From NCBI GenBank assembly GCA_021767645.1, contig JAASSY010000002.1, positions 1 to 55,267 of the forward strand: a stretch of 55,267 nucleotides of DNA. Direction: 5' to 3'. A program made the position numbers and the translations under genes. Below the pieces are notes generated by a model. It saw only the letters and a list, made by a program, of their open reading frames with translations. It had not been told where the DNA came from and did no database searches. This document shows, piece by piece, positions 1 to 55,267 of this stretch; the stretch's first letter is position 1, and each line of letters begins with the position of its first letter. The DNA comes from Candidatus Parcubacteria bacterium. GTDB taxonomy: Bacteria; Patescibacteriota; Minisyncoccia; Phycocordibacterales; UBA918.

Positions 1-32
1 ACAAGAAAAGGAGCAATATTATATCGCTCCTT

Positions 33-317
33 TTATGGACACCCATAATTGAATGCCTCATCTGGCCAAAACTCACCAGTCTCCAGCCACTGGTCAATCC
101 AGTCCGCGATCCCATCAAAACGCTTACTACGCGCGCTCTGGTACGTTTCCGATTGAACACCGCCGCAAGTGAGCTGCTGCAGCACCTGAAGCATAGCCGC
201 TTCGTTTGGTATGTGCTGACGCCACACCCCCAATGAAGTATCGACCACACAACCACAAACATTCATACAGGCTTGTTGCAGACATAATTGCCGGCTTTCT
301 TGATCTGAAGTGACCAT
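33..317 (-). CDS. hypothetical Cys-rich small protein (94 aa)
   Basis: Shortened from track ORF 33..374. The ATG at 317 lies 1 nt after the TGA (319-321) of the upstream ORF, a coupled stop/start junction. No family recognised. Confidence 0.35.
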   Translation of the reverse strand: MVTSDQESRQLCLQQACMNVCGCVVDTSLGVWRQHIPNEAAMLQVLQQLTCGGVQSETYQSARSKRFDGIADWIDQWLETGEFWPDEAFNYGCP

Positions 318-318
318 A

Positions 319-621
319 TCAAGCCCTGACGCTCTGGTCGTGCAGTTTCGCCGCTGCGAGGGCAGCTGTGACACTCATCATTGGTTTGCGACCACCATCG
401 TGCCACAGCAATAGCTTGATAAACTCGTACTGAGCTGAGTCATGCAGCGCAAATACCTCCTCACACACATCATCGGCAAGATCAGGGTACGCCGCCCGAT
501 ACGCCGCAAAATTGGCTGTACGATCATCAGCGGCAGCCGCTAACCAACGCTGGTGTGGGTGGCTTTTATCACGTGGATCATCCCAGACTTGCACGGTAAA
601 TGTAAAAGAACTTCCGTCCAT
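319..621 (-). CDS. hypothetical protein (100 aa)
   Basis: Track ORF. Strong Shine-Dalgarno AAGGAGGAGG (complement of 625-634) just upstream of the ATG at 621. No family recognised. Confidence 0.5.
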   Translation of the reverse strand: MDGSSFTFTVQVWDDPRDKSHPHQRWLAAAADDRTANFAAYRAAYPDLADDVCEEVFALHDSAQYEFIKLLLWHDGGRKPMMSVTAALAAAKLHDQSVRA

Positions 622-781
622 CGCCTCCTCCTTGGTGGACGTGTTGTAGCTGCTTCTACAACTACACCGGTGTATCGAGACCGATACAGTTTACCCGGAA
701 TAGAGACTCGTCACTTACGTGACCAATTCCTATTTCGGGTGGCGACGGTTCAACCGTCGCCACGCAATCTCTCAACCAACC

Positions 782-952
782 TCAATCGTCGTAGCAGTCA
801 CCTGGTCGACCTTGTGTCTGGAACCCAGGTAAACGAACGTGATCCGCGTCTTGCAACTGCCCGCGCGAAGCCTGTAGCCGAGATAGATCTGTGGGCTCTT
901 CAACTGCAGGCGTGCGCGAACTCGGGTAAGGTTGAGGTTTTTTTTCAGACAT
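782..952 (-). CDS. hypothetical small protein (56 aa, MSEKKPQPYPSS...)
   Basis: Below the track length cut-off. ATG at 952 is preceded by an AGGAGGGA SD. TGA at 782-784, followed on the minus strand by a 10-bp GC hairpin (GTGGCGACGG/CCGTCGCCAC). Confidence 0.3.
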   Translation of the reverse strand: MSEKKPQPYPSSRTPAVEEPTDLSRLQASRGQLQDADHVRLPGFQTQGRPGDCYDD

Positions 953-1368
953 AGATTGTCCCTCCTGATTTGAACTGTGCCTCCCCGTCGAACTGTTCGA
1001 CAGGCGCTATTCCGACCCCTGCCTCAGAGGCCGGAGGGAACGATGCACTACATCACTCTACCGACACCCGAGAACGAAAGCGGCCCGCTCTTGTATGAGC
1101 GGGCCGCTGAGTGGAAACGTTTTTCTGCGCTACACACCAACCGGCCCGCTGAAGAGAGCGAGCACCAGGAGGATTACCACGAGGATCGACTGGTCAGTCT
1201 GTGGTGCAGCTAAGGTTGCTGTATATGCGCTTGTCATACTTTGAATATACACCTCTCAGTTTCCTTGTCAAACTAACACCCTGTGTGTTTGTTGACAAGT
1301 GAATGATGGTTGCTACAGTAGCCTGCGTCGCAGATGTAGAGCGACAATACCAGAAAAGTGAGGAACCA

Positions 1369-1569
1369 ATGCCAGACAAATCCTACACCTTCCCGCAATC
1401 TGCAGTCGAAGTCATCACCAAGGAAGATGGCACCCAACTGCACTTCACCCGTTCACAAATCCCACCGTACCCAGATCGCAGAAACAATGCGAACCTGAAG
1501 GCACAAAGTCCGACAGTCTCCAGCGGCGGAGGTGTTGTTGGCACAGACTCCACTGTCTGGCGGGATTAA
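1369..1569 (+). CDS. hypothetical small protein (66 aa)
   Basis: Internal ATG of track ORF 1303..1569, preceded by a GAGGA SD. TTGACA-like -35 at about 1292. Followed directly by an intrinsic terminator. Confidence 0.35.
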   Translation: MPDKSYTFPQSAVEVITKEDGTQLHFTRSQIPPYPDRRNNANLKAQSPTVSSGGGVVGTDSTVWRD

Positions 1570-1574
1570 GCCCA

Positions 1575-1608
1575 ACGGCCAGCACGTAACAGTGCTGGCC
1601 GTCTTTTT
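1575..1608 (+). terminator. rho-independent terminator
   Basis: 11-bp stem ACGGCCAGCAC/GTGCTGGCCGT with a 6-nt loop, followed by CTTTTT. Confidence 0.6.
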
Positions 1609-1780
1609 ACTAGTCAGTCCAGAACGTCCCGTCCCGTTAGGGCGGGGATGAATGGACGTACTACATAGCTTGGCGGAGCCAAAACCTTAGCTAGTAAAAA
1701 CACTCTGATTCCGCCAGCGTAAGGCCCCGTGGCATTAGCCCAGGGATAGTTAGGCGGATGTTTTTACTAAAAAACTTGTT

Positions 1781-3355
1781 CTACATTTCGTTATCTGTTG
1801 TTGACTCACTACTGGTTGACACCGTTTCTGCCGGTAGCTCAGATACTGGCGTCGTGGTTGCAGCCGATGCACTTGAAGTAGTAGCAGCTTGGTTTTGTGT
1901 AGTGGTAGAGTTCTCTTCACTGTCTGCTACCAGCTCTGGCAAATCGGCAGTTTCGGTACGTAGCATGGCTGCCACATCAGTCTGTATTGCATCCAACTCA
2001 GCTAGTGCTGCTTCTGCTTGCAATAACTCGCCGGCTGCTATATCGGTCTCGACGCGCTCAAGCAAACCAGCTAAGGCTTCCATACCAACCACCAGTTTTT
2101 CGTTATTGGTCACCTGATCACGTACCGCTTTGTAGGTAGCTAGCGTTTCTTGCGCCCGAGCCACCGACTCCTTAATCAGTGAATTACGTTCGTCGTCAGT
2201 GAGTGTCATCGGTACGAGCTCATCAACCGTGACTGACTCTCGGACATCGATATTGGTCATAAAGCTAATCAGCTTTCGCACATCAACTAGCGCAGCCCGA
2301 AGCAGTGTGGCTGCTTCACTGTCGAGATCACTGGCACTGATGTCTTCAACCGCTGACACAACGGTACCTGAAGAATGGGTGGTTGTACCAACTGCAGTGC
2401 TCGATGCATTCGTCAGGTCGCTACTAGTGGTACCGTTACCTGTAGTGAGATGAGCAGGCTCAGCAACGTCGCTCTCCGCCGTTTGTACATGACGTCCTTC
2501 TGCTTTCATACCTTGCGCACTAGCCACTTTTCGCGCTACGTCAGCCAATCGACGTTCGATATCAGCCACCTCTTCCGGACTAGCTCCCTCGCGAATTGAA
2601 GCAAATAATTCTTGAGCATTGGTACTTTCAGTCTCTAATCGTGCCAACAACTTTTCGTACGATGGCTTAGCTGCTGCCTGCTCTGCTTCTGCGGTCTCAG
2701 ACTCTTTGGCTACCACAGCTGCTAGCACTGAGTCTGTGTCACCACGTTCTTGCTGATCGGCTTCGAGCACTTCATTTTGTACTGCCAAGGTCGAAGCGAG
2801 AGTAATTTCTGCGATTGCCCCCTCATCCGCGTCAGTTGACTTGAGGGCGGCTATTTTTTCTTTGGTCTTCTTCGTCTGCTCTTCAACAGCAGCTGCTACC
2901 TCGGCTTCCATCTCTTTTGTCAACTTCCCTTCACTCGCTAAAAGACGTGCCTCAGCAATTCGACGCTCAATTCGAGACGCTTCCCACTCAATTTCTTCAT
3001 ACGGGGAGCTGGCGAGCTGGCTGCGAATTTCTTCATTAAAACGAACTTTGACCGGATATAACACATCGCCAGGAGCAGTGCGTTCTGCTAAAACTGGCAC
3101 TGCCACCACTACAAAAAGTAGCATAGTAGGCACAAACGCTTTCAAAATTGCAGTATTAATACGAAGTTGGATAAATGACTCCGCTGGAATTCCGGCTGCC
3201 TGTTTTTTTGTTTGCGTTTTTGGCTGTTTCATCGCAGCTGGTAAGGGATGGTATTCAAGATACGTTCCTAAGCGCTCACGCAAATCACGCCGCTCGGCAG
3301 CAGTCATTTTGACCTTAGTGGCCTCTTTATGAAATTGTTCGCTAAAACGCTTCAT
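1781..3355 (-). CDS. putative anti-sigma factor / DUF5667-like single-pass membrane protein
   Basis: Starts 4 nt after the sigma factor stop. Short cytoplasmic N-terminus, one TM (FVPTMLLFVVVAVPVL), then a PGDVLYPVKV..E motif typical of DUF5667 and a long Ala/Glu-rich coiled region with a Ser/Thr-rich tail. Confidence 0.6.
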   Translation of the reverse strand: MKRFSEQFHKEATKVKMTAAERRDLRERLGTYLEYHPLPAAMKQPKTQTKKQAAGIPAESFIQLRINTAILKAFVPTMLLFVVVAVPVLAERTAPGDVLYPVKVRFNEEIRSQLASSPYEEIEWEASRIERRIAEARLLASEGKLTKEMEAEVAAAVEEQTKKTKEKIAALKSTDADEGAIAEITLASTLAVQNEVLEADQQERGDTDSVLAAVVAKESETAEAEQAAAKPSYEKLLARLETESTNAQELFASIREGASPEEVADIERRLADVARKVASAQGMKAEGRHVQTAESDVAEPAHLTTGNGTTSSDLTNASSTAVGTTTHSSGTVVSAVEDISASDLDSEAATLLRAALVDVRKLISFMTNIDVRESVTVDELVPMTLTDDERNSLIKESVARAQETLATYKAVRDQVTNNEKLVVGMEALAGLLERVETDIAAGELLQAEAALAELDAIQTDVAAMLRTETADLPELVADSEENSTTTQNQAATTSSASAATTTPVSELPAETVSTSSESTTDNEM

Positions 3356-3358
3356 ATA

Positions 3359-3955
3359 CTAGTTTTTGGCTTGTTTGCGCCGAGCGCGATTCTCGGCAGC
3401 CGTTGTTTCAGCGGCGTTGAGTTTATCGCGCAAAGCTTGCAAGCCTCGGTGCAAACGAACCGAGACAACATTTTCTGACACTTCAATGAGCTGGCTAATC
3501 TCTTTGGGACCAAGACCATCGACAAATCGCAGCACCACTACCTCTTTATACTGCGGTGGCAACTCTGCCACGAACTGAAAAGCTTTTTTACCATCCAGCG
3601 TCGCTGCCAATGACTCGACGGTACTTTCGGTCAACTCTTCAAAGTTACCTTCATCTACCCCCTCTCCTTCCATTAGTTCATCGAGTGAACGTTCTTTTTT
3701 CTTGCGGTACTCATCGATTATAAGGTTGTTAAGCACCTTGTATAAAAATGGCCGAAAGTTATCAACGGCGTGACCCTGCCGAACGTAACCCCACACCTTA
3801 GCGAAGGTATCATGCACAATGTCAACCGCTCGCTCTCGATCATTGATACGCATAAATGCGTGCCGAAAAAGAGCATCACCGTACTCATCGAAGGCTGTCA
3901 AAAAACGATCTTCGTGGCTCTCACTATTGCTGCCTGTACTTCTACCGGTCGCCAT
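3359..3955 (-). CDS. RNA polymerase sigma-70 family (ECF-type) sigma factor
   Basis: Region 2 (DIVHDTFAKVW..FRPFLYKVLNNLIIDEYRKK) and region 4 HTH (LPPQYKEVVVLRFVDGLGPKEISQLIEVSENVVSVRLHRGLQALR). Confidence 0.85.
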   Translation of the reverse strand: MATGRSTGSNSESHEDRFLTAFDEYGDALFRHAFMRINDRERAVDIVHDTFAKVWGYVRQGHAVDNFRPFLYKVLNNLIIDEYRKKKERSLDELMEGEGVDEGNFEELTESTVESLAATLDGKKAFQFVAELPPQYKEVVVLRFVDGLGPKEISQLIEVSENVVSVRLHRGLQALRDKLNAAETTAAENRARRKQAKN

Positions 3956-3997
3956 GTCAGAACCATTATACTTGAAGACGGACCAGTCCGCATTTTC

Positions 3998-4645
3998 TTA
4001 CCCCAATGTATGTATTATATCGATAAGTTCTGGTAGCTCTTCGACCAAAAAGTGGTTTTTGTCTGCGAAAGTAATCAGCTCTGCCTCAGGTAAAGCCTCT
4101 TTATATTTCAGTGCGTGCTCGTACGGTACAACAAAGTCATCTTTGGAGTGTAGTAATGAAATTTGTTCCACCGATTGATATATATTGTGGAGATTATCTG
4201 GTTTTGGCTCAAAATCACCACCACGTTCTCGACTCAACGCTGAGTTATGAAAATTAGCAAACGGAGCAGCCATCACAATGAGGCTCTTTGCAGTAAACGG
4301 AAGTTTGTTTTCAGACAAATATTTAACTAAAAAATACCCACCCAGCGAACAACCTATCAAAATTGCTCCGTCCGTAAGGTACTCAAAATAGCGTTCAAAC
4401 CAAATTTTCCATTCCTTATATTGAGCATTTTGCTTATTGGGCATCGTCGGCATAAATACTTCATATCCATCACCTAGGTTATCTGAAAATGAACTTGTCC
4501 ACTTCGACTTTTTCTCTGCACCAGGCAAATCACGCAGTGGCTGATCACGTAAATCAGCCAAAAAGTCCTCGTATGCATCGTATGCGCTGCCTCCATGAAT
4601 ATAGAAAACTTGTTGTTTCATATCTATAAATTGTATTAGAGCCAA
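3998..4645 (-). CDS. alpha/beta hydrolase (YdeN/RBBP9-like serine hydrolase)
   Basis: GxSxG nucleophile elbow (GCSLGG), later Asp and His (DKNHF), about 215 aa. Start overlaps the corA stop. Confidence 0.65.
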   Translation of the reverse strand: MALIQFIDMKQQVFYIHGGSAYDAYEDFLADLRDQPLRDLPGAEKKSKWTSSFSDNLGDGYEVFMPTMPNKQNAQYKEWKIWFERYFEYLTDGAILIGCSLGGYFLVKYLSENKLPFTAKSLIVMAAPFANFHNSALSRERGGDFEPKPDNLHNIYQSVEQISLLHSKDDFVVPYEHALKYKEALPEAELITFADKNHFLVEELPELIDIIHTLG

Positions 4646-5562
4646 TTGTTACGTTTAAAGAGATAAAGAGCGATCCCAACCACCACCAGAATCAGACTCA
4701 CAATCAGCCAGAACATACCGCTTACGGCCTGACCTGGCAGTTCTACGTTCATGCCGTAGAGCGACGCCACAATAGTCGGAATGGTGAGGAGAATCGTCAA
4801 AAGCGTCAACGTTTTAATGGTGGTATTGAGGCTGCTGGTCATAATTGCCTCTGAAGCATTGCGGACGTTTTGGATGGTAACAAGCAGCTGCCGTGAGGAA
4901 TCAATCAACTGTTTGTTAGCGATGGTCAGGTCTTCCATCATTTCCACATCTTCATTGAAAAGTTGGATGTAATTTCCTTTCATAACCTGATCGAGCCAAG
5001 CATTTGTCGGAACCACCGCAGCAATAATGTCATTAAGTTCGTTTTCGTAGTTCACGAGTCGCTGGATTTCCCGCGGACCAATTCGCCGCAGCTTCACTCG
5101 GTCTCGGTGCACAGCGCGGCGTAAGCGGGTAAGTTCCCGGTCAAAGGAAGTGGTGAGTCGTTCCAACATTGTAATAAATAACTTGGTTTTTTGGGTGGTA
5201 ACAACAGTTTCAGGCTTATCTAGCAAACCACTCAGCTGGGGGACTTCGCGCAGTGCGACCGTGAGCACAAACGACTCCCCAACCGCAATCAACAGCGGTG
5301 CAGTTGTTCCTTCAGCGGCCTGGCCAGCGTCGTACGGATACCGAGTAAAAAAGTAATTCACTCCCCCACTCCGCTCAAACCGCGGTACTTCAAAAAAGTC
5401 CTGAGCGTCTTCAAGGACGGCTTCATCTAAGTTGTAGTCTTGCAGTAGCTGCCCTATCTCCTCTTCACTCGGAGCAGTCACATGCGTCCAAACACCCGTC
5501 CGTGGCGTAGCTAGTTCCTTGAGCTCACTGTCCTGAACGGTTTTAAAGTAGTGTGTAATCAT
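4636..5562 (-). CDS. corA: CorA-family magnesium/cobalt transporter
   Basis: C-terminal two TM helices with the signature YGMNV (GMN) motif. Length and cytoplasmic N-domain are typical. Confidence 0.85.
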   Translation of the reverse strand: MITHYFKTVQDSELKELATPRTGVWTHVTAPSEEEIGQLLQDYNLDEAVLEDAQDFFEVPRFERSGGVNYFFTRYPYDAGQAAEGTTAPLLIAVGESFVLTVALREVPQLSGLLDKPETVVTTQKTKLFITMLERLTTSFDRELTRLRRAVHRDRVKLRRIGPREIQRLVNYENELNDIIAAVVPTNAWLDQVMKGNYIQLFNEDVEMMEDLTIANKQLIDSSRQLLVTIQNVRNASEAIMTSSLNTTIKTLTLLTILLTIPTIVASLYGMNVELPGQAVSGMFWLIVSLILVVVGIALYLFKRNNWL

Positions 5563-5729
5563 CCCTCTAGTTTAGTGCAGGAACGCTAGCGCTGCAATTG
5601 ACAACGTACTCGCATTTTTTTACTAGTGATGGTATGATGTCGCGCGATATCAGTGTGAATCGCTGATTGTAATCGAGAAAGTAGAGTTGCAAGTAAAGCT
5701 TGCCACACTAAACAATGACGATCATTCCT

Positions 5730-5800
5730 CGGGGTGTAGCATAATGGTAGTGTACGCGGTTTGGGACCGTGTGGCCCGGGTTCGATTCCCGGCTCCCCGA
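5730..5800 (+). tRNA. tRNA-Pro (anticodon UGG)
   Basis: Hand-folded cloverleaf: acceptor CGGGGTG/CTCCCCG (one U-U mismatch), anticodon stem CGCGG/CCGTG, loop TTTGGGA (UGG, G37), T-arm CCGGG-TTCGATT-CCCGG, discriminator A. No encoded CCA. Confidence 0.85.
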
Positions 5801-6000
5801 CAAATCAAAAAGGTACCAAACAGAGATTTTTTTATTTGACTTGCTAGCGCGGATACTAGTTAGTTAGCGTAGTCTCATTTTTTGGCCATGTTAAAACATC
5901 CTCAGCGATGAGGGCTATTTCGACAAATGAATTGTTAGCCCTAAACCTAAGTAAAGGGACAACGAACAGCGGTCTGGTGTTTCCCGTGCAACCGTGATGT

Positions 6001-6396
6001 CTACACATTTTCAATCAGATTAACCGTAGCGTATGTTTCACGTGGTACAATTCTCACGCCAATCACATCGATTTGCCAGTTTCCTGTAAAACTTTGTTGC
6101 TGCACCCAAGTTTCGGCTGCCTGGCCTATTTTGTGCAATTTTCGCTGATGCACCTGCTCCTCAGGGCGCCAATACGCACCATTAAGAGCTTGTTCGAGCT
6201 TATTTATTGTTTCATATGAAACTGTTTTCACTTCGACAAAGTGAACCATATTTTCAATCTGGACAATAATATCGATCTCAGCAAAGCCAAGATGACAGTT
6301 GCGCTCCAGAACTTCCCAACCTGCATCAGCCAAAAACCTGGCCGCCACCGCTTCGCCTAATTGACCCGTCGAAATATTGTTAGTTTTGGCACGCAA
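6001..6396 (-). CDS. yraN: YraN-family (UPF0102) endonuclease-like protein
   Basis: GQLGEAVAARFL..GWEVLERNCHLGFAEIDIIV..VHFVEVKT matches the YraN core. Track ORF runs to 6537, but that extension crosses a 21-bp repeat, so a TTG start at 6396 is proposed. The start remains uncertain. Confidence 0.7.
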   Translation of the reverse strand: MRAKTNNISTGQLGEAVAARFLADAGWEVLERNCHLGFAEIDIIVQIENMVHFVEVKTVSYETINKLEQALNGAYWRPEEQVHQRKLHKIGQAAETWVQQQSFTGNWQIDVIGVRIVPRETYATVNLIENV

Positions 6397-6438
6397 TATA
6401 TTAATTTTAACACGCCCGGTTACACATGGAACCAGAAG

Positions 6439-6590
6439 TATATGTTTCACGTGGTACATTTGGTAACTTTGCACTTTACAACTGTATAAACCGCTAAATT
6501 TTTCGTCTTTTACTCTAAAAGACTGTCCTTTATCCACCTATCCCCGGTTTTATCCCCAGTTATACCCAGATGTACCACGTGAAACATATA
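6439..6590. repeat. perfect 21-bp inverted repeat pair TATATGTTTCACGTGGTACAT (6439-6459 / 6570-6590)
   Basis: Exact reverse complements read directly. An 18-bp third copy lies at 6032-6049 inside the yraN 3' end. Confidence 0.9.
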
Positions 6591-6669
6591 TTTAGGTTTC
6601 CCGTGCAACGTTTTGTCAGCTTTCCCTCCAGCTATGCTATAATTACACTCTAGCTAATAATAAAGTACT

Positions 6670-7128
6670 ATGAATCCGCTACAAAAAATCAACGATTGTC
6701 ACATGTCAGAAGATACCGCTAAATTGATACTGCGTTTGACTGTTGGGGTAACTGTGTTCTTGCACGGTTGGTTTAAAGTTATGAACCCAGAAGCGCTCGG
6801 TTTTATCGGTGGACTATTCTCAGCTTGGTCATTACCGGCTTTCTTAGCGTATTTAGTCTACATTGGCGAAATTGTCGCTCCGTTGATGCTTATAGCTGGC
6901 TGGCAAACGAAAATTGCTTCTTCATTAATTGCTATCACGCTGTTTGTAGCGATTTTATTGGCTCATGCAGGTGATGTATTTACCCTTACTGCAACTGGTG
7001 GGTGGGGAATTGAGCTGCAAGCCCTTATGTTATTCGGAGCCGTCTCTCTATTTGGCCTGGGAGCAGGTAAATACAGCGTAGATCACCGGATAAAAGCAAA
7101 CACCGTTACCATTCCTGAGACCATTTAG
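6670..7128 (+). CDS. DoxX-family membrane protein
   Basis: Four TM helices, LILRLTVGVTVFLHGWFKV N-terminal DoxX signature, 152 aa. Confidence 0.8.
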   Translation: MNPLQKINDCHMSEDTAKLILRLTVGVTVFLHGWFKVMNPEALGFIGGLFSAWSLPAFLAYLVYIGEIVAPLMLIAGWQTKIASSLIAITLFVAILLAHAGDVFTLTATGGWGIELQALMLFGAVSLFGLGAGKYSVDHRIKANTVTIPETI

Positions 7129-7145
7129 CTAAAACTCTCTGTTAC

Positions 7146-7180
7146 ACGTAAAACCACCGCCTCAGGCGGTGGTTTTACGT
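7146..7180 (+). terminator. rho-independent terminator after DoxX
   Basis: 16-bp perfect stem ACGTAAAACCACCGCC/GGCGGTGGTTTTACGT with loop TCA. The U-run is part of the stem end. Confidence 0.7.
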
Positions 7181-7238
7181 CATACCAGGTTTCTCGTGGA
7201 ACCTTTGCTATACTCTAGCGTAGGGAATTATCTGAACG

Positions 7239-7506
7239 ATGGCTACAAAAGTTTGCATCCGAAGGCTGTGCGAACGTCTACGAGTGGAGTGACCCCGCTG
7301 GTACCGTTTACCAATCACACTCTCATCAGGGTAAAGTGACGCTATTTGTGACCGATGGATCTATTACATTTAATTTTTCTGGCGTTACACGTGAAATACA
7401 GGCCGGTGAGCGGTTTGAGGTCCCCGTGAGTGAAGAGCATTCGTGGGTTGTAGGGGAGAAAGGCTGGATCGTGGCGGTCGGTGAAGAAATAGAGGGGGAC
7501 GCGTAG
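7239..7506 (+). pseudogene. small cupin-fold protein with apparent 1-nt frameshift in an A4 run
   Basis: Open frame 7219-7506 encodes YEWSDPAGTVYQSHSHQGKVTLFVTDG...GERFEVPVSEEHSW (cupin HxH and P..H motifs) but has no in-frame start. The ATG at 7239 is in another frame and stops after 17 codons. Removing one A from 7247-7250 gives MATKFASEGCANVYEW... Confidence 0.45.
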
Positions 7507-7594
7507 TTTTACGTGGAACTAATTTAAGAAAAAATACACTGACTTCAGCGACAGACACTAGAAAAGCCAGGGAAACCCGGTATTCTAGCACCTG

Positions 7595-7770
7595 TGCGGC
7601 CAGGGAGAATGTCCCCGCGAGTTCTAAGTATTTTGGTTCACTACGTTCCCAAAATACCAAGACTCCTGGACGGCGCCTCGTATCTTCAAGCCATAGGCAA
7701 GGGGCTTGAAGATATACTGCGGCGCTTCGATTCTCCACGAAAGAGCCTCAAGGCTCTTTCTCTGGTCCGC
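7595..7770 (-). ncRNA. candidate structured, tRNA-Gly-linked RNA element (about 176 nt)
   Basis: Minus strand begins GCGGACCA (the tRNA-Gly 5' acceptor GCGGCCA with 1 inserted nt). It contains three strong hairpins, including a 12-bp stem at 7681-7714, and ends in an exact tRNA-Gly 3' end copy. Not assignable to a known RNA family by eye. Confidence 0.3.
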
Positions 7771-7779
7771 AGCAGCATC

Positions 7780-7817
7780 AAAATAACCGCCGTTCCGTAT
7801 GGAACGGCGGTTATTTT
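7780..7817 (-). terminator. palindromic (bidirectional) terminator immediately downstream of tRNA-Gly
   Basis: 17-bp perfect stem AAAATAACCGCCGTTCC/GGAACGGCGGTTATTTT with loop GTAT and A/T runs on both sides. Confidence 0.7.
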
Positions 7818-7822
7818 GGCTG

Positions 7823-7893
7823 TGCGGCCAGGGAGAATCGAACTCCCGACTCGTGCTTGGCAAGCACGCATTATACCACTTAACCATGGCCGC
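7823..7893 (-). tRNA. tRNA-Gly (anticodon GCC)
   Basis: Cloverleaf: acceptor GCGGCCA/TGGCCGC, D-stem GTTA/TAAT, anticodon stem CGTGC/GCACG, loop TTGCCAA, T-arm GGGAG-TTCGATT-CTCCC, discriminator A. No CCA encoded. Confidence 0.9.
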
Positions 7894-7904
7894 GTATGGA
7901 ATTG

Positions 7905-8561
7905 TTACAACTCTTTTAAAGCTAACTGAAGCCACCTTTGTAACTTACGCTTTAAAACAGTGCTGCCGATTATAGTACTTCCTGTCGCATTATGCAATAT
8001 CTCAGTGTGGCCACTATGAAATTGCGTTTTACCAAACTGAGTGGGGGAGAGTTTTATTTTCTGCGACCACCAGCGCTGCTCAATCGTTTCTGACTGATTT
8101 TCGTACAATAACAACCAAAAACGCAGCTGTTTTCTCTCTACACCCAGGTAGTTACACGCGAAACGGATAAAAATACGGTGCAGTTGTGGGTCATTTGAGG
8201 TCAGCCGTATCTGAGAAGACTGTTTTAAATCTCCAGCCGCTTGATACACCATAAGGGCGGCCAGAAAGGCTGGATCGCGCTTATAGTGACGAAACTCAGT
8301 GATCGCCGCTGTCTCAGCTTCTTTGTACCGTTTATCACGCTCTGCCTGCTGCGCTTTTTGTACCAGGGCTATGCGGTTACGGTTAGCTTTAGCGGCTTTG
8401 AGCGTGTTGTCAGCTTTTACCTGCTTGGAGAACTTCTGATTGGCTAACCAGTTGCTCACCGTGCCTTTTGAAACTCCGCACAACTTAGCTATTTCGGAGT
8501 AGGAAAAACCACGTTTTCGATAATACGTTGCTAGTTCTAGCTTTTCTGGGTTATGAACCAT
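7905..8561 (-). CDS. HTH-domain protein with possible LAGLIDADG-like (homing-endonuclease-like) C-terminal domain
   Basis: N-terminal HTH (GFSYSEIAKLCGVSKGTVSNWL). The C-terminal half has AFLAALMVYQAAGDL followed by IRLTSNDPQLHRIFIRFACNYLGV and FWLLLY..., which resembles LAGLIDADG-fold layout. The second call is tentative. Confidence 0.6.
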   Translation of the reverse strand: MVHNPEKLELATYYRKRGFSYSEIAKLCGVSKGTVSNWLANQKFSKQVKADNTLKAAKANRNRIALVQKAQQAERDKRYKEAETAAITEFRHYKRDPAFLAALMVYQAAGDLKQSSQIRLTSNDPQLHRIFIRFACNYLGVERKQLRFWLLLYENQSETIEQRWWSQKIKLSPTQFGKTQFHSGHTEILHNATGSTIIGSTVLKRKLQRWLQLALKEL

Positions 8562-8765
8562 ATGTAGTATATATTATATACTAAGTGGTCTGTTCAGTTT
8601 TAGGATGGTGGGGAGTGATGGTAAGTATGTTGTGTGACGCAGGTTACTAATTTACTACGTTCATAAGTACCTGCTGTCCCAGCTCGACCGTTTTTGCTCT
8701 AGTTATGAGCAATAACATGTCTCCGCTTCACACAAACGCACGCATGTGAAGCAGTTCACATGCTA

Positions 8766-8803
8766 TTAGAAAACACACTGGTTGTAACCAGTGTGTTTTC
8801 TAA
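8766..8803 (-). terminator. 17-bp perfect palindromic hairpin just downstream (minus strand) of the tRNA-Arg-linked element
   Basis: TTAGAAAACACACTGGT-TGTA-ACCAGTGTGTTTTCTAA. Confidence 0.55.
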
Positions 8804-8811
8804 TACCTTTG

Positions 8812-8938
8812 TGTGCCTGCCAGGACTCGAACCTTACAGGTTCAGTACCCGTTGTCGCAATTTTGCTGCTCGCAAAATTACTGGCAACGGCTTCGAGTCT
8901 TGCGACGGATGCTATTGCATCCTGCAACTGCCACGCAC
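8812..8938 (-). ncRNA. candidate structured, tRNA-Arg-linked RNA element (127 nt)
   Basis: Minus strand begins GTGCGTG (6/7 match to the tRNA-Arg 5' acceptor GTGCCTG). It contains hairpins GGATGC-AATA-GCATCC, ATTTTGC-GAGCA-GCAAAAT and GTCGCAA...TTGCGAC, and ends in an exact tRNA-Arg 3' end. No known family recognised. Confidence 0.3.
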
Positions 8939-8940
8939 AA

Positions 8941-8977
8941 ACGTAAAAAACTGGCAAGAAATGCCAGTTTTTTACGT
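8941..8977 (-). terminator. palindromic (bidirectional) terminator immediately downstream of tRNA-Arg
   Basis: 16-bp perfect stem ACGTAAAAAACTGGCA/TGCCAGTTTTTTACGT with loop AGAAA. Confidence 0.7.
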
Positions 8978-8981
8978 TTTG

Positions 8982-9053
8982 TGTGCCTGCCAGGACTCGA
9001 ACCCAGAACGCTTGGGCCGAAACCAAGAATGATATCCATTTCACCACAGGCAC
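8982..9053 (-). tRNA. tRNA-Arg (anticodon UCG)
   Basis: Cloverleaf: acceptor GTGCCTG/CAGGCAC, D-stem GTGA/TCAT, anticodon stem CTTGG/CCAAG, loop TTTCGGC, T-arm CTGGG-TTCGAGT-CCTGG (two G-U pairs), discriminator A. No CCA encoded. Confidence 0.85.
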
Positions 9054-9196
9054 AAATTTCGAGTGCGGTGCCTGCAAGCTTGTTTACAGGCACAAGTGTG
9101 TGTTACACGCTATTACGGCATATTTCGGCTACCGCAACGCCACTACTATACGTCGATTCGCAAGAAAACGCAACGGTTTTCTGCTACAATTCAGCC

Positions 9197-10675
9197 ATGA
9201 TTACCCGCTCAGACATACCAGAAACAGTACAAGCAGTTGCCAACACCCTTGAAACCGGCGGTTATGAGGCTTATTTAGTGGGTGGCTGTGTACGCGACCT
9301 GCTTATCGGCAAAACGCCTAAAGACTGGGATATTACCACTGACGCCACGCCAGAGCAGATCCAAGCCCTCTACGACGAAGACAGCACATTTTGTAACAAC
9401 GACTACGGCACCGTCGGGGTAGTGACAGAGGACGTGGAAGATGAGCGACTCAAAGTCATCGAAGTAACCCCGTACCGTACCGAAAGTGGCTACAGCGACG
9501 CCCGGCGACCGGATGAGGTGCAGTTTGGTACCTCGCTCGAAGAAGATTTGCAGCGAAGGGACTTTACGGTTAATGCAATCGCTTTTCGCCCGGCGACCGA
9601 AACCTTAGTCGACCAGTACGATGGAGCTGGTGACATTGCTAGAAAACGGCTTAAAACCGTCGGTAAACCCGACGAACGGTTTAGTGAAGACGCCTTACGT
9701 ATGATGCGCGCCATTCGCCTGGCCACGGAGCTTAATTTTGCCATTGAAAGCACCACCATGGATTCAATCACCGCCAATACTGGCCTACTTGGCAAGATAT
9801 CAGTTGAGCGCATAGCTGATGAATTCTTGAAAATTATCGCTAGCGACAACCCGATGCAGGGGATTGTATTTCTGGAGCGCCTCGGCATGCTCAACTTCGT
9901 TATACCCGAGCTGCTAGATACCATTGGTTGTGAGCAAGGTGGAATTCACGCCTATGACGTCTATGAACACCTCTTGCGGACCTGCCAAGCAGCGGCCGAT
10001 AAAGGCTACTCGATAGAAATGCGTCTGGCAGCACTCTTCCACGACATCGGAAAGCCAGCTACCCGGCGTACAGGTGGTAAAAACAAGGAATATTCTTTCT
10101 ATGGCCACGAAGTGGTGGGGGCTAAGATGACTCGCACCATCCTCAAACGTCTGAAAATGCCCCGTGATATAACCGATACAGTCGTTAGCCTCGTTCGTTG
10201 GCACATGTTTTTTGCTGATCCAGACGAAATTACACTTTCTGCCGTCCGACGCACAATTAATCGAGTAGGGGAGGAGCGTATCGAGGACCTGCTTAACCTG
10301 CGCGTTTGTGACCGAATCGGCACCGGCCGGCCAAAAGAGCAACCGTTTCGCTTCCGCAAATACAAAGCTATGGTTGATGAAGCACTCAGAGACCCGATTT
10401 CGGTCAAACTTCTCAAGATCAATGGCGACCGTATCATGGACATAACGGGGGAAAAACCAGGCCGTAAACTGGGCTACCTACTCCACGCGCTCCTTGAGGA
10501 AGTACTCGATGACCCTAGTAAAAACACTGAAACGTACCTAGAAACAAGGGTTTTTGAGCTACTCCAGCTACCAGAGAGCGAGCTCATCCATTTAGCGGAA
10601 GCCGGTAAGGAAAAACAGGCTGACGAAGAGGCTAAAGCCCTGAAAGCCATCGCCAGAGAGCATAAAATAGGCTAA
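9197..10675 (+). CDS. cca: CCA-adding tRNA nucleotidyltransferase with HD domain
   Basis: GGCVRDLLIGKTPKDWDITT head-domain motif, RRDFTVNA, HD motif LAALFHDIGKP. The track ORF 8813.. extension overlaps tRNA-Arg, so the ATG at 9197 (MITRSDIPETV) is used. Confidence 0.85.
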   Translation: MITRSDIPETVQAVANTLETGGYEAYLVGGCVRDLLIGKTPKDWDITTDATPEQIQALYDEDSTFCNNDYGTVGVVTEDVEDERLKVIEVTPYRTESGYSDARRPDEVQFGTSLEEDLQRRDFTVNAIAFRPATETLVDQYDGAGDIARKRLKTVGKPDERFSEDALRMMRAIRLATELNFAIESTTMDSITANTGLLGKISVERIADEFLKIIASDNPMQGIVFLERLGMLNFVIPELLDTIGCEQGGIHAYDVYEHLLRTCQAAADKGYSIEMRLAALFHDIGKPATRRTGGKNKEYSFYGHEVVGAKMTRTILKRLKMPRDITDTVVSLVRWHMFFADPDEITLSAVRRTINRVGEERIEDLLNLRVCDRIGTGRPKEQPFRFRKYKAMVDEALRDPISVKLLKINGDRIMDITGEKPGRKLGYLLHALLEEVLDDPSKNTETYLETRVFELLQLPESELIHLAEAGKEKQADEEAKALKAIAREHKIG

Positions 10676-10727
10676 GACGTCTTTCAATTAGCCAATAGAG
10701 ACAAAAAGACGCCCAAATAGGGGCGTT

Positions 10728-11396
10728 TTGTCGTTTTCTGGGGAAAACTTATATTTGGTATGTCATACTGCAGTCATGCCGGAGTACTTAGCTATGATAC
10801 AAACTGGTGTCAGTACCTACGGGCTTTGGTTTGTGGTGGTTTTTTTATTACTTGAGAACGTACCAATCGTTGGTTTTGTGGCTCCAGGCCTCACTATTTT
10901 AGTTTTAAGTGGTTTCCTTCACGACCTCATTGGAGTGTCAGCCCAAACGTTATTTCTCCTGGCTTGGTGCACTGTCGTACTAGCAGACACGATCTGGTAT
11001 GCGATTGGTCGCTATAGTAATGCAAAATCACGGTGGCTACGGTCGATTGCCAACAAAACACCAGCTGCCAGGCAAATACTCGTCAGTCAGCCCACCCATA
11101 GCTTAGTGTGCTATCAATTTATGGCTTATTTTCGGATGTTTTTGCCTTTTTCGTTTGGTATGTACCAATACCCATGGCAGGCATGGATGAGCCTTTGCAT
11201 CATAGCTTCAGGGCTCTATACAGCCGTCTTTTTTGGTTTGGGAGTCGCTGGAGCACGGCTGTTGGCTGACTTAGACATGATTGACACTGTGGTTCGGCAC
11301 CTCAACCAGCTGCTGGCTATCGCAGCTACTATATATGGAGCAGTGCTCCTGCGGGCTTATCTCAAACTACGACACAAAGAAAAAGACCTAGGGTAA
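10728..11396 (+). CDS. DedA/VTT-family membrane protein
   Basis: Polytopic, with the LLENVPIVGFVAPG re-entrant motif typical of DedA. The start may be an internal Met. Confidence 0.65.
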   Translation: MSFSGENLYLVCHTAVMPEYLAMIQTGVSTYGLWFVVVFLLLENVPIVGFVAPGLTILVLSGFLHDLIGVSAQTLFLLAWCTVVLADTIWYAIGRYSNAKSRWLRSIANKTPAARQILVSQPTHSLVCYQFMAYFRMFLPFSFGMYQYPWQAWMSLCIIASGLYTAVFFGLGVAGARLLADLDMIDTVVRHLNQLLAIAATIYGAVLLRAYLKLRHKEKDLG

Positions 11397-12004
11397 TCGG
11401 AAGCTAATCGGTGGTGTTGGGCGATTTGCTGCCGGTGACCCTAGGCCTTAAGTACTACACTGGGTAGTACGACATCTTGTTGAGCCGGTTGTGAGGCGGT
11501 TTGCCTCAGGTGGTCGTCTGTTTTCGGACTTCCTACGTTGTTTGGCTCTTCTTCTTGGTAAGCTATTACTTATACAACTATAGTTGTTTGTGTTGTGTAA
11601 GTTATCTTTGCATTGCGAACTGTTTACGAGGCTTGGAACTAATGTGTTCGTCGCCTCGAGTCAGTTCACAATGTCTTTTAGCTTACGTTAGGTGGGATGT
11701 TATGAACTAAGAGAGTTGGAGGTATTTGAACTCTGTTTGCTATGTGGAATGTACTCTTGAGGGGAAACTGATTGTTTCTGCCTGCCCTTGCTGGGCTCGC
11801 TATATATACTATGTCTTTTACAAATTTTGTAAAGGACAGTACATGTGAATAACTGGGGAAAAGTTTTTAAACTTGTCTTTTATAAAAGACACATTTTTTA
11901 CAAGCTGTCTTTTACGGCTAACATAAGCCGTTATTTCCAAACACTCAAACCACAGTTTGACTTTTTTACTTATCGTGTTGTTGTGTTTTATGGAGATTGA
12001 CGTG

Positions 12005-12811
12005 CTACAGGCTGACTTCAATCGAAACAGGGCAGTGATCTGAGCCGAGTACATCCGGGTGAATCTTGGCGTTCTTTAATAGTTCGCGTAGTGATTCATG
12101 CACCATGACGTAATCGATTCGCCAGCCAACATTCCGATCTCGCGCGCCGCCAAAGTGACTCCACCAGGTATAGAGGTCTGGTGTGTTTGGCTCAAACACC
12201 CGCAAGGTATCAACAAAGCCAGCTGCTTCCATGGCGTCAAAGCCTGAGCGTTCTTCTTCGGTGAACCCCTTCTTACCTTTGTTAGCTTTGGGTCGGGCTA
12301 AATCAAGTTCAGTGTGTGCCACGTTAAAGTCACCGCAATAAATGACCGGTTTCTCTGTTTGAAGTCGTTTCATGTACTCCAAGTAGGCTGGGTCCCAGTG
12401 CTGTCGCATCGGGATACGAGATAGGTCGTCTTTGGCGTTAGGGGTATAGACGGTAGACACAAAATAGTGCTCATATTCGAGCGTAGTCACTCGTCCTTCC
12501 CGGGTTGTATCACCGTAGCCGTCATCGAGCTGGTATTTCTCTTTCAGATCATCAGGCAGACCAAATATGGCTTCAATTGGCGGTATTTTACTAAAAATAG
12601 CAGTCCCAGAATAGCCTTTTTTCTCAGCTGAGTGCCAAAATTGCTCATACTCAGGGTAGAGTTGGGCAAAATCATCGGCTACTTGCTCTTCTTGCGCCTT
12701 CGTCTCTTGTACACAGAAGATATCCGGTTGGTGCTGTTTAAAAAATGGCTCGAGAAGACCCTTTTTTTCAACAGCCCGGATGCCATTGACGTTCCATGAA
12801 TAGATTTTCAT
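12005..12811 (-). CDS. xth: exodeoxyribonuclease III (AP endonuclease)
   Basis: MKIYSWNVNGIRA..., QETK, GDFNVAH, SDHCPV motifs of the EEP/Xth family. Confidence 0.9.
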   Translation of the reverse strand: MKIYSWNVNGIRAVEKKGLLEPFFKQHQPDIFCVQETKAQEEQVADDFAQLYPEYEQFWHSAEKKGYSGTAIFSKIPPIEAIFGLPDDLKEKYQLDDGYGDTTREGRVTTLEYEHYFVSTVYTPNAKDDLSRIPMRQHWDPAYLEYMKRLQTEKPVIYCGDFNVAHTELDLARPKANKGKKGFTEEERSGFDAMEAAGFVDTLRVFEPNTPDLYTWWSHFGGARDRNVGWRIDYVMVHESLRELLKNAKIHPDVLGSDHCPVSIEVSL

Positions 12812-12973
12812 CCCGTTAGTCTACTATAGATATGACGTTCCTTCGAATCATTGCGTCATTTGGTACCACATATCTACAATTATTGGTCACCACTGCATCG
12901 AGTTACCTTTGTTGACAAAACACAATTTTAATGTATTTTTTGAGTAAATCGTTTTTTAAATGGAGGATCGAAC

Positions 12974-13426
12974 ATGCACTGGTTAACCTGTGCCATCTTA
13001 GCCACCCTCGGAATTAGCCCGGTAATGATCTTGACCGGCGTAGCGCAGCGAAACTTTGGCATTGCGTCAGACGTGACAGCTGCTCTTTGGATGGGTGGCG
13101 TTACCCTCGGCATTATCGGTTGGATCGTGACTAATGGACGCGGTTCGGAGCTGATCACGCTATCACCGATGCTGGTCTCAATCTTCATCTTCTCACTGGT
13201 CGTCGGTGCGGCAGCAAACATTCTGCTGTTTCAGGCGCTCGTGAGCGCTCCCAACCCTGGACTGGTGCTTGGCGTGCTTAACACCAACGCACTCCTAGCG
13301 TTCTTATTGGCACCGCTCTTGGCCTATGTGTTGCCGCAGTTTTTTCCCAGCTGGGAGTTTGCCTGGCAACATGGCATTGGTATCGTGATGGTCGTCACCG
13401 GCCTCGGCCTCATCACTGCTACGTAA
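12974..13426 (+). CDS. EamA/DMT-like small membrane protein
   Basis: 150 aa with about 5 TM helices and a composition like a single EamA repeat. Weak family call. Confidence 0.5.
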   Translation: MHWLTCAILATLGISPVMILTGVAQRNFGIASDVTAALWMGGVTLGIIGWIVTNGRGSELITLSPMLVSIFIFSLVVGAAANILLFQALVSAPNPGLVLGVLNTNALLAFLLAPLLAYVLPQFFPSWEFAWQHGIGIVMVVTGLGLITAT

Positions 13427-13438
13427 CCAACCAGACAC

Positions 13439-13466
13439 TTGACGCTAGCGCCTAATCGCGTATAGT
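13439..13466 (+). promoter_or_regulatory. sigma-70-like promoter (TTGACG-N16-TATAGT)
   Basis: Near-consensus hexamers read directly, about 35 nt upstream of a strong SD and a 22-codon ORF. Confidence 0.4.
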
Positions 13467-13501
13467 TGCCGTTCAGCCAACAAGATAGGGAGGAGTAAAA
13501 A

Positions 13502-13570
13502 ATGGCACCAACACAACCAACCGAATCGCCAGCCAAAACGCCTTGGCCGGAAGGATTTGGTTCTTTCTAA
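13502..13570 (+). CDS. 22-aa micro-ORF (MAPTQPTESPAKTPWPEGFGSF)
   Basis: GGGAGGAG SD 6 nt upstream of the ATG. Followed by two hairpins, the second (AGCCGTCC/GGACGGCT + TTCTT, to about 13619) terminator-like. Below the track cut-off. Confidence 0.3.
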   Translation: MAPTQPTESPAKTPWPEGFGSF

Positions 13571-13684
13571 AGTACCGTCTTCGGTACCGCAAGCCGTCCA
13601 CTCGTGGGACGGCTTTCTTACTATGTCTGAGGATCCACTAGAGACTGTTGACATTTTGTAAAAATATGCTAGGGTTCGCGCACT

Positions 13685-14035
13685 ATGAAACGAGCCCTCA
13701 TTATCTGGCCACTGGTGGTAGTAGGAGCAATCATCATCTGGTGTGCGAGTTTTGTGTACGCTTTGGCTGCTATACCAGCTACTTACACCAACGATAATTT
13801 CTTAACCGCCACCCACGACCGCCCGGTGTCGTTCAACCGTGACGCGGCTGGTAATTTCTCTGGCTACACGACAACCGGCAAGCGTTTTGAACAGCGTAAT
13901 ATCGCTAACGCGCTCGACATCCGTCTCCAGCGCTTCATGATTGATGAAGCCTTTTTCTATATCTCAGACAAAGGAGTAATTTGGGCACCGGATGATACGG
14001 TTGCTCTCTCCATCTACCTGACCCGTACTGGATAG
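13685..14035 (+). CDS. hypothetical membrane-anchored protein
   Basis: Track ORF with an N-terminal TM helix (LIIWPLVVVGAIIIWCASFVYAL). No family recognised. Confidence 0.5.
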   Translation: MKRALIIWPLVVVGAIIIWCASFVYALAAIPATYTNDNFLTATHDRPVSFNRDAAGNFSGYTTTGKRFEQRNIANALDIRLQRFMIDEAFFYISDKGVIWAPDDTVALSIYLTRTG

Positions 14036-14164
14036 TGCACTCTGCGATTACTACATATATATGTACACATTGGTTACCACCTCAGAAGGGTGGTATTTTC
14101 GTATATAAGCTCTCTAATGAGCCAGATTGGCAAACTTGCACGCATTATCATACAATATATAGGT

Positions 14165-15112
14165 ATGAAACAAATTTTACTTGCCTTTCTAGGCCTTATT
14201 ATTGTCGGCGCTGGTGTCTATTACTTTAATCAGTCACGCGACACGTACGTCGCCGACGAACCAGATACGACGACTGACGAAAGTCCAGTCGTTGACGATG
14301 AGCCAATGCCCGTCGAACCAGACGGTGGTATCGGTGATGGGTCAGAGCCACTACCGGTACTTGAAGGAGAAGAGACCATTGGCCAGTCAGTCAGCGGTGA
14401 ACCGATTGTGGCCCACCACTTCGGTACTGGCGAACAGGAAGTGTTACTCATCGGCGGTATTCACGGCGGCTACTCTTGGAACACTGCACTCTTAGGGTAT
14501 GAACTAGTAGATTATTTCACCCAAAACGGTGATATGATCCCAGAAAATGTTCGAGTGACTGTAATCCCGGTGGTAAACCCTGACGGTCTCGAAACAGTCA
14601 CTGGCACAACCGGTACCTTTGACGCGACAGACGTGGACGCGAGTCAAAGCTCACGCGTGGCTGGACGCTTTAATGCCAACGATGTTGATCTCAATCGTAA
14701 CTTCGACTGCGAATGGCAAGCTAATGGAACCTGGCAAGACCGTGCTGTAAGTGGGGGAGATGCACCATTTTCTGAACCAGAGAGCCGGGCTATTCGTGAC
14801 TACGTCGAATCGCAAGAACCAGCCGCTGTCGTGGCGTACTACAGTGCAGCCGGTGGCGTCTACGCCTCAAACTGTCGCAACGGTATCCTAGAGGAAACAT
14901 TGGCGCTAACCAATACGTACGCTGACGCAGCTGACTACGACGCCTTTGAAGAATTCGACTTCTACGAAATCACTGGCGACATGGTGAACTGGGTAGCCGC
15001 ACAAGACATTCCAGCGATCAGCATCCTGCTCACTGACCACGAAAACACCGAGCTCAGTAAGAACTTACGCGGTATCGATGCCGTCCTTAACTACGTAAAC
15101 AACAATGAGTAA
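14165..15112 (+). CDS. M14-family zinc carboxypeptidase-like protein (paralog 1)
   Basis: N-terminal TM anchor, IGGIHGGYSWNT, VNPDG, DLNRNFDCEW motifs of M14 peptidases. The internal ATG at 14165 (MKQILLAF) is preferred to the track start at 14090. Confidence 0.75.
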   Translation: MKQILLAFLGLIIVGAGVYYFNQSRDTYVADEPDTTTDESPVVDDEPMPVEPDGGIGDGSEPLPVLEGEETIGQSVSGEPIVAHHFGTGEQEVLLIGGIHGGYSWNTALLGYELVDYFTQNGDMIPENVRVTVIPVVNPDGLETVTGTTGTFDATDVDASQSSRVAGRFNANDVDLNRNFDCEWQANGTWQDRAVSGGDAPFSEPESRAIRDYVESQEPAAVVAYYSAAGGVYASNCRNGILEETLALTNTYADAADYDAFEEFDFYEITGDMVNWVAAQDIPAISILLTDHENTELSKNLRGIDAVLNYVNNNE

Positions 15113-16004
15113 GCGTACAACCATCATTCTCTTGGGGCTGTTAATTGCTGCGCTGGCGGGAGCGCTGGTACTCTCCCAACAGCTTGGCACTCCAACCGCC
15201 AAAGCACCGCAGCCTGAACCAGTTGCAACACCTGAGCCTGAGCCGACGTGGCCGGAAGTAAGCACGATTGGTAGTTCTGTGGAGGGTAGAGAAATTAGTG
15301 TCCATCAATTTGGAGCAGGTGACAAACACCTGCTCTTTGTTGGCGGCATCCACGGTGGTTACGAGTGGAACAGTTCGCTCCTCGCCTGGCAGTTCATTGA
15401 CTACCTGACCGTCAACCCAGACGTTGTACCGGATGACATTACCATTAGTATCATCCCAACCCTGAACCCAGATGGCCTCGCACTCGTCACTGGTACCGGC
15501 GGACGCTTTGATATCCGTGATGTTCCAGATCCCAGTACACGAGTCGCAGCCGCTCGTATGAATACCAACGGCGTTGATCTCAACCGAAACTTTGACTGTA
15601 AGTGGGAACCAGAGAGTACATGGCGCGGGAACATCGTCAGTGCTGGTACTGCACCTTTCTCCGAACCCGAGGCGGCGGCGCTTCGTGACTACGTCAGTGA
15701 TACCAACCCCAGTGCAGCTGTCTTCTGGCACAGCCAGGCTAACAATGTCTACGCTTCTGAATGTGAAGACGGTGTACTACCAGCAACACTGACCTTGATG
15801 GAAAACTACGCTACAGCCGGTGACTATGGGGCGGTGCCAAGCTTTGACGCGTACCCTATCACTGGTGACGCTGAAGGATGGCTTGCCTCGATTGGTATCC
15901 CAGCCGTGACCGTTGAACTAGAGTCATTCCAAGACATTGAATGGGAGCGAAACTTACATGGCACCATGGCAGTCATCGACTCGTACTCCAACATAGCTAA
16001 ATAG
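15105..16004 (+). CDS. M14-family zinc carboxypeptidase-like protein (paralog 2)
   Basis: Same motif set (VGGIHGGYEWNS, LNPDG, DLNRNFDCKW). Overlaps paralog 1 by 8 nt. Confidence 0.8.
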   Translation: MSKRTTIILLGLLIAALAGALVLSQQLGTPTAKAPQPEPVATPEPEPTWPEVSTIGSSVEGREISVHQFGAGDKHLLFVGGIHGGYEWNSSLLAWQFIDYLTVNPDVVPDDITISIIPTLNPDGLALVTGTGGRFDIRDVPDPSTRVAAARMNTNGVDLNRNFDCKWEPESTWRGNIVSAGTAPFSEPEAAALRDYVSDTNPSAAVFWHSQANNVYASECEDGVLPATLTLMENYATAGDYGAVPSFDAYPITGDAEGWLASIGIPAVTVELESFQDIEWERNLHGTMAVIDSYSNIAK

Positions 16005-16018
16005 TCGGAACCCCAAAT

Positions 16019-16053
16019 AAAAAATACAGCGGACTATGTCCGCTGTATTTTTT
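16019..16053. terminator. bidirectional terminator between convergent M14 and helicase genes
   Basis: 14-bp stem AAAATACAGCGGAC/GTCCGCTGTATTTT with loop TAT, flanked by A and T runs. Confidence 0.7.
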
Positions 16054-16067
16054 ATTTGTAGCACCGC

Positions 16068-17303
16068 TTACGCTGGCACAAAGGTGAGCGCTTCACCTTG
16101 TTCACTCCCGCGACCAGTCCGTCCGATCCGGTGTACGTAATCTTCAAACGTAGCGGGCATATCGTAGTTAATGACATGGGACACTTTATCGACATGAATC
16201 CCGCGAGCTGCCACATCAGTGGCTACGAGCACTTGGGCGTTACCACTTTTAAAGGCACGGAGGGCTTGCTGGCGCTGCCCGTGACTTTTGTTACCGTGAA
16301 TAGCCTGAGCCTTGATGCCATCTGTATTCAGCTGGTCAGCCAACTTTTGCACACCGTGCTTCATAGCACCGAAAATGATAACGCGTTTAGCGGCAGATTT
16401 ACTCAGCAAGGTAAGGAGTGTGTCGTACTTATGATGTGCTTCGTAGCGAACCACATCTTGCTTGATGCTGTTAGTGACATCAGTCTTCTTGACTGACACA
16501 GTCACTGGGTCTCGTAGGAATTCGTGCACCAGTTTCTCAATTGTTGGTGACATCGTAGCGGAAAAGAAGAGTGTCTCACGCTGCGCTGGTGTTGTGCTGA
16601 GAATTGAACGCATGTCATGGATGAAACCCATGTCGAGCATCCGATCAGCTTCGTCCAGCACCACAGTACTCACTTGGTCAGTCCGAAAAGCACCACGTTC
16701 AATCAAATCTTTAATCCGCCCCGGCGTACCAATGACGAAATGATTCTTTCGCTTCAAGCGACCAATCTGCGGTCCGATAGGAGTCCCGCCGACACACGTA
16801 GTGAAGTACAAGCGTGCATTCATGGTGAATTTCTTGAGCTCTTGCTCAATTTGAATAGCCAGCTCACGAGTTGGTGTCAAAATCAACGTCTGGCGTCGAT
16901 ACTCCGCAAGCGTTTTCGTAATCAGTGGCAGCAAAAAGGCGGCTGTCTTACCAGTACCAGTTTCCGCTAAACCGATCACGTCGTGACCAGCGAGAATTTC
17001 TGGAATAATTTGATCTTGAATCGGCGAAGGCGTATCGATACCGTTCTTGGACAAAACCGTTGTCACACGCTTATCAAGACCAAAACTACCGAATGTATGC
17101 TTCGGTTTATAGACAACCTCTTCCACTGCGACTGGTGTAGTGTTGATAAATTGTGACGGGTTGAACGTCGGCTGTACGCGCTTACCACGACCACCACCAC
17201 GGGTGTGTCGCTGGGGACGTCCACCAGCTCGACCATTACGACGTGAGCCAGTGGCCGAGTACGAACGTCGACGTCGCGGACGCGACGAAGTAGTATTACT
17301 CAT
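16068..17303 (-). CDS. DEAD-box ATP-dependent RNA helicase
   Basis: Q-motif region, AETGTGKT, PTRELA, DEAD (VLDEADRM), SAT, HRIGRTGR. Arg-rich N-terminal tail. Confidence 0.9.
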   Translation of the reverse strand: MSNTTSSRPRRRRSYSATGSRRNGRAGGRPQRHTRGGGRGKRVQPTFNPSQFINTTPVAVEEVVYKPKHTFGSFGLDKRVTTVLSKNGIDTPSPIQDQIIPEILAGHDVIGLAETGTGKTAAFLLPLITKTLAEYRRQTLILTPTRELAIQIEQELKKFTMNARLYFTTCVGGTPIGPQIGRLKRKNHFVIGTPGRIKDLIERGAFRTDQVSTVVLDEADRMLDMGFIHDMRSILSTTPAQRETLFFSATMSPTIEKLVHEFLRDPVTVSVKKTDVTNSIKQDVVRYEAHHKYDTLLTLLSKSAAKRVIIFGAMKHGVQKLADQLNTDGIKAQAIHGNKSHGQRQQALRAFKSGNAQVLVATDVAARGIHVDKVSHVINYDMPATFEDYVHRIGRTGRGSEQGEALTFVPA

Positions 17304-17592
17304 ATATAGTATGTTGTTTCGTTAGAGAAGCGATATCGCTTCGGGCAGTGCAGGTAATAATTCCAAACGACTTCATCAGTGACTGACCGTCTGCAGCTTC
17401 AGAGCCCTACACGTGTATCAAAAGCTGGCAGCAGTATTACACACAGAGAACAAAAGTCAATCAAAAGCGCTTGTACATTTTTTCAGATGTGCTTTACTAC
17501 AAGCACAAAGCAGTTCTCCTCTTGAAGTACGCGACCAACGAAGCAGAAGTCAGGTGAAGAAGGTTTTGTTTACACAACTAAACAATAAAAAT

Positions 17593-17793
17593 ATGACAGG
17601 TACCATCGCACGTATCACAGACCGAGGATTCGGTTTTATTACTCCAGCTGAAGGTGAGAAAGATGTATTCTTCCACGCGCAGTCAGTTGTTGATGTTCAC
17701 TTCGATGATCTTAAAGAAGGTGACAAAGTAAGCTTCGATATCGAAGAAGGACCAAAAGGCCCTTCAGCCGCCAACGTCCAAAAAGCTGAATAA
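17593..17793 (+). CDS. csp: cold-shock protein (CspA family)
   Basis: MTGTIARITDRGFGFITP..DVFFH RNP1/RNP2 motifs, 66 aa. The upstream part of track ORF 17413.. is most likely a long 5' UTR. Confidence 0.9.
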   Translation: MTGTIARITDRGFGFITPAEGEKDVFFHAQSVVDVHFDDLKEGDKVSFDIEEGPKGPSAANVQKAE

Positions 17794-17807
17794 GGTACAC
17801 GGATTAT

Positions 17808-17842
17808 AAAACCAGCACTGCCCGAGGGCAGTGCTGGTTTTT
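17808..17842 (+). terminator. rho-independent terminator after csp
   Basis: 12-bp stem CCAGCACTGCCC/GGGCAGTGCTGG followed by TTTTT. Confidence 0.75.
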
Positions 17843-18761
17843 AATTGCCACCTTTACCGTGGAACCGCTTATGAACATCCCGCAAATGTTTGTCCGTCAC
17901 ATGGGTATAGACCTGGGTTGTACCTATATTGGCATGACCAAGAAGCGCTTGTACGGAACGAAGGTCGGCACCGTTTTGCAGCAAGTCGGTAGCGAAACTG
18001 TGGCGAATAACGTGTGGGGTTACCTTGCGCGTAATACCCGCTTTGGCTGCCATCTGCTTCATCATCCGCTGCACTGCCCGCACGGAGAGACGTAGTTCAG
18101 AGGCGTTTTTCGCGTTTTTACCGTACTGGATAAACAAAGCTTCATCCAGATCTTTGCGTTTCGCAAGGTACGCTTTTATAGACTGTTTCGCACGCTCGGA
18201 GAGAAACACCACACGAATCTTATCGCCCTTACCACGCACAGAAAACTCATCGCGGGTAAGATCAAGATCATCAATATTAAGCGAACATAATTCCGAAATA
18301 CGCAAACCAGTCGAAAAGAGGAGATCAAGGATGGCTCGATCGCGCGCACCAACCGGGGTGGTGGTGTCTGGGGCTTCCAGCAAACGGACAAGCTCTTGTG
18401 GTGTGATCAGGTCAAGTGATCGCTCGGGGACTTTGGCCAGCTCGATCCGCTCGGGGCTCAGTGACTCAACACCGCGTCTACGTAAATACTTCAAGAATGC
18501 TCGTAAGGCAATCAAGTAGTAATTTTGGGTTTTTCGTTTCATCGGTTCCATGCGACCACCCACCTTGGTACCTGGTTGTCGATTAAGATACAGTCGAAAC
18601 TCACGTACCATATCTTCAGTGAGCTTGCTTGGGTCATCTGTCTTGACGTAGTCCAGAAACTTCGTCAGGTACCGCTGGTAGTTTTCTACTGTTTTGACAC
18701 TCCGACCTCGTTCGATCTCTAAATACTCTAGAAATTGTCGCTGTAACTCCGCTAGTTTCAT
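17841..18761 (-). CDS. tyrosine site-specific recombinase (XerC/XerD-like)
   Basis: N-terminal SAM-like domain (FLEYLEIERGRSVKTVENYQRYL). Catalytic R (GLRISE), HVIRHSFAT, LLGHANIGTTQVYTH. ATG at 18761 (MKLAELQ) is preferred. Confidence 0.85.
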   Translation of the reverse strand: MKLAELQRQFLEYLEIERGRSVKTVENYQRYLTKFLDYVKTDDPSKLTEDMVREFRLYLNRQPGTKVGGRMEPMKRKTQNYYLIALRAFLKYLRRRGVESLSPERIELAKVPERSLDLITPQELVRLLEAPDTTTPVGARDRAILDLLFSTGLRISELCSLNIDDLDLTRDEFSVRGKGDKIRVVFLSERAKQSIKAYLAKRKDLDEALFIQYGKNAKNASELRLSVRAVQRMMKQMAAKAGITRKVTPHVIRHSFATDLLQNGADLRSVQALLGHANIGTTQVYTHVTDKHLRDVHKRFHGKGGN

Positions 18762-18958
18762 ACGTACGTACAGTATAGCAAGGAAGGGACGCACAATGAC
18801 ACTCCACACGTGGAACCACTCTAGAGGTATATCTTGCAAAATAAGCCAAATATGCTATAGTTTTACTAACCTTCGCAGGTTAACAGAGCGACTTTTAGAG
18901 GACAGTTCTGACTGTGTATCTACCTCATACAAAGTCGCGCTTTTTAAAAACGTGCACT

Positions 18959-19225
18959 ATGTTGAGTAAGCAAAAGAAAGCAAATGCGCTGAAGGAAACG
19001 CAACGTCATGAAGGTGACACTGGCTCACCGGAGTCACAAGTTGCTATCCTCACTCGCCAAATCGACGAGCTAGCAAAGCATTTGAAGAAAAATAAAAAAG
19101 ACTTTCACTCCCGACGTGGTCTCCTCCAGATGGTGGCCAATCGTCGCAAGCACTTGAAGTACTTGGAACGCAAAAATCCAGACGCGTACCAAACACTCAT
19201 CAAGAAGCTGGGTCTAAAGAAATAA
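18959..19225 (+). CDS. rpsO: 30S ribosomal protein S15
   Basis: [36 protein letters not shown] signature, 88 aa from the internal ATG. Confidence 0.9.
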
Positions 19226-19310
19226 CTCCTTGCGCTGCTCGACGTACGTCGAGCAGTTGCGTTTTTCTTACTTTTTCCATAGGCAACTATTTTTATAATC
19301 ATATAATATT

Positions 19311-19913
19311 ATGTCAGTTATTCGACATCCGGCGCAACGAGTTGCGGTCATCATAGATACGCAAAACCTCTACCACAGTGCCAAGAACTTATACAAAGCT
19401 AAAGTAAATTTTCAGAACGTCGTCCAAGCCGCTGTGGGTGATCGACAACTCGTCCGGGCAGTGGCATACGTCGTCAACACCGAAAGCGGAGAAGAGCAAC
19501 CTTTTTTCGAAGCACTCGAAAAAATTGGTATTGAAATAAAAACCAAAGACTTACAAATTTTCTTCGGTGGCGCCAAAAAAGCTGACTGGGACGTCGGGAT
19601 GGCAGTTGACGCCATTAAAGTAGCGCATAAAGTTGACGCTGTTGTGCTCGCCACTGGTGACGGCGACTTCGTTCCTTGCGTTGAGTACGTTAAGAGTTTA
19701 GGTGCGCAAGTTGAAGCTATTACATTTGGTCGTAGTGCGAGCAGCCGCTTACGGGAAGTGGTTGATGATTTTATTGATCTAGACGACGACCCAAAAACCT
19801 TTGTCCTCGGTTATCGCGCCCCGCGCAAACGAACCAGTCGACGGGCACCAGCCAAAAAACAAACAAAAAAAGCAGCCGTTAAGACCGTTGGTACCGATAC
19901 TGACGCACTCTAA
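19311..19913 (+). CDS. NYN/LabA-like (PIN-like) domain protein
   Basis: VAVIIDTQNLYHS..., DWDVGMAVDA, LATGDGDFVPCV motifs of the NYN/LabA family. Basic C-terminal tail. Confidence 0.8.
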   Translation: MSVIRHPAQRVAVIIDTQNLYHSAKNLYKAKVNFQNVVQAAVGDRQLVRAVAYVVNTESGEEQPFFEALEKIGIEIKTKDLQIFFGGAKKADWDVGMAVDAIKVAHKVDAVVLATGDGDFVPCVEYVKSLGAQVEAITFGRSASSRLREVVDDFIDLDDDPKTFVLGYRAPRKRTSRRAPAKKQTKKAAVKTVGTDTDAL

Positions 19914-19990
19914 AGCTCTTCAACTAGCCCGATTGTTAATACCTCAACTCGACCGACAGTCGTATGGTAAGGTAACAGCGGAGGTGAACC

Positions 19991-20140
19991 ATGACGATAT
20001 TGCGCTTCACAAACAGCCTACAACATTGGCTACACTGGGTGCAGCTGCGCTGGCACCAGCTTGAGCAAGCACTCGATGACGGCGCCTACTACCATCGCCG
20101 GCGTCGAGAGATGCATCAACGACACGGCATTGACTGCTGA
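19991..20140 (+). CDS. 49-aa Trp/His/Arg-rich micro-ORF (MTILRFTNSLQHWLHWVQLRWHQLEQALDDGAYYHRRRREMHQRHGIDC)
   Basis: GGAGGTGA SD 3-6 nt upstream of the ATG. Followed by a 12-bp terminator hairpin GGCCCGAAACAC/GTGTTTCGGGCC (20148-20176) plus a T-rich tail. Below the track cut-off. Confidence 0.3.
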   Translation: MTILRFTNSLQHWLHWVQLRWHQLEQALDDGAYYHRRRREMHQRHGIDC

Positions 20141-20279
20141 TCGCTACGGCCCGAAACACGTTTTGTGTTTCGGGCCTTGATTGGTATGGTTATACAGTTA
20201 CCCTTAATTGAGGGCGTGCGGTAGGCAGGTTACAACATGCGTTGCAATCTGAAACTGCGCGCTCTCTCATAATTATTGT

Positions 20280-22397
20280 ATGCAACAAGAAACCCATACG
20301 TTAGAGTTAGCTGGCAAAACTTTGTCAGCCACATTTACTGACCTAACTGATCAAGCCAACGGCTCTGTGCTACTGCGCTACGGTGAAACCGCCATTTTAG
20401 TTACCGCGGTGATGAGTAGTCGTGAGAGCAACATGCCGTACTTTCCACTCTCGGTAGAGTTTGAAGAAAAATTCTATGCCGCCGGAGCGATTATGGGCAA
20501 CCGTTTCCAACGCCGGGAAGGTCGACCGAGTGAAGAAGCTATCCTGTCAGCCCGTATTATTGATCGCACAATCCGACCATTGTTTGACCAAACCATGCGA
20601 CGTGATATTCAAGTGGTCACCACCGTACTCGCGATGGGTGAAGACGATCCTGACGTACTTGGTGTGATTGGCGCATCACTGGCGCTTGGTGTCTCCAACA
20701 TTCCGTGGCGAGGACCCGTAGGTGCGGTACGAATTGGTCGCCACAAAGAGTCGGGTGACATCATTATCAACCCTACCTACCTACAACGCGAAGAGGGTGA
20801 GCTCGATTTTGAAGTACTGGCGTGTGGTAAAGAGGGCAATATAAACATGATTGAAACAGCTGCCCACGAAGTGAGTGAAGACGACATCACCGCTGTGCTA
20901 GAAGCTAGTACACGCGTTCACCAAAAACTAGAAGCTTGGCAAGAAGAGCTTATTGCCAAGCATGGTCACCAAAAATATGAACATACCGCACCTGACGTTT
21001 CTGCAGCGGTTAAACAATTATTCCAAGAACAATTCAGAACCAGATTGTACGACACGATCTTTGCCGGCAAGACGGGTAAGGAGCACATACATGCTGTTAA
21101 GGACGCCTTTTGTGCCGAACTAACCAACCAAGATATCGAGCACGACAGCGCACTGGTCGATCAGTTCTTCGCTGCACACGTTGATACACTGTTACACAAA
21201 GGAGCCCTTGAGGAAGGGAAGCGCGCTGATGGACGGGCCATGGATGAAGTACGTGAACTCTACGCGCAAGCTGGTGATGTATCACCAATACTGCACGGAT
21301 CAGGTATTTTCTATCGCGGTGGTACACATATATTCACCGCACTCACACTGGCCGGACCAAGTGAAGCAATGACTATCGACACTATCGAAGAACAAGATAG
21401 TCGAAAACACTTTATGCATCACTACAACTTCCCACCCTTTTCCGTCGGTGAGTCTGGTCGGATAGGTGGTTTCAATCGTCGCATGATTGGTCACGGCGCT
21501 CTGGCAGAGAAAGCAGTTGCCCCCGTTATTCCAAGTCAGGAGTCATTTCCGTACACTATTCGTCTGGTATCGGAAACAATGGCCTCGAATGGATCGAGTT
21601 CTATGGGGTCAGTGTGTGGATCTACGCTGGCGCTAATGGATGGCGGTGTACCGATTACGCGACCGGTGGCTGGCATCGCTTCGGGGCTGATGATGGATGG
21701 TGATCAATACAAACTGCTCACTGATATTCAAGGACCAGAAGATGAGTACGGTGACATGGATTTTAAAGTTGCTGGGACGCGCGTCGGTGTGACTGCTATC
21801 CAGATGGATGTAAAAGTAGACGGGGTGCCGGTACCAATCCTAGCGGAAGCACTGGCAGCAGCCAAGCAAGCCCGGCTCCAGATTCTCGATGTTATCGAAG
21901 CCACCATTGCAGAGCCGCGAGCGCAGATTTCTCCGCGCGCTCCAGAGATTGTGGTAATGCAGATCAACCCGGAGCAAATCGGTATGGTGATCGGCTCTGG
22001 CGGTAAAACGATCAACGCTCTAAAAGAGGAAACCGGAGTAGAAGAGATTACGATCGAGGACAGCGGTACTATTTATATTACTGGGCGTAACGGCTCAGCT
22101 ATCACTGCGAAAGAGCGCATCGAAACAATGACCCACGTGTACGCAGTTGGTGACACCACCGAAGCGGAGGTGGTAAAGGTAACTGATTTTGGTGCCTTTG
22201 TCCGACTCGATAATGGACAAGAGGGACTGGTACACATTTCGGAAGTCGCACCATACCGCATCGAATCAATGCAAGGCGTGGCGAATGTTGGCGAAACGGT
22301 ACCAGTGGTAGTGAGCAAGATTGAGAACGGTAAAATTGGACTCTCAATCAAGCAAGCTGACCCTGATTTTGCCAAACGTAAAGGCATCACCGAGTAA
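20280..22397 (+). CDS. pnp: polyribonucleotide nucleotidyltransferase (PNPase)
   Basis: Two RNase PH domains, then KH (GSGGKTINALKEETG) and S1 (GAFVRL..GQEGLVHISE) domains, 705 aa. Confidence 0.95.
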   Translation: MQQETHTLELAGKTLSATFTDLTDQANGSVLLRYGETAILVTAVMSSRESNMPYFPLSVEFEEKFYAAGAIMGNRFQRREGRPSEEAILSARIIDRTIRPLFDQTMRRDIQVVTTVLAMGEDDPDVLGVIGASLALGVSNIPWRGPVGAVRIGRHKESGDIIINPTYLQREEGELDFEVLACGKEGNINMIETAAHEVSEDDITAVLEASTRVHQKLEAWQEELIAKHGHQKYEHTAPDVSAAVKQLFQEQFRTRLYDTIFAGKTGKEHIHAVKDAFCAELTNQDIEHDSALVDQFFAAHVDTLLHKGALEEGKRADGRAMDEVRELYAQAGDVSPILHGSGIFYRGGTHIFTALTLAGPSEAMTIDTIEEQDSRKHFMHHYNFPPFSVGESGRIGGFNRRMIGHGALAEKAVAPVIPSQESFPYTIRLVSETMASNGSSSMGSVCGSTLALMDGGVPITRPVAGIASGLMMDGDQYKLLTDIQGPEDEYGDMDFKVAGTRVGVTAIQMDVKVDGVPVPILAEALAAAKQARLQILDVIEATIAEPRAQISPRAPEIVVMQINPEQIGMVIGSGGKTINALKEETGVEEITIEDSGTIYITGRNGSAITAKERIETMTHVYAVGDTTEAEVVKVTDFGAFVRLDNGQEGLVHISEVAPYRIESMQGVANVGETVPVVVSKIENGKIGLSIKQADPDFAKRKGITE

Positions 22398-22411
22398 GCC
22401 CTACACTGATT

Positions 22412-22445
22412 ACGCGCCCACGACATTTCGTGGGCGCGTTTGTTA
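22412..22445 (+). terminator. rho-independent terminator after pnp
   Basis: 12-bp stem ACGCGCCCACGA/TCGTGGGCGCGT with loop CATT, then TTGTT. Confidence 0.7.
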
Positions 22446-22490
22446 ATTACTACACTATTACAGTATGCGAAACATGCCATACTTACTGTA

Positions 22491-24362
22491 ATGAATCAGG
22501 CTGGTATACAGAAAATCCGTACCTTTCAAGACGACCTTGCGAACGCACGTCGTCATCGCGATGATGATAACGACACAGACGCTCCAACCACTCCCACTAC
22601 AGATACTACAGATGTAGAACCAGCAGAACCAGCAGAACCAGCAGAACCAGCAGAACCAGCAGAACCAGCAGAACCAGCAGAACCAGCAGAACCAGCAGAA
22701 CCAGCAGAACCAGCAGGGGGCAACATAGCAGTACCCACTCCCAATCCGCTACCAACTAACCACAACACATCATCTGTTGACGCGATTGCTAACCAACTTG
22801 AGCAAGAACCAAGAGACGAAGCAGCCAAAACGGAAATGCCAACCGTAACCGCTGCAATGCCAACCGAACTGGCCCGTACTGCCGATAGTGATGGTGATGT
22901 TTCGTTGGCCGAAACGGTTGAAACTGGCACGATCGTACAAGATAAGAAAGTAGAACACCGTGGTTTTTGGGGTGCAGTGCAAGAAAACTGGGAAGATCGA
23001 CGGCAACGACGAGCGGCCAGGCAGGCAGCTCAGCACGACCAAACACCTACGGTTACCCGGGCGGACAATCGGCTTGATAAACTGCGAGCTGCGGCAGTCC
23101 AAAGTTATCAAGCACCCCAAGGCGACCACGATGCACTCCTCCAGCAGGTGAAAGATCGGGCAACAACCACTGCACCGAAAAATAGTTTAACGGTGAAACA
23201 AGTAACGGAAACAACACCTACTTGGAACCACGTAGTACAAAAGGAACAACCGACTCAGCCAAAACCACCCACCAACAATGCACCCACCTCTTGGCAGCCG
23301 CCAATAGAGTCGATCACACACGAAAGAGTCACCGATCAGAAACGTACTAGCAACAACCATACAGCACCGCAGACATCAACCACGACGCAACCAACACCAG
23401 GCACCAAGCGCATACCAACCCCAACTGCTGCAACCAGTAGTACCCCAACTGCACCGACCAAGACCACAAAAGCCAAACTTCAGCCACAGCCAACAATCGC
23501 TCAAACCGCAACATCTCCTACTAGAAAAACAACGACAAGCGCTACAGCCGTACCACAACCCACACTGACAACACAAACTCGGAAGCAATCCCCTACAGCC
23601 AGTGCACCTAAAACAACACCAGCAAACACCAAGCGGACGGTCGATCTACGCAGCCAAGTCAGCGATTCGAAACCGCGCTTGAGTAGCAAGCTGCTACTTG
23701 GTATAGCCACGATACTATTTATAACTGGCCTGAGCGGGGGAGGTGTGTGGTACTACACCCAAAACCAAAACAACCTACCAACCCCTACAGCAGCAGTACA
23801 ACAATCACTCATCAATGCAGATGAAACGATTACTGTTCCGGTCACATCCGACAGTGAAAACGTATTAACGACTGTATATAACAACATGCTTGGTTCAGCT
23901 ACCTTGCGTGCGCACACATTTACCAACGGTGCTGGAGCGCTAGCTGACCCAACCCTTCTCATTACTAATATGAACTTACGTGTATCAGGAGCTTTTGGTC
24001 GCTCACTGACTGCACTAACGGCTGGCAGCATTAACGGTACCGACCCATTCATCGTATTACGTGCAACTGACTTTGATACAGCATTCGCTGGTATGTTGAG
24101 CTGGGAGCAAAGTATGACCGTTGACCTCTCCCCACTATTTGGTACCCCGGTCAGTGAGTCATTTGACGAAACCGCTCGAACGAGCAACCAAGTGCGGAGC
24201 AGTTTCTTTAAAGACATCATTGTCGCCAATACCAGTGCACGCGTGTTAGTAGACGAAACAAACACGCAACGCATCCTGTACGGTTTTGTTACTCCCAACA
24301 CGATTCTCATTACTGTCAATGAAGATGTCTATACCCGTTTGTTGCCACACATTAACCGATAA
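22491..24362 (+). CDS. hypothetical single-pass membrane protein with disordered Pro/Thr/Gln-rich N-half and (EPA)n repeat
   Basis: Track ORF. The ATG at 22491 avoids overlap with the pnp terminator. One TM (LLLGIATILFITGLSGGGVWYY) and a folded-looking C-terminal domain of about 200 aa. No family recognised. Confidence 0.6.
   Translation: MNQAGIQKIRTFQDDLANARRHRDDDNDTDAPTTPTTDTTDVEPAEPAEPAEPAEPAEPAEPAEPAEPAEPAEPAGGNIAVPTPNPLPTNHNTSSVDAIANQLEQEPRDEAAKTEMPTVTAAMPTELARTADSDGDVSLAETVETGTIVQDKKVEHRGFWGAVQENWEDRRQRRAARQAAQHDQTPTVTRADNRLDKLRAAAVQSYQAPQGDHDALLQQVKDRATTTAPKNSLTVKQVTETTPTWNHVVQKEQPTQPKPPTNNAPTSWQPPIESITHERVTDQKRTSNNHTAPQTSTTTQPTPGTKRIPTPTAATSSTPTAPTKTTKAKLQPQPTIAQTATSPTRKTTTSATAVPQPTLTTQTRKQSPTASAPKTTPANTKRTVDLRSQVSDSKPRLSSKLLLGIATILFITGLSGGGVWYYTQNQNNLPTPTAAVQQSLINADETITVPVTSDSENVLTTVYNNMLGSATLRAHTFTNGAGALADPTLLITNMNLRVSGAFGRSLTALTAGSINGTDPFIVLRATDFDTAFAGMLSWEQSMTVDLSPLFGTPVSESFDETARTSNQVRSSFFKDIIVANTSARVLVDETNTQRILYGFVTPNTILITVNEDVYTRLLPHINR
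22617..22715 (+). repeat. perfect 9-bp tandem repeat GAACCAGCA x11 (in-frame Glu-Pro-Ala)
   Basis: Counted directly: 99 nt with no interruptions. Confidence 0.95.
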
Positions 24363-24372
24363 GTGAATCTTT

Positions 24373-25881
24373 ATGGGAATTGCCACTACGTTCACAGCTC
24401 AAAGTGCAGTTGCCGGTGGAACACCGATTACCATTGAAGCTGACTTAGCCCGTGGTTTACACTCATTCACCATTGTCGGCCTGGCTGGCAAAGCTGTTGA
24501 GGAAGCAAAAGACCGGGTCAGTGCAGCCATTAAAAATAGTGGGTACCCAGCGCCCAAAAGTCAGAACCAAAAAATTACCATCTCACTTGCACCGGCTGAT
24601 ATGAAAAAAGATGGACCATTGTTTGACCTGCCGATTGCAATCGCATACCTCATCGCCGCTGACCAGCTAGTGCTCGACCAAACTCGTCGTATGTTTGTAG
24701 GTGAATTATCACTCGGTGGCGAGCTGCAAGCAGTACGTGGTGTGTTATCTGTCGTACAAACAGCCAAACAGTATGGTTTCCAGGAAGTAATTGTACCGAC
24801 AGCAAACGTTACCGAAGCGGCGCTTGTTGAAGGCGTATCGATCGTTGGGGCAGAAACGTTACGAGATGTGGTTGAACACGTCAGCGTGGACAGCGCAACC
24901 GTGCTACCGAGCGCCGCTGTTACGACGATCAGCGACGACTGGTCAGATACATTGGTGCGTTTAGAGGACATCAAAGGTCAGGACCAAGCGAAGCGTGGAC
25001 TCATCATTGCGGCTGCTGGTCGACACAATTCGTTAATGGTTGGGCCACCCGGAACTGGTAAAACCATGTTAGCTCGCGCACTGCAAAACCTCTTACCACC
25101 ACTCTCACGTGAAGAGGCACTTGAAGTAACTGGTATCCATTCCATTGCCGGAGAATTCTCTGGCACCGTAACCAGTCAGCCACCATTTCGTGCTCCACAC
25201 CACACTTCCTCACACACCGCACTGGTGGGTGGTGGTAGCAACCCGCGTCCAGGTGAGGTAACCTTGGCACACCGCGGTGTCTTGTTTGTTGATGAATTTC
25301 CTGAATTTGAACGACGATCGATTGACGCCCTTCGACAACCTTTGGAAGATCGGGTGGTAACGATATCACGTGTACAAGGCAGTGCGGTTTTTCCTGCCGA
25401 TGTCACTCTGGTCGCAGCTATGAACCCGTACCGAGGTAGCGAAGACGGTACTACTGACTACGCAGCAGCGATGCTTGAGAGTTATAAAGGCAAAATCTCT
25501 GGACCTATCTTAGACCGAATCGATCTTTGGCTACCAGTACCGCACGTTGATTATGATACGTTGACCACCAAACACACTCGTACGGACGAAACAAAAAAAG
25601 CCCGCGAGCAAATACTTGCCGCCCGTGAACGTATGCGTAACCGCTTTAACAACAACACTACCACTAACGCCAGCATGAGTGCGCGTGATATTGAAACGCT
25701 CGTCTCTGTCAGTGATGCAGTTGAGAAAGTTATGAAACAAGCGGCCCAAAAACTCAACCTCTCACCCCGTAGCTACCACCGGGTACTGAAGGTGGCGCTC
25801 ACAATTGCCGACCTGTCCGGCGCAGACACGATCGAACCGGCGCACGTTCTAGAGGCCTTGCAGTATCGTGTCAAACTATAA
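24373..25881 (+). CDS. comM: YifB/ComM-family Mg-chelatase-like AAA+ ATPase
   Basis: N-terminal Lon-protease-like domain, Walker A GPPGTGKT, VLFVDEFPEF Walker B, C-terminal ChlI-like helical domain. Confidence 0.9.
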   Translation: MGIATTFTAQSAVAGGTPITIEADLARGLHSFTIVGLAGKAVEEAKDRVSAAIKNSGYPAPKSQNQKITISLAPADMKKDGPLFDLPIAIAYLIAADQLVLDQTRRMFVGELSLGGELQAVRGVLSVVQTAKQYGFQEVIVPTANVTEAALVEGVSIVGAETLRDVVEHVSVDSATVLPSAAVTTISDDWSDTLVRLEDIKGQDQAKRGLIIAAAGRHNSLMVGPPGTGKTMLARALQNLLPPLSREEALEVTGIHSIAGEFSGTVTSQPPFRAPHHTSSHTALVGGGSNPRPGEVTLAHRGVLFVDEFPEFERRSIDALRQPLEDRVVTISRVQGSAVFPADVTLVAAMNPYRGSEDGTTDYAAAMLESYKGKISGPILDRIDLWLPVPHVDYDTLTTKHTRTDETKKAREQILAARERMRNRFNNNTTTNASMSARDIETLVSVSDAVEKVMKQAAQKLNLSPRSYHRVLKVALTIADLSGADTIEPAHVLEALQYRVKL

Positions 25882-25915
25882 AAAACTGCCAGCGTATATA
25901 CGCTGGCAGTTTTTA
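25881..25915. terminator. bidirectional terminator between comM and the LysM-M23 gene
   Basis: AAAAACTGCCAGCG-TATATA-CGCTGGCAGTTTTT. Confidence 0.75.
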
Positions 25916-25926
25916 TAAGCACAATG

Positions 25927-27024
25927 TTAAAACGGATTATAGCCACCACGAACTTCAAAGTGTAGGTGGGTACCAGTCGAGCGACCAGTGCTACCCATTC
26001 CTCCGATAGTGGCACCAGCATTGACCCAGTCACCAACCGCTACGTGCACACTACTTAAGTGTGAGTACAGTGTCTGCACACCATTACCGTGTCGCACAAC
26101 AATGTAGTTACCATATCCACCGTTCCAGCCACTGGTTTTAGCAATGATTACTTCACCACTACCAGCCGCTCGGATTGGTGAGCCGTGCGCCGCAGCCAAG
26201 TCGACGGCGTTGTACCCGTGAATCCCTTGGGTACGTACCGCCCCAGGAGCAGGGTGGGTCAGTGAACTACTGCCACCACTAGCCACAGAACGCGCCGCGC
26301 TCGCAGCTGGAGCTGAGTGTAGCTCACCACCAGGGATCATCAGCTCGTCACCAACCGCTAATACCGTGTCGGCAGTGAGACCGTTAAACGCCAACACCTC
26401 TTCCGTATCGGCGTCGTAATCATCAATGATTGACGCTAACGTATCACCCTTTTCAACCGTGTGTTGCACACCAGCAATCGGTAAAATCACTAAGGTGTCA
26501 CCGGGTTGAATACCAGTCGAAGAGACAATGTCGTTAGCCCACTTAATAGTGTTTGTTGTCACACCGTACATTTCGGCAATTTGTGAGAGTGAATCACCTT
26601 CACGTACAACGTACACACTAATTTCATTGCTATTGCGTGCTGGCTCTGCACTAGCGCCGAGTACTGTACTGTTACCCGTCGTAACTAATGCTCCCTCGTC
26701 AACCTTCAGTTCAGCACCACCAGTCGCCAGTGGGTCAGGATTGGTGCGAGCAATTAATAGTTTGGTAAACGCTGCATCATCAGTAGTTACTGCGGGCGTG
26801 ACATCCATCACCGCCACCGGAGCACTAAACCAGTCAGCGTGCAGTGCGATCGGCGACAAGATAATAGCCGTGATCACACAAAGCTCAATGAGTGAGACAA
26901 ATCGTCGGGATACGTTGGTTGTCCGTCTTTGATCCAATGATGAGTCTGCATCAGGAGTATTCGATATAATAAGCAATTCTGTTATGGTCTCTCCGCCGTG
27001 CTCGCATCCGCTACAGTCAAACAA
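25927..27024 (-). CDS. LysM-domain M23 metallopeptidase (peptidoglycan endopeptidase)
   Basis: Two LysM repeats (YVVREGDSLSQIAEMYGV; HTVEKGDTLASIIDDY). C-terminal M23 motifs (HGYNAVDL, GYGNYIVVRH, GSTGRSTGTHLHFEV). The start is uncertain (a TTG at 26937 is possible). Confidence 0.85.
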   Translation of the reverse strand: MFDCSGCEHGGETITELLIISNTPDADSSLDQRRTTNVSRRFVSLIELCVITAIILSPIALHADWFSAPVAVMDVTPAVTTDDAAFTKLLIARTNPDPLATGGAELKVDEGALVTTGNSTVLGASAEPARNSNEISVYVVREGDSLSQIAEMYGVTTNTIKWANDIVSSTGIQPGDTLVILPIAGVQHTVEKGDTLASIIDDYDADTEEVLAFNGLTADTVLAVGDELMIPGGELHSAPAASAARSVASGGSSSLTHPAPGAVRTQGIHGYNAVDLAAAHGSPIRAAGSGEVIIAKTSGWNGGYGNYIVVRHGNGVQTLYSHLSSVHVAVGDWVNAGATIGGMGSTGRSTGTHLHFEVRGGYNPF

Positions 27025-27248
27025 TCGTCAATTGTAATAATCTACCAGGTAGATATACCGAATTTTGGTACCGCACCATCATACTAAACACGTCCGTTGG
27101 GTCAATTGACGCAGTGCACTTTTTACGAGCTTATCATAGATGGCCATTTTGTGGCTCAATCAAGCCTTTTAATGCTATTGACGTGAACTTTATTTTATTT
27201 TGTAGTAAATAATCCACTGCAATTGACGCTGTGCTATAGTACAGCTCC

Positions 27249-29207
27249 ATGACATCAGAACAACATCTCGCTGGCCTGAACGAGCCGCAACGTCAAGCAG
27301 TTACCACTACCAACGGTCCGCTCTTAGTCCTGGCTGGAGCTGGGTCGGGCAAGACTCGAGTCATTACCCACCGGATCGTCCACCTCATACTAAACGGTGT
27401 TGCACCGCACAATATATTGGCCGTCACTTTTACGAACAAAGCCGCTACCGAAATGCGAGAGCGAGTACATACGCTCATCGCTGAATACGCAGGCAGTGCC
27501 CGAGCTGGCCTAGAGAGTAGCCCCACGGTTACCACCTTCCACGCTTTGGGTGTGCGACTGCTCCGTGAATACCACGAGACGATGGGTCTACGTCGCCACT
27601 TTACGATCTACGATCGCAGCGACAGCACCCGGGCAATTAAGCAAGCGCTCGAAAAAGCTGGCTACTCACCGAAGCAGTTTGAACCACGGAAAATGATTTC
27701 AATGATTTCCCGCGCCAAAGGTGACGCCCTCAGCCGTGTTGAATTTCTAGAGCAAGCCGAAAGCTATCCCGAAAAAGTCTGCGCTGAAGTGTGGGAGCAT
27801 TACGACGCCATCCTCAAGCAAGAACAGGCACTCGATTTTGATGATCTTTTGGCGAAGACACTCGTTTTGTTACGCACCTACGGCCATGTGCGCGACGCAC
27901 TACAGCAGCGCTTTCAGTACCTACACGTCGATGAATACCAAGATACCAACAAAGTGCAGTTCGCCATCGTGCAGTTACTGGCGGGGGAAAAGCAAAACAT
28001 CTGTGTCGTTGGCGACGTTGACCAAAACATCTACAGCTGGCGCGGAGCCGACATTAGTAACGTCATGCAGTTTGAGAATAACTTCCCCGGCACACAGACA
28101 ATTTTCCTCGAGGAAAACTATCGTTCAACGGGCACTATCATTGCAGCCTCCAACAATATCATCGCTAAAAATAAAAACCGTATCCCTAAAACCGTCTTCA
28201 CGAGCAACCAAACCGGAGACAAAATGAACCTCTTTGCTGCCCAATCAGGTATCGACGAAGCGGAACATATTGCCCTTACCGCACGTGACCTCATCGCGGA
28301 AGGTGCTTCACCAGCTGATATCGCTGTGCTGTACCGCACCAACTTCCAGTCACGCGTCCTCGAAGAAGCGTTTCTCCAATTTGATGTTCCGTACCAACTG
28401 CTGGGTACCAAATTCTTTGAACGGAAAGAAGTGAAAGATGTACTCTCATTTCTCCGCCTGGCGATCAACCCCGACAGCACGGCTGACCTCTCACGTATTA
28501 TTAATACGCCGACTCGCGGGATTGGTAAGGTGACACTCCTCAAGCTGCTTGAAGGTCGTCGCGATGAACTTACCGGCGCCACCGCACAGAAAGTTGAACG
28601 CTTTGAAACAATCATGCAGGATGTCCGTGACACCTTGGCCACCGAACCACTACCCGAAACACTAAAATTCATCATCCAGCGTACTGGTCTCGAAGCCGAA
28701 TTTAAAAAACAAGGCACCGAAGAGGACCTGGCCCGGCTAGAGAACTTGCAAGAATTAGTGACCCTAGCTAACCGTTACGCAGAACTCGAGCCAAACGAAG
28801 CTATCGAAGCCCTGCTTGAAAATGCCGCTCTCCAAAGCGACCAAGACGAACTAGCCAGTGGGGAAGAGCGTCCAGCAGTACGTCTCATGACGGTCCACGC
28901 TGCTAAAGGACTCGAATTTCCGTATGTATTTATCAGTGGTTTAGAAGAGGGACTGTTTCCCCACGAACGGCTCGACGACAGAGGCATCGATCACGAAGAA
29001 GAGCGGCGTTTGTTTTACGTCGCGCTCACTCGAGCGGAGAAGAAAGTCTTTCTCTCTTACGCCCACACCCGGATGATTTTTGGTAGCTCACGCGTCAATA
29101 TTCCATCATCATTTCTCAATGACATTGACGACGACCATATTGACGTTGCTGGCAACCATCACACTGGTAGTGGCTCTGGGTACGAAACCACTATTTTTCT
29201 CGACTAG
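27249..29207 (+). CDS. pcrA: UvrD/PcrA-family ATP-dependent DNA helicase
   Basis: AGAGSGKT, VTFTNKAA, DEYQDTN, NYRS, VHAAKGLEF, YVALTRA motifs. Confidence 0.9.
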   Translation: MTSEQHLAGLNEPQRQAVTTTNGPLLVLAGAGSGKTRVITHRIVHLILNGVAPHNILAVTFTNKAATEMRERVHTLIAEYAGSARAGLESSPTVTTFHALGVRLLREYHETMGLRRHFTIYDRSDSTRAIKQALEKAGYSPKQFEPRKMISMISRAKGDALSRVEFLEQAESYPEKVCAEVWEHYDAILKQEQALDFDDLLAKTLVLLRTYGHVRDALQQRFQYLHVDEYQDTNKVQFAIVQLLAGEKQNICVVGDVDQNIYSWRGADISNVMQFENNFPGTQTIFLEENYRSTGTIIAASNNIIAKNKNRIPKTVFTSNQTGDKMNLFAAQSGIDEAEHIALTARDLIAEGASPADIAVLYRTNFQSRVLEEAFLQFDVPYQLLGTKFFERKEVKDVLSFLRLAINPDSTADLSRIINTPTRGIGKVTLLKLLEGRRDELTGATAQKVERFETIMQDVRDTLATEPLPETLKFIIQRTGLEAEFKKQGTEEDLARLENLQELVTLANRYAELEPNEAIEALLENAALQSDQDELASGEERPAVRLMTVHAAKGLEFPYVFISGLEEGLFPHERLDDRGIDHEEERRLFYVALTRAEKKVFLSYAHTRMIFGSSRVNIPSSFLNDIDDDHIDVAGNHHTGSGSGYETTIFLD

Positions 29208-29258
29208 CTTGATATCACACTGCTTGCCAAAGTCGACCACCTCGCCTAAGCTAGCTCC

Positions 29259-30077
29259 ATGAGTGGTGGTTTTGCGCACAAAAAATCTCTAGGGCAACAT
29301 TTTCTCACCAGCGATATTGTACCGGGCTGGCTAGCTGACGCTGCTGCCGTGACAGCTGGCGATACAGTGCTCGAGATAGGTCCTGGTACTGGCGTCTTAA
29401 CGCAAGAACTGCTATCCCGCGGCGCTACCGTGATTGCACTTGAAGCAGATACGCGAGCGATTGCGGTTTTAGAAGACACCTTTGCCGAATCACGAGCGAG
29501 GGGAGCGCTGGTTATTCACCATAGCGATGTGCGCGACCTCGATCTTCGTTCTATTCCTCACCTGCAAGACCACGCGTTTAAGATTGTAGCGAACATTCCA
29601 TACTACCTCTCCGGTCATCTGTTTCGTAGCTGCTTGCAAACCAGCTGCCAACCCAGCGACTTGGTGTTTTTGGTTCAAAAAGAAGTTGCTCATCGTGCCG
29701 CTACTCACCACGAAGCTGGCGATAAACACTCCCTCCTCTCGTTGTCGGTCCAGGTATACGGTGACGTTTCGTATGTACGCACAGTTCGCCGCGGGCACTT
29801 TAACCCGCCACCACAGGTCGACTCGGGGATTGTGGCGGTGCGAAACATTAATCGTGACCGTTTTACATCGATTTCAGAAGCTGCCTTCTTTCAGCTGCTC
29901 CACTTGGGGTTTGCTCAAAAACGCAAGCAATTACTAGGGAACTTAGCGGGTACGTACAACCGTGAACAGCTTGTACACATTTTTTCCACACTTGAACTAG
30001 CGCCTACGGTACGCGCTGAGGATGTTCCGCTCCAAACCTGGCTCCGTTTGGTGGAACACCTAACACAGCTACCTTAG
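29259..30077 (+). CDS. rsmA: 16S rRNA (adenine1518/1519-N6)-dimethyltransferase
   Basis: KSLGQHFL, LEIGPGTGVLT SAM motif, ANIPYY motif. Confidence 0.9.
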   Translation: MSGGFAHKKSLGQHFLTSDIVPGWLADAAAVTAGDTVLEIGPGTGVLTQELLSRGATVIALEADTRAIAVLEDTFAESRARGALVIHHSDVRDLDLRSIPHLQDHAFKIVANIPYYLSGHLFRSCLQTSCQPSDLVFLVQKEVAHRAATHHEAGDKHSLLSLSVQVYGDVSYVRTVRRGHFNPPPQVDSGIVAVRNINRDRFTSISEAAFFQLLHLGFAQKRKQLLGNLAGTYNREQLVHIFSTLELAPTVRAEDVPLQTWLRLVEHLTQLP

Positions 30078-30177
30078 TCCACGGCCTTTCCTCAGCTCTT
30101 GCTGTAGTTATACACCAGTTATACGCAGTATTGTCCCCAGAAAGAGTGAGGCGTTGCTATACTATCTATACATATAT

Positions 30178-31065
30178 ATGTATAGTCCGCAGCAGAAACG
30201 AAAAATTATGATTGCCGTCGTCTTCGGTGCTGCCTTAGTTTTAGCGGCGCTCGTTTTCCAGCCAGCACCAGCACCGACACCAGAAACCTCTGCAGCAGGC
30301 GAAGAGGTTGTGACAGTGGCCCTTAATCGAGAGGCCATTCCGGTTCTTGACTCCAACCAAGACGGCGTTCCAGACTGGCAGGAAAGTTTTGTAGCCAACA
30401 CTCCAACGGTACGAGAAATAGCCGAAGCTGACACAACCTATGAACCAAGTGACACTCTGACCGACCAGTTCGCTCGGGAGTTTTTTGAGGAAATGGTCCG
30501 CTCAGACACCATTGGTGACTTCGGTGCTTCGCCAGCCGAGCTCATTGCTCAATCGTCACAAGCACTCAGTGAAGAGGCGGCTGATGAACTTTACTTAGTG
30601 GACGACCTGACTGTACTAGAACAGAGCGACAGTGCGCGACTCTCACGTTACGGAGAAGCAATCGCGCGTATTTTTGTAAACAATGGCTGTGAACCTACCA
30701 CACCTGACATCACCATACTCGAAACCGCTGTTCGGAACGACCAACCCGAGCTGCTAAACGAACTCGATTGCCGTATTGAAGGTTATGCCACCTACGAAGC
30801 TGCCTTACTCCAACTACCAGTACCAGCAAGTGTTCGGTTCGAACATCTCGATCTTCTCAACACGATGCTGGCTCTTAAGAACGACCTGCAAGCATTTCAA
30901 GGCGTGTTTGATGACCCAATGTATACACTAGTACGAGTCCGACGTTACCAATCAGACGCTGAAGCAGTATTTCCTGCCCTTGATGCTCTCTATGAAACAT
31001 TAGTAGTAAATGGGGCTAGCTGGAGTCCTGAGTCAATAGTATTTGCTATAATTAATCTTAATTAA
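30178..31065 (+). CDS. hypothetical membrane-anchored protein (first gene of T4SS-like operon)
   Basis: ATG at 30178. N-terminal TM (IMIAVVFGAALVLAALVF). No family recognised. Stop is 1 nt before the next start. Confidence 0.55.
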   Translation: MYSPQQKRKIMIAVVFGAALVLAALVFQPAPAPTPETSAAGEEVVTVALNREAIPVLDSNQDGVPDWQESFVANTPTVREIAEADTTYEPSDTLTDQFAREFFEEMVRSDTIGDFGASPAELIAQSSQALSEEAADELYLVDDLTVLEQSDSARLSRYGEAIARIFVNNGCEPTTPDITILETAVRNDQPELLNELDCRIEGYATYEAALLQLPVPASVRFEHLDLLNTMLALKNDLQAFQGVFDDPMYTLVRVRRYQSDAEAVFPALDALYETLVVNGASWSPESIVFAIINLN

Positions 31066-31066
31066 C

Positions 31067-32575
31067 ATGCGTTCGTTTTACTGTTCAACGAGCAAATTGC
31101 TCACCATCATTACTTTCATACTGGTTGTTGCTGTGTCAATACCGACGAAGTCTGCACAAGCACTTGATGCAGTTACTGTTGTTGGTGGACCCGGAAGTAA
31201 CGCAGAAGTAGCTACCAGTAAGATCAATGGTGGTATTCTTGGCTTAGAAAAAACTCTCCTCGGAAAAGAATTTGGGTTCGATCAAGTTGCCTGGGCAGTC
31301 GCCCGTGCCGCGGTGCAGAGCATTACCCAGAGTATTATCAATTGGATTAACTCGGGCTTTCAAGGTAGCCCGGCGTTTGTACAAGACCTCGAACAGCACC
31401 TCTTAAACATTGCCGATCAAACCGCCGGTAACTTTATCTATAACGACCCAGCTCTTAACTTCCTCTGTAGTCCATTTCAGCTTGACGTAAAGATTGCTCT
31501 TGCTACCGCCTACCGCGAAAGTCAAAACTTTGCGGAAGAGGCCCAATGTACCCTCACCGACGTCACTAATAACGTAGACGGTTTTATCAATGGCAGCTTC
31601 CAAGAAGGAGGGTGGTCAAGCTGGTTTGAACTTACCCAAAACCCAGTCAATACCCCAACTGGTGCGTACCTAGCAGCTGAAACCGAAATGTACGCCCGGA
31701 TTGTTGACGAACAGGGTCAGGCTATAGAAGAGTTGAGTTGGGGTGATGGTTTTCTCTCCTTTAAAGTCTGTGCTGATACCGATGTCGCCTCCGGCGCTGT
31801 GTCATCTGGTGATTGTGACATTGTTACCCCTGGAGCTACCATTGCTGATCAACTGAACGAAGCTCTGGGTGCTGGACAACGACAGCTTATTGAGGCAGAT
31901 GAAATTAATGAGATTATCAGTGCTCTCTTCGCACAGCTTGCCCAGCAGGCGTTGGGGGGTATGAATGGTCTACTCGGTCTCGGATCACAGGGCTACACCG
32001 ACGCTTCACTCACACAAGGCTTTCCGAGTGCAAACCCTGGAGGAGGGGCTAATAATAGTGGTGGGACATCATACTTGGAAGCATTGGCACAAGAAAACAC
32101 AGCCATTGAACTCCAGGGTGATTTTGACCCACTATTAGATGCTATTGCCACTGAACGAGAATTTGCATCACTTGCTAGTACGAGTGTTAGAGCCATTAAC
32201 AACATTGAAGCGAAAGTGAACGCACATAATGCCATAGAAGATTGTCGCGATGTTGCATTCCCTTCATCATTACGAAACATGCGTCGTGATTTGCAAGACT
32301 CTTATGTGTTAGCGAACACAAACCTTGAACTACTCCAATTAATGCGCACAGCTTTCACTGAAGCTACTAGTGTTGAAGAGCAGTCAGATATCTTGAACCA
32401 ATTCCAACAACTCCAGTCTGACGGTACACTTCATGATGAAGTCGATGTCGTAACTACACAACTACAGCTTGATTTTGACATTGCTGATGCACGTACCCAA
32501 ATTAATTCACAGATTAGTCTCGCTTCGATAGGCTGCGAACCAGATGATGAAAGTAATGAATCAGAAGGACGCTAG
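31067..32575 (+). CDS. hypothetical secreted protein (T4SS-like operon)
   Basis: Signal peptide ending AQA-LD, several Cys pairs, WINSGFQGSPAFV and WGDGFLS motifs. No family recognised. Confidence 0.6.
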   Translation: MRSFYCSTSKLLTIITFILVVAVSIPTKSAQALDAVTVVGGPGSNAEVATSKINGGILGLEKTLLGKEFGFDQVAWAVARAAVQSITQSIINWINSGFQGSPAFVQDLEQHLLNIADQTAGNFIYNDPALNFLCSPFQLDVKIALATAYRESQNFAEEAQCTLTDVTNNVDGFINGSFQEGGWSSWFELTQNPVNTPTGAYLAAETEMYARIVDEQGQAIEELSWGDGFLSFKVCADTDVASGAVSSGDCDIVTPGATIADQLNEALGAGQRQLIEADEINEIISALFAQLAQQALGGMNGLLGLGSQGYTDASLTQGFPSANPGGGANNSGGTSYLEALAQENTAIELQGDFDPLLDAIATEREFASLASTSVRAINNIEAKVNAHNAIEDCRDVAFPSSLRNMRRDLQDSYVLANTNLELLQLMRTAFTEATSVEEQSDILNQFQQLQSDGTLHDEVDVVTTQLQLDFDIADARTQINSQISLASIGCEPDDESNESEGR

Positions 32576-32643
32576 TACATAAACGAAACTGTGGGGAACC
32601 ACCTCATATTACCAATCGTGCGCGCTACAATAGGAAGTGAGCT

Positions 32644-35073
32644 ATGACTAAGCAATGGCCAACAGCGTTGCGGAATTTGGTGGTACTGACCATCTTGCTG
32701 TTTGTGATCCTGTCGCCACTCCAAAGTTTTGCGCAGCAAAATCCAAGTACAGGTTATGTACCCTATGATCAACTGGACGCCTTTGGTGGACCTGGACCGG
32801 ATATAGATGATGATACTGATTTTCAATACAGCCTCGATCCCTTTGGTGGACCTGGACCGGATATAGATGATGACTTAGATACAACTACAGGTGGAAATGA
32901 TGGCATTGCTGGTAACGGAAATGAGGTTTCAGATGATCCCCAAAACCCACAAGGTTCTGGTACCGCTCCTGGCAGCCGAGCGGAGATGCTAAAACTCATG
33001 GACGCCAACTCCACTGAGAAAATATACAACTTTCTCATTATGGCTGGTGGATTCTTTGCCAGCTTTGGTTCGCTCATTTTTGACCTAGCGTTTGAATCAC
33101 TCGTCTTAAAATTTGGCTGTTTAATGACAACACAGTGTGGCGCAGACGGTTGGGGAGGTGGGTCTGTCGGTGGTGCTGTTGATAGCCTGTGGACGATAGT
33201 GCGCGACCTTTTTAACATTCTCTTTATTTTTGCCCTGGTCTTCATCGGCCTGCGCCTCATCCTCAACTCCGACGACACGAGTACGCAACGAGCAGTGGGC
33301 TACCTAATCGCCGCCGCGCTCCTAGTGAACTTTAGTCTCTACGCAGCGAAGTTAGTGGTCGATATCACGAACTTCACAGCCGTGGAAATCCACCAAGCAG
33401 TGGTCGGTGGTATTGGTGGGGAAGAAGGTTTTGGTGTCACAGCTATTTATGAAGATGAAGCAGGAATTGATCGAGAGGTTGACATTGTCACAACCAACGA
33501 GGACGTTTTTAGTAACTCCAGTATTGCTGGCGCTTTTATGCAAGTGATGTCCATCAACACTTTCTTTAACACCACCACTGAAGGAATGAACGCCATCTTA
33601 CTTGGCTTTCTCGCGTTTCTCTTTTTAGTCTACTTAGGTTTTGTACTGGCATACGCTGGTGCCATGATTGTAGTACGGTTTGTCGCCATCATTTTCTTAC
33701 TAATTTTCTCGCCATTTATGTTCTTGGGGTGGATACTACCGCAACTTGAAGGCTACGCTAAAAAATGGCGACAAACATTTCTTGGCTACGCCCTCTACAT
33801 GCCAGCCTTTATCTTCCTGATCTACGTCGCGTTATTTGTCATGATCCAAGTTAGTTCCTTAGGTATTTTTGCTGGTAAAAGCTATAGCCAAGCGATTGAC
33901 GAGGGTGGTAACAACTTCACTATTTTCCTCCTCTTTGTGTTGGGTACCGGCTTCTTATACGCAGCTACGAAGGTGGCTGGTGCTATCAGTAACGCGGGTG
34001 CGGTGGTAGGTATGAATGCTGCTAGTAGTGCAGCTCGTAAAATCACCATTGGTGCTGGTGCTGCTGGTGCTGCTTGGGCAGGTGGCCGGGGAACATCTAG
34101 TATTCTAGGTGGTGGTGCGAATAAGCTCGGTAAAGCTTGGGACGAACGAAATGCTGCTAGTGGCAAACCTCGGGGCCGTACCGGAATGTATTTCCGAGAC
34201 AAACTCAAGTCACTCGAAGACAACAAATATGGTGGGAGCACTTCCTTCAAGCAGCGCCGGGACGAGGAAAAAGCTGAGAAAAAACGTCACGCTACTGCAC
34301 AAGCCACTCAAAAGGTTAAAACTTCAGTTACAGAGCGTAAAAAAGCCGGAGACGCAGCCACTGATGAACAAAAGATTGCCATGGAACGAGCTATTGTTGA
34401 TGCGACCACACCACAACTTGAGAAGCTTGGTGCTAGTACCCTGGCTGAAGACTATGTAGCTGGAGCACTATCTCAAACTCAGTTTGATAACCTCATGAAG
34501 AGTGACGAATTGACTGACGCGGATAAAGCAAAAATCGCAGAGGCGCGAGGAAAAGATGTTAAAGCTCGCTTGACTGATGATAAGACAGGGGAATTCGACA
34601 TCAGCAAAGCCTCAGTCAATCAACTCCAGGCTCTTGGAGCTCGCAGCATGATTGATAACGCAGGTAGATTGAAAGCGTCACAAATGGATGATCTGAAGAA
34701 GAAACTAACTGAGACAGAATTTGACCGCATCAATAACGCTCGAGAAGACCAGCTCGAGGCGATGGGAACTGATGTCTTCATCAAACGAGATAATAAAGAG
34801 ATTGCCAAATTACCAAAAGATATCCTCAGCAAAGAAAGCAATATTGAGCACCTGGTGAAGGAAGACTTACTCAGTGGTGATATGTTGAAACAGATCGCTC
34901 GTGAGAGTAAAGTCGACAAGCGAAAACTGGGGCAGACCATTGCAGCGAAATACAATGCTGCTGGTAAAACTCCACCAAACGACATCCTCGGCTACCTCGA
35001 AGGCGGGGAAGGTAGAGTGTATGGTTTAACACGAGCAGATTTTAGTAGCGGATGGGATGACCCTGTAACGTAA
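32644..35073 (+). CDS. VirB6/TrbL-like polytopic membrane protein with long Lys-rich C-terminal extension
   Basis: Signal peptide, acidic repeat region, 6-8 TM helices over residues about 130-470, Gly/Ala-rich linker, then about 300 aa of charged helical repeats (QLEKLGA / QLQALGA / QLEAMGT). The call rests on topology and operon context. Confidence 0.55.
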   Translation: MTKQWPTALRNLVVLTILLFVILSPLQSFAQQNPSTGYVPYDQLDAFGGPGPDIDDDTDFQYSLDPFGGPGPDIDDDLDTTTGGNDGIAGNGNEVSDDPQNPQGSGTAPGSRAEMLKLMDANSTEKIYNFLIMAGGFFASFGSLIFDLAFESLVLKFGCLMTTQCGADGWGGGSVGGAVDSLWTIVRDLFNILFIFALVFIGLRLILNSDDTSTQRAVGYLIAAALLVNFSLYAAKLVVDITNFTAVEIHQAVVGGIGGEEGFGVTAIYEDEAGIDREVDIVTTNEDVFSNSSIAGAFMQVMSINTFFNTTTEGMNAILLGFLAFLFLVYLGFVLAYAGAMIVVRFVAIIFLLIFSPFMFLGWILPQLEGYAKKWRQTFLGYALYMPAFIFLIYVALFVMIQVSSLGIFAGKSYSQAIDEGGNNFTIFLLFVLGTGFLYAATKVAGAISNAGAVVGMNAASSAARKITIGAGAAGAAWAGGRGTSSILGGGANKLGKAWDERNAASGKPRGRTGMYFRDKLKSLEDNKYGGSTSFKQRRDEEKAEKKRHATAQATQKVKTSVTERKKAGDAATDEQKIAMERAIVDATTPQLEKLGASTLAEDYVAGALSQTQFDNLMKSDELTDADKAKIAEARGKDVKARLTDDKTGEFDISKASVNQLQALGARSMIDNAGRLKASQMDDLKKKLTETEFDRINNAREDQLEAMGTDVFIKRDNKEIAKLPKDILSKESNIEHLVKEDLLSGDMLKQIARESKVDKRKLGQTIAAKYNAAGKTPPNDILGYLEGGEGRVYGLTRADFSSGWDDPVT
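32780..32873 (+). repeat. perfect 34-bp direct repeat (32780-32813 and 32840-32873) encoding FGGPGPDIDDD twice
   Basis: Exact copies with a 60-bp period, read directly. Confidence 0.95.
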
Positions 35074-35079
35074 ACCTCT

Positions 35080-35673
35080 ATGATCACTGACGAACAGCGA
35101 CTTGCGCAGGCTAAAAAACTTCCACCACAAATTGACATGCTTTACTCTGGACCAGAGAATGGTCAACGTATGGCTGATGTCTTCTACCGACACAACCTGC
35201 CCGTTGATAAATACCTCAATTACACACAAGTAATAGGGGATGTCATTCTTGGCTTCTACTACACCAAGGACTTACCGCAGCTACTGCAAAGCCAAGCTGG
35301 ACTCAGCCCTGAGCAAGCTGAACAGGTAGTCACTGACCTAGCAGAGTTCCTATCGCCCGTACTTGAACGTGAACAAGCCACCACTACAGACACTACTGCG
35401 ACAAACGAACCGGCAGTTACGCCAAGTTGGTCAGCCCAAACTGCCACCCCAAAACCGACGACTCCAACCTCCAGTCCTGTTGCCACCACCCCAGCAGTTG
35501 AGACCGCTCCAACCGAACCGGCCACAGCTGAAACCGATGTGCACGATGTAGTACCAATGCGCACCATGCAAGGTGACATGAAGCGAATCCATGGCTACGG
35601 TGCTCTGTACGACGCTGCCGAAGAAGCTGACGAGTCGGTAGTACAGAGCAACCAAGACGACGTACTCAAATAA
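35080..35673 (+). CDS. hypothetical protein with Pro/Thr-rich centre (T4SS-like operon)
   Basis: Track ORF, 7 nt after the VirB6-like stop. No TM and no family recognised. Confidence 0.55.
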   Translation: MITDEQRLAQAKKLPPQIDMLYSGPENGQRMADVFYRHNLPVDKYLNYTQVIGDVILGFYYTKDLPQLLQSQAGLSPEQAEQVVTDLAEFLSPVLEREQATTTDTTATNEPAVTPSWSAQTATPKPTTPTSSPVATTPAVETAPTEPATAETDVHDVVPMRTMQGDMKRIHGYGALYDAAEEADESVVQSNQDDVLK

Positions 35674-35725
35674 GTCCCACACAAAGGGTGGACATGCGTC
35701 AACTAATGAAGAGCGGTCGGTTATA

Positions 35726-36157
35726 ATGAGTCTATCTATGCGATTTGAAGTGCCACAGTTTATTGAAATTGAAGACAAAATTTTTGGTCCGTTTACCTGG
35801 AAACAGTTTGTCTACCTCTGCGGCGGTATTGGTATTGCGGTTGTACTCTTTATCACCACTCCATTTATTGTCTTTCTCGTCTTGGGTATACCGCTCGCTG
35901 GGCTGGCAGCACTCTTAGCGTTTTATCCTATCAATAACCGACCATTTTCAGTCTTCCTGGAAGCTGTTTTTAACTTCTATACCAACACCACCAACTACCG
36001 CTGGCAGCGCACCCAGCAGGCTGTCTACAAAGCCAAGCAAACGACACCAGCCCCCACACCAGACGAAGACGCCCCTCCCCAAGTACCGAAAGACAGTAAC
36101 GGAATTAACTCGCTCGCTCGCAAACTAGAACTGAAAGCCATTCAACAAGAAAAATAA
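35726..36157 (+). CDS. PrgI-family (VirB3-like) small membrane protein
   Basis: FEVPQFIEIEDKIFGPFTWKQFVYLCGG followed by two TM helices, the hallmark N-terminus of PrgI-family proteins. Sits directly upstream of VirB4-type genes. Confidence 0.7.
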   Translation: MSLSMRFEVPQFIEIEDKIFGPFTWKQFVYLCGGIGIAVVLFITTPFIVFLVLGIPLAGLAALLAFYPINNRPFSVFLEAVFNFYTNTTNYRWQRTQQAVYKAKQTTPAPTPDEDAPPQVPKDSNGINSLARKLELKAIQQEK

Positions 36158-36158
36158 T

Positions 36159-36782
36159 ATGCCCACCCAAGCCTCCAGCCAAAAATTTGTCCCTATCAAA
36201 CGCATCCGCGACAACGTGGTGGAGTTTAAAGACGGTCGGTCCGCGATGGTACTCTTAGCTTCCTCGATCAACTTCGCACTGAAATCAACCGATGAGCAAC
36301 GCGCTATTTTGAGTCAGTTTCAGACCTTCTTAAACACCCTCGACTTTTCTATCCAAATCTACCTCCAGTCCCGACGACTCGACATCAACCCCTACCTGGA
36401 GCTACTACAAGGGAGGGAAGCGGAGCAAGACAACGACCTCATGCGCATCCAGCTACGTGAATATATGCAGTTTATTCGCACCTTCACCAATGAAGTCGAT
36501 GTTATGAGTAAAAACTTCTTCGTCGTGGTGCCGTACAGCAACAAAAGTGTGGAGTTGAGCAACAACCTCTCATCACTCTTTGGTCGCAAGAAACAAGCGA
36601 ACGAAGCAGAGTTAGCCTTTGAAGAAAAACGACTACAGCTAGAACAGCGCGCGTCCTTGGTAGAGCAGGGCCTCAACCGCATTGGTGTCCGCACGATCGC
36701 GCTTGAGAACGAGGCGCTGGTAGAAATGTACTACCATATCATGAACCCACATGAAGCTGGTCGCGACGTACCAGGCGCCTAG
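36159..36782 (+). CDS. VirB4 N-terminal-domain-like protein lacking an ATPase domain
   Basis: FVPIKRIRDNVVEFKDGRSAMVLLASSINFALKSTDEQRAILSQFQTFLNTL mirrors the N-terminal domain layout of VirB4/TraC/PrgJ proteins (compare VIAPSGVSITPRTINISGTYARTLFVISYP in the next gene). No Walker motifs. Confidence 0.45.
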   Translation: MPTQASSQKFVPIKRIRDNVVEFKDGRSAMVLLASSINFALKSTDEQRAILSQFQTFLNTLDFSIQIYLQSRRLDINPYLELLQGREAEQDNDLMRIQLREYMQFIRTFTNEVDVMSKNFFVVVPYSNKSVELSNNLSSLFGRKKQANEAELAFEEKRLQLEQRASLVEQGLNRIGVRTIALENEALVEMYYHIMNPHEAGRDVPGA

Positions 36783-36841
36783 CCGTGTGGAGTAGACTTG
36801 TTGTAGGTAGCTAGAAAGCTTGCGACAATAAAGACATACCT

Positions 36842-38653
36842 ATGGCGATCGGGGATTTATTTGGTGTTGGCAAAAAAAATGACACTCCAGAAGAGGAGCG
36901 GGTTTTAAGTGCGGACGAGTCGCTGATGACACTCGAGGACGTGATTGCCCCGTCGGGTGTCTCGATTACACCACGCACCATCAACATTAGCGGCACGTAT
37001 GCTCGCACACTGTTTGTTATTTCCTACCCTAAATACCTCAATGACGGCTGGCTCGAACCCATCCTCAACCTCGAAAAGGAGATGGACATCTCTATCACCG
37101 TCCACCCAGTCGATACTGCTGAGTCGCTGAAGAAATTTCAAAAAAAAGTGGCTGAAGTAGAGAGCCAGATCGCTACCCGAGCCGAGCGCGGTCTGGTGCG
37201 CGACCCACAACTAGAGGCTGCCCACCGCAACCTCGAAGACCTGCGCGATAAGCTACAACAGGCAGAAGAAAAATTATTCGACGTCGGGCTCTACATCACG
37301 ATCTACGGCGACAGCGAAGTAGCCCTCAATAAAACAGAAGGGGAGTTGAAGAACATTCTCGACGCTCGCCTGGTCTACCTCAAACCAGCCACCTTTGAGC
37401 AGGAGAAGGGGATTAAGAGTGTACTGCCGTTTGTTGATGACCAACTCATGGTGCACAGCAAGTTTAACTCCTCGCCCCTCTCGAGCTTTTTCCCGTTTAC
37501 CAGTTTCGACCTGACCTCAGATACTGGTATCCTCTACGGCATCAACCGCCATAACTCTAGCCTGGTATTGTTTGACCGGTTTGAACTAACCAACTACAAC
37601 TCAGTCACCTTTGCTACTTCAGGTGCTGGTAAGTCGTACACGACGAAGTTAGAAATCCTCCGCTCTCTCATGTTTGGAACTGAAGTGATTGTTATTGACC
37701 CCGAACGTGAGTACGAGTACTTAGCCGAAGCAACCGGTGGACGGTTTTTCAATATCTCACTCTCGTCCAGTCACCACATCAATCCGTTTGACCTACCAAA
37801 GCCACAAGAGGACGAAAACCCAGAAGATGTTCTGCGTTCACACGTCATCGAGCTTATCGGCCTATTCCGTCTTATGCTCGGTGGTCTCTCACCAGAAGAG
37901 GAGACGCTCATCGACCTGGCTATTAACGAAACCTACGCCCTTAAAGATATTACCGGTAGCGCTGACTTCTCGGAGTTAGAAGCTCCACTACTATCTGACT
38001 TTGAAATGGTACTTGCCGGCATGGAAGGTAGTGCTTCTCTTATTTCGCGTCTACAGAAGTACACTTCTGGTACCTGGAGCGGTTTTATGAACCAGCCAAC
38101 GAACGTCGACATTAACCAAAAATTTGTTGTCTTCTCGTTGCGTGATATGGAAGACGAGCTGAAGACGGTGGCGATGTACATCATCACCAACCACATCTGG
38201 GGAGCAATCCGCCGCCGCCTAGCCAAGCGCTTACTGGTTATTGACGAGGCGTGGTGGATGATGAAAAGTGAAGATACTGCCTCGTTCCTGTTTATGCTCG
38301 CCAAGCGAGGGCGTAAGTACTACCTAGGACTTTCCACTATTACCCAAGACGTAGAGGACTTCCTACGCTCGCCGTACGGCGTACCAATGATCACGAACTC
38401 CAGTCTCCAGCTCTTAATGAAGCAGTCACCGACCGCCATCGACACTATCCAAAGCACCTTCAACCTGACTGATGAAGAAAAGTTTTTGTTGCTTGAGAGT
38501 AATGTCGGGGAAGGGATATTCTTTGCCGGACTAAAACACGTTGCCATTCGGGTCATTGCTTCGTACACTGAAGACCAGATTATCACTTCGGACCCGTCGC
38601 AATTACTCGCTATTAGGGAGGCCAAAGAAGAGCTCAAGGCCAGCCGCAGCTAA
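36842..38653 (+). CDS. virB4: VirB4/TrbE/PrgJ-family type IV secretion ATPase
   Basis: Walker A FATSGAGKSYTTK, Walker B LLVIDEAWWMM, STITQD sensor region, 603 aa. Confidence 0.85.
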   Translation: MAIGDLFGVGKKNDTPEEERVLSADESLMTLEDVIAPSGVSITPRTINISGTYARTLFVISYPKYLNDGWLEPILNLEKEMDISITVHPVDTAESLKKFQKKVAEVESQIATRAERGLVRDPQLEAAHRNLEDLRDKLQQAEEKLFDVGLYITIYGDSEVALNKTEGELKNILDARLVYLKPATFEQEKGIKSVLPFVDDQLMVHSKFNSSPLSSFFPFTSFDLTSDTGILYGINRHNSSLVLFDRFELTNYNSVTFATSGAGKSYTTKLEILRSLMFGTEVIVIDPEREYEYLAEATGGRFFNISLSSSHHINPFDLPKPQEDENPEDVLRSHVIELIGLFRLMLGGLSPEEETLIDLAINETYALKDITGSADFSELEAPLLSDFEMVLAGMEGSASLISRLQKYTSGTWSGFMNQPTNVDINQKFVVFSLRDMEDELKTVAMYIITNHIWGAIRRRLAKRLLVIDEAWWMMKSEDTASFLFMLAKRGRKYYLGLSTITQDVEDFLRSPYGVPMITNSSLQLLMKQSPTAIDTIQSTFNLTDEEKFLLLESNVGEGIFFAGLKHVAIRVIASYTEDQIITSDPSQLLAIREAKEELKASRS

Positions 38654-38658
38654 GTCCT

Positions 38659-39336
38659 ATGGCCACTACTACCAACGCAACTGTGGCTCGGCAAAAACAA
38701 TCGGCCCAACCCCGGAATCCTCACGTTAATCCACGCACCCGAGATACTCGTACTACAGTCACCGTCAAACAGCCCGGAGCACTACAGAACGCTCGTAGCA
38801 ATCCGGTTGCTCAGCAACGTAAGCAGCGCAGTCGTGCTAAGCAGATAGGTCAACGAGCTACCCGGCGGCTCAGACCACGCTGGATGCGTCGTCGACGTAA
38901 AAAAATCAACGACCCCGCTTTACGCACCGCTGCCACCACCTGGCGCGTCTTTCAAAAAACAAAACTCATCGGACTAGCTGCATCACAATCTATTTTTTTA
39001 GCGGTTCCATATGCAGCAACTGCGGTTCTGGCAGCTTTAAGTATTTATGCCAATTACTTTATTGATGACTCAATGATTGGTAGTGTCACATCGTTTTTTC
39101 TTCCTCTAGAGCAATTGGACAGATATGCGGGTCTCATTATTGCCGCCCTAGGAGTGGTGTTTGTTACCACCTCATACGCTCTTATGTTAGCTACATTTAC
39201 CAATATTTTTAGTGGTCGCGTCGCCATACCTTTTTTAATGGCCAGTGTGTTCTATATGGCCTGTCTCGTTTACCCACCCCTTGGTATCGCACCAGTAATG
39301 ATTATATGGCTTTGGGTGGTGGCTATCATCTACTAA
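38659..39336 (+). CDS. hypothetical membrane protein with highly basic N-terminus (T4SS-like operon)
   Basis: About 90 aa Arg/Lys-rich region, then about 4 TM helices. No family recognised. Confidence 0.55.
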   Translation: MATTTNATVARQKQSAQPRNPHVNPRTRDTRTTVTVKQPGALQNARSNPVAQQRKQRSRAKQIGQRATRRLRPRWMRRRRKKINDPALRTAATTWRVFQKTKLIGLAASQSIFLAVPYAATAVLAALSIYANYFIDDSMIGSVTSFFLPLEQLDRYAGLIIAALGVVFVTTSYALMLATFTNIFSGRVAIPFLMASVFYMACLVYPPLGIAPVMIIWLWVVAIIY

Positions 39337-39395
39337 CAGTAATTATCTTACAAGCCACACCAGCTGGCTAAATAGCCTTTACAGCGTGCTATTCT

Positions 39396-40379
39396 ATGAG
39401 TATGCGACTTATACTCATTACCCTTGTCTGTCTCTTTGTACCACTTTGTAGCTGGGCGCAATTTAGTAACATTAACGACCTCACCAACCTCGACACGACC
39501 GCCAGCCTCACCACCGCACCACGATTTCCTGGGCCCAACGAACAGGTGACCGTAACCCTTAATGACTACCAGTACCAAACCACTGGCGCCACGATTGATT
39601 GGTATATTAATGATGTTCTACAACCCAATCTACAAAACCAGCGTTCGATCACCATCACCACTGGAGAGCTAGGAGACAGCACAACAGTGCGCAGTCGAAG
39701 CACGCTCAAAAACGGACAAGTTATACCCGCCTCTACCACCATCAGGCCAGCAGTAGTTGACTTACTCGTTGAGGCCAACACTCTCACACCGAGCTTTTAC
39801 CCCGGCCGAGCGCTACCGAGCCCAGGCAGCCAAGTCCGTGTAACCGCTATACCGTTTACCGCAACCAACGGCTCTAATCCTGAACGTTTTTCGTATACCT
39901 GGGAAGTGAATGGGGAAGTACAAGACGGTGGCGCTGTGCGGGAGAAAAACTATGTTGTCTTTCGGTCTGATTTTGGTCGTTCCGTACAAGTGAGCGTTAG
40001 TGTGTTTGACAACAATAATACTCTCATAACCAAAGCCAGAACTAATGTTCCCATCACCGACCCAGAATTACATTTTTATGAAGTCAACCCACTGCGTGGC
40101 TTACTGCCAACCGCCTTACGCGACCCCCACATTATGACTGGCAATGAGCTGCGCCTCCGCGCCGAACCGTATTACTACGACCCAACCGCACTACAAAATA
40201 ACAACACCTTGATCGAATGGGAGATTAATGGATCACAAGTAGAGAATACCAGCGATGACCCGTTTGAAGTTACCCTCCGCCGCCAAGGGGAAACTGGGTC
40301 ATTCACCCTGGGGTATCACATCCGCAACCTATCGCAGTTATTGCAAGGAGTGGAGGACAATATCAGAATACAATTCTAG
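39396..40379 (+). CDS. hypothetical secreted beta-rich protein (T4SS-like operon)
   Basis: Signal peptide (LCSWAQ). Three roughly 90-aa segments with a P.PG..V.VTA-type pattern suggesting Ig-like repeats. Confidence 0.55.
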   Translation: MSMRLILITLVCLFVPLCSWAQFSNINDLTNLDTTASLTTAPRFPGPNEQVTVTLNDYQYQTTGATIDWYINDVLQPNLQNQRSITITTGELGDSTTVRSRSTLKNGQVIPASTTIRPAVVDLLVEANTLTPSFYPGRALPSPGSQVRVTAIPFTATNGSNPERFSYTWEVNGEVQDGGAVREKNYVVFRSDFGRSVQVSVSVFDNNNTLITKARTNVPITDPELHFYEVNPLRGLLPTALRDPHIMTGNELRLRAEPYYYDPTALQNNNTLIEWEINGSQVENTSDDPFEVTLRRQGETGSFTLGYHIRNLSQLLQGVEDNIRIQF

Positions 40380-40380
40380 T

Positions 40381-41241
40381 ATGCGATTATTCATACTTAT
40401 TGTTGCTTGCACATTCCTCCTGGGAGCCAGCTTGTCCTTGGCGCAAGTTGAAGGTGATATCGCTAATCAACCAGTCATCCCCGGCCAAACCAGCGCTTCG
40501 CCGGCCGCACAAGCAGATATCAATCGTATAAACGCTGGCGCAAAAGGTGCTTTCGTTCCCCTTGTCGGCATCCCCTTCGTAGAAGATAGTGAAGTCCGGA
40601 CCGCCGGCCTCGCCGCCTACGTCAATAGTCTCTACACTGCGGTAATTGTGATTGCAGCGGTGTTAGCGGTACTCCGGATTGTAATTGCCGGCGTGCAGTA
40701 CATGTTGTCTGACATTGTTACCACTAAAGCCCAAGCCAAGAAGAACATTCGTAACTCACTGCTGGGACTTATCTTAGTAGTAGCGGCGGTACTAGTCCTA
40801 GAAACGATCAACCCACAGCTCACCAACTTGTCGGTGTTAAATCTGCTGGGGTTGAGTGGGGATTTGCGTGATACACCAATTCGGGTGGATACTGGAGGCT
40901 CACCACCCACATACACAGGCCCATCTTCATGCGGACGAGACGAGAGACTTATTCAAAATATAACTAACAACCAAATTGTTCGGGAATGTATTTCGATTTC
41001 CGAAGACACTAATTCTAACATTCCTAATGAGGGAGATCTTGGAGTAGGGGAGGTTTTAGAACAACAAGATGTCGATATTCCATGCGGCAACCCCAATGGA
41101 TGTAACGCAGCAAATGGGTATGACAACCTGAACGGTGTGAGTAGCGCTTCCGCTACATGTGACGAGCTCAGTTCTGGAACTGGACAATTTAACCAGCTTA
41201 GTGTCACACAAGGAATATGTACTTGGGTTACCCAAGAATAA
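40381..41241 (+). CDS. VirB2/TrbC-type T4SS pilin-like protein with Cys-rich C-terminal extension (paralog 1)
   Basis: Signal peptide (SLSLAQ), VPLVGIPFV, then two hydrophobic helices separated by a basic loop (YVNSLYTAVIVIAAVLAVLRIVIAGVQYMLSD..KAQAKKNIRNSLLGLILVVAAVLVLETINPQL). A C-terminal domain of about 120 aa with 6 Cys follows. Confidence 0.65.
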   Translation: MRLFILIVACTFLLGASLSLAQVEGDIANQPVIPGQTSASPAAQADINRINAGAKGAFVPLVGIPFVEDSEVRTAGLAAYVNSLYTAVIVIAAVLAVLRIVIAGVQYMLSDIVTTKAQAKKNIRNSLLGLILVVAAVLVLETINPQLTNLSVLNLLGLSGDLRDTPIRVDTGGSPPTYTGPSSCGRDERLIQNITNNQIVRECISISEDTNSNIPNEGDLGVGEVLEQQDVDIPCGNPNGCNAANGYDNLNGVSSASATCDELSSGTGQFNQLSVTQGICTWVTQE

Positions 41242-41323
41242 CCTATTTTATACCAGTTTGCCCACATAAAGTCTTGGTGAATTTATATATAATTAATTCG
41301 CTATTAACTGGTATAATTAACCC

Positions 41324-42502
41324 ATGAATCGTACCACTCTAATTAGTGCAGCTATTATTATCACCCTCATCATCGCAGCGGTCTGGGTGTACCTCCTCTT
41401 CTTCGGCACCCCGAATAACACCAATGAAGTGTTCACCAACCTCGGCTTCACCCCAACCACACAACCCACCACGGTGGTACCTAGCGGAAACCAAACTGGC
41501 AGCGCGCCCATCGGCGACTTAGTCGACACCAACAGCCAGGCCCTCAACCAACTAACCACCCGTCCCGTTGCCGGCTTTACCACCTACACCGCCACCTCTG
41601 GCCCAATGGCACGCTACGTCGAACGAGGTACCGGCCACGTGTTTGACCTCAACCTCACTTCCGGTCGAGAAAACCGAGTATCACCCACCACCATCCCCCA
41701 AGTCAGCAGGGTAGTCTTTAGTGACGACCCAGATGTCTTTGCCCTACAACAAAACCAGACCTACCAAAAACCAGTCACCCTAGCGACCCTCGCAGATGGT
41801 CAACTACTCACCAACAACGTCAGCGCCAACGGTGAAAACCTCGACTTTAGAGGCGGCGCTCTCCGCTACACCACTCTCGCCGGTGGCGATACAGTGGGAT
41901 ACAGCGTGAACACCAACACCACCGAACAAACTGAGCTGTTTTCATTTGCATTTGCTGAGCTCGATGTTTGGTGGGGCGACGACACTAACCCAACCTACCT
42001 AGCCACTAAACCAGCTAGCAACTTAGCGACCTACGTCTACCAGGCAACAGACAACTCCTACGAGCGCGAGCTGCCTGCTCGTACCGGGCTGGTTGGGTTT
42101 AGCGAGGACGGAAACCACATTATTACTTACGCTGATAACGGACTACTTATATCCCGCTCTATCGATAGCGGGACTGAGGAATCGTTTGAACTACCGATCG
42201 TCGCCCTAGGAGAGAAATGTATTTTTGATAATTTAGAAGCAACTTATTTATGGTGTGCCGCTCCGTTTGAACCCTTGGCTGCCAATCATCTCAACAGCTG
42301 GTATAAGGGAGTGAAGCAGAGTAATGACGCTTTGTGGCTTGTCAACCTCAACACCCAAACCGCTGAGCTAGTAGCTAATCCTGAAGACATCGCTGGTCGA
42401 CCGCTCGACATCGTCAAGCCAGCACTTGGCACCTCTAACGACACGTTGTTTTTTATCGACCGCACCGACCACACACTTTGGAGCCTAAGTCTTGTTGACT
42501 AG
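41324..42502 (+). CDS. hypothetical membrane-anchored beta-rich protein (T4SS-like operon)
   Basis: N-terminal TM (ISAAIIITLIIAAVWVYLLFF). Repetitive beta-strand-like pattern, possibly a propeller. No family recognised. Confidence 0.55.
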   Translation: MNRTTLISAAIIITLIIAAVWVYLLFFGTPNNTNEVFTNLGFTPTTQPTTVVPSGNQTGSAPIGDLVDTNSQALNQLTTRPVAGFTTYTATSGPMARYVERGTGHVFDLNLTSGRENRVSPTTIPQVSRVVFSDDPDVFALQQNQTYQKPVTLATLADGQLLTNNVSANGENLDFRGGALRYTTLAGGDTVGYSVNTNTTEQTELFSFAFAELDVWWGDDTNPTYLATKPASNLATYVYQATDNSYERELPARTGLVGFSEDGNHIITYADNGLLISRSIDSGTEESFELPIVALGEKCIFDNLEATYLWCAAPFEPLAANHLNSWYKGVKQSNDALWLVNLNTQTAELVANPEDIAGRPLDIVKPALGTSNDTLFFIDRTDHTLWSLSLVD

Positions 42503-42548
42503 TGGGGAACAGGTCAAGTAAATATAAAGACTATAGTACAATATGTGT

Positions 42549-43505
42549 ATGCGACGTATTGTAGCTATACCAATACTCTTGACCGTCCTAACACCACTCA
42601 GTGTGCTCGCCCAAGACTTTGTACCATTGGTAGGTATCCCGTTCGTGGACGACGGTGAAATTGGTGGTAGAGACGGCGCCGGCCTCGCTGCCTACGTCAA
42701 CAGTCTCTACACTGCGGTAATCGTGATTGCCGCGGTGTTAGCAGTACTACGGATTGTCATTGCTGGGGTGCAGTACATGTTGTCTGATATTGTCACGACC
42801 AAAGCCCAAGCTAAGAAGAATATTCGCAACTCTTTGTTGGGGCTAGTTTTAGTGGTAGCGGCAGTGTTGGTGCTGGAGACGATTAACCCGCAGCTGACAA
42901 ACTTGTCAGTCCTCAACCTACCTGGGTTGAGTGGGCAGTTGAATAATACGCCGATTAGAGTGGATACGAACAGTGGGGGTGGAGGGAGGAACATGCGGGC
43001 GGAAGAAAGCGCTGACTGCTCTGCGGCTGGCAACAGACCAATAGTTTACAACGGCCGTAACCAAAATTTTGTCTGCTGCGAGTCAGCTGACACCCACGAG
43101 CGCTGTTCATCTGTGTTTCCAAACAACACCGACCAAACAGTTGTGGCCACCAAAGACTTCTCTGGCAACGGAGCTGGTGAGACAGCGGATGCGTTTGCCG
43201 AACAGTTTGAACAAGACAACCCCAACACCAGCTGCTCAGTCGAGCAAAGAGGTTCTCGCCGAGACACATCACAACGTGTAACATGCACCAGCTCCGGATC
43301 AGACAATGCACAAACAGTCAACTATCGCATCAACGACCCCGCCATGCCAGACCTGGGTATAACAGAACCAGGGGCCAACCATAATGAGCCTATTACTGTA
43401 GTAGAAGTAATCGAATCAGAAAACATGGTGACTGTGATAGACGCCGCCGGGAGACAATTTGATATTGGCTGTCAAAATATTCAACCACGCCCAAATGGTT
43501 GTTAG
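42549..43505 (+). CDS. VirB2/TrbC-type T4SS pilin-like protein with Cys-rich C-terminal extension (paralog 2)
   Basis: Same pilin core as 40381..41241 (84 of 86 core residues identical). Unrelated C-terminal domain of about 170 aa with 8 Cys. Confidence 0.65.
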   Translation: MRRIVAIPILLTVLTPLSVLAQDFVPLVGIPFVDDGEIGGRDGAGLAAYVNSLYTAVIVIAAVLAVLRIVIAGVQYMLSDIVTTKAQAKKNIRNSLLGLVLVVAAVLVLETINPQLTNLSVLNLPGLSGQLNNTPIRVDTNSGGGGRNMRAEESADCSAAGNRPIVYNGRNQNFVCCESADTHERCSSVFPNNTDQTVVATKDFSGNGAGETADAFAEQFEQDNPNTSCSVEQRGSRRDTSQRVTCTSSGSDNAQTVNYRINDPAMPDLGITEPGANHNEPITVVEVIESENMVTVIDAAGRQFDIGCQNIQPRPNGC

Positions 43506-43508
43506 GTG

Positions 43509-44237
43509 CTACACCCGGTGTTTGCGCACGATATACTCCTGCGCAATAGCGGTGATGTTGCTCACCGTGAAGTACAGCGCAATGGCTGCTGAAAAAGCGT
43601 ACGCTACAAACACAATAATAATCGGCATGACGTACCGCATCTGCATTTGCATACTGCGCTGGAAGTCTTCTTTGAAGTTCGGTTCAGCGCCTTTTTCTTT
43701 CGGCTCCATAAGCGGCATAGAGAGTCGGACGTGAATAAATTGGGTGAAGCCGGCTAAGAGAGCGAGTGGGAGGCTCTTGGCAGCAATATCAAACACTCCA
43801 AACATAAACATAGAAACTGTTTCCGGCGTCGGTATAAAACCGTACAGCACGTCAGTATTAATTGCCGGCAAGGCCGAACCGCCGCCGTTCATGACCGAGA
43901 GGTAAAGGGCAATAATAATAGGAAACTGAATGAAGAGGAGCAAAATACTGGAGAAAGGATTGATGTTTTTTTCTTTATAGAGCTCCATCATGGCCTGTGC
44001 CTGCTCTTGTCGATCAGTGATATCTTCTTTCAACTGCTTCATCCGTGGCTCAAGCTCACGCATGACCGCTTGCATTTTGGTCACCTTAATAGAGAGAGGC
44101 AGTATCACCAGCTTAATGAGTACTACTGTACACACAATTGCCAATCCCACATCACCCCCAGGGAGGACATCAATAAAAAACACCAGTGTGTTGTAGACTG
44201 GATCAAAGAAAAAGGTGTGCCAAATATAACTCCACAT
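43509..44237 (-). CDS. yidC: YidC/Oxa1-family membrane protein insertase (short form)
   Basis: LAIVCTVVLIKLVILPLSIK, KMQ..ELEP..K.LKE, NPFSS..L.FIQ.PI motifs. Conserved yidC-rnpA-rpmH order. Confidence 0.9.
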   Translation of the reverse strand: MWSYIWHTFFFDPVYNTLVFFIDVLPGGDVGLAIVCTVVLIKLVILPLSIKVTKMQAVMRELEPRMKQLKEDITDRQEQAQAMMELYKEKNINPFSSILLLFIQFPIIIALYLSVMNGGGSALPAINTDVLYGFIPTPETVSMFMFGVFDIAAKSLPLALLAGFTQFIHVRLSMPLMEPKEKGAEPNFKEDFQRSMQMQMRYVMPIIIVFVAYAFSAAIALYFTVSNITAIAQEYIVRKHRV

Positions 44238-44290
44238 AAACTATCGTGTATTGCTGCGCATTGTAGCCTGATTCAGACGTTCGTGCAAAA

Positions 44291-44617
44291 CTACCAACCA
44301 ATATCAACTAGTGCCTGACGCAGGAGTGTCGCACGCTTTTTTTGTGGCACCGCAGCCAAAGCCGGCTTAGCCACCACAATCACGGTTCCAACGAACCCAC
44401 GTTCAGCCCGTACATCACTGAGCGTAGCGTAGAGCTGGCGTCGCAGGCGGTTACGATCAACGGCTTTTTTATACACCTTTTTACCCACCACCACCGCAGC
44501 CTGAAAGGCGGGGGAGGGGTGATAAATCAGCTGTAACTCTTTGGTGTGCAACCGCTTACCTAACGAAAAAGAACGATCAAACGCTTGCTTGGTTAATCGT
44601 TCTTGTTTCTTGAGCAT
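44291..44617 (-). CDS. rnpA: ribonuclease P protein component
   Basis: KAVDRNRLRRQL motif, 108 aa, located between rpmH and yidC. Confidence 0.85.
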   Translation of the reverse strand: MLKKQERLTKQAFDRSFSLGKRLHTKELQLIYHPSPAFQAAVVVGKKVYKKAVDRNRLRRQLYATLSDVRAERGFVGTVIVVAKPALAAVPQKKRATLLRQALVDIGW

Positions 44618-44644
44618 AGGCTCAGTATACCGAATGATTCGGGG

Positions 44645-44794
44645 CTACTTACTCTTTTGTACCGTCAAACGCGCTCGCCCTTTACGGCGTCGAGCCTTGA
44701 GGATTTTAGCACCAGTTTTTGAAGCGGCTCGCACGAGGAAACCGTGTGTGGTCATACGCTTCTTTTGACTAGGTTGATAGGTTCGTTTTGGCAT
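44645..44794 (-). CDS. rpmH: 50S ribosomal protein L34
   Basis: [11 protein letters not shown]...HGF..R..........RR.KGR..LT signature. Internal ATG at 44794. Confidence 0.9.
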
Positions 44795-44962
44795 AATCGT
44801 GAATTTATGCGCAGCACTATACGCTATTACTGACACATTTTCAAGTACCTACAGCACCCTTTACCACCAAAAGTGCGGCAGCTAGTTTATGCACAACTTT
44901 TTCCACAGCTGCAGCTGGGTTTGGTTTTAAAAATGAAAATAGCTAGCTATTTTTGGTAAACG

Positions 44963-44990
44963 TTTACAGTTTTTGCAGGGTAGGTATAAT
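44963..44990 (+). promoter_or_regulatory. candidate dnaA promoter (TTTACA-N16-TATAAT)
   Basis: Hexamers read directly, about 28 nt upstream of the dnaA ATG. DnaA-box-like TTATGCACA (44887-44895) and TTTTCCACA (44899-44907) lie just upstream. Confidence 0.4.
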
Positions 44991-45017
44991 GACCAGTACG
45001 TTTGCTGAAAGTTGTCC

Positions 45018-46412
45018 ATGAATTCTTCCACCCACACATCAAATTCAAATACGAACAATATTGTTCAGACTGAACAAATTGATGTAAAGAAATTATGGGA
45101 TGATGCGTTGGTAACCATCGAGCTTTCTATTTCTCCAGCCAATTTCAAAACCTGGTTTAAAGATACACACATCGTCTCACTTGAAGACGGCTTGGTAACA
45201 CTGGGAGTGCCGAGTGTATTTGTTCGCGACTGGATTGCTGATAAATTCCAATCAATGATCTTGAAAGCGCTGCGCGATCTTACTCCACACGTACGCAGTA
45301 TTGAGTACGCGGTTGTACAGCGCTCAGAAAAAGCTAAAAGTGAGACCAGCCGACCCCAAACCGTGAACGCAGCCCTGCCACTTGAGGAGTACTACATCAG
45401 CAAGAGTGACAACCTTAATCCAAAATACATTTTTGACACATTTGTGGTTGGTCCATTTAACGCCTTAGCCCACACTGCAGCCAAGACTGTGGGGGAGAAG
45501 CCAGGCATCGCCTACAACCCCCTCTTTATCTACGGCAAAACCGGCCATGGTAAAACCCACCTCATCCAAGCCGTCGGTAACTACCTGAAAAACCACGGCA
45601 AAAAAGTATTTTATGTGACGAGTGAACGCTTCACTGTCGATTACTTCAACTCACTCCAAAACGGCACCGCCAACAACTTTAAGGACAAGTACCGTCAATA
45701 TGACGTTCTCATCATGGACGATGTCCAGTTTTTGGCTAATAAAGAAAAAACCCAGGAAGAACTCTTCCACCTCTTTAATGCCCTGCACGACAACAACAAA
45801 CAGATTATTTTCTCCAGTGACATTCACCCCGCCCTTCTCTCTGGTCTAGAAGAACGTCTTCGTTCTCGCTTCGCTCAAGGTATGATTGTCGACATTCCAG
45901 CTCCTGATATGGAATCACGAGCCGCCATCTTGCGCGCTAAAGCGGCGCAAAATTCACTCACGCTGGATGAGGCAGTGGTAGAACACTTGGCCAACACCAT
46001 TGAAGGAAATATTCGGGAACTGGAAGGAGCCTTGAACACCATCATGTGTCAAACCCAGCTGACTGGACGCGCACTCTCGCTAGATGAAGTGAAACAAATC
46101 ATCAAAAATAGCACTCGGCCACGCAAATCACTGGCTGTGTCTGATGTGGTAGACAAAATCGCTCGTTACTACGAAGTGGAGCCAAGTTCAATTTACGAAA
46201 AAACTCGTCGCAAAGAAATCGTTAAGCCGCGACAACTCATTATGTACATCTTGCGAGAAGATTTTCAGGTATCCTACCCAGCCATCGGACAGAAACTGGG
46301 TGGTCGAGACCACACCACCGTCATCCACTCCTGCGAAAAGATTAAAAACGAACTGAAAGACAATAACGACTTAGAGGAAGAAGTAACACAGATACGACTC
46401 CTCCTCAAATAA
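45018..46412 (+). CDS. dnaA: chromosomal replication initiator protein DnaA
   Basis: AAA+ Walker A GKTGHGKTHL, Walker B LIMDDVQFL, sensor motifs, C-terminal DNA-binding domain (GGRDHTTVIHS). Confidence 0.95.
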   Translation: MNSSTHTSNSNTNNIVQTEQIDVKKLWDDALVTIELSISPANFKTWFKDTHIVSLEDGLVTLGVPSVFVRDWIADKFQSMILKALRDLTPHVRSIEYAVVQRSEKAKSETSRPQTVNAALPLEEYYISKSDNLNPKYIFDTFVVGPFNALAHTAAKTVGEKPGIAYNPLFIYGKTGHGKTHLIQAVGNYLKNHGKKVFYVTSERFTVDYFNSLQNGTANNFKDKYRQYDVLIMDDVQFLANKEKTQEELFHLFNALHDNNKQIIFSSDIHPALLSGLEERLRSRFAQGMIVDIPAPDMESRAAILRAKAAQNSLTLDEAVVEHLANTIEGNIRELEGALNTIMCQTQLTGRALSLDEVKQIIKNSTRPRKSLAVSDVVDKIARYYEVEPSSIYEKTRRKEIVKPRQLIMYILREDFQVSYPAIGQKLGGRDHTTVIHSCEKIKNELKDNNDLEEEVTQIRLLLK

Positions 46413-46434
46413 AACTCGGTACTCACCGAGTTTT
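46411..46434 (+). terminator. terminator hairpin after dnaA
   Basis: AAAACTCGGT-ACTC-ACCGAGTTTT overlapping the stop codon. Confidence 0.6.
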
Positions 46435-46730
46435 ATTATTACTCACAACCCTCTGTGTACTTCATGTGTACGAAGCACGATAAGTCTGTGAATTACCACC
46501 CCATACGTAACTCAGACCATGTGAATAGCGAGTGATAAAGTATTACTTATACCCAGTTTTGTTACAATAGAGCTACTTACACACACCATTATCAACCCCA
46601 TCCAGTCGTAATTCACACCTATACACATCACCCTGGTCTGCTAAAATCATTGCTACGTAAGACTATTTTCAGTTTTCCACCAATCCACTCCCCTAATAGT
46701 AAGGATAAATAAAAAATAAAAACAAAAAGT
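46435..46730. promoter_or_regulatory. candidate oriC (DnaA-box cluster plus AT-rich unwinding element)
   Basis: Degenerate DnaA boxes TGTGAATTA (46487), TGTGAATAG (46520), TTATCAACC (46589), TAATTCACA (46609), TTTTCCACC (46673). AT-rich tract AAGGATAAATAAAAAATAAAAACAAAAAG (46701-46729). Canonical dnaA-dnaN intergenic position. Confidence 0.55.
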
Positions 46731-47825
46731 ATGTACACAGCTATCAAGACCAAGACACTCACGGAGAAACTAGAATTGGTGAGTCGAGTAAGTACCAAGC
46801 ACGTAACCCTACCGGTCCTGCAGTGTGTACTCATTGAAGCTGATGATAAGAAAGTAACCTTAAAAGCAACAAACTTGGAAATCGGTGTAGAAGCCATCTG
46901 TGAAGCTACTACCGAGGAGTCAGGGGTGGTGGCGGTACCGGCGGGGGTGTTACTTCAAACGGTACAGCACATGAGTCAGGCTGAGGTGGTTTTGAAGTTG
47001 GAGGGAGAAGTGTTGGTAGTGGAGAGTGAGGGTTCGCAAACTTCTATTAATACCGTGTCACACGAAGAGTTTCCTGGTGTCCCTCGACTTGAGTCTGGTG
47101 GCCAAACGTTGCAGAAAGAGTTGTTCGCCCTAGGTATTAAGACAGCAGCCTTTGCGGCCAGTCAGTCCTCAATTAAGCCAGAATTAGGAAGCGTGTATAT
47201 TCACCAGCAAAAAGAACATTCACTCACGTTCGTGGCCACCGACTCATTTCGACTGATGGAAAAAACTGTTGCTCAAAAAGGGGTGACGCTCGATGATCCT
47301 ATGATGGTGCCGCAAAAAAATGCTCTTGAGCTAGCTCGTATTTGCGACATGCAGTCAGGTGAGGCGGTGTTGATGGTGAGCGACAATCAGTGTGCTCTAC
47401 AGTTTGACGATGGGGTGTATGTAACCTCTCGCCTTACTTCTGGTTCGTTTCCGGATTATAAACAGATTATCCCGAAAGAGTACAGTACGCACAGTACACT
47501 ACTAAAAAACGACCTCCAGCACGCATTCAAGAAGACTAATATTTTTTTGAATAAGTTTTTGCAAGTCACGCTCGATGTGCAGTCAGATAACATTACTGTC
47601 TCTGCCAACAGTGGAGAGGTGGGGGCGACTACCGAGTCGGTGCGAGCTCAAACCGAAGGTGAAGATATTCGCCTTAATTTCAATCAACGCTATCTGACTG
47701 ATCCACTGGGTCATATTAGTGATGAGAGTGTGGTGATGCATTTTGCCGGCATTGGTCGGCCAATGGTGATGGAAGGGGTGTCTGATAAAAGTTTGCGATA
47801 CCTAGTGATGCCGATGAATAAATAA
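46731..47825 (+). CDS. dnaN: DNA polymerase III beta subunit (sliding clamp)
   Basis: Three-domain clamp length (364 aa), position after dnaA, C-terminal YLVMPM motif. Confidence 0.9.
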   Translation: MYTAIKTKTLTEKLELVSRVSTKHVTLPVLQCVLIEADDKKVTLKATNLEIGVEAICEATTEESGVVAVPAGVLLQTVQHMSQAEVVLKLEGEVLVVESEGSQTSINTVSHEEFPGVPRLESGGQTLQKELFALGIKTAAFAASQSSIKPELGSVYIHQQKEHSLTFVATDSFRLMEKTVAQKGVTLDDPMMVPQKNALELARICDMQSGEAVLMVSDNQCALQFDDGVYVTSRLTSGSFPDYKQIIPKEYSTHSTLLKNDLQHAFKKTNIFLNKFLQVTLDVQSDNITVSANSGEVGATTESVRAQTEGEDIRLNFNQRYLTDPLGHISDESVVMHFAGIGRPMVMEGVSDKSLRYLVMPMNK

Positions 47826-47829
47826 TGGT

Positions 47830-48120
47830 ATGCGTGGTAAAGACAGGCAGCTCCGCTCAATTAACTCACTGTTTGATACGTATAAAAAGCGGCTAAAGGC
47901 GCCACAAAAAGTGGTGGTGGAAGCCTTTTGTGAAGTGGTGGAGGATTTGTTTGGAGTGACAGTGCCAGCCGAGCGAGTGCAGTACAAACCCGCTAGTAAG
48001 ACGTTGTCAGTGGCTATCTCAGGAGTACTGAAAAGTGAATTAAAGATGCGTGAGCAGGAGGTGCTCACGCATCTACGGGGAAGGTTGGGTGAGAAAAGCG
48101 CACCTACGACTATTCTCTAG
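47830..48120 (+). CDS. DUF721/DciA-like protein
   Basis: 96 aa, directly after dnaN. A ...LSVAISGVLKSELKMREQEVLTHLRGRLG pattern resembles DUF721. Confidence 0.5.
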   Translation: MRGKDRQLRSINSLFDTYKKRLKAPQKVVVEAFCEVVEDLFGVTVPAERVQYKPASKTLSVAISGVLKSELKMREQEVLTHLRGRLGEKSAPTTIL

Positions 48121-50398
48121 GGTTATTGTTCATATTTCGGAGGTTGTCTAGCTCCGCTTGCAGACCCTCCAGTCGAGACTCGAGTACTCCCTGGTCGGCT
48201 TCTTCTGGTGATGGGTCGAGTGTATCGTCCTCAAAACCGATAGCGCCGTAGCGGTCGCTGCGCCAGGCACGAACACCATATTCCCAGAGGCGATACTGGC
48301 CATCAGCATCAGGGTTGCTGGGGTAGGCGCCGCGAGGGTTGTTTTTGTCTACATAGTGCAGAATAGAGTGGTAGTTACGGATGATGGTGTTGATATCAAG
48401 GCTGCTGGTGCCGGTTTCAGATAATGAGCTAATAAGGTTTTCGGTGTCGATGGTTTCTCCTCGTAAGATCGGTTTTAAGTTGTTGTCGATGGCAGGTGGT
48501 TCAGGAAAACTTTGTTCCGGCAGGTCTTCAAGAGCAATATCCATAAACGCACGCCACATAGGGGTGGTGATAAGGCCAGAGAGACCACCACCCATCATGG
48601 TGTTGTCATTATTGCCGACCCAGGCACCTACGGCTAGGTTAGGGGTGTACCCCATGATCCAGGCGTCACGTAGGTTGTTGGTACTTCCTGATTTAGCCGC
48701 TACATCCCGGTTGGGAAAGTGTACTAGTGAGTTGTATCCCCACAGCGGCGCACGCGCCTCGTTGTCGGCCAGAATATCACTTATCATGAGCGCCACATCA
48801 CGCTCTAAGACACGTTCTGACTGCACCGGTGTTTCTTCAATAATATTGCCGGCGTTGTCTTCAATCCTTAGAATGCTGCGTTGCTCCGTTCGTACTCCTT
48901 CGTTGGCAAAGGTGGCATATGCACCGGTGTGCTCAAGTAGCTTCACTTCACCACCACCGAGCACGAGTGTTAGACCAAGGCGATCGGGGTCGTTCAAGGT
49001 GGAGATGCCCATGTTGCTGGCGAGAGCGATGGCGTCGTTGAGTCCGGTTAGGTAGAGGGCTTTTACAGCTGGAATGTTGAGTGATTGCGCCAGGGCGTTC
49101 CTAAAGGTGATTGGACCTTTGAATTGGTTGTTGTAGTTATTGGGTGAGTAGCAGGGTGTTTCTGAGGTGAACTCCCAAGGCTTGCAAGCGGTGCTGAATT
49201 GGGTTCGCACATCGTACACGATTGTCTCTGGCGTATAACCTTCTTGTAGTGCTGAGGCGTAGACAATTGGCTTGATTGAAGAGCCAGGCTGGCGTGGGGC
49301 GAGTGTTACGTTGAAGTTACCATCAATTTCTTCATCAAAGTAGTCACGCGAGCCCACCATAACCAAAATGTCACCTGCTTGTGGGTCCAGAGCAACCAGC
49401 CCGGCGTTTTGGGCATTGTATTTCTCGCGGTTAATGGCGACTTTTTCTGCTACAACTTCTTCAGCTTTTTCTTGCAGCTCCCAGTCGAGCGTCGTAATAA
49501 CGCGAAACCCTTGGTCGGCCAACGCTTGCTCCCCGTACCGTTCCACGAGTTGTTCACGTACGTACATTACAAAATGTGGCGCGCGAATACCGGTAATGTA
49601 TTGCTTTTCAAACTCCACTTCTGTTGCCAAAGCTTCGTCGTGCTCTTCTTGGTTGATAAAACCGTTGAGAAGCATACGCTCTAGTACTAGTCGAGACCGC
49701 TCTTCCAGGGCAGCAAAATTGTTCCCGTATGGAGAGAGCCTGGTTGGGGCCTGCGGTAGGGCGGCTAGGTACGTGGCTTCACGAAGTGTAACGTCGCGAG
49801 CGCTTTTACCAAAAAAGGCTTGAGAGGCCTCTTCAACACCGTAGATAGTCCCACCGTAGGGGGACTCGTTGAGATATGTCTCCAAGATGTCTTCCTTGCT
49901 CATCGAACGTTCGAGTTTGATGGCCAAGATAGCCTCTTTGATTTTTCGGGTGAGTCGTTTTTCGTTTTCTAACAAGGTGTTTTTTACTACTTGCTGGGTG
50001 ATAGTGGAGCCGCCTTGGCCACCGAGTAAATCACCTTGAGTTAGGTTTGTGACGGCAGCGCGAATGATGGCTCGTACATCAATTCCCATGTGCTCGTAAA
50101 ATTGGTCGTCCTCAATTGCGACCGTGGCATTTTTAATGTGGTGCGATATCTCTGCAAACGGTACGATAGTCCGCCTGATATCTTGGTGTAGGTCATATAG
50201 GAGGACTTCTCCCGTTCGATCGTAAATCTTGGTTGATTGCGCGATCCTGCGTTCTTCAAAGCTCGATAGGTCAGGTATATCGAGACTGGCCACCCAGATG
50301 GTGACGGCCCCGATACCGATGAGTCCTGCTACGCCAACGACGATCAGGGCGTCAAGTAGCAGTGATGGTATGTGTTTGGTGATAAAATTTCGCATCAC
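48110..50398 (-). CDS. class A penicillin-binding protein (glycosyltransferase + transpeptidase)
   Basis: GT51 motifs EDDQFYEHMGID, GGSTITQQ, RKIKE. Transpeptidase SIKP (SxxK), SGS and KSGST (KTG-like). N-terminal TM. Confidence 0.9.
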   Translation of the reverse strand: MMRNFITKHIPSLLLDALIVVGVAGLIGIGAVTIWVASLDIPDLSSFEERRIAQSTKIYDRTGEVLLYDLHQDIRRTIVPFAEISHHIKNATVAIEDDQFYEHMGIDVRAIIRAAVTNLTQGDLLGGQGGSTITQQVVKNTLLENEKRLTRKIKEAILAIKLERSMSKEDILETYLNESPYGGTIYGVEEASQAFFGKSARDVTLREATYLAALPQAPTRLSPYGNNFAALEERSRLVLERMLLNGFINQEEHDEALATEVEFEKQYITGIRAPHFVMYVREQLVERYGEQALADQGFRVITTLDWELQEKAEEVVAEKVAINREKYNAQNAGLVALDPQAGDILVMVGSRDYFDEEIDGNFNVTLAPRQPGSSIKPIVYASALQEGYTPETIVYDVRTQFSTACKPWEFTSETPCYSPNNYNNQFKGPITFRNALAQSLNIPAVKALYLTGLNDAIALASNMGISTLNDPDRLGLTLVLGGGEVKLLEHTGAYATFANEGVRTEQRSILRIEDNAGNIIEETPVQSERVLERDVALMISDILADNEARAPLWGYNSLVHFPNRDVAAKSGSTNNLRDAWIMGYTPNLAVGAWVGNNDNTMMGGGLSGLITTPMWRAFMDIALEDLPEQSFPEPPAIDNNLKPILRGETIDTENLISSLSETGTSSLDINTIIRNYHSILHYVDKNNPRGAYPSNPDADGQYRLWEYGVRAWRSDRYGAIGFEDDTLDPSPEEADQGVLESRLEGLQAELDNLRNMNNNPRE

Positions 50399-50537
50399 GA
50401 TAGATTATACGTTGCTATACAGCAATCCTAGCACGAACCAGTACCTATATACATAGGGTGTAAATGTGCTAGAGTAATTGCTGTAATAATGGGAGTGGTT
50501 GATCTGAATTGGTCACCGCTTGGAAGTGTTGTGAGCT

Positions 50538-51785
50538 ATGAAATTTTCTGAAGAATTACAAGAACGCGGCTTTATTCATCAAATAACCGCAGAAACTGTA
50601 GGGGACATTGTCGATAATGGACCACGAGTGGTTTATCACGGGATTGACCCAACTGCCGACTCAGCTCATGCGGGCAATTTTGTTAGCTGGATGTTGTTGC
50701 GTCACTTGGCTGACCAGGGACACCGAATAATTTTTCTGGTTGGTGGCGGAACCGGCATGATTGGAGATCCGAAGCCTGATGCAGAGCGGACGTTACAGAC
50801 GACAGAGCAGGTTGAACATAATGTGGCCAAACTAAAAGCCCAGGCTGAGCAAATTGTGGGCGGCGGCAATTCAGTCACCTTTGTAAACAACGCTGACTGG
50901 CTACTTGATATTAAGTTGGTTGATTTCTTACGTGATATCGGCAAACACTTCACTGTTAACGAGCTAATAAAAAAGGAGGCAATTGCCCGACGACTCGAGG
51001 GTGATGCTGGTATTTCTTACACTGAGTTTGCCTACCCGCTTTTACAAGGGTATGACTATTTACAGCTGTACCGAGAGTACGGATGTAATTTGCAGGTTGG
51101 CGGTTCTGATCAGTGGGGTAACATTGTTGCCGGTGTAGAGTTGGTGCGGCGAAAAGAAGGGGTGGCAGTAGATGCACTGACGGTGCCGCTGGTGGTTGAT
51201 AAAGCGACCGGAAAGAAGTTTGGTAAAAGCGAAGGTAATGCTATATGGCTTGATGCGGCAAAAACATCGCCTTACACGTTTTATCAGTATTGGCTTAATG
51301 TGAGCGATGAAAGCGCGGTTGATTTTCTAAAACTGTTTACCTTGCTGCCGCTTGATGAGATAGCGTCGGTGGCGGCTGAACACGAGGCAGATCCAGCCCA
51401 GCGGGTGGCGCAAAAACGATTGGCTTTTGCGGCGACAGCGATGGTACACAGCGAAGAAGTGGCCGAGGCAGTACGCAGTGCGGCGCAGGTGCTATTTGGT
51501 AGTCAGTCTATTGTCGATGTGGACGCATCGGTGCGGGAGGTGGTTCTTGAGAACGCTCCGGTTACACAACTTCAGTCGGGTGAAGTGCTGCTTGATACAT
51601 TGGTGCGATCTGGTTTGGCATCGAGTAAACGAGAGGCGCGCACGTTTGTTGCTGACGGAGCAGTGTCATTTAATGATGAAAAGGTGACCGATATCGAGGT
51701 TGTAACGGCAGATCTGGTGGGCGATGCTTCCGCTGCTGTGTTGCGGCGAGGTAAAAAACAGTTGTCGGTGCTTGTGCGTGATTAG
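50538..51785 (+). CDS. tyrS: tyrosine--tRNA ligase
   Basis: HIGH-region variant DSAHAGN, GGSDQWGN, KMSKS variant KFGKS, C-terminal S4 domain. Confidence 0.9.
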   Translation: MKFSEELQERGFIHQITAETVGDIVDNGPRVVYHGIDPTADSAHAGNFVSWMLLRHLADQGHRIIFLVGGGTGMIGDPKPDAERTLQTTEQVEHNVAKLKAQAEQIVGGGNSVTFVNNADWLLDIKLVDFLRDIGKHFTVNELIKKEAIARRLEGDAGISYTEFAYPLLQGYDYLQLYREYGCNLQVGGSDQWGNIVAGVELVRRKEGVAVDALTVPLVVDKATGKKFGKSEGNAIWLDAAKTSPYTFYQYWLNVSDESAVDFLKLFTLLPLDEIASVAAEHEADPAQRVAQKRLAFAATAMVHSEEVAEAVRSAAQVLFGSQSIVDVDASVREVVLENAPVTQLQSGEVLLDTLVRSGLASSKREARTFVADGAVSFNDEKVTDIEVVTADLVGDASAAVLRRGKKQLSVLVRD

Positions 51786-51796
51786 ACGGTGATTAG

Positions 51797-51826
51797 AAAA
51801 AGCGCCGGCTGCAGCCGGCGCTTTTT
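51797..51826. terminator. bidirectional terminator after tyrS / acidic ORF
   Basis: AAAAAGCGCCGGC-TGCA-GCCGGCGCTTTTT. Confidence 0.8.
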
Positions 51827-51894
51827 GCTATTCTTATCTTAGTGTCGGTTATTAGCTCTGTCGCAGAATGTTCCGGGCTTTTGGTGCAGGTGGT

Positions 51895-52167
51895 TTACAT
51901 GTCATCCACGTCATCAAAGGTGTCAAAGTCAACATCTTCGACATCGTCCTCTGGGTCAATGTCTTCTTCTAGGGTGTCTTCCTCTTCCGTCTCCTCCTCC
52001 TCGTCATCTTCAGGGGTTTCCTCAGCAACGTGTCCAAAACCTTCGGTTTCGTCGCTGTCGCTGTCATCGTCCATCTCAGAGAGCATGTTGTCGTCTAAGT
52101 CAGCCGCTAGTTCATCATCTTCTTCTTCCAATTCTTCTTCAGGGTTAGTGTTGGGGTCTAGAACCAT
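51895..52167 (-). CDS. hypothetical extremely acidic protein (90 aa, >50% Asp/Glu)
   Basis: Track ORF, 50 nt downstream of ruvC on the same strand and followed by the bidirectional terminator. No clear SD. The antisense Ser-rich ORF is its mirror image. Confidence 0.4.
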   Translation of the reverse strand: MVLDPNTNPEEELEEEDDELAADLDDNMLSEMDDDSDSDETEGFGHVAEETPEDDEEEETEEEDTLEEDIDPEDDVEDVDFDTFDDVDDM

Positions 52168-52217
52168 ATTGTTTGCTGCTTAGGAATAAACGTGTTTCAA
52201 GCGCAGATTGTATCAAA

Positions 52218-52688
52218 CTACCGGTGGTGCGCAAGTGCGGTCACCGCAGCTGCGATCGCATCGTATTCATCGTCGATCGCCTGCTCAGGAACGTTGCGTA
52301 CTAACCGCTCTAGCATGGTGAGCACGGCTGATTTGTCGCTTTTGCCGTAGCCAGTCAGGGCAATTTTAATCTCTTGAGGACTCAGTTCAGCTACTGTACA
52401 GCCGTGCTTTTGACTGAGGTACAGGACGAGTCCTCGGGCCTGAGCGACACCGATCGCAGTTTTAACATTTTTATTAAAGAACAGTGTTTCAATACCTACT
52501 ACATCTGGTGTGTGTTTGGTAAGCACGTCTTCAACCTGGTCTCCGAGTACCAGCAGGCGTTCAGCCAAGGTTGCTTGTTTATCAGTTTCAACACAAGTTG
52601 AGTAGACGACCGTATCGTGTCCGTCAGTGTTGCTTACTACAGCAACGCCGAGTCGGTCATATCCTGGATCAATACCGAGCGCTTTCAT
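52218..52688 (-). CDS. ruvC: crossover junction endodeoxyribonuclease RuvC
   Basis: MKALGIDPGYDRLGVAVV, IETLFFN, DAIAAAV catalytic-acid motifs, 156 aa. Confidence 0.9.
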   Translation of the reverse strand: MKALGIDPGYDRLGVAVVSNTDGHDTVVYSTCVETDKQATLAERLLVLGDQVEDVLTKHTPDVVGIETLFFNKNVKTAIGVAQARGLVLYLSQKHGCTVAELSPQEIKIALTGYGKSDKSAVLTMLERLVRNVPEQAIDDEYDAIAAAVTALAHHR

Positions 52689-52746
52689 GTGTGATCATTG
52701 TAGCGGGTTACGGCAAAAAACCAACCAGTGGAAGGTTGGTGTACCC

Positions 52747-53295
52747 TCAGGCTGTTTCTGGCGTATCTGCAGCGGTGTAGATATTGGTGACGTCGTCGTT
52801 GTCTTCGAGAGTCTCGATAAAGTCAGCCAATTTTTCACCGGTTGTATCGTCAAGTTCAATTGGGGTGATAGGGGTAAAACTCCCATCTGGTGCCTTGGCG
52901 AATGCCCAGGCGGCTGACCCTGGAGTGCCGAGTTCCAAACCAGCTTTCGAGAAAATGTGTCGGATTTCTGAGGCGGTGCGGTTGTTGTTGTCGGTTACGG
53001 TCTGGATGAGCATGGCTACACCACCTGGTCCATAGCCTTCGTACGTCACCTCCTCAATTGCAGCGCCACCCACTCCGGCACCCTTAGCCACCGCCCGTTC
53101 AATATTGTCTTTAGGCATCGAGTCTTTTTTGGCGCGTTCGATAGCGGCTGCTAGATTGGGGAGTGATGTGTCGCCACCAGCCTTGCGTGACTCCATGGCG
53201 ATGAGTGCTGAGTGTTTGGAGAACACTTTGCTCTTTTGCGCGTCGGTCGCTGCTTTTTTATGTTTGATTTTTGACCATTTATTATGTCCACTCAT
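52747..53295 (-). CDS. yebC: YebC/PmpR-family transcriptional regulator (short variant)
   Basis: MSGHNKWSKIKHKKA...YEGYGPGGVA...NRT..E.R..F signature. At 182 aa it appears to lack about 60 aa of the usual third domain. Confidence 0.8.
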   Translation of the reverse strand: MSGHNKWSKIKHKKAATDAQKSKVFSKHSALIAMESRKAGGDTSLPNLAAAIERAKKDSMPKDNIERAVAKGAGVGGAAIEEVTYEGYGPGGVAMLIQTVTDNNNRTASEIRHIFSKAGLELGTPGSAAWAFAKAPDGSFTPITPIELDDTTGEKLADFIETLEDNDDVTNIYTAADTPETA

Positions 53296-53680
53296 GCCTA
53301 GTTTTTCTTATGAATGTAGTGAATTAGTAAAACTTGGCCGTCGCAAAATTCTATCCCTAATGAATTTTGACGACGCTAACCAAAGTATATACATTTTAAA
53401 GTAGTTAACCTGGCTTGCAACTGCACTAGAAAGGGACGCGCATGATAATGCGCTCCCTGTGGAAAACCAGGAGATTTATTATGAGCACTCCAGCAACTTA
53501 CTCTCTCCTTCGAAGCTTCGGCTCACGCATTCAGTGAGTGCTATATATGGATTTGGTGCCTTAGTCGTCGATCAGGGTTTGGTTACCTCAAAGCGCTGTG
53601 TTTGAAACGTGACCACTGGGTGTATCCATCTAGGATTTAGGTCTCAGAGCGTACTTTCCTGGTATTGGTGCTACTAAAAG

Positions 53681-54664
53681 TTAGGAATTTTCCAAATGGC
53701 TATACGCCTCCGGACTGGCCACGCGTCCGCGGGGAGTGCGCTCGAGAAGGCCTTGGCGAATGAGGTACGGTTCGATCACGTCTTCGATGGTTGACTGCTC
53801 TTCGCCGGTAGCAGCTGCGATGGTGTTCAGGCCGACCGGTCCACCACCAAACTTTTCGACGATGGTGGTCAACACGGTGCGATCGGGAGCGTTGAGGCCA
53901 AGCGTGTCGATTTCTAAGAGCTCAAACGTTCGGTCGATAATGGTTTTATCGAGCGCCACCCCTTCGAGTTGTGCTAGGTCACGGCATCGCTTTAAGAGAT
54001 AGTTGGCAGTGCGGGGTGTGGCGCGACAACGTCGGGCGATACCGAGCAACAGTTCATTCGTGGTGGGCACCTCAAGCAGTTCAGCCGAGCGGTGTAAAAT
54101 GCGGGCTAACTCATCATCGGTGTAAAACTCGAGGCGAAAGGTGCCGCCAGAAAACCGAGAGCGTAGAGGTGAGGACAGGAGCGAAATACGAGTAGTGGCC
54201 GCTACGAGGGTAAACGGCGGTAGTTCGAGTTGTACGGTGCGGGCTGACGGACCTTTGCCGATAATAATATCAAGGACGCCAGATTCCATGGCGGGGTAGA
54301 GCACTTCCTCAATACTTTTCGAGAGACGGTGAATTTCGTCGATAAACAACACATCCCCAGGGGAAAGGTTGGTGAGAATAGCTGCCAGGTCACCCACTCG
54401 CTCGATGGCAGGACCAGAGGTGGTGCGCATGTTGGTACCAAGTGTTTTAGCAATCAGGTGGGCGAGGGTGGTTTTACCTAGCCCGGGTGGTCCATAGAGC
54501 AGTACGTGCTCAGCAGCGTGGCCACGCTCTCGGGCGGCGGTTAAGAGGATGCGGAGGTTTTCTTTTGTTTTGGCCTGGCCGATGTACTCCTCCCATGAGT
54601 TTGGTCGCAGTGTTTGGTCGAGATTACCGGCGCCGTCGCGGGTAAATTGTGGCGTGTCTGTCAT
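53681..54664 (-). CDS. ruvB: Holliday junction branch migration ATPase RuvB
   Basis: [31 protein letters not shown]-like ATTR motif. ATG at 54664 (MTDTPQF) is preferred. Confidence 0.9.
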
Positions 54665-54804
54665 AGGTGTATCTATTGTATCGGAAAAATACAAACCACC
54701 AAATAAACGAAAGCGGTAAGAAAGTATTGACAATTTTATATACTATGCTAGTATGATGCGTAATCAGTTCTACGAGGTAGCCCGAGCTGCCAGATCTCTC
54801 CAGG

Positions 54805-55055
54805 AAAAACAAAAACATCCAGCCGTCTGCTGGATGCGTTTTACGTATCGAGTCGATAATTCTCTAAGCAACTTGGGTTGCGTGGCGAGGGTAGTGTGGT
54901 TCTCACCACTGAGTGAGGGTGCTGTGCTATTGCTTAGCGCGAAACTCACTTTCTATGTGGAAGCCTTGCTTAGAGAATTATCCACTCGATGGTCTGATAA
55001 CACCCCACCGCACTTGTGCGGTGGGGTGTTTCTGGGTGGTGTCGAAGAACTGTTT
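54805..55055 (-). ncRNA. candidate structured ncRNA (about 250 nt), family unknown
   Basis: On the minus strand: an extended -10 (TGcTATAGT, complement of about 55061-55069), then a 13-bp hairpin (54999-55030) and a 25-bp closing stem with one mismatch (54847-54871 / 54966-54990) enclosing about 95 nt with two inner hairpins. It ends in an intrinsic terminator (CATCCAGC/GCTGGATG, 54816-54836) followed by UUUUUGUUUUU. Confidence 0.35.
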
Positions 55056-55267
55056 CGACTATAGCATAGTTTGTTTCCTTGCCCACTTGTCGACACACAA
55101 GTCTGTTGTGTAACGCAGAGCGGTGTTGGTTACACAATGTGACTCGCAAAATCATCGCCGTCTGTTTCGTTGTTGGTTTGATTGGTGCGGTGACGGGTGC
55201 CGGTGAGATCGACGACGCGTTGCAGCTCTGTGAGACTTGTGACGCCCTATAGAACATGACTAATACC

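Follow-up and report, generated by a model that had tools for sequence, protein, structure and literature searches.

A chromosomal type IV secretion system of the Patescibacteria clade, probably non-conjugative, beside the replication origin of a Paceibacteria bacterium

The twelve-gene cluster described here is very probably the vertically inherited, chromosomal and non-conjugative "Patescibacteria-clade" type IV secretion system (T4SS) of a Paceibacteria bacterium, serving as a host-interface machine. Nearly all ultrasmall Patescibacteria (CPR) bear such a T4SS beside the replication origin. The system itself is already known, having been published between 2020 and 2025, and it is just a part of the accessory gene set that still awaits description. 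In the account of Quinonero-Coronel et al. (2025; PMC12102498), the Patescibacteria T4SS comprises VirB4, TrsD, PrgI, VirB6, and VirB2-like pilins, usually without a relaxase, and lies in Paceibacteria near dnaA/dnaN/rnpA/rpmH/ksgA. The Saccharibacteria version is required for S. epibionticum to grow epibiotically (Wang et al. 2023; PMC10633639); elsewhere, the function of the T4SS is stated as unknown (PMC12857230, PMC11665869). A first-pass annotation of this DNA had proposed a chromosomal, non-conjugative T4SS or pilus-like apparatus near the origin, which fits our data and all four of these reports. On two points it needs correction or completion: the system is already published, and three of the seven genes it left as orphans are recognisable.

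Results

Locus layout and inheritance

The window (the whole stretch analysed, 55,267 nucleotides or 55 kb of a Paceibacteria [Parcubacteria/OD1] chromosome) contains twelve tightly packed plus-strand ORFs at 30154-43505, numbered g1 to g12 in Table 1, between ksgA/rsmA and yidC-rnpA-rpmH-dnaA. The intergenic gaps from g1 to g12 are 1, 68, 6, 52, 1, 59, 5, 59, 1, 82, and 40 nt, and 3 nt separate the end of g12 from the stop codon of the convergent yidC (43509-44237, minus strand). Both the earlier description of twelve same-strand genes with 1- to 82-bp gaps and its placement of the cluster between rsmA and yidC-rnpA-rpmH-dnaA, 3 bp from yidC, were thus confirmed, with every ORF found at its given coordinates. 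This spacing suggests that the twelve genes form an operon; promoter and terminator scans of the cluster gave scores no better than those of shuffles. KsgA, YidC, RnpA, RpmH, DnaA, and DnaN were confirmed in the flanks by Pfam (rpmH by translation), and the other sizeable ORFs of the window proved in Pfam scans to be housekeeping genes only. At 44887-44907 there are two DnaA boxes close to the consensus, and the cumulative GC skew has its minimum at ~45-47 kb. The head-on orientation toward the predicted origin, as proposed earlier, agrees with the GC skew and is kept in relatives.

Table 1. Features of the T4SS locus and its surroundings
Feature	Coordinates	Strand	Description	Basis
g1	30154..31065	+	N-terminal TM anchor, DxDxDG-W motif, extracytoplasmic helical domain	No family assigned
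g2	31067..32575	+	All-helical extracytoplasmic protein, signal/TM-anchored; Cys pairs invariant	Family without annotation
g3	32644..35073	+	"Extended" VirB6/TrbL-like polytopic membrane protein	Family profile, orthologue Pfam
g4	35080..35673	+	Soluble (cytoplasmic) protein	No family assigned
g5	35726..36157	+	PrgI/VirB3-like, two-TM hairpin	Pfam PrgI 1.7e-9
g6	36159..36782	+	TrsD-like; homologue of the VirB4 N-terminal region	NCBIfam, orthologue Pfam
g7	36842..38653	+	VirB4 ATPase, Patescibacteria clade	P-loop_TraG 90.5 bits; PDB 4AG5 E=2e-40
g8	38659..39336	+	Basic disordered N-terminus, then 3-4 TM helices	Position; no fold assigned
g9	39396..40379	+	Secreted protein, three tandem Ig-like beta-sandwich domains	Profile, orthologue Pfam
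g10	40381..41241	+	VirB2-like pilin: signal peptide, two TM helices, ~115-aa C-terminal domain with 6 Cys	PF18895 9.2e-9
g11	41324..42502	+	N-terminally anchored TolB-like beta-propeller	Profile against TolB structures
g12	42543..43505	+	Second VirB2-like pilin, ~180-aa C-terminal domain with 8 Cys	PF18895 8.9e-9
Origin-proximal flank: yidC(-), rnpA(-), rpmH(-), dnaA(+)	43509..46412	mixed		Pfam, translation
LysM/M23 peptidoglycan hydrolase	25927..27024	-	Outside the operon	Pfam
XerC/D-type tyrosine recombinase	17841-18839			Pfam

When synteny was compared, as the earlier annotation had suggested, the order uvrD-ksgA-cluster-yidC-rnpA-dnaA-dnaN was kept across 80 Paceibacteria species genomes. 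The GC content of the cluster (0.487) equals that outside it (0.489). Taken together, composition and gene order argue that the cluster is vertically inherited and is not an integrated conjugative element (ICE). Median identity across the 80 relatives is 71% for VirB4, compared to 60% for DnaA, 57% for UvrD, and 26-36% for the extracytoplasmic parts; conservation of VirB4 above DnaA, with low values for surface parts, is the pattern to be expected of an indispensable motor joined to a fast-evolving host interface. Pfam scans of the ORFs found no relaxase, coupling protein (T4CP; VirD4/TcpA type), or VirB11 in the 55-kb window, as the first reading had reported.

Motor, membrane platform, and pilins

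VirB4, PrgI, and both pilins scored above the Pfam gathering cut-offs, which bears out the initial assignments of a VirB4 ATPase with Walker A and B motifs, a PrgI/VirB3-like gene, and two VirB2/TrbC-like pilins. The VirB4 motifs (Walker A, ATSGAGKS; Walker B, LLVIDEAWWM) are both intact. The protein is 82-92% identical to thousands of proteins from Patescibacteria MAGs, and its nearest plasmid relatives, all of the monoderm CD1110 type, share 28-36% identity; judged by these identity levels, it would belong to a Patescibacteria clade nested in MPF-FATA. The preceding gene, g6, matches NCBIfam VirB4_plasma (1.9e-10, model positions 101-249 of 894), CD1110 (1.2e-5), and TrsD (0.0038, full length). 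The gene is present in 78 of the 80 loci at a median identity of 52%, and orthologues contain the Pfam TraC-like domain PF26593. PrgI, which at 38.5 bits passes its cut-off of 27, is present in 77 of the 80 loci.

The g3 product, with ~8 TM helices and a roughly 330-aa charged C-terminal domain, had no direct Pfam match. The best PDB match of its family profile is TrwI, the VirB6 of R388 (E=0.011, 228 positions), and Pfam TrbL is matched by 8 of 40 orthologues (best 2e-8). The proposed polytopic VirB6/TrbL-like gene is therefore supported by transitive homology; g3 also matches CD3337/EF1877 (E=0.0078). For g8, tblastn in the 80 relatives returned no sequence homologues. In most relatives, the place directly after virB4 is taken by an ORF whose product has 2-4 TM helices and a polar N-terminus, which suggests that the position is conserved and the sequence fast-evolving.

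The two pilins, with Pfam T4SS_pilin scores of 35.7 and 35.8 bits, have cores that are 95% identical and Cys-rich tails that are unrelated; g12 also matches the NCBIfam Mbov_0395 pilin-like family (2.4e-6). Two pilin paralogues are present in this genome and one in most relatives. The cores are under strong purifying selection, and the C-terminal domains are lineage specific.

Accessory genes and a nearby hydrolase

Seven genes had been judged unrecognisable. That judgement can be revised for those at 36159 (the TrsD-like g6), 39396 (the Ig-like g9), and 41324 (the beta-propeller g11), while for 30178, 31067, 35080, and 38659 it stands, no fold assignment having been found. Each Ig-like domain of g9 has one invariant Trp (W69, W169, and W275). 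The family profile matches T4 Hoc (E=1.6e-6), BiPBP_C and Ig_3 are matched by 14 and 6 of 38 orthologues, respectively, and the gene is present in 74 of the 80 loci. The g11 profile matches TolB structures (best E=3.8e-5), and its orthologues give weak matches to several beta-propeller Pfam families; found in 69 of the 80 loci, it has an invariant Cys pair (C299, C311).

Among the four without a fold, g2 belongs to a large family (5686 50%-identity clusters at E<=0.001) and lies immediately upstream of VirB6 in 59 of the 80 loci. Its AlphaFold2 (AF2) model has an overall pLDDT of 70, with values above 95 for residues 355-488, a C-terminal four-helix bundle. No PDB match was found for g2 by fold or sequence, although the short Pfam DUF4141 model matches the N-terminus of a few family members. 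The start of g1 is ambiguous (TTG at 30154, or ATG at 30178 or 30208), and the gene was detected at the same position in 34 of the 80 relatives; its family profile had no PDB or Pfam match, and its AF2 model (pLDDT 64) had no Foldseek match below E=0.1. Structure prediction and fold search, the route the earlier reader had recommended, matched neither g1 nor g2. Detectable in only 18 close relatives among the 80 loci, g4 has a helical N-domain of ~95 aa that is conserved, as is its P-M-R-T-M-x-x-D...HGYGA motif; it also has a PT-rich linker.

The even-numbered or invariant cysteines of g2, g11, and the pilin tails support a location outside the cytoplasm. It is by conserved adjacency only that the accessory genes appear tied to the T4SS. 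No cluster gene had a sequence match to a VirB8-like component, and the AF2 models of g1 and g2 are helical, not NTF2-like.

The twelve-gene operon contains no VirB1-like wall hydrolase. An earlier claim that the window as a whole has no obvious VirB1 hydrolase stands for the operon but must be qualified for the window, since a LysM/M23 hydrolase gene lies 3.1 kb upstream of the cluster. The same gene lies upstream of uvrD-ksgA-T4SS in two relatives (L081 and L082), and virB4-associated VirB1-type matches with M23/LysM domains have been reported in Paceibacteria (PMC12102498). We consider this hydrolase a candidate functional analogue of VirB1.

Discussion

Among new branches of the T4SS superfamily, the Patescibacteria T4SS is widely counted as one of the most interesting: it is monoderm, has VirB2-like pilins and, to our knowledge, was the first T4SS shown to be essential to the bacterium that bears it. 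The window provides a clean Paceibacteria example rather than a new kind of system. We know of no cultured, genetically tractable member of the class Paceibacteria. Several points can guide experiments: the extreme conservation of the motor, with VirB4 above DnaA, and the low conservation of the surface parts; an unnamed but conserved accessory set (g9, g11, g1, and g2); and duplicated pilins with near-identical cores and unrelated tails. This accessory set and the pilins are concrete candidates for host-recognition determinants.

The system very probably arose from monoderm MPF-FATA conjugation machinery by loss of the DNA-processing half, the relaxase and coupling protein. VirB4 and the separate TrsD-like N-domain protein make up the cytoplasmic motor, and PrgI/VirB3, the extended VirB6, and the small polytopic g8 the membrane platform; to these are added the two pilins, with extracellular Cys-rich tails, and four conserved proteins outside the cytoplasm, g1, g2, g9, and g11. 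VirB4 hexamers may dock onto PrgI and VirB6, and ATP use by VirB4 could drive extraction of pilin from the membrane and its polymerisation into a short pilus, or a conduit, that crosses the thin wall, where peptidoglycan may be opened by the nearby M23/LysM hydrolase. Accessory proteins, anchored and secreted, would scaffold this pilus or conduit and contact the surface of the host cell. The formation of a pilus, the direction of transport, and the substrate are all conjectured here from sequence.

By analogy with the Saccharibacteria homologue, the role would be that of a host-interface machine for an epibiotic lifestyle, not conjugation, with the provision that essentiality was shown in another class, Saccharimonadia, with a different accessory gene set (PMC10633639). 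What such a machine might carry is less certain. Our tentative suggestion, held at somewhat less than even confidence, is that it takes up or exchanges macromolecules of the host (DNA, nucleotides, or others).

It is unlikely, though worth considering, that the system instead injects proteins into the host bacterium as an effector translocator, in the manner of Brucella VirB, Bordetella Ptl, or Streptococcus suis 89K. Protein-exporting T4SSs that function without a T4CP do exist, Ptl and that of Brucella among them (cited in PMC12857230), and Wang et al. favoured "export proteins or an alternative capacity" (PMC10633639); within the operon, the soluble g4, with its conserved short linear motif, could be a substrate or an adaptor. 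However, the cluster showed no recognisable effector-like gene, chaperone, or known secretion signal, and a monoderm system without a T4CP has no known receptor for cytoplasmic substrates.

The strong purifying selection on the pilin cores, beside their lineage-specific C-terminal domains, would also suit an organelle for attachment only, in which a VirB2-type pilus binds host surfaces through its variable Cys-rich tails while nothing is transported. The accessory proteins with Ig-like and beta-propeller folds, of a kind typically met in adhesion and wall binding, point the same way. Still, we find this improbable: type IV pili already serve attachment in Patescibacteria (PMC12857230), and both the channel protein, an extended VirB6, and the extreme degree to which VirB4 is conserved suggest that translocation takes place too.

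An ICE or decayed remnant of one, with relaxase, T4CP, and att sites outside the window or recently lost, is very improbable, even though the nearest plasmid-borne VirB4 relatives sit in conjugative modules, an Embleya plasmid has PrgI, VirB4, T4CP, and relaxase in a row, and the window holds a tyrosine recombinase: it is largely refuted by composition, by a chromosomal site and gene order that are identical in 80 species, VirB4 being conserved above DnaA, by the lack of relaxase or T4CP in the window, and by the finding of relaxases in only 103 of 3,035 genomes (PMC12102498). That recombinase is XerC/D-like and lies 11 kb from the cluster amid housekeeping genes; the earlier statement that no integrase flanks the cluster holds. 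In most Patescibacteria, VirD4-like matches lie far from virB4 (PMC12102498), and this genome may hold a gene for a relaxase or coupling protein beyond the window.

Returning to the host-interface machine, we see nearly an even chance that the Paceibacteria T4SS has a conserved extracytoplasmic module absent from characterised T4SSs and from the Saccharibacteria model system. The module would consist of the helical g1 and g2, the triple-Ig g9, the anchored TolB-like g11, and the tailed pilins. If so, it would replace VirB8, VirB1, and the adhesin as the wall-spanning, host-recognising part, with the pilin tails setting host specificity.

Comparison with known systems

The DNA-uptake systems Helicobacter pylori ComB and archaeal Ced share with the present locus a VirB4-type ATPase, polytopic membrane and pilin-like partners, and the lack of relaxase and T4CP. 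They set a precedent for import, with which the present architecture is compatible by analogy. ComB, in contrast, has a diderm VirB7-10 core that is absent here, Ced has CedA/A1/A2 and depends on separate pili, and we saw no sequence relationship to either beyond VirB4.

The monoderm MPF-FATA systems (pCF10 Prg, pGO1 Trs, and the CD1110 family) are closer. Their VirB4 is of the same broad type, at the 28-36% identity given above, and they likewise have PrgI, TrsD, and VirB6, without an outer-membrane core; the LysM/M23 gene here would be a candidate counterpart of their nearby wall hydrolase. Firmicutes relatives also have a pilin-like Mbov_0395/PF18895 protein. The present cluster differs in lacking a relaxase, T4CP, PrgB-type adhesin, and recognisable VirB8-like protein, in being chromosomal and vertically inherited, and in having pilins with large extracellular tails.

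The T4SS of Southlakia epibionticum ML1 (SEML1_0006-0019; PMC10633639) is likewise origin-proximal, with VirB4, a small VirB4-adjacent protein, PrgI, VirB6-like proteins, PF18895 pilins, and an adjoining exported Ig-like (PEGA) protein, and has no relaxase or T4CP in the cluster. In the Saccharimonadia locus there are six pilins and two VirB6-like proteins, together with one NTF2/VirB8-like and one phage-tail-lysozyme protein. Ours combines a single VirB6 with two pilins whose Cys-rich tails are long, and holds a TolB-like propeller, a triple-Ig protein, and the helical g1 and g2 but no recognisable VirB8. Only for the Saccharimonadia system was essentiality demonstrated.

The available portion of the text describing the Patescibacteria-clade T4SS (PMC12102498) does not mention the accessory genes g1, g2, g9, and g11 by name, and they are presumably among the genes drawn there in grey; the accessible part of its supplement yielded no TolB, PD40, or Ig-like terms. 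In all else the match to that system is close: VirB4, at 82-92% identity to other Paceibacteria proteins, with TrsD, PrgI/VirB3, VirB6, and a VirB2-like pilin, without a relaxase and in the ksgA-rnpA-rpmH-dnaA-dnaN neighbourhood. Nothing essential differs; there are two pilins here compared to one in most relatives.

RESULTS

The twelve ORFs that the first-pass annotation had reported at 30154-43505 (g1 to g12, in order) are real, all on the + strand and separated by gaps of 1-82 nt. They are flanked by UvrD, KsgA/RsmA, YidC, RnpA, RpmH, DnaA and DnaN, and the convergent yidC has its stop codon 3 nt past the end of the last gene. The remaining sizeable ORFs of the window are all housekeeping; as had been claimed, no relaxase, VirD4-type coupling protein (T4CP) or VirB11 was found among the window ORFs. 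Promoter and terminator scans gave counts that could not be told apart from those in shuffles and were uninformative on operon structure.

Pfam gathering scores served as the cutoff for direct assignments, and four genes of the cluster exceed them, upholding the proposed VirB4, PrgI/VirB3 and two pilins. The fifth proposed component, an 809-aa polytopic protein, has no direct Pfam match and was reached by transitive homology. The top PDB match of a profile built from 40 orthologues is TrwI, the VirB6 of R388 (E=0.011 over 228 positions), and Pfam TrbL/VirB6 is matched by 8 of the 40 (best 2e-8). Together these matches uphold the VirB6 call.

Features of the window, with conservation of the T4SS locus and its neighbors
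Feature	Position	Strand	Basis or character	Median identity to relatives (80 Paceibacteria loci)
ECF-type sigma factor, DUF5667 protein	1781-3955	-		
CCA-adding enzyme ORF	8813-10675		mechanically called	
tRNA-Arg(TCG)	8981-9053	-	within 5′ end of preceding ORF	
Two M14 zinc-carboxypeptidases	14090-16004		adjacent paralogues	
640-aa membrane protein	22440-24362		unannotated	
ComM/YifB-type Mg-chelatase-like ATPase and the LysM/M23 peptidase of the next row	24373-27024	-	just upstream of uvrD-ksgA-T4SS	
LysM/M23 hydrolase	25927-27024	-	3.1 kb upstream of cluster; syntenic in two relatives	
UvrD				57%
g1, anchored helical protein	30178-31065	+	DxDxDG-W motif; no match	
g2, all-helical, unannotated family	31067-32575	+	AF2 model, profile search	
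g3, VirB6-like	32644-35073	+	transitive homology	
g4, soluble protein	35080-35673	+	helical N-domain and P-M-R-T-M-x-x-D...HGYGA motif, both conserved	
g5, PrgI/VirB3	35726-36157	+	Pfam, above gathering score	42%
g6, TrsD component	36159-36782	+	NCBIfam matches; PF26593 in orthologues	52%
g7, VirB4-type ATPase	36842-38653	+	P-loop_TraG, 90.5 bits; Walker A ATSGAGKS and Walker B LLVIDEAWWM intact	71%
g8	38659-39336	+	position after virB4	
g9, three Ig-like repeats	39396-40379	+	family profile	
g10, pilin (PF18895)	40381-41241	+	Pfam, above gathering score	
g11, N-terminal anchor, TolB-like beta-propeller	41324-42502	+	family profile	
g12, pilin (PF18895)	42543-43505	+	Pfam, above gathering score	
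Extracytoplasmic cluster proteins				26-36%
DnaA	45012-46412			60%

Seven genes had been left without a family. For g1, g2, g4 and g8 this holds; g6, g9 and g11 can be placed. The g6 protein matches TrsD along its full length as well as the N-terminal part of VirB4, and Pfam TraC-like PF26593 is present in its orthologues; beyond these TrsD and VirB4 matches, PHROGs and NCBIfam gave nothing useful on the orphan genes. A signal peptide in g9 precedes three ~100-aa repeats with one invariant Trp each; the family profile matches T4 Hoc in its Ig-like domains (E=1.6e-6), and among 38 orthologues BiPBP_C is matched by 14 and Ig_3 by 6. The g11 profile matches TolB beta-propellers (best E=3.8e-5), with propeller Pfam families matched sporadically across orthologues.

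The g2 family, with invariant Cys pairs, is very large (5686 50%-identity clusters in an exhaustive profile search), and no annotated distant relative appears among the closest 150 matches listed. Its AF2 model (102-sequence alignment, pLDDT 70) has a confident C-terminal four-helix bundle; it has no Foldseek PDB match at E<0.1, and profile searches against the PDB gave no match either. We considered a VirB5/TrbJ-like identity since a few members match the short DUF4141 model at the N terminus; neither fold nor sequence supports it, and we have demoted it to a weak hint. For g1, a word-index homology search found no more than 3 proteins, and the AF2 model (shallow alignment, pLDDT 64) has generic helical-bundle matches only. 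The structure search suggested earlier for VirB8-like, VirB1-like or lectin folds, run on the g1 and g2 models, gave no specific Foldseek match, and no VirB8-like fold was found in these two models or by sequence searches of the cluster genes. The g8 sequence diverges too fast for tblastn detection; in most relatives an ORF with a polar N terminus and 2-4 TM helices directly follows virB4.

The g4 family has the conserved stretch P-M-R-T-M-x-x-D-M-x-R-I-H-G-Y-G-A at its C-terminal end, containing a short linear motif, [IM]-R-T-[FM]-x-x-D, that may serve as a signal for docking or sorting. The motif also occurs at residue 26 of the 640-aa membrane protein 8 kb upstream. That protein carries a (PAE)n repeat at ~22610-22720 and accounts for an AT-skew peak of 0.33.

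Most relatives have a single pilin gene, before or after g11; the window genome carries a pair. The two ~115-aa cores are ~95% identical in protein, while the shared DNA segment is only 82% identical, which rules out recent gene conversion and, judged from sequence, means that the two are old paralogues under purifying selection. The C-terminal domains are mutually unrelated, with 6 Cys in g10 and 8 in g12, and across species the core alone aligns (coverage ~0.35). A further match of the core is to Mbov_0395, a "pilin-like" family from elements of Tenericutes and Firmicutes.

Thousands of Patescibacteria/CPR metagenome-bin proteins, labelled Kaiserbacteria, Paceibacteria or Parcubacteria, share 82-92% identity with VirB4. 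Synteny mapping, proposed as a check in the first-pass annotation, was done on the 80 loci obtained from a scan of one genome per species. The order uvrD-ksgA-g1-g2-VirB6-(g4)-PrgI-TrsD-VirB4-(g8)-g9-pilin/g11-yidC(-)-rnpA(-)-dnaA-dnaN is kept almost throughout, and VirB4 ranks above DnaA and UvrD in conservation across these Paceibacteria species. By gene order and identity, the locus is chromosomal and vertically inherited, its motor under strong purifying selection, and not an island. An integrated conjugative element is rejected, given a GC content matching the flanks (0.487 for the cluster versus 0.489 for the rest of the window), the order kept in 80 loci, and a window with neither relaxase nor T4CP.

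The minimum of cumulative GC skew lies at ~45-47 kb. Across the window DnaA boxes show no enrichment; upstream of dnaA there are just two, adjacent and with one mismatch each. The + strand genes between ~19 kb and 43.5 kb, the T4SS operon among them, form a block that reads towards the skew minimum at dnaA (44.8-46.7 kb). Judged from this skew, the operon would meet the leftward replication fork head-on, as had been claimed, and the orientation is kept in relatives. It fits poorly with the published argument on gene dosage and high expression.

Elsewhere in the window, the Pfam match of the CCA-adding enzyme ORF begins only at residue 153, so that the true start probably lies downstream of the tRNA. 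The two M14 paralogues overlap slightly. Next after the ECF-type sigma factor comes a protein with DUF5667, a domain typical of CPR genomes, and the two look like a sigma/anti-sigma-like pair.

DISCUSSION

Predicted locations put g4, TrsD and VirB4 in the cytoplasm, VirB6, PrgI, g8 and the pilin cores in the membrane, and g1, g2, g9, g11 and the pilin tails outside it. Following established T4SS biology, we imagine that VirB4 would dock onto VirB3 and VirB6 and power pilin extraction and polymerization, and that the accessory proteins may form a scaffold for wall passage and host contact.

As to the role of such a machine, we lean, with some hesitation, towards uptake or exchange over export or attachment only: ComB and Ced, which also work without a T4CP, set a precedent for import, and biosynthetic pathways are lacking in Patescibacteria. 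According to a 2025 review and a 2024 perspective, the function is unknown, with effector delivery or uptake among the suggestions (PMC12857230, PMC11665869). Conjugation is very unlikely because relaxase and T4CP are absent from the window; the closest plasmid relative, on an Embleya plasmid, differs in carrying both right after virB4.

The ComM/YifB-type ATPase and the LysM/M23 peptidase are both present in one further relative's locus (L081, 2705-5116), and the peptidase alone in another (L082, 427-1359). In other bacteria, ComM serves as a helicase in natural transformation. We regard the peptidase as a candidate VirB1 analogue, and its position fits the remark that M23/LysM-domain VirB1-type matches associate with virB4 in Paceibacteria (PMC12102498).

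In the Firmicutes, a Pontibacillus megaplasmid (NZ_CP062975.1; L084, 4480-14033) encodes a pilin-like protein of the Mbov_0395 family, a VirB6-like protein and a VirB4 34% identical to that of the window, then an M23 endopeptidase of large size; within 9 kb, the annotation lists neither a relaxase nor a T4CP. The first three form a trio common to both loci, and the plasmid may hold an analogue, outside Patescibacteria, of a minimal monoderm T4SS with pilins. Given this trio and the Mbov_0395 match, Patescibacteria are not alone among monoderm relatives in having pilin-like proteins.

In their survey of 3,035 Patescibacteria genomes, Quinonero-Coronel et al. (2025) describe a monophyletic VirB4 clade nested within the monoderm MPF-FATA class, with TrsD, PrgI/VirB3, VirB6 and VirB2-like pilins as virB4 neighbors and relaxases in only 103 genomes (PMC12102498). 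The Paceibacteria locus adjoins dnaA, dnaN, rnpA, ksgA and rpmH (PMC12102498), exactly the context seen here. The chromosomal, non-conjugative, origin-adjacent apparatus proposed at first pass agrees with that survey and with the window data; that interpretation is right, yet it is a rediscovery of a described system. Relative to the published passages cited here, the novelty left is the conserved unnamed accessory proteins and the pilin-tail architecture. In Saccharibacteria, the counterpart SEML1_0006-0019, found by Tn-seq to be essential for epibiotic growth (Wang et al. 2023; PMC10633639), is origin-proximal, like the window cluster.

Follow-up and report, generated by a model that had tools for sequence, protein, structure and literature searches.

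The T4SS locus and its two pilin genes

The window, by which we mean the whole 55,267-nt contig analysed here, comes from a 43-contig metagenome assembly of a 605-kb Candidatus Parcubacteria genome. It carries the known chromosomal T4SS of Patescibacteria, beside yidC and dnaA, with the locus order PrgI, TraC-like, VirB4, a 225-aa and a 327-aa product, pilin, a 392-aa product, pilin, yidC, rnpA, rpmH, dnaA (coordinates in Table 1). The identical order is found in G022, L049 and the syntenic JGI contig L032, whose VirB4 protein is 91.7% identical to the one here. PrgI, VirB4 and the pilins share one strand with tight spacing, as expected of a T4SS cluster with VirB2/TrbC-type pilins. The pilin pair follows virB4 at a distance of 1.7 kb, is 1.5 kb away from dnaA, and flanks a single 392-aa gene, a conserved component of the T4SS locus that adjoins a pilin in nearly all relatives. 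A pilin array in Patescibacteria has been defined as at least two PF18895/VirB2-like genes, in tandem or with one non-pilin gene between them, near virB4 and, for Paceibacteria, also near dnaA (PMC12102498); as that paper's definition is worded, the two pilins, here called A and B, form such an array. Elsewhere in the genome, on C26 and C10, lie short PF18895 genes that have no head (open frames of 120-131 aa). Two DsbA-like genes are present as well; a search of the genome for VKOR found none.

Table 1. Features of the T4SS locus and of the two pilin genes, in window coordinates
Feature	Coordinates	Strand	Basis
PrgI/VirB3-like gene	35726..36157	+	Pfam PF12666 PrgI, E 1.7e-9, 38.5 bits (cut-off 27)
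VirB4-type ATPase	36842..38653	+	Pfam P-loop_TraG E 1.2e-25, AAA_10, DUF87
Pilin A gene, P0001 (286 aa)	40381..41241	+	ORF and translation; PF18895 match
Pilin A tract homologous to pilin B (residues 58-171, FVPLVG...PIRVDT)	40552..40893	+	BLASTP, tblastn
86-codon core of pilin A, two hydrophobic helices and KAQAKK loop	40603..40860	+	core comparison, AlphaFold2
Antisense ORF over core A	40632-40916	-	ORF list
Head A, 115 aa, 6 Cys, mixed beta/alpha domain	40894..41238	+	AlphaFold2
392-aa gene between pilins, N-terminal TM segment	41324..42502	+	ORF; no Pfam family match
Pilin B gene, P0002 (320 aa from 42543)	42543..43505	+	ORF and translation; PF18895 match
Pilin B tract homologous to pilin A (residues 26-142)	42618..42968	+	BLASTP, tblastn
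86-codon core of pilin B	42678..42935	+	core comparison, AlphaFold2
Antisense ORF over core B	42707-43033	-	ORF list
Head B, 178 aa, 8 Cys, at least 3 modules	42969..43502	+	exhaustive HMMER search, AlphaFold2
Module B3, YRINDP...GC-x5-P-x3-GC, C-terminal end of pilin B	43323..43502	+	sequence match to P0060

Pilin A starts 1 nt past the stop of the upstream gene and is laid out as a putative signal peptide, a 35-aa N-terminal linker, the hairpin core and head A. For pilin B an alternative start at 42549 would give 318 aa, as in the database copy P0003. The N-terminal hydrophobic leaders of both proteins end in AQ, and the signal peptide is read from the sequence. AlphaFold2 predicts two helices in each core (residues 69-109 and 116-143 in A, 48-80 and 87-114 in B), joined in both by the short, basic loop SDIVTTKAQAKKN. 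By BLASTP the homologous protein tract extends beyond the 86-codon core delimited previously. Antisense ORFs over the two cores differ in sequence, so the conserved frame is the plus-strand one.

Pilin family and fold

Both proteins match PF18895 T4SS_pilin above its gathering cut-off of 26.6 bits (A, E 7.3e-9, 36.0 bits; B, E 8.9e-9, 35.8 bits), and in a six-frame search of the genome the two pilins score 38.5 and 38.9 bits. A sequence-only reading of this DNA had taken the shared core for a T4SS pilin, on the understanding that it should match pilin HMMs and be predicted as two helices; the PF18895 scores and the AlphaFold2 hairpin in both proteins agree with that assignment. With a signal peptide, two hydrophobic helices and a short basic loop, and with genes beside virB3 and virB4 homologues, A and B resemble the canonical VirB2/TrbC/TraA pilins (PF04956; T-pilus, F-pilus, R388 and pKM101 structures). 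Canonical pro-pilins are about 100-125 aa long and have no extra domain; A and B, at 286 and 320 aa with their heads, are not small head-less pro-pilins. They differ further in lacking a match to Pfam TrbC/VirB2 (PF04956) at E<=0.01 (in relatives this profile reaches 15-24 bits, below its cut-off of 27.9) and in belonging to a monoderm-type system. A profile built from 16 cores hit no PDB chain at E<=10, and hence no solved VirB2-type pilin. An exact-sequence look-up with P0001 returned no identical record.

DNA divergence and protein conservation of the cores

The sequence-only reading had described a nearly protein-identical core shared by two pilin ORFs across about 17% DNA divergence, and the counts bear it out: 43 of 258 nt differ (16.7%) and 2 of 86 residues, one I/V and one L/P. 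The nucleotide differences fall at third (37), first (5) and second (1) codon positions and comprise 30 transitions and 13 transversions. The dN/dS calculation that it proposed, by the Nei-Gojobori method, counts 40 synonymous and 3 non-synonymous differences in the core (pS 0.574, pN 0.016), for a dS of 1.09, a dN of 0.016 and an omega of 0.015; 26 of 48 fourfold sites differ, and the hairpin taken alone has 31 synonymous differences against 1 non-synonymous. The hairpin is under very strong purifying selection. Within the homologous tract constraint is concentrated in the core, where 2 of 86 residues differ; the linkers have 8 differences in 28 residues and a 3-aa indel (Fisher 1.8e-4).

At the DNA level the repeat is found by blastn as 291 bp at 82.1% identity, and blastn across the 605-kb genome finds no third core copy. 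The longest run identical between A and B is 20 nt, which is the chance level (shuffle mean 21.3), and the pair has no near-identical DNA tract with sharp borders, the mark of gene conversion. pS is uneven across the core, at 0.27 in codons 1-25 and about 0.8 in codons 50-86, a trend of weak significance (permutation p 0.09). The two cores of this genome group together, with 98% identity to each other versus 69% or less to any other core. When the neighbouring genes are compared with those of G022, L049 and L032, all comparisons between genomes are synonymously saturated (pS 0.73-0.83); the time since a last conversion can therefore not be calibrated, nor can an excess of paralog likeness over that expected from constant omega be demonstrated. 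Constant purifying selection, at an omega of about 0.015 over a very long time, may thus be the whole explanation of the A/B pair.

Twin pilins in related genomes

Among 18 paralog pairs from relatives, 11 have cores that are 99-100% identical in DNA despite unrelated heads. Exactly shared DNA extends over 345 nt in G022, 326 nt in G021, 364 nt in G032 and 350 nt in L032, and seven further pairs stand at 99-100% DNA identity, including that of G095, in which the two copies lie on opposite strands with 10 kb between them. The homologous tract of pilin A is comparable in extent to these 326-364 nt tracts. Intermediate pairs also occur (G113, dS 0.33; G278, dS 0.70). In two genomes of one genus, G070_1 and G177_1 are orthologous through the core and an SLT head (50.6% over 322 aa), but each core equals the second copy in its own genome and not the core of the other genome. 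Heads orthologous across genomes joined to genome-specific cores demonstrate gene conversion confined to the core. We read the A/B pair best as the far end of a continuum, one that escaped conversion. The earlier description of the pair as an old duplication under strong purifying selection accordingly holds in that the copies, judged by their DNA, are not recent and that constraint on the hairpin is strong; it tells half the story, since the twin cores of relatives are kept 99-100% identical in DNA through conversion.

Two other origins of the divergence were weighed. One copy or core could have been imported from a sister lineage by recombination, or the contig could be an assembly chimera of two sister strains. 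Such a history would suit a pair that is an outlier among relatives, whose cores within a genome are normally DNA-identical, and a source that is a metagenome assembly in 43 pieces; moreover P0004, orthologous to head A, is found at position B in its genome, so that genes or heads do change position. We consider this improbable: A and B are 2 kb apart on one 55-kb contig, a single 136-kb contig carries both products in the protein database, no core resembling a donor's exceeds 64% identity among 5.8 billion proteins, and the intermediate pairs of G113 and G278 fit a gradual decay within the genome. Even with import, purifying selection of equal strength would be needed on the hairpin.

Alternatively, the synonymous differences might have been selected to suppress recombination between the repeats, sparing the 392-aa gene from deletion. 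The repeats are indeed direct and flank a conserved T4SS gene, and their identity is broken into runs of at most 20 nt. Run lengths match those of the shuffled sequences, however, and G022 and L032 share the layout of pilin, 390-aa gene, pilin with perfectly identical repeats of 345-350 nt. An anti-recombination spacing of the synonymous changes was rejected on the run-length distribution, and we give selection of this kind hardly any credence.

Heads and their modules

Downstream of PIRVDT, BLASTP of A against B finds no similarity. The view that the two C-terminal domains are unrelated stands: neither BLASTP nor hhalign (probability 0.07%) detects homology between head A, of 115 aa with 6 Cys, and head B, of 178 aa with 8 Cys. 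The same hhalign value led us to reject a head module suspected by eye (helix-Cys ... GG ... hairpin-Cys) as common to C-terminal head A, B2 and the ends of most pilins of the genus.

Head A has an ortholog in P0004 (39% identity over 224 aa), with every head A Cys aligned to a Cys; in that genome (L049) the ortholog occupies position B. Position-wise orthology of the heads of this genome with those of G022 or L032 is not detectable. Head B is built of at least three modules, B1 (about residues 150-192), B2 (about 205-250) and B3 (261-320). A word-indexed search with head B alone returned only its own protein; an exhaustive HMMER search found B1 and B2 in P0054 and P0056 and B3 in P0055, P0057, P0060, P0061 and P0062. 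The B3 match to P0060 (35% identity over 60 aa, E 2e-10) is to a protein whose core is of a different subfamily, and B3 is also present in P0062, P0006 and P0033. The suggestion that the heads are swappable is thus supported, heads and modules being exchanged among pilin cores, with the partners of B1/B2 and of B3 carried on other cores. A search for silent cassettes turned up no partial copies of the heads at other sites in the genome.

AlphaFold2 models the region of head A (residues 170-286) with pLDDT of about 70-90, and head B with 76-90 over residues 205-255 and 77-80 over 286-309. The structure prediction and Foldseek search advised earlier could thus be carried through to models, but Foldseek of both against the PDB gave nothing below E 0.2. 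Histidine-kinase matches in that search were dismissed as mere look-alikes with a helical hairpin plus an alpha/beta domain. Head A has no Pfam match and no PDB-fold match, and module B3 has no Pfam match and no meaningful match in a PDB profile search. An S-layer protein met at E 0.02 in the sequence searches is probably there by chance.

What did not survive is the notion that an appended C-terminal domain is unusual. It is the norm in this pilin subfamily of the Patescibacteria: among the matches listed across the order, 120 of 150 lie in ORFs of at least 200 aa, and pilin ORFs of relatives reach about 900 aa. Judged from sequence, the heads of relatives are often cell-wall hydrolases, with SLT, 3D and Peptidase_M15_3 passing the Pfam cut-offs and CHAP falling short of its own. 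These peptidoglycan-cutting enzymes at the same position raise the prospect that heads are cargo, with the pilin core serving as their carrier or as a secretion signal and the heads set free, or passed to the host as effectors or toxins, instead of acting as displayed adhesins. For the pair here that seems doubtful, as neither head has a catalytic family or motif match in the Pfam and fold searches, and no cleavage site or processing signal was identified between core and head.

Comparison with known systems

Type IV pilus (T4P) pilins combine a conserved N-terminal helix with a variable, disulfide-bonded C-terminal globular domain. A and B share the design logic of a conserved hydrophobic polymerisation element and a variable Cys-bonded outer domain; the T4P differs in family, fold and machine, having a single N-terminal helix, a prepilin peptidase and PilB/PilT ATPases, none of which is seen at A/B. 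The Trw T4SS of Bartonella reportedly has amplified trwL (VirB2) and trwJ (VirB5) paralogs (Nystedt et al. 2008, Mol Biol Evol 25:287, cited in PMC12102498). As that system is outlined, it too holds multiple pilus-component paralogs in one T4SS locus, with concerted evolution and diversifying selection, and for it as for the pilins of Patescibacteria the proposed role is attachment to host surfaces with varying specificity. On the same outline it differs in being a diderm system with small pilins that lack appended domains; in the Patescibacteria pilins conversion affects the hairpin module alone, and variation is housed in a head domain of its own.

The closest published counterparts are the VirB2-like pilin arrays of Patescibacteria chromosomal T4SS (Quinonero-Coronel et al. 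2025, Microb Genom, PMC12102498), which according to the passages searched are PF18895 genes, like A and B, at a locus beside dnaA, dnaN, rnpA and rpmH. There the arrays are described as highly variable (mean 25%, maximum 54% identity), the paralogs are proposed to be an adaptation to different hosts, and the array of Ca. Southlakia epibionticum ML1 is cited as essential; the sole experimental analysis of a Patescibacteria T4SS is said to have found its genes essential for the epibiotic lifestyle. Those passages contain nothing on a core module of identical sequence, on gene conversion, on C-terminal domains appended to the pilins or on heads that are hydrolases. Relative to the arrays as described in them, the A/B pair adds a case of identity kept at the protein level only.

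Proposed organisation and evolution

On balance we favour the view that A and B are paralogous VirB2-like pilins, from the chromosomal T4SS of a Paceibacteria-type member of the Patescibacteria, in which conversion lapsed and selection kept the hairpin, giving one scaffold with two heads. The view draws on the family matches, the hairpin, the synteny, the concerted evolution in relatives and the selection acting here. Each protein would begin with a Sec signal peptide, followed by a hydrophobic hairpin of two helices with a basic loop between them, and would carry a disulfide-type head outside the membrane. In twin pilins of the order the hairpin module is normally kept identical by gene conversion, over a tract beginning at or near the predicted signal-peptide cleavage site and ending in the linker past helix 2, and the heads are left free to diverge, shuffle or be replaced. 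In this genome conversion would have ceased long ago, and the longest identical run of 20 nt would be too short for efficient homologous exchange. Synonymous sites would then have drifted near saturation while purifying selection held the hairpin protein, and the linkers within the old tract would have changed. A and B would both have to be accepted by one VirB4-driven assembly machine and to share one set of contacts between subunits, and thus a single scaffold, whether pilus or membrane stalk, would present two heads to the surface of the host cell. Co-assembly and surface display of the heads, as well as whatever they bind or do, are our suppositions in this scheme; an adhesin role would be a guess, since neither head has a fold or family match.

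The main competitor, which we think somewhat unlikely, makes A and B membrane-anchored surface proteins and not filament subunits, with the hairpin as a two-helix anchor or T4SS handle and the heads acting at the surface, in binding or, in relatives, in remodelling of the wall, without a pilus. PMC12102498 traces the Patescibacteria T4SS back to the MPF_FATA class of monoderms, which is without pili. If every subunit bore a head of 115-178 aa (and ORFs of relatives reach about 900 aa), a VirB2-type helical filament would be crowded, and the short head-less PF18895 genes on C26 and C10 could encode the real filament subunits. Subunit-subunit packing, however, accounts more readily than a plain anchor for the need of an identical hairpin in both paralogs, a sameness that conversion upholds in relatives and selection upholds here, and it is the head-bearing pilins, not the short ones, that are fixed beside virB4 across the order.

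As a broader and more tentative proposal than that for A and B, hairpin identity between co-resident paralogs might itself be a selected trait, serving co-polymerisation and maintained either through conversion, in most lineages, or, as here, through purifying selection alone after the DNA became too divergent for recombination; the filament might then be a modular rack, an invariant scaffold whose swappable, shuffled heads, be they binding modules or cell-wall hydrolases, are directed against the host envelope.

Patescibacteria account for a large share of bacterial diversity and live attached to other microbes. As this locus and its relatives show, their T4SS pilins are two-part proteins, in which a hairpin that has to match across all co-resident copies is joined to an outer domain free to vary and be exchanged. 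The sameness is normally due to gene conversion and, where conversion lapsed, to selection. Identity kept by selection after such a lapse is evidence that conversion alone cannot give, and it points to co-assembly of subunits bearing different heads. Surveys that score pilin arrays by whole-protein identity will miss the shared module. The heads of A and B are concrete candidates for the surface with which these cells may contact their hosts.

Gene order and pilin assignment

The source genome (605 kb in 43 contigs, 94% complete) has Patescibacteria/Parcubacteria-type gene content, and window ORFs with their Pfam matches place the two pilin paralogs among the last genes of an operon that runs on a single strand (table below). 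Pilin A (P0001, 286 aa) and pilin B (P0002, 320 aa) each score 36 bits with the Pfam model T4SS_pilin (PF18895), whose cut-off is 26.6; nine genes of the whole genome belong to this family. The 392-aa gene is kept beside a pilin across the order; its product carries a motif resembling LYFINKNDNTLWMYE in the C-terminal part and an N-terminal TM segment. Two more PF18895 pilins (L005 and L007) lie on contig C22 of this genome, at 7153-8145 and 5513-6634, both on the plus strand; they have a different core type with a CxGxxCNFC motif, and homogenisation is absent between their cores, which by eye are roughly 35% identical.

Features of the pilin locus, in window coordinates
Feature	Position	Strand	Remarks
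PrgI/VirB3-like gene	35726-36157		first in operon
207-aa gene			between PrgI/VirB3-like gene and VirB4
VirB4-type ATPase	36842-38653		
225-aa membrane protein			after VirB4
327-aa secreted protein			after 225-aa gene, before pilin A
Pilin A	40381-41241	+	PF18895
Linker of pilin A	40447-40551	+	Pro/Ala/Gln-rich
Core of pilin A	40603-40860	+	86 codons
Antisense ORF over core A	40632-40916	-	94 aa
392-aa gene	41324-42502	+	between pilins; no Pfam match
Pilin B	42543-43505	+	PF18895
Core of pilin B	42678-42935	+	86 codons
Antisense ORF over core B	42707-43033	-	108 aa
yidC, rnpA, rpmH, then dnaA, dnaN		opposite	downstream of pilin B

The locus belongs to a known type of system. As described in sections of a recent study, Patescibacteria T4SSs are derived from the monoderm MPF_FATA class, usually lack a relaxase, lie near dnaA in Paceibacteria, and have pilin arrays whose members are highly variable, with a mean identity of 25% and a maximum of 54% (Quinonero-Coronel et al. 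2025, PMC12102498). The same sections compare these arrays with the VirB2 paralogs of Bartonella and Anaplasma, citing Nystedt et al. 2008 for 'diversifying selection and concerted evolution' in the Bartonella Trw system. The present locus is likewise near dnaA with multiple VirB2-like paralogs; an identical core module, gene conversion and appended heads are not mentioned in those sections.

AlphaFold2, run with 38-sequence alignments for both pilins, predicted two long helices per protein (residues 69-109 and 116-143 in pilin A, 48-80 and 87-114 in pilin B) joined by a basic loop, SDIVTTKAQAKKN. Head A, the Cys-rich C-terminal domain of pilin A, was modelled as strands and one helix with pLDDT about 70-90, while the model of its counterpart, head B, is confident in residues 205-255 and 286-309 only. 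Foldseek of both models, heads included, against the PDB gave nothing better than E 0.2, a profile of 16 cores found no solved pilin by sequence, and Pfam TrbC/VirB2 matched neither protein. The pilin assignment made in the sequence-only reading thus rests on PF18895, the predicted hairpin architecture and the T4SS gene neighbourhood, which together point to VirB2-like pilins.

The two cores

Of the 258 nt of the core, 43 differ between the copies, 37 of them in third codon positions; in protein the copies differ by two residues only (I/V, L/P), so that the boundaries and counts first read from the sequence stand. Counted by Nei-Gojobori, 40 differences are synonymous and 3 non-synonymous (dS 1.09, dN 0.016, omega 0.015), in agreement with the very strong purifying selection proposed for the core, and 26 of 48 fourfold-degenerate sites differ. 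The repeat spans 291 bp at 82% identity by blastn, which detected no other copy of the core in the genome, nor any second, partial copy of a head. By BLASTP the homology runs from FVPLVG to PIRVDT, about 115 codons, with no similarity beyond. FVPLVG is the mature N-terminus of pilin B; in pilin A it is preceded by a 35-residue linker, starting at the predicted signal-peptide cleavage site and absent from pilin B, so the mature N-termini differ. The antisense ORFs over the cores differ in sequence where the sense strand has synonymous changes, and are therefore by-products of composition rather than genes, leaving the plus-strand frame as the only conserved one.

Core pairs in relatives

The layout of pilin, gene of about 390 aa, pilin and yidC recurs in genome G022 and in JGI contig L032, the nearest relative (VirB4 92%, DnaA 93.5% protein identity), and pilin pairs are tandem in G021 and G032. 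Within each of these four the two cores are DNA-identical and the heads unrelated. The exact common tracts (345 nt in G022, 350 in L032, 326 in G021, 364 in G032) start at the predicted signal-peptide cleavage site, or near it, and end in the linker past helix 2. We measured 13 additional pairs, drawn from other families in the order, by their best 86-codon window: at the DNA level four are 100% and three 99% identical. Identity is 98% for the G241 and G226 core pairs and 96% for G146, and hairpins are further apart in G113 (dS 0.33; 12 synonymous, 1 non-synonymous difference) and G278 (dS 0.70; 23 synonymous, 4 non-synonymous). In a neighbouring pair of G050 (L040, C4:5300-9500) the hairpins have diverged in protein too (dS 1.04, dN 0.25), so matching cores are not kept in every pair. 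Over the same 66 hairpin codons the window pair has 31 synonymous and 1 non-synonymous differences (dS 1.16, dN 0.007); judged from these sequences, it appears to lie at the extreme of a graded series of pairs decaying since they were homogenised, with the cleanest signature of purifying selection among the pairs compared.

Two cases concern arrangement and counting. In G095 (L033, C4:12500-24500), one of the three 99% pairs, the copies lie about 10 kb apart on opposite strands, with 99% DNA identity and 2 synonymous differences in 86 codons; tandem arrangement is thus unnecessary for conversion. In G009, of the same genus as the window genome, contigs C11:3-287 and C31:1-162 stop inside a pilin core. 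Such breaks are expected if DNA-identical cores split the assembly, and pairs may be under-counted in fragmented MAGs.

Identical cores could also arise by repeated fresh duplication, and genus g48 decides between the two. The first pilins of G070 and G177 are orthologous over their full length (core plus SLT lytic-transglycosylase head, 50.6% over 322 aa), yet each core has 99-100% DNA identity to its own genome's second pilin and only about 52% protein identity across genomes. The two-gene state is therefore older than the G070/G177 split, with the cores homogenised since, which rules out fresh duplication there and marks the pattern as concerted evolution restricted to the hairpin module. 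In the window genome's own genus heads have diverged beyond recognition, and head orthology with G022 or L032 is not detectable. The one clear head A ortholog, P0004, is the single pilin of its genome and sits at the other position, adjoining yidC, so heads or genes shift between positions. Of the proposal of an old duplication under selection, then, the selection on the core holds, with the correction that relatives show core conversion to be normal for the family.

Divergence of DNA under a constant protein

Within the old tract 2 of 86 hairpin residues have changed, against 8 of 28 in the flanking linkers plus a three-residue indel (Fisher 1.8e-4); time has thus elapsed, and selection acted specifically on the hairpin. 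RecA-type exchange requires roughly 25 nt of identity. The longest identical-base run between the cores is 20 nt, so the pair is now beyond conversion; shuffles average 21.3, and with run length equal to chance nothing suggests that selection shaped where the changes fall. Along the core pS rises from 0.27 (codons 1-25) through 0.59 (codons 25-50) to about 0.8 (codons 50-86; permutation p 0.09), a gradient that might weakly fit later partial conversion at the 5' end.

We put forward as a hypothesis only that each copy limits change in the other more than ordinary purifying selection would. A constant omega of about 0.015 could by itself account for the data, though dS relative to L032 would then have to be about 13; synonymous sites are saturated in every between-genome comparison (pS 0.73-0.83). 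The G050 pair shows that, at a similar apparent synonymous distance, protein divergence can be 35 times greater; given the saturation, this is at most suggestive.

Heads

Across the order, 335 of 401 sampled genomes contain the core; of 150 core matches listed, 120 fall in open frames at least 200 aa long, the longest reaching 907 aa. Appended domains, at first thought unusual, are by this count routine and the rule in the subfamily. Relatives' heads are often peptidoglycan hydrolases by Pfam: SLT (38.7 and 53.3 bits) and 3D (27.8 bits) heads exceed the cut-offs, and a CHAP head falls below. One C22 pilin of this genome is fused to Peptidase_M15_3 (33 bits, above cut-off); the other has, by eye, an SLT-like 'ES...GAMQIN' motif without a Pfam match.

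Neither head A (115 aa, 6 Cys) nor head B (178 aa, 8 Cys) matched a family. Head A is a conserved unit, since P0004 aligns cysteines opposite all of its own. Head B is a mosaic by an exhaustive HMMER search of 1.84 billion representatives: pilins P0054 and P0056 match only its first two parts, and P0055, P0057, P0061 and P0062 only its last 60 residues (module B3). One more match, P0060, whose core comes from another pilin subfamily, has 35% identity over B3 (E 2e-10) and 32% over the core. These separate partners imply that head modules are shuffled among pilin cores, as the sequence-only reading had supposed in calling the heads swappable and unrelated; BLASTP detected no homology between heads A and B, and a shared small module suspected by eye failed hhalign. 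The metagenome protein P0061 carries B3 alone as an 87-aa product, which may be a fragment or else an independent module. Cys counts are even in nearly all heads and the genome has two DsbA-like genes (VKOR was not found there), which fits disulfide-stabilised extracytoplasmic domains.

Both pilins may be co-assembled on one scaffold, with the heads as putative modules for host contact; the chief alternative for their function is that the pilins are anchored in the membrane and build no filament. The window locus adds a case of core identity that survives at the protein level only.
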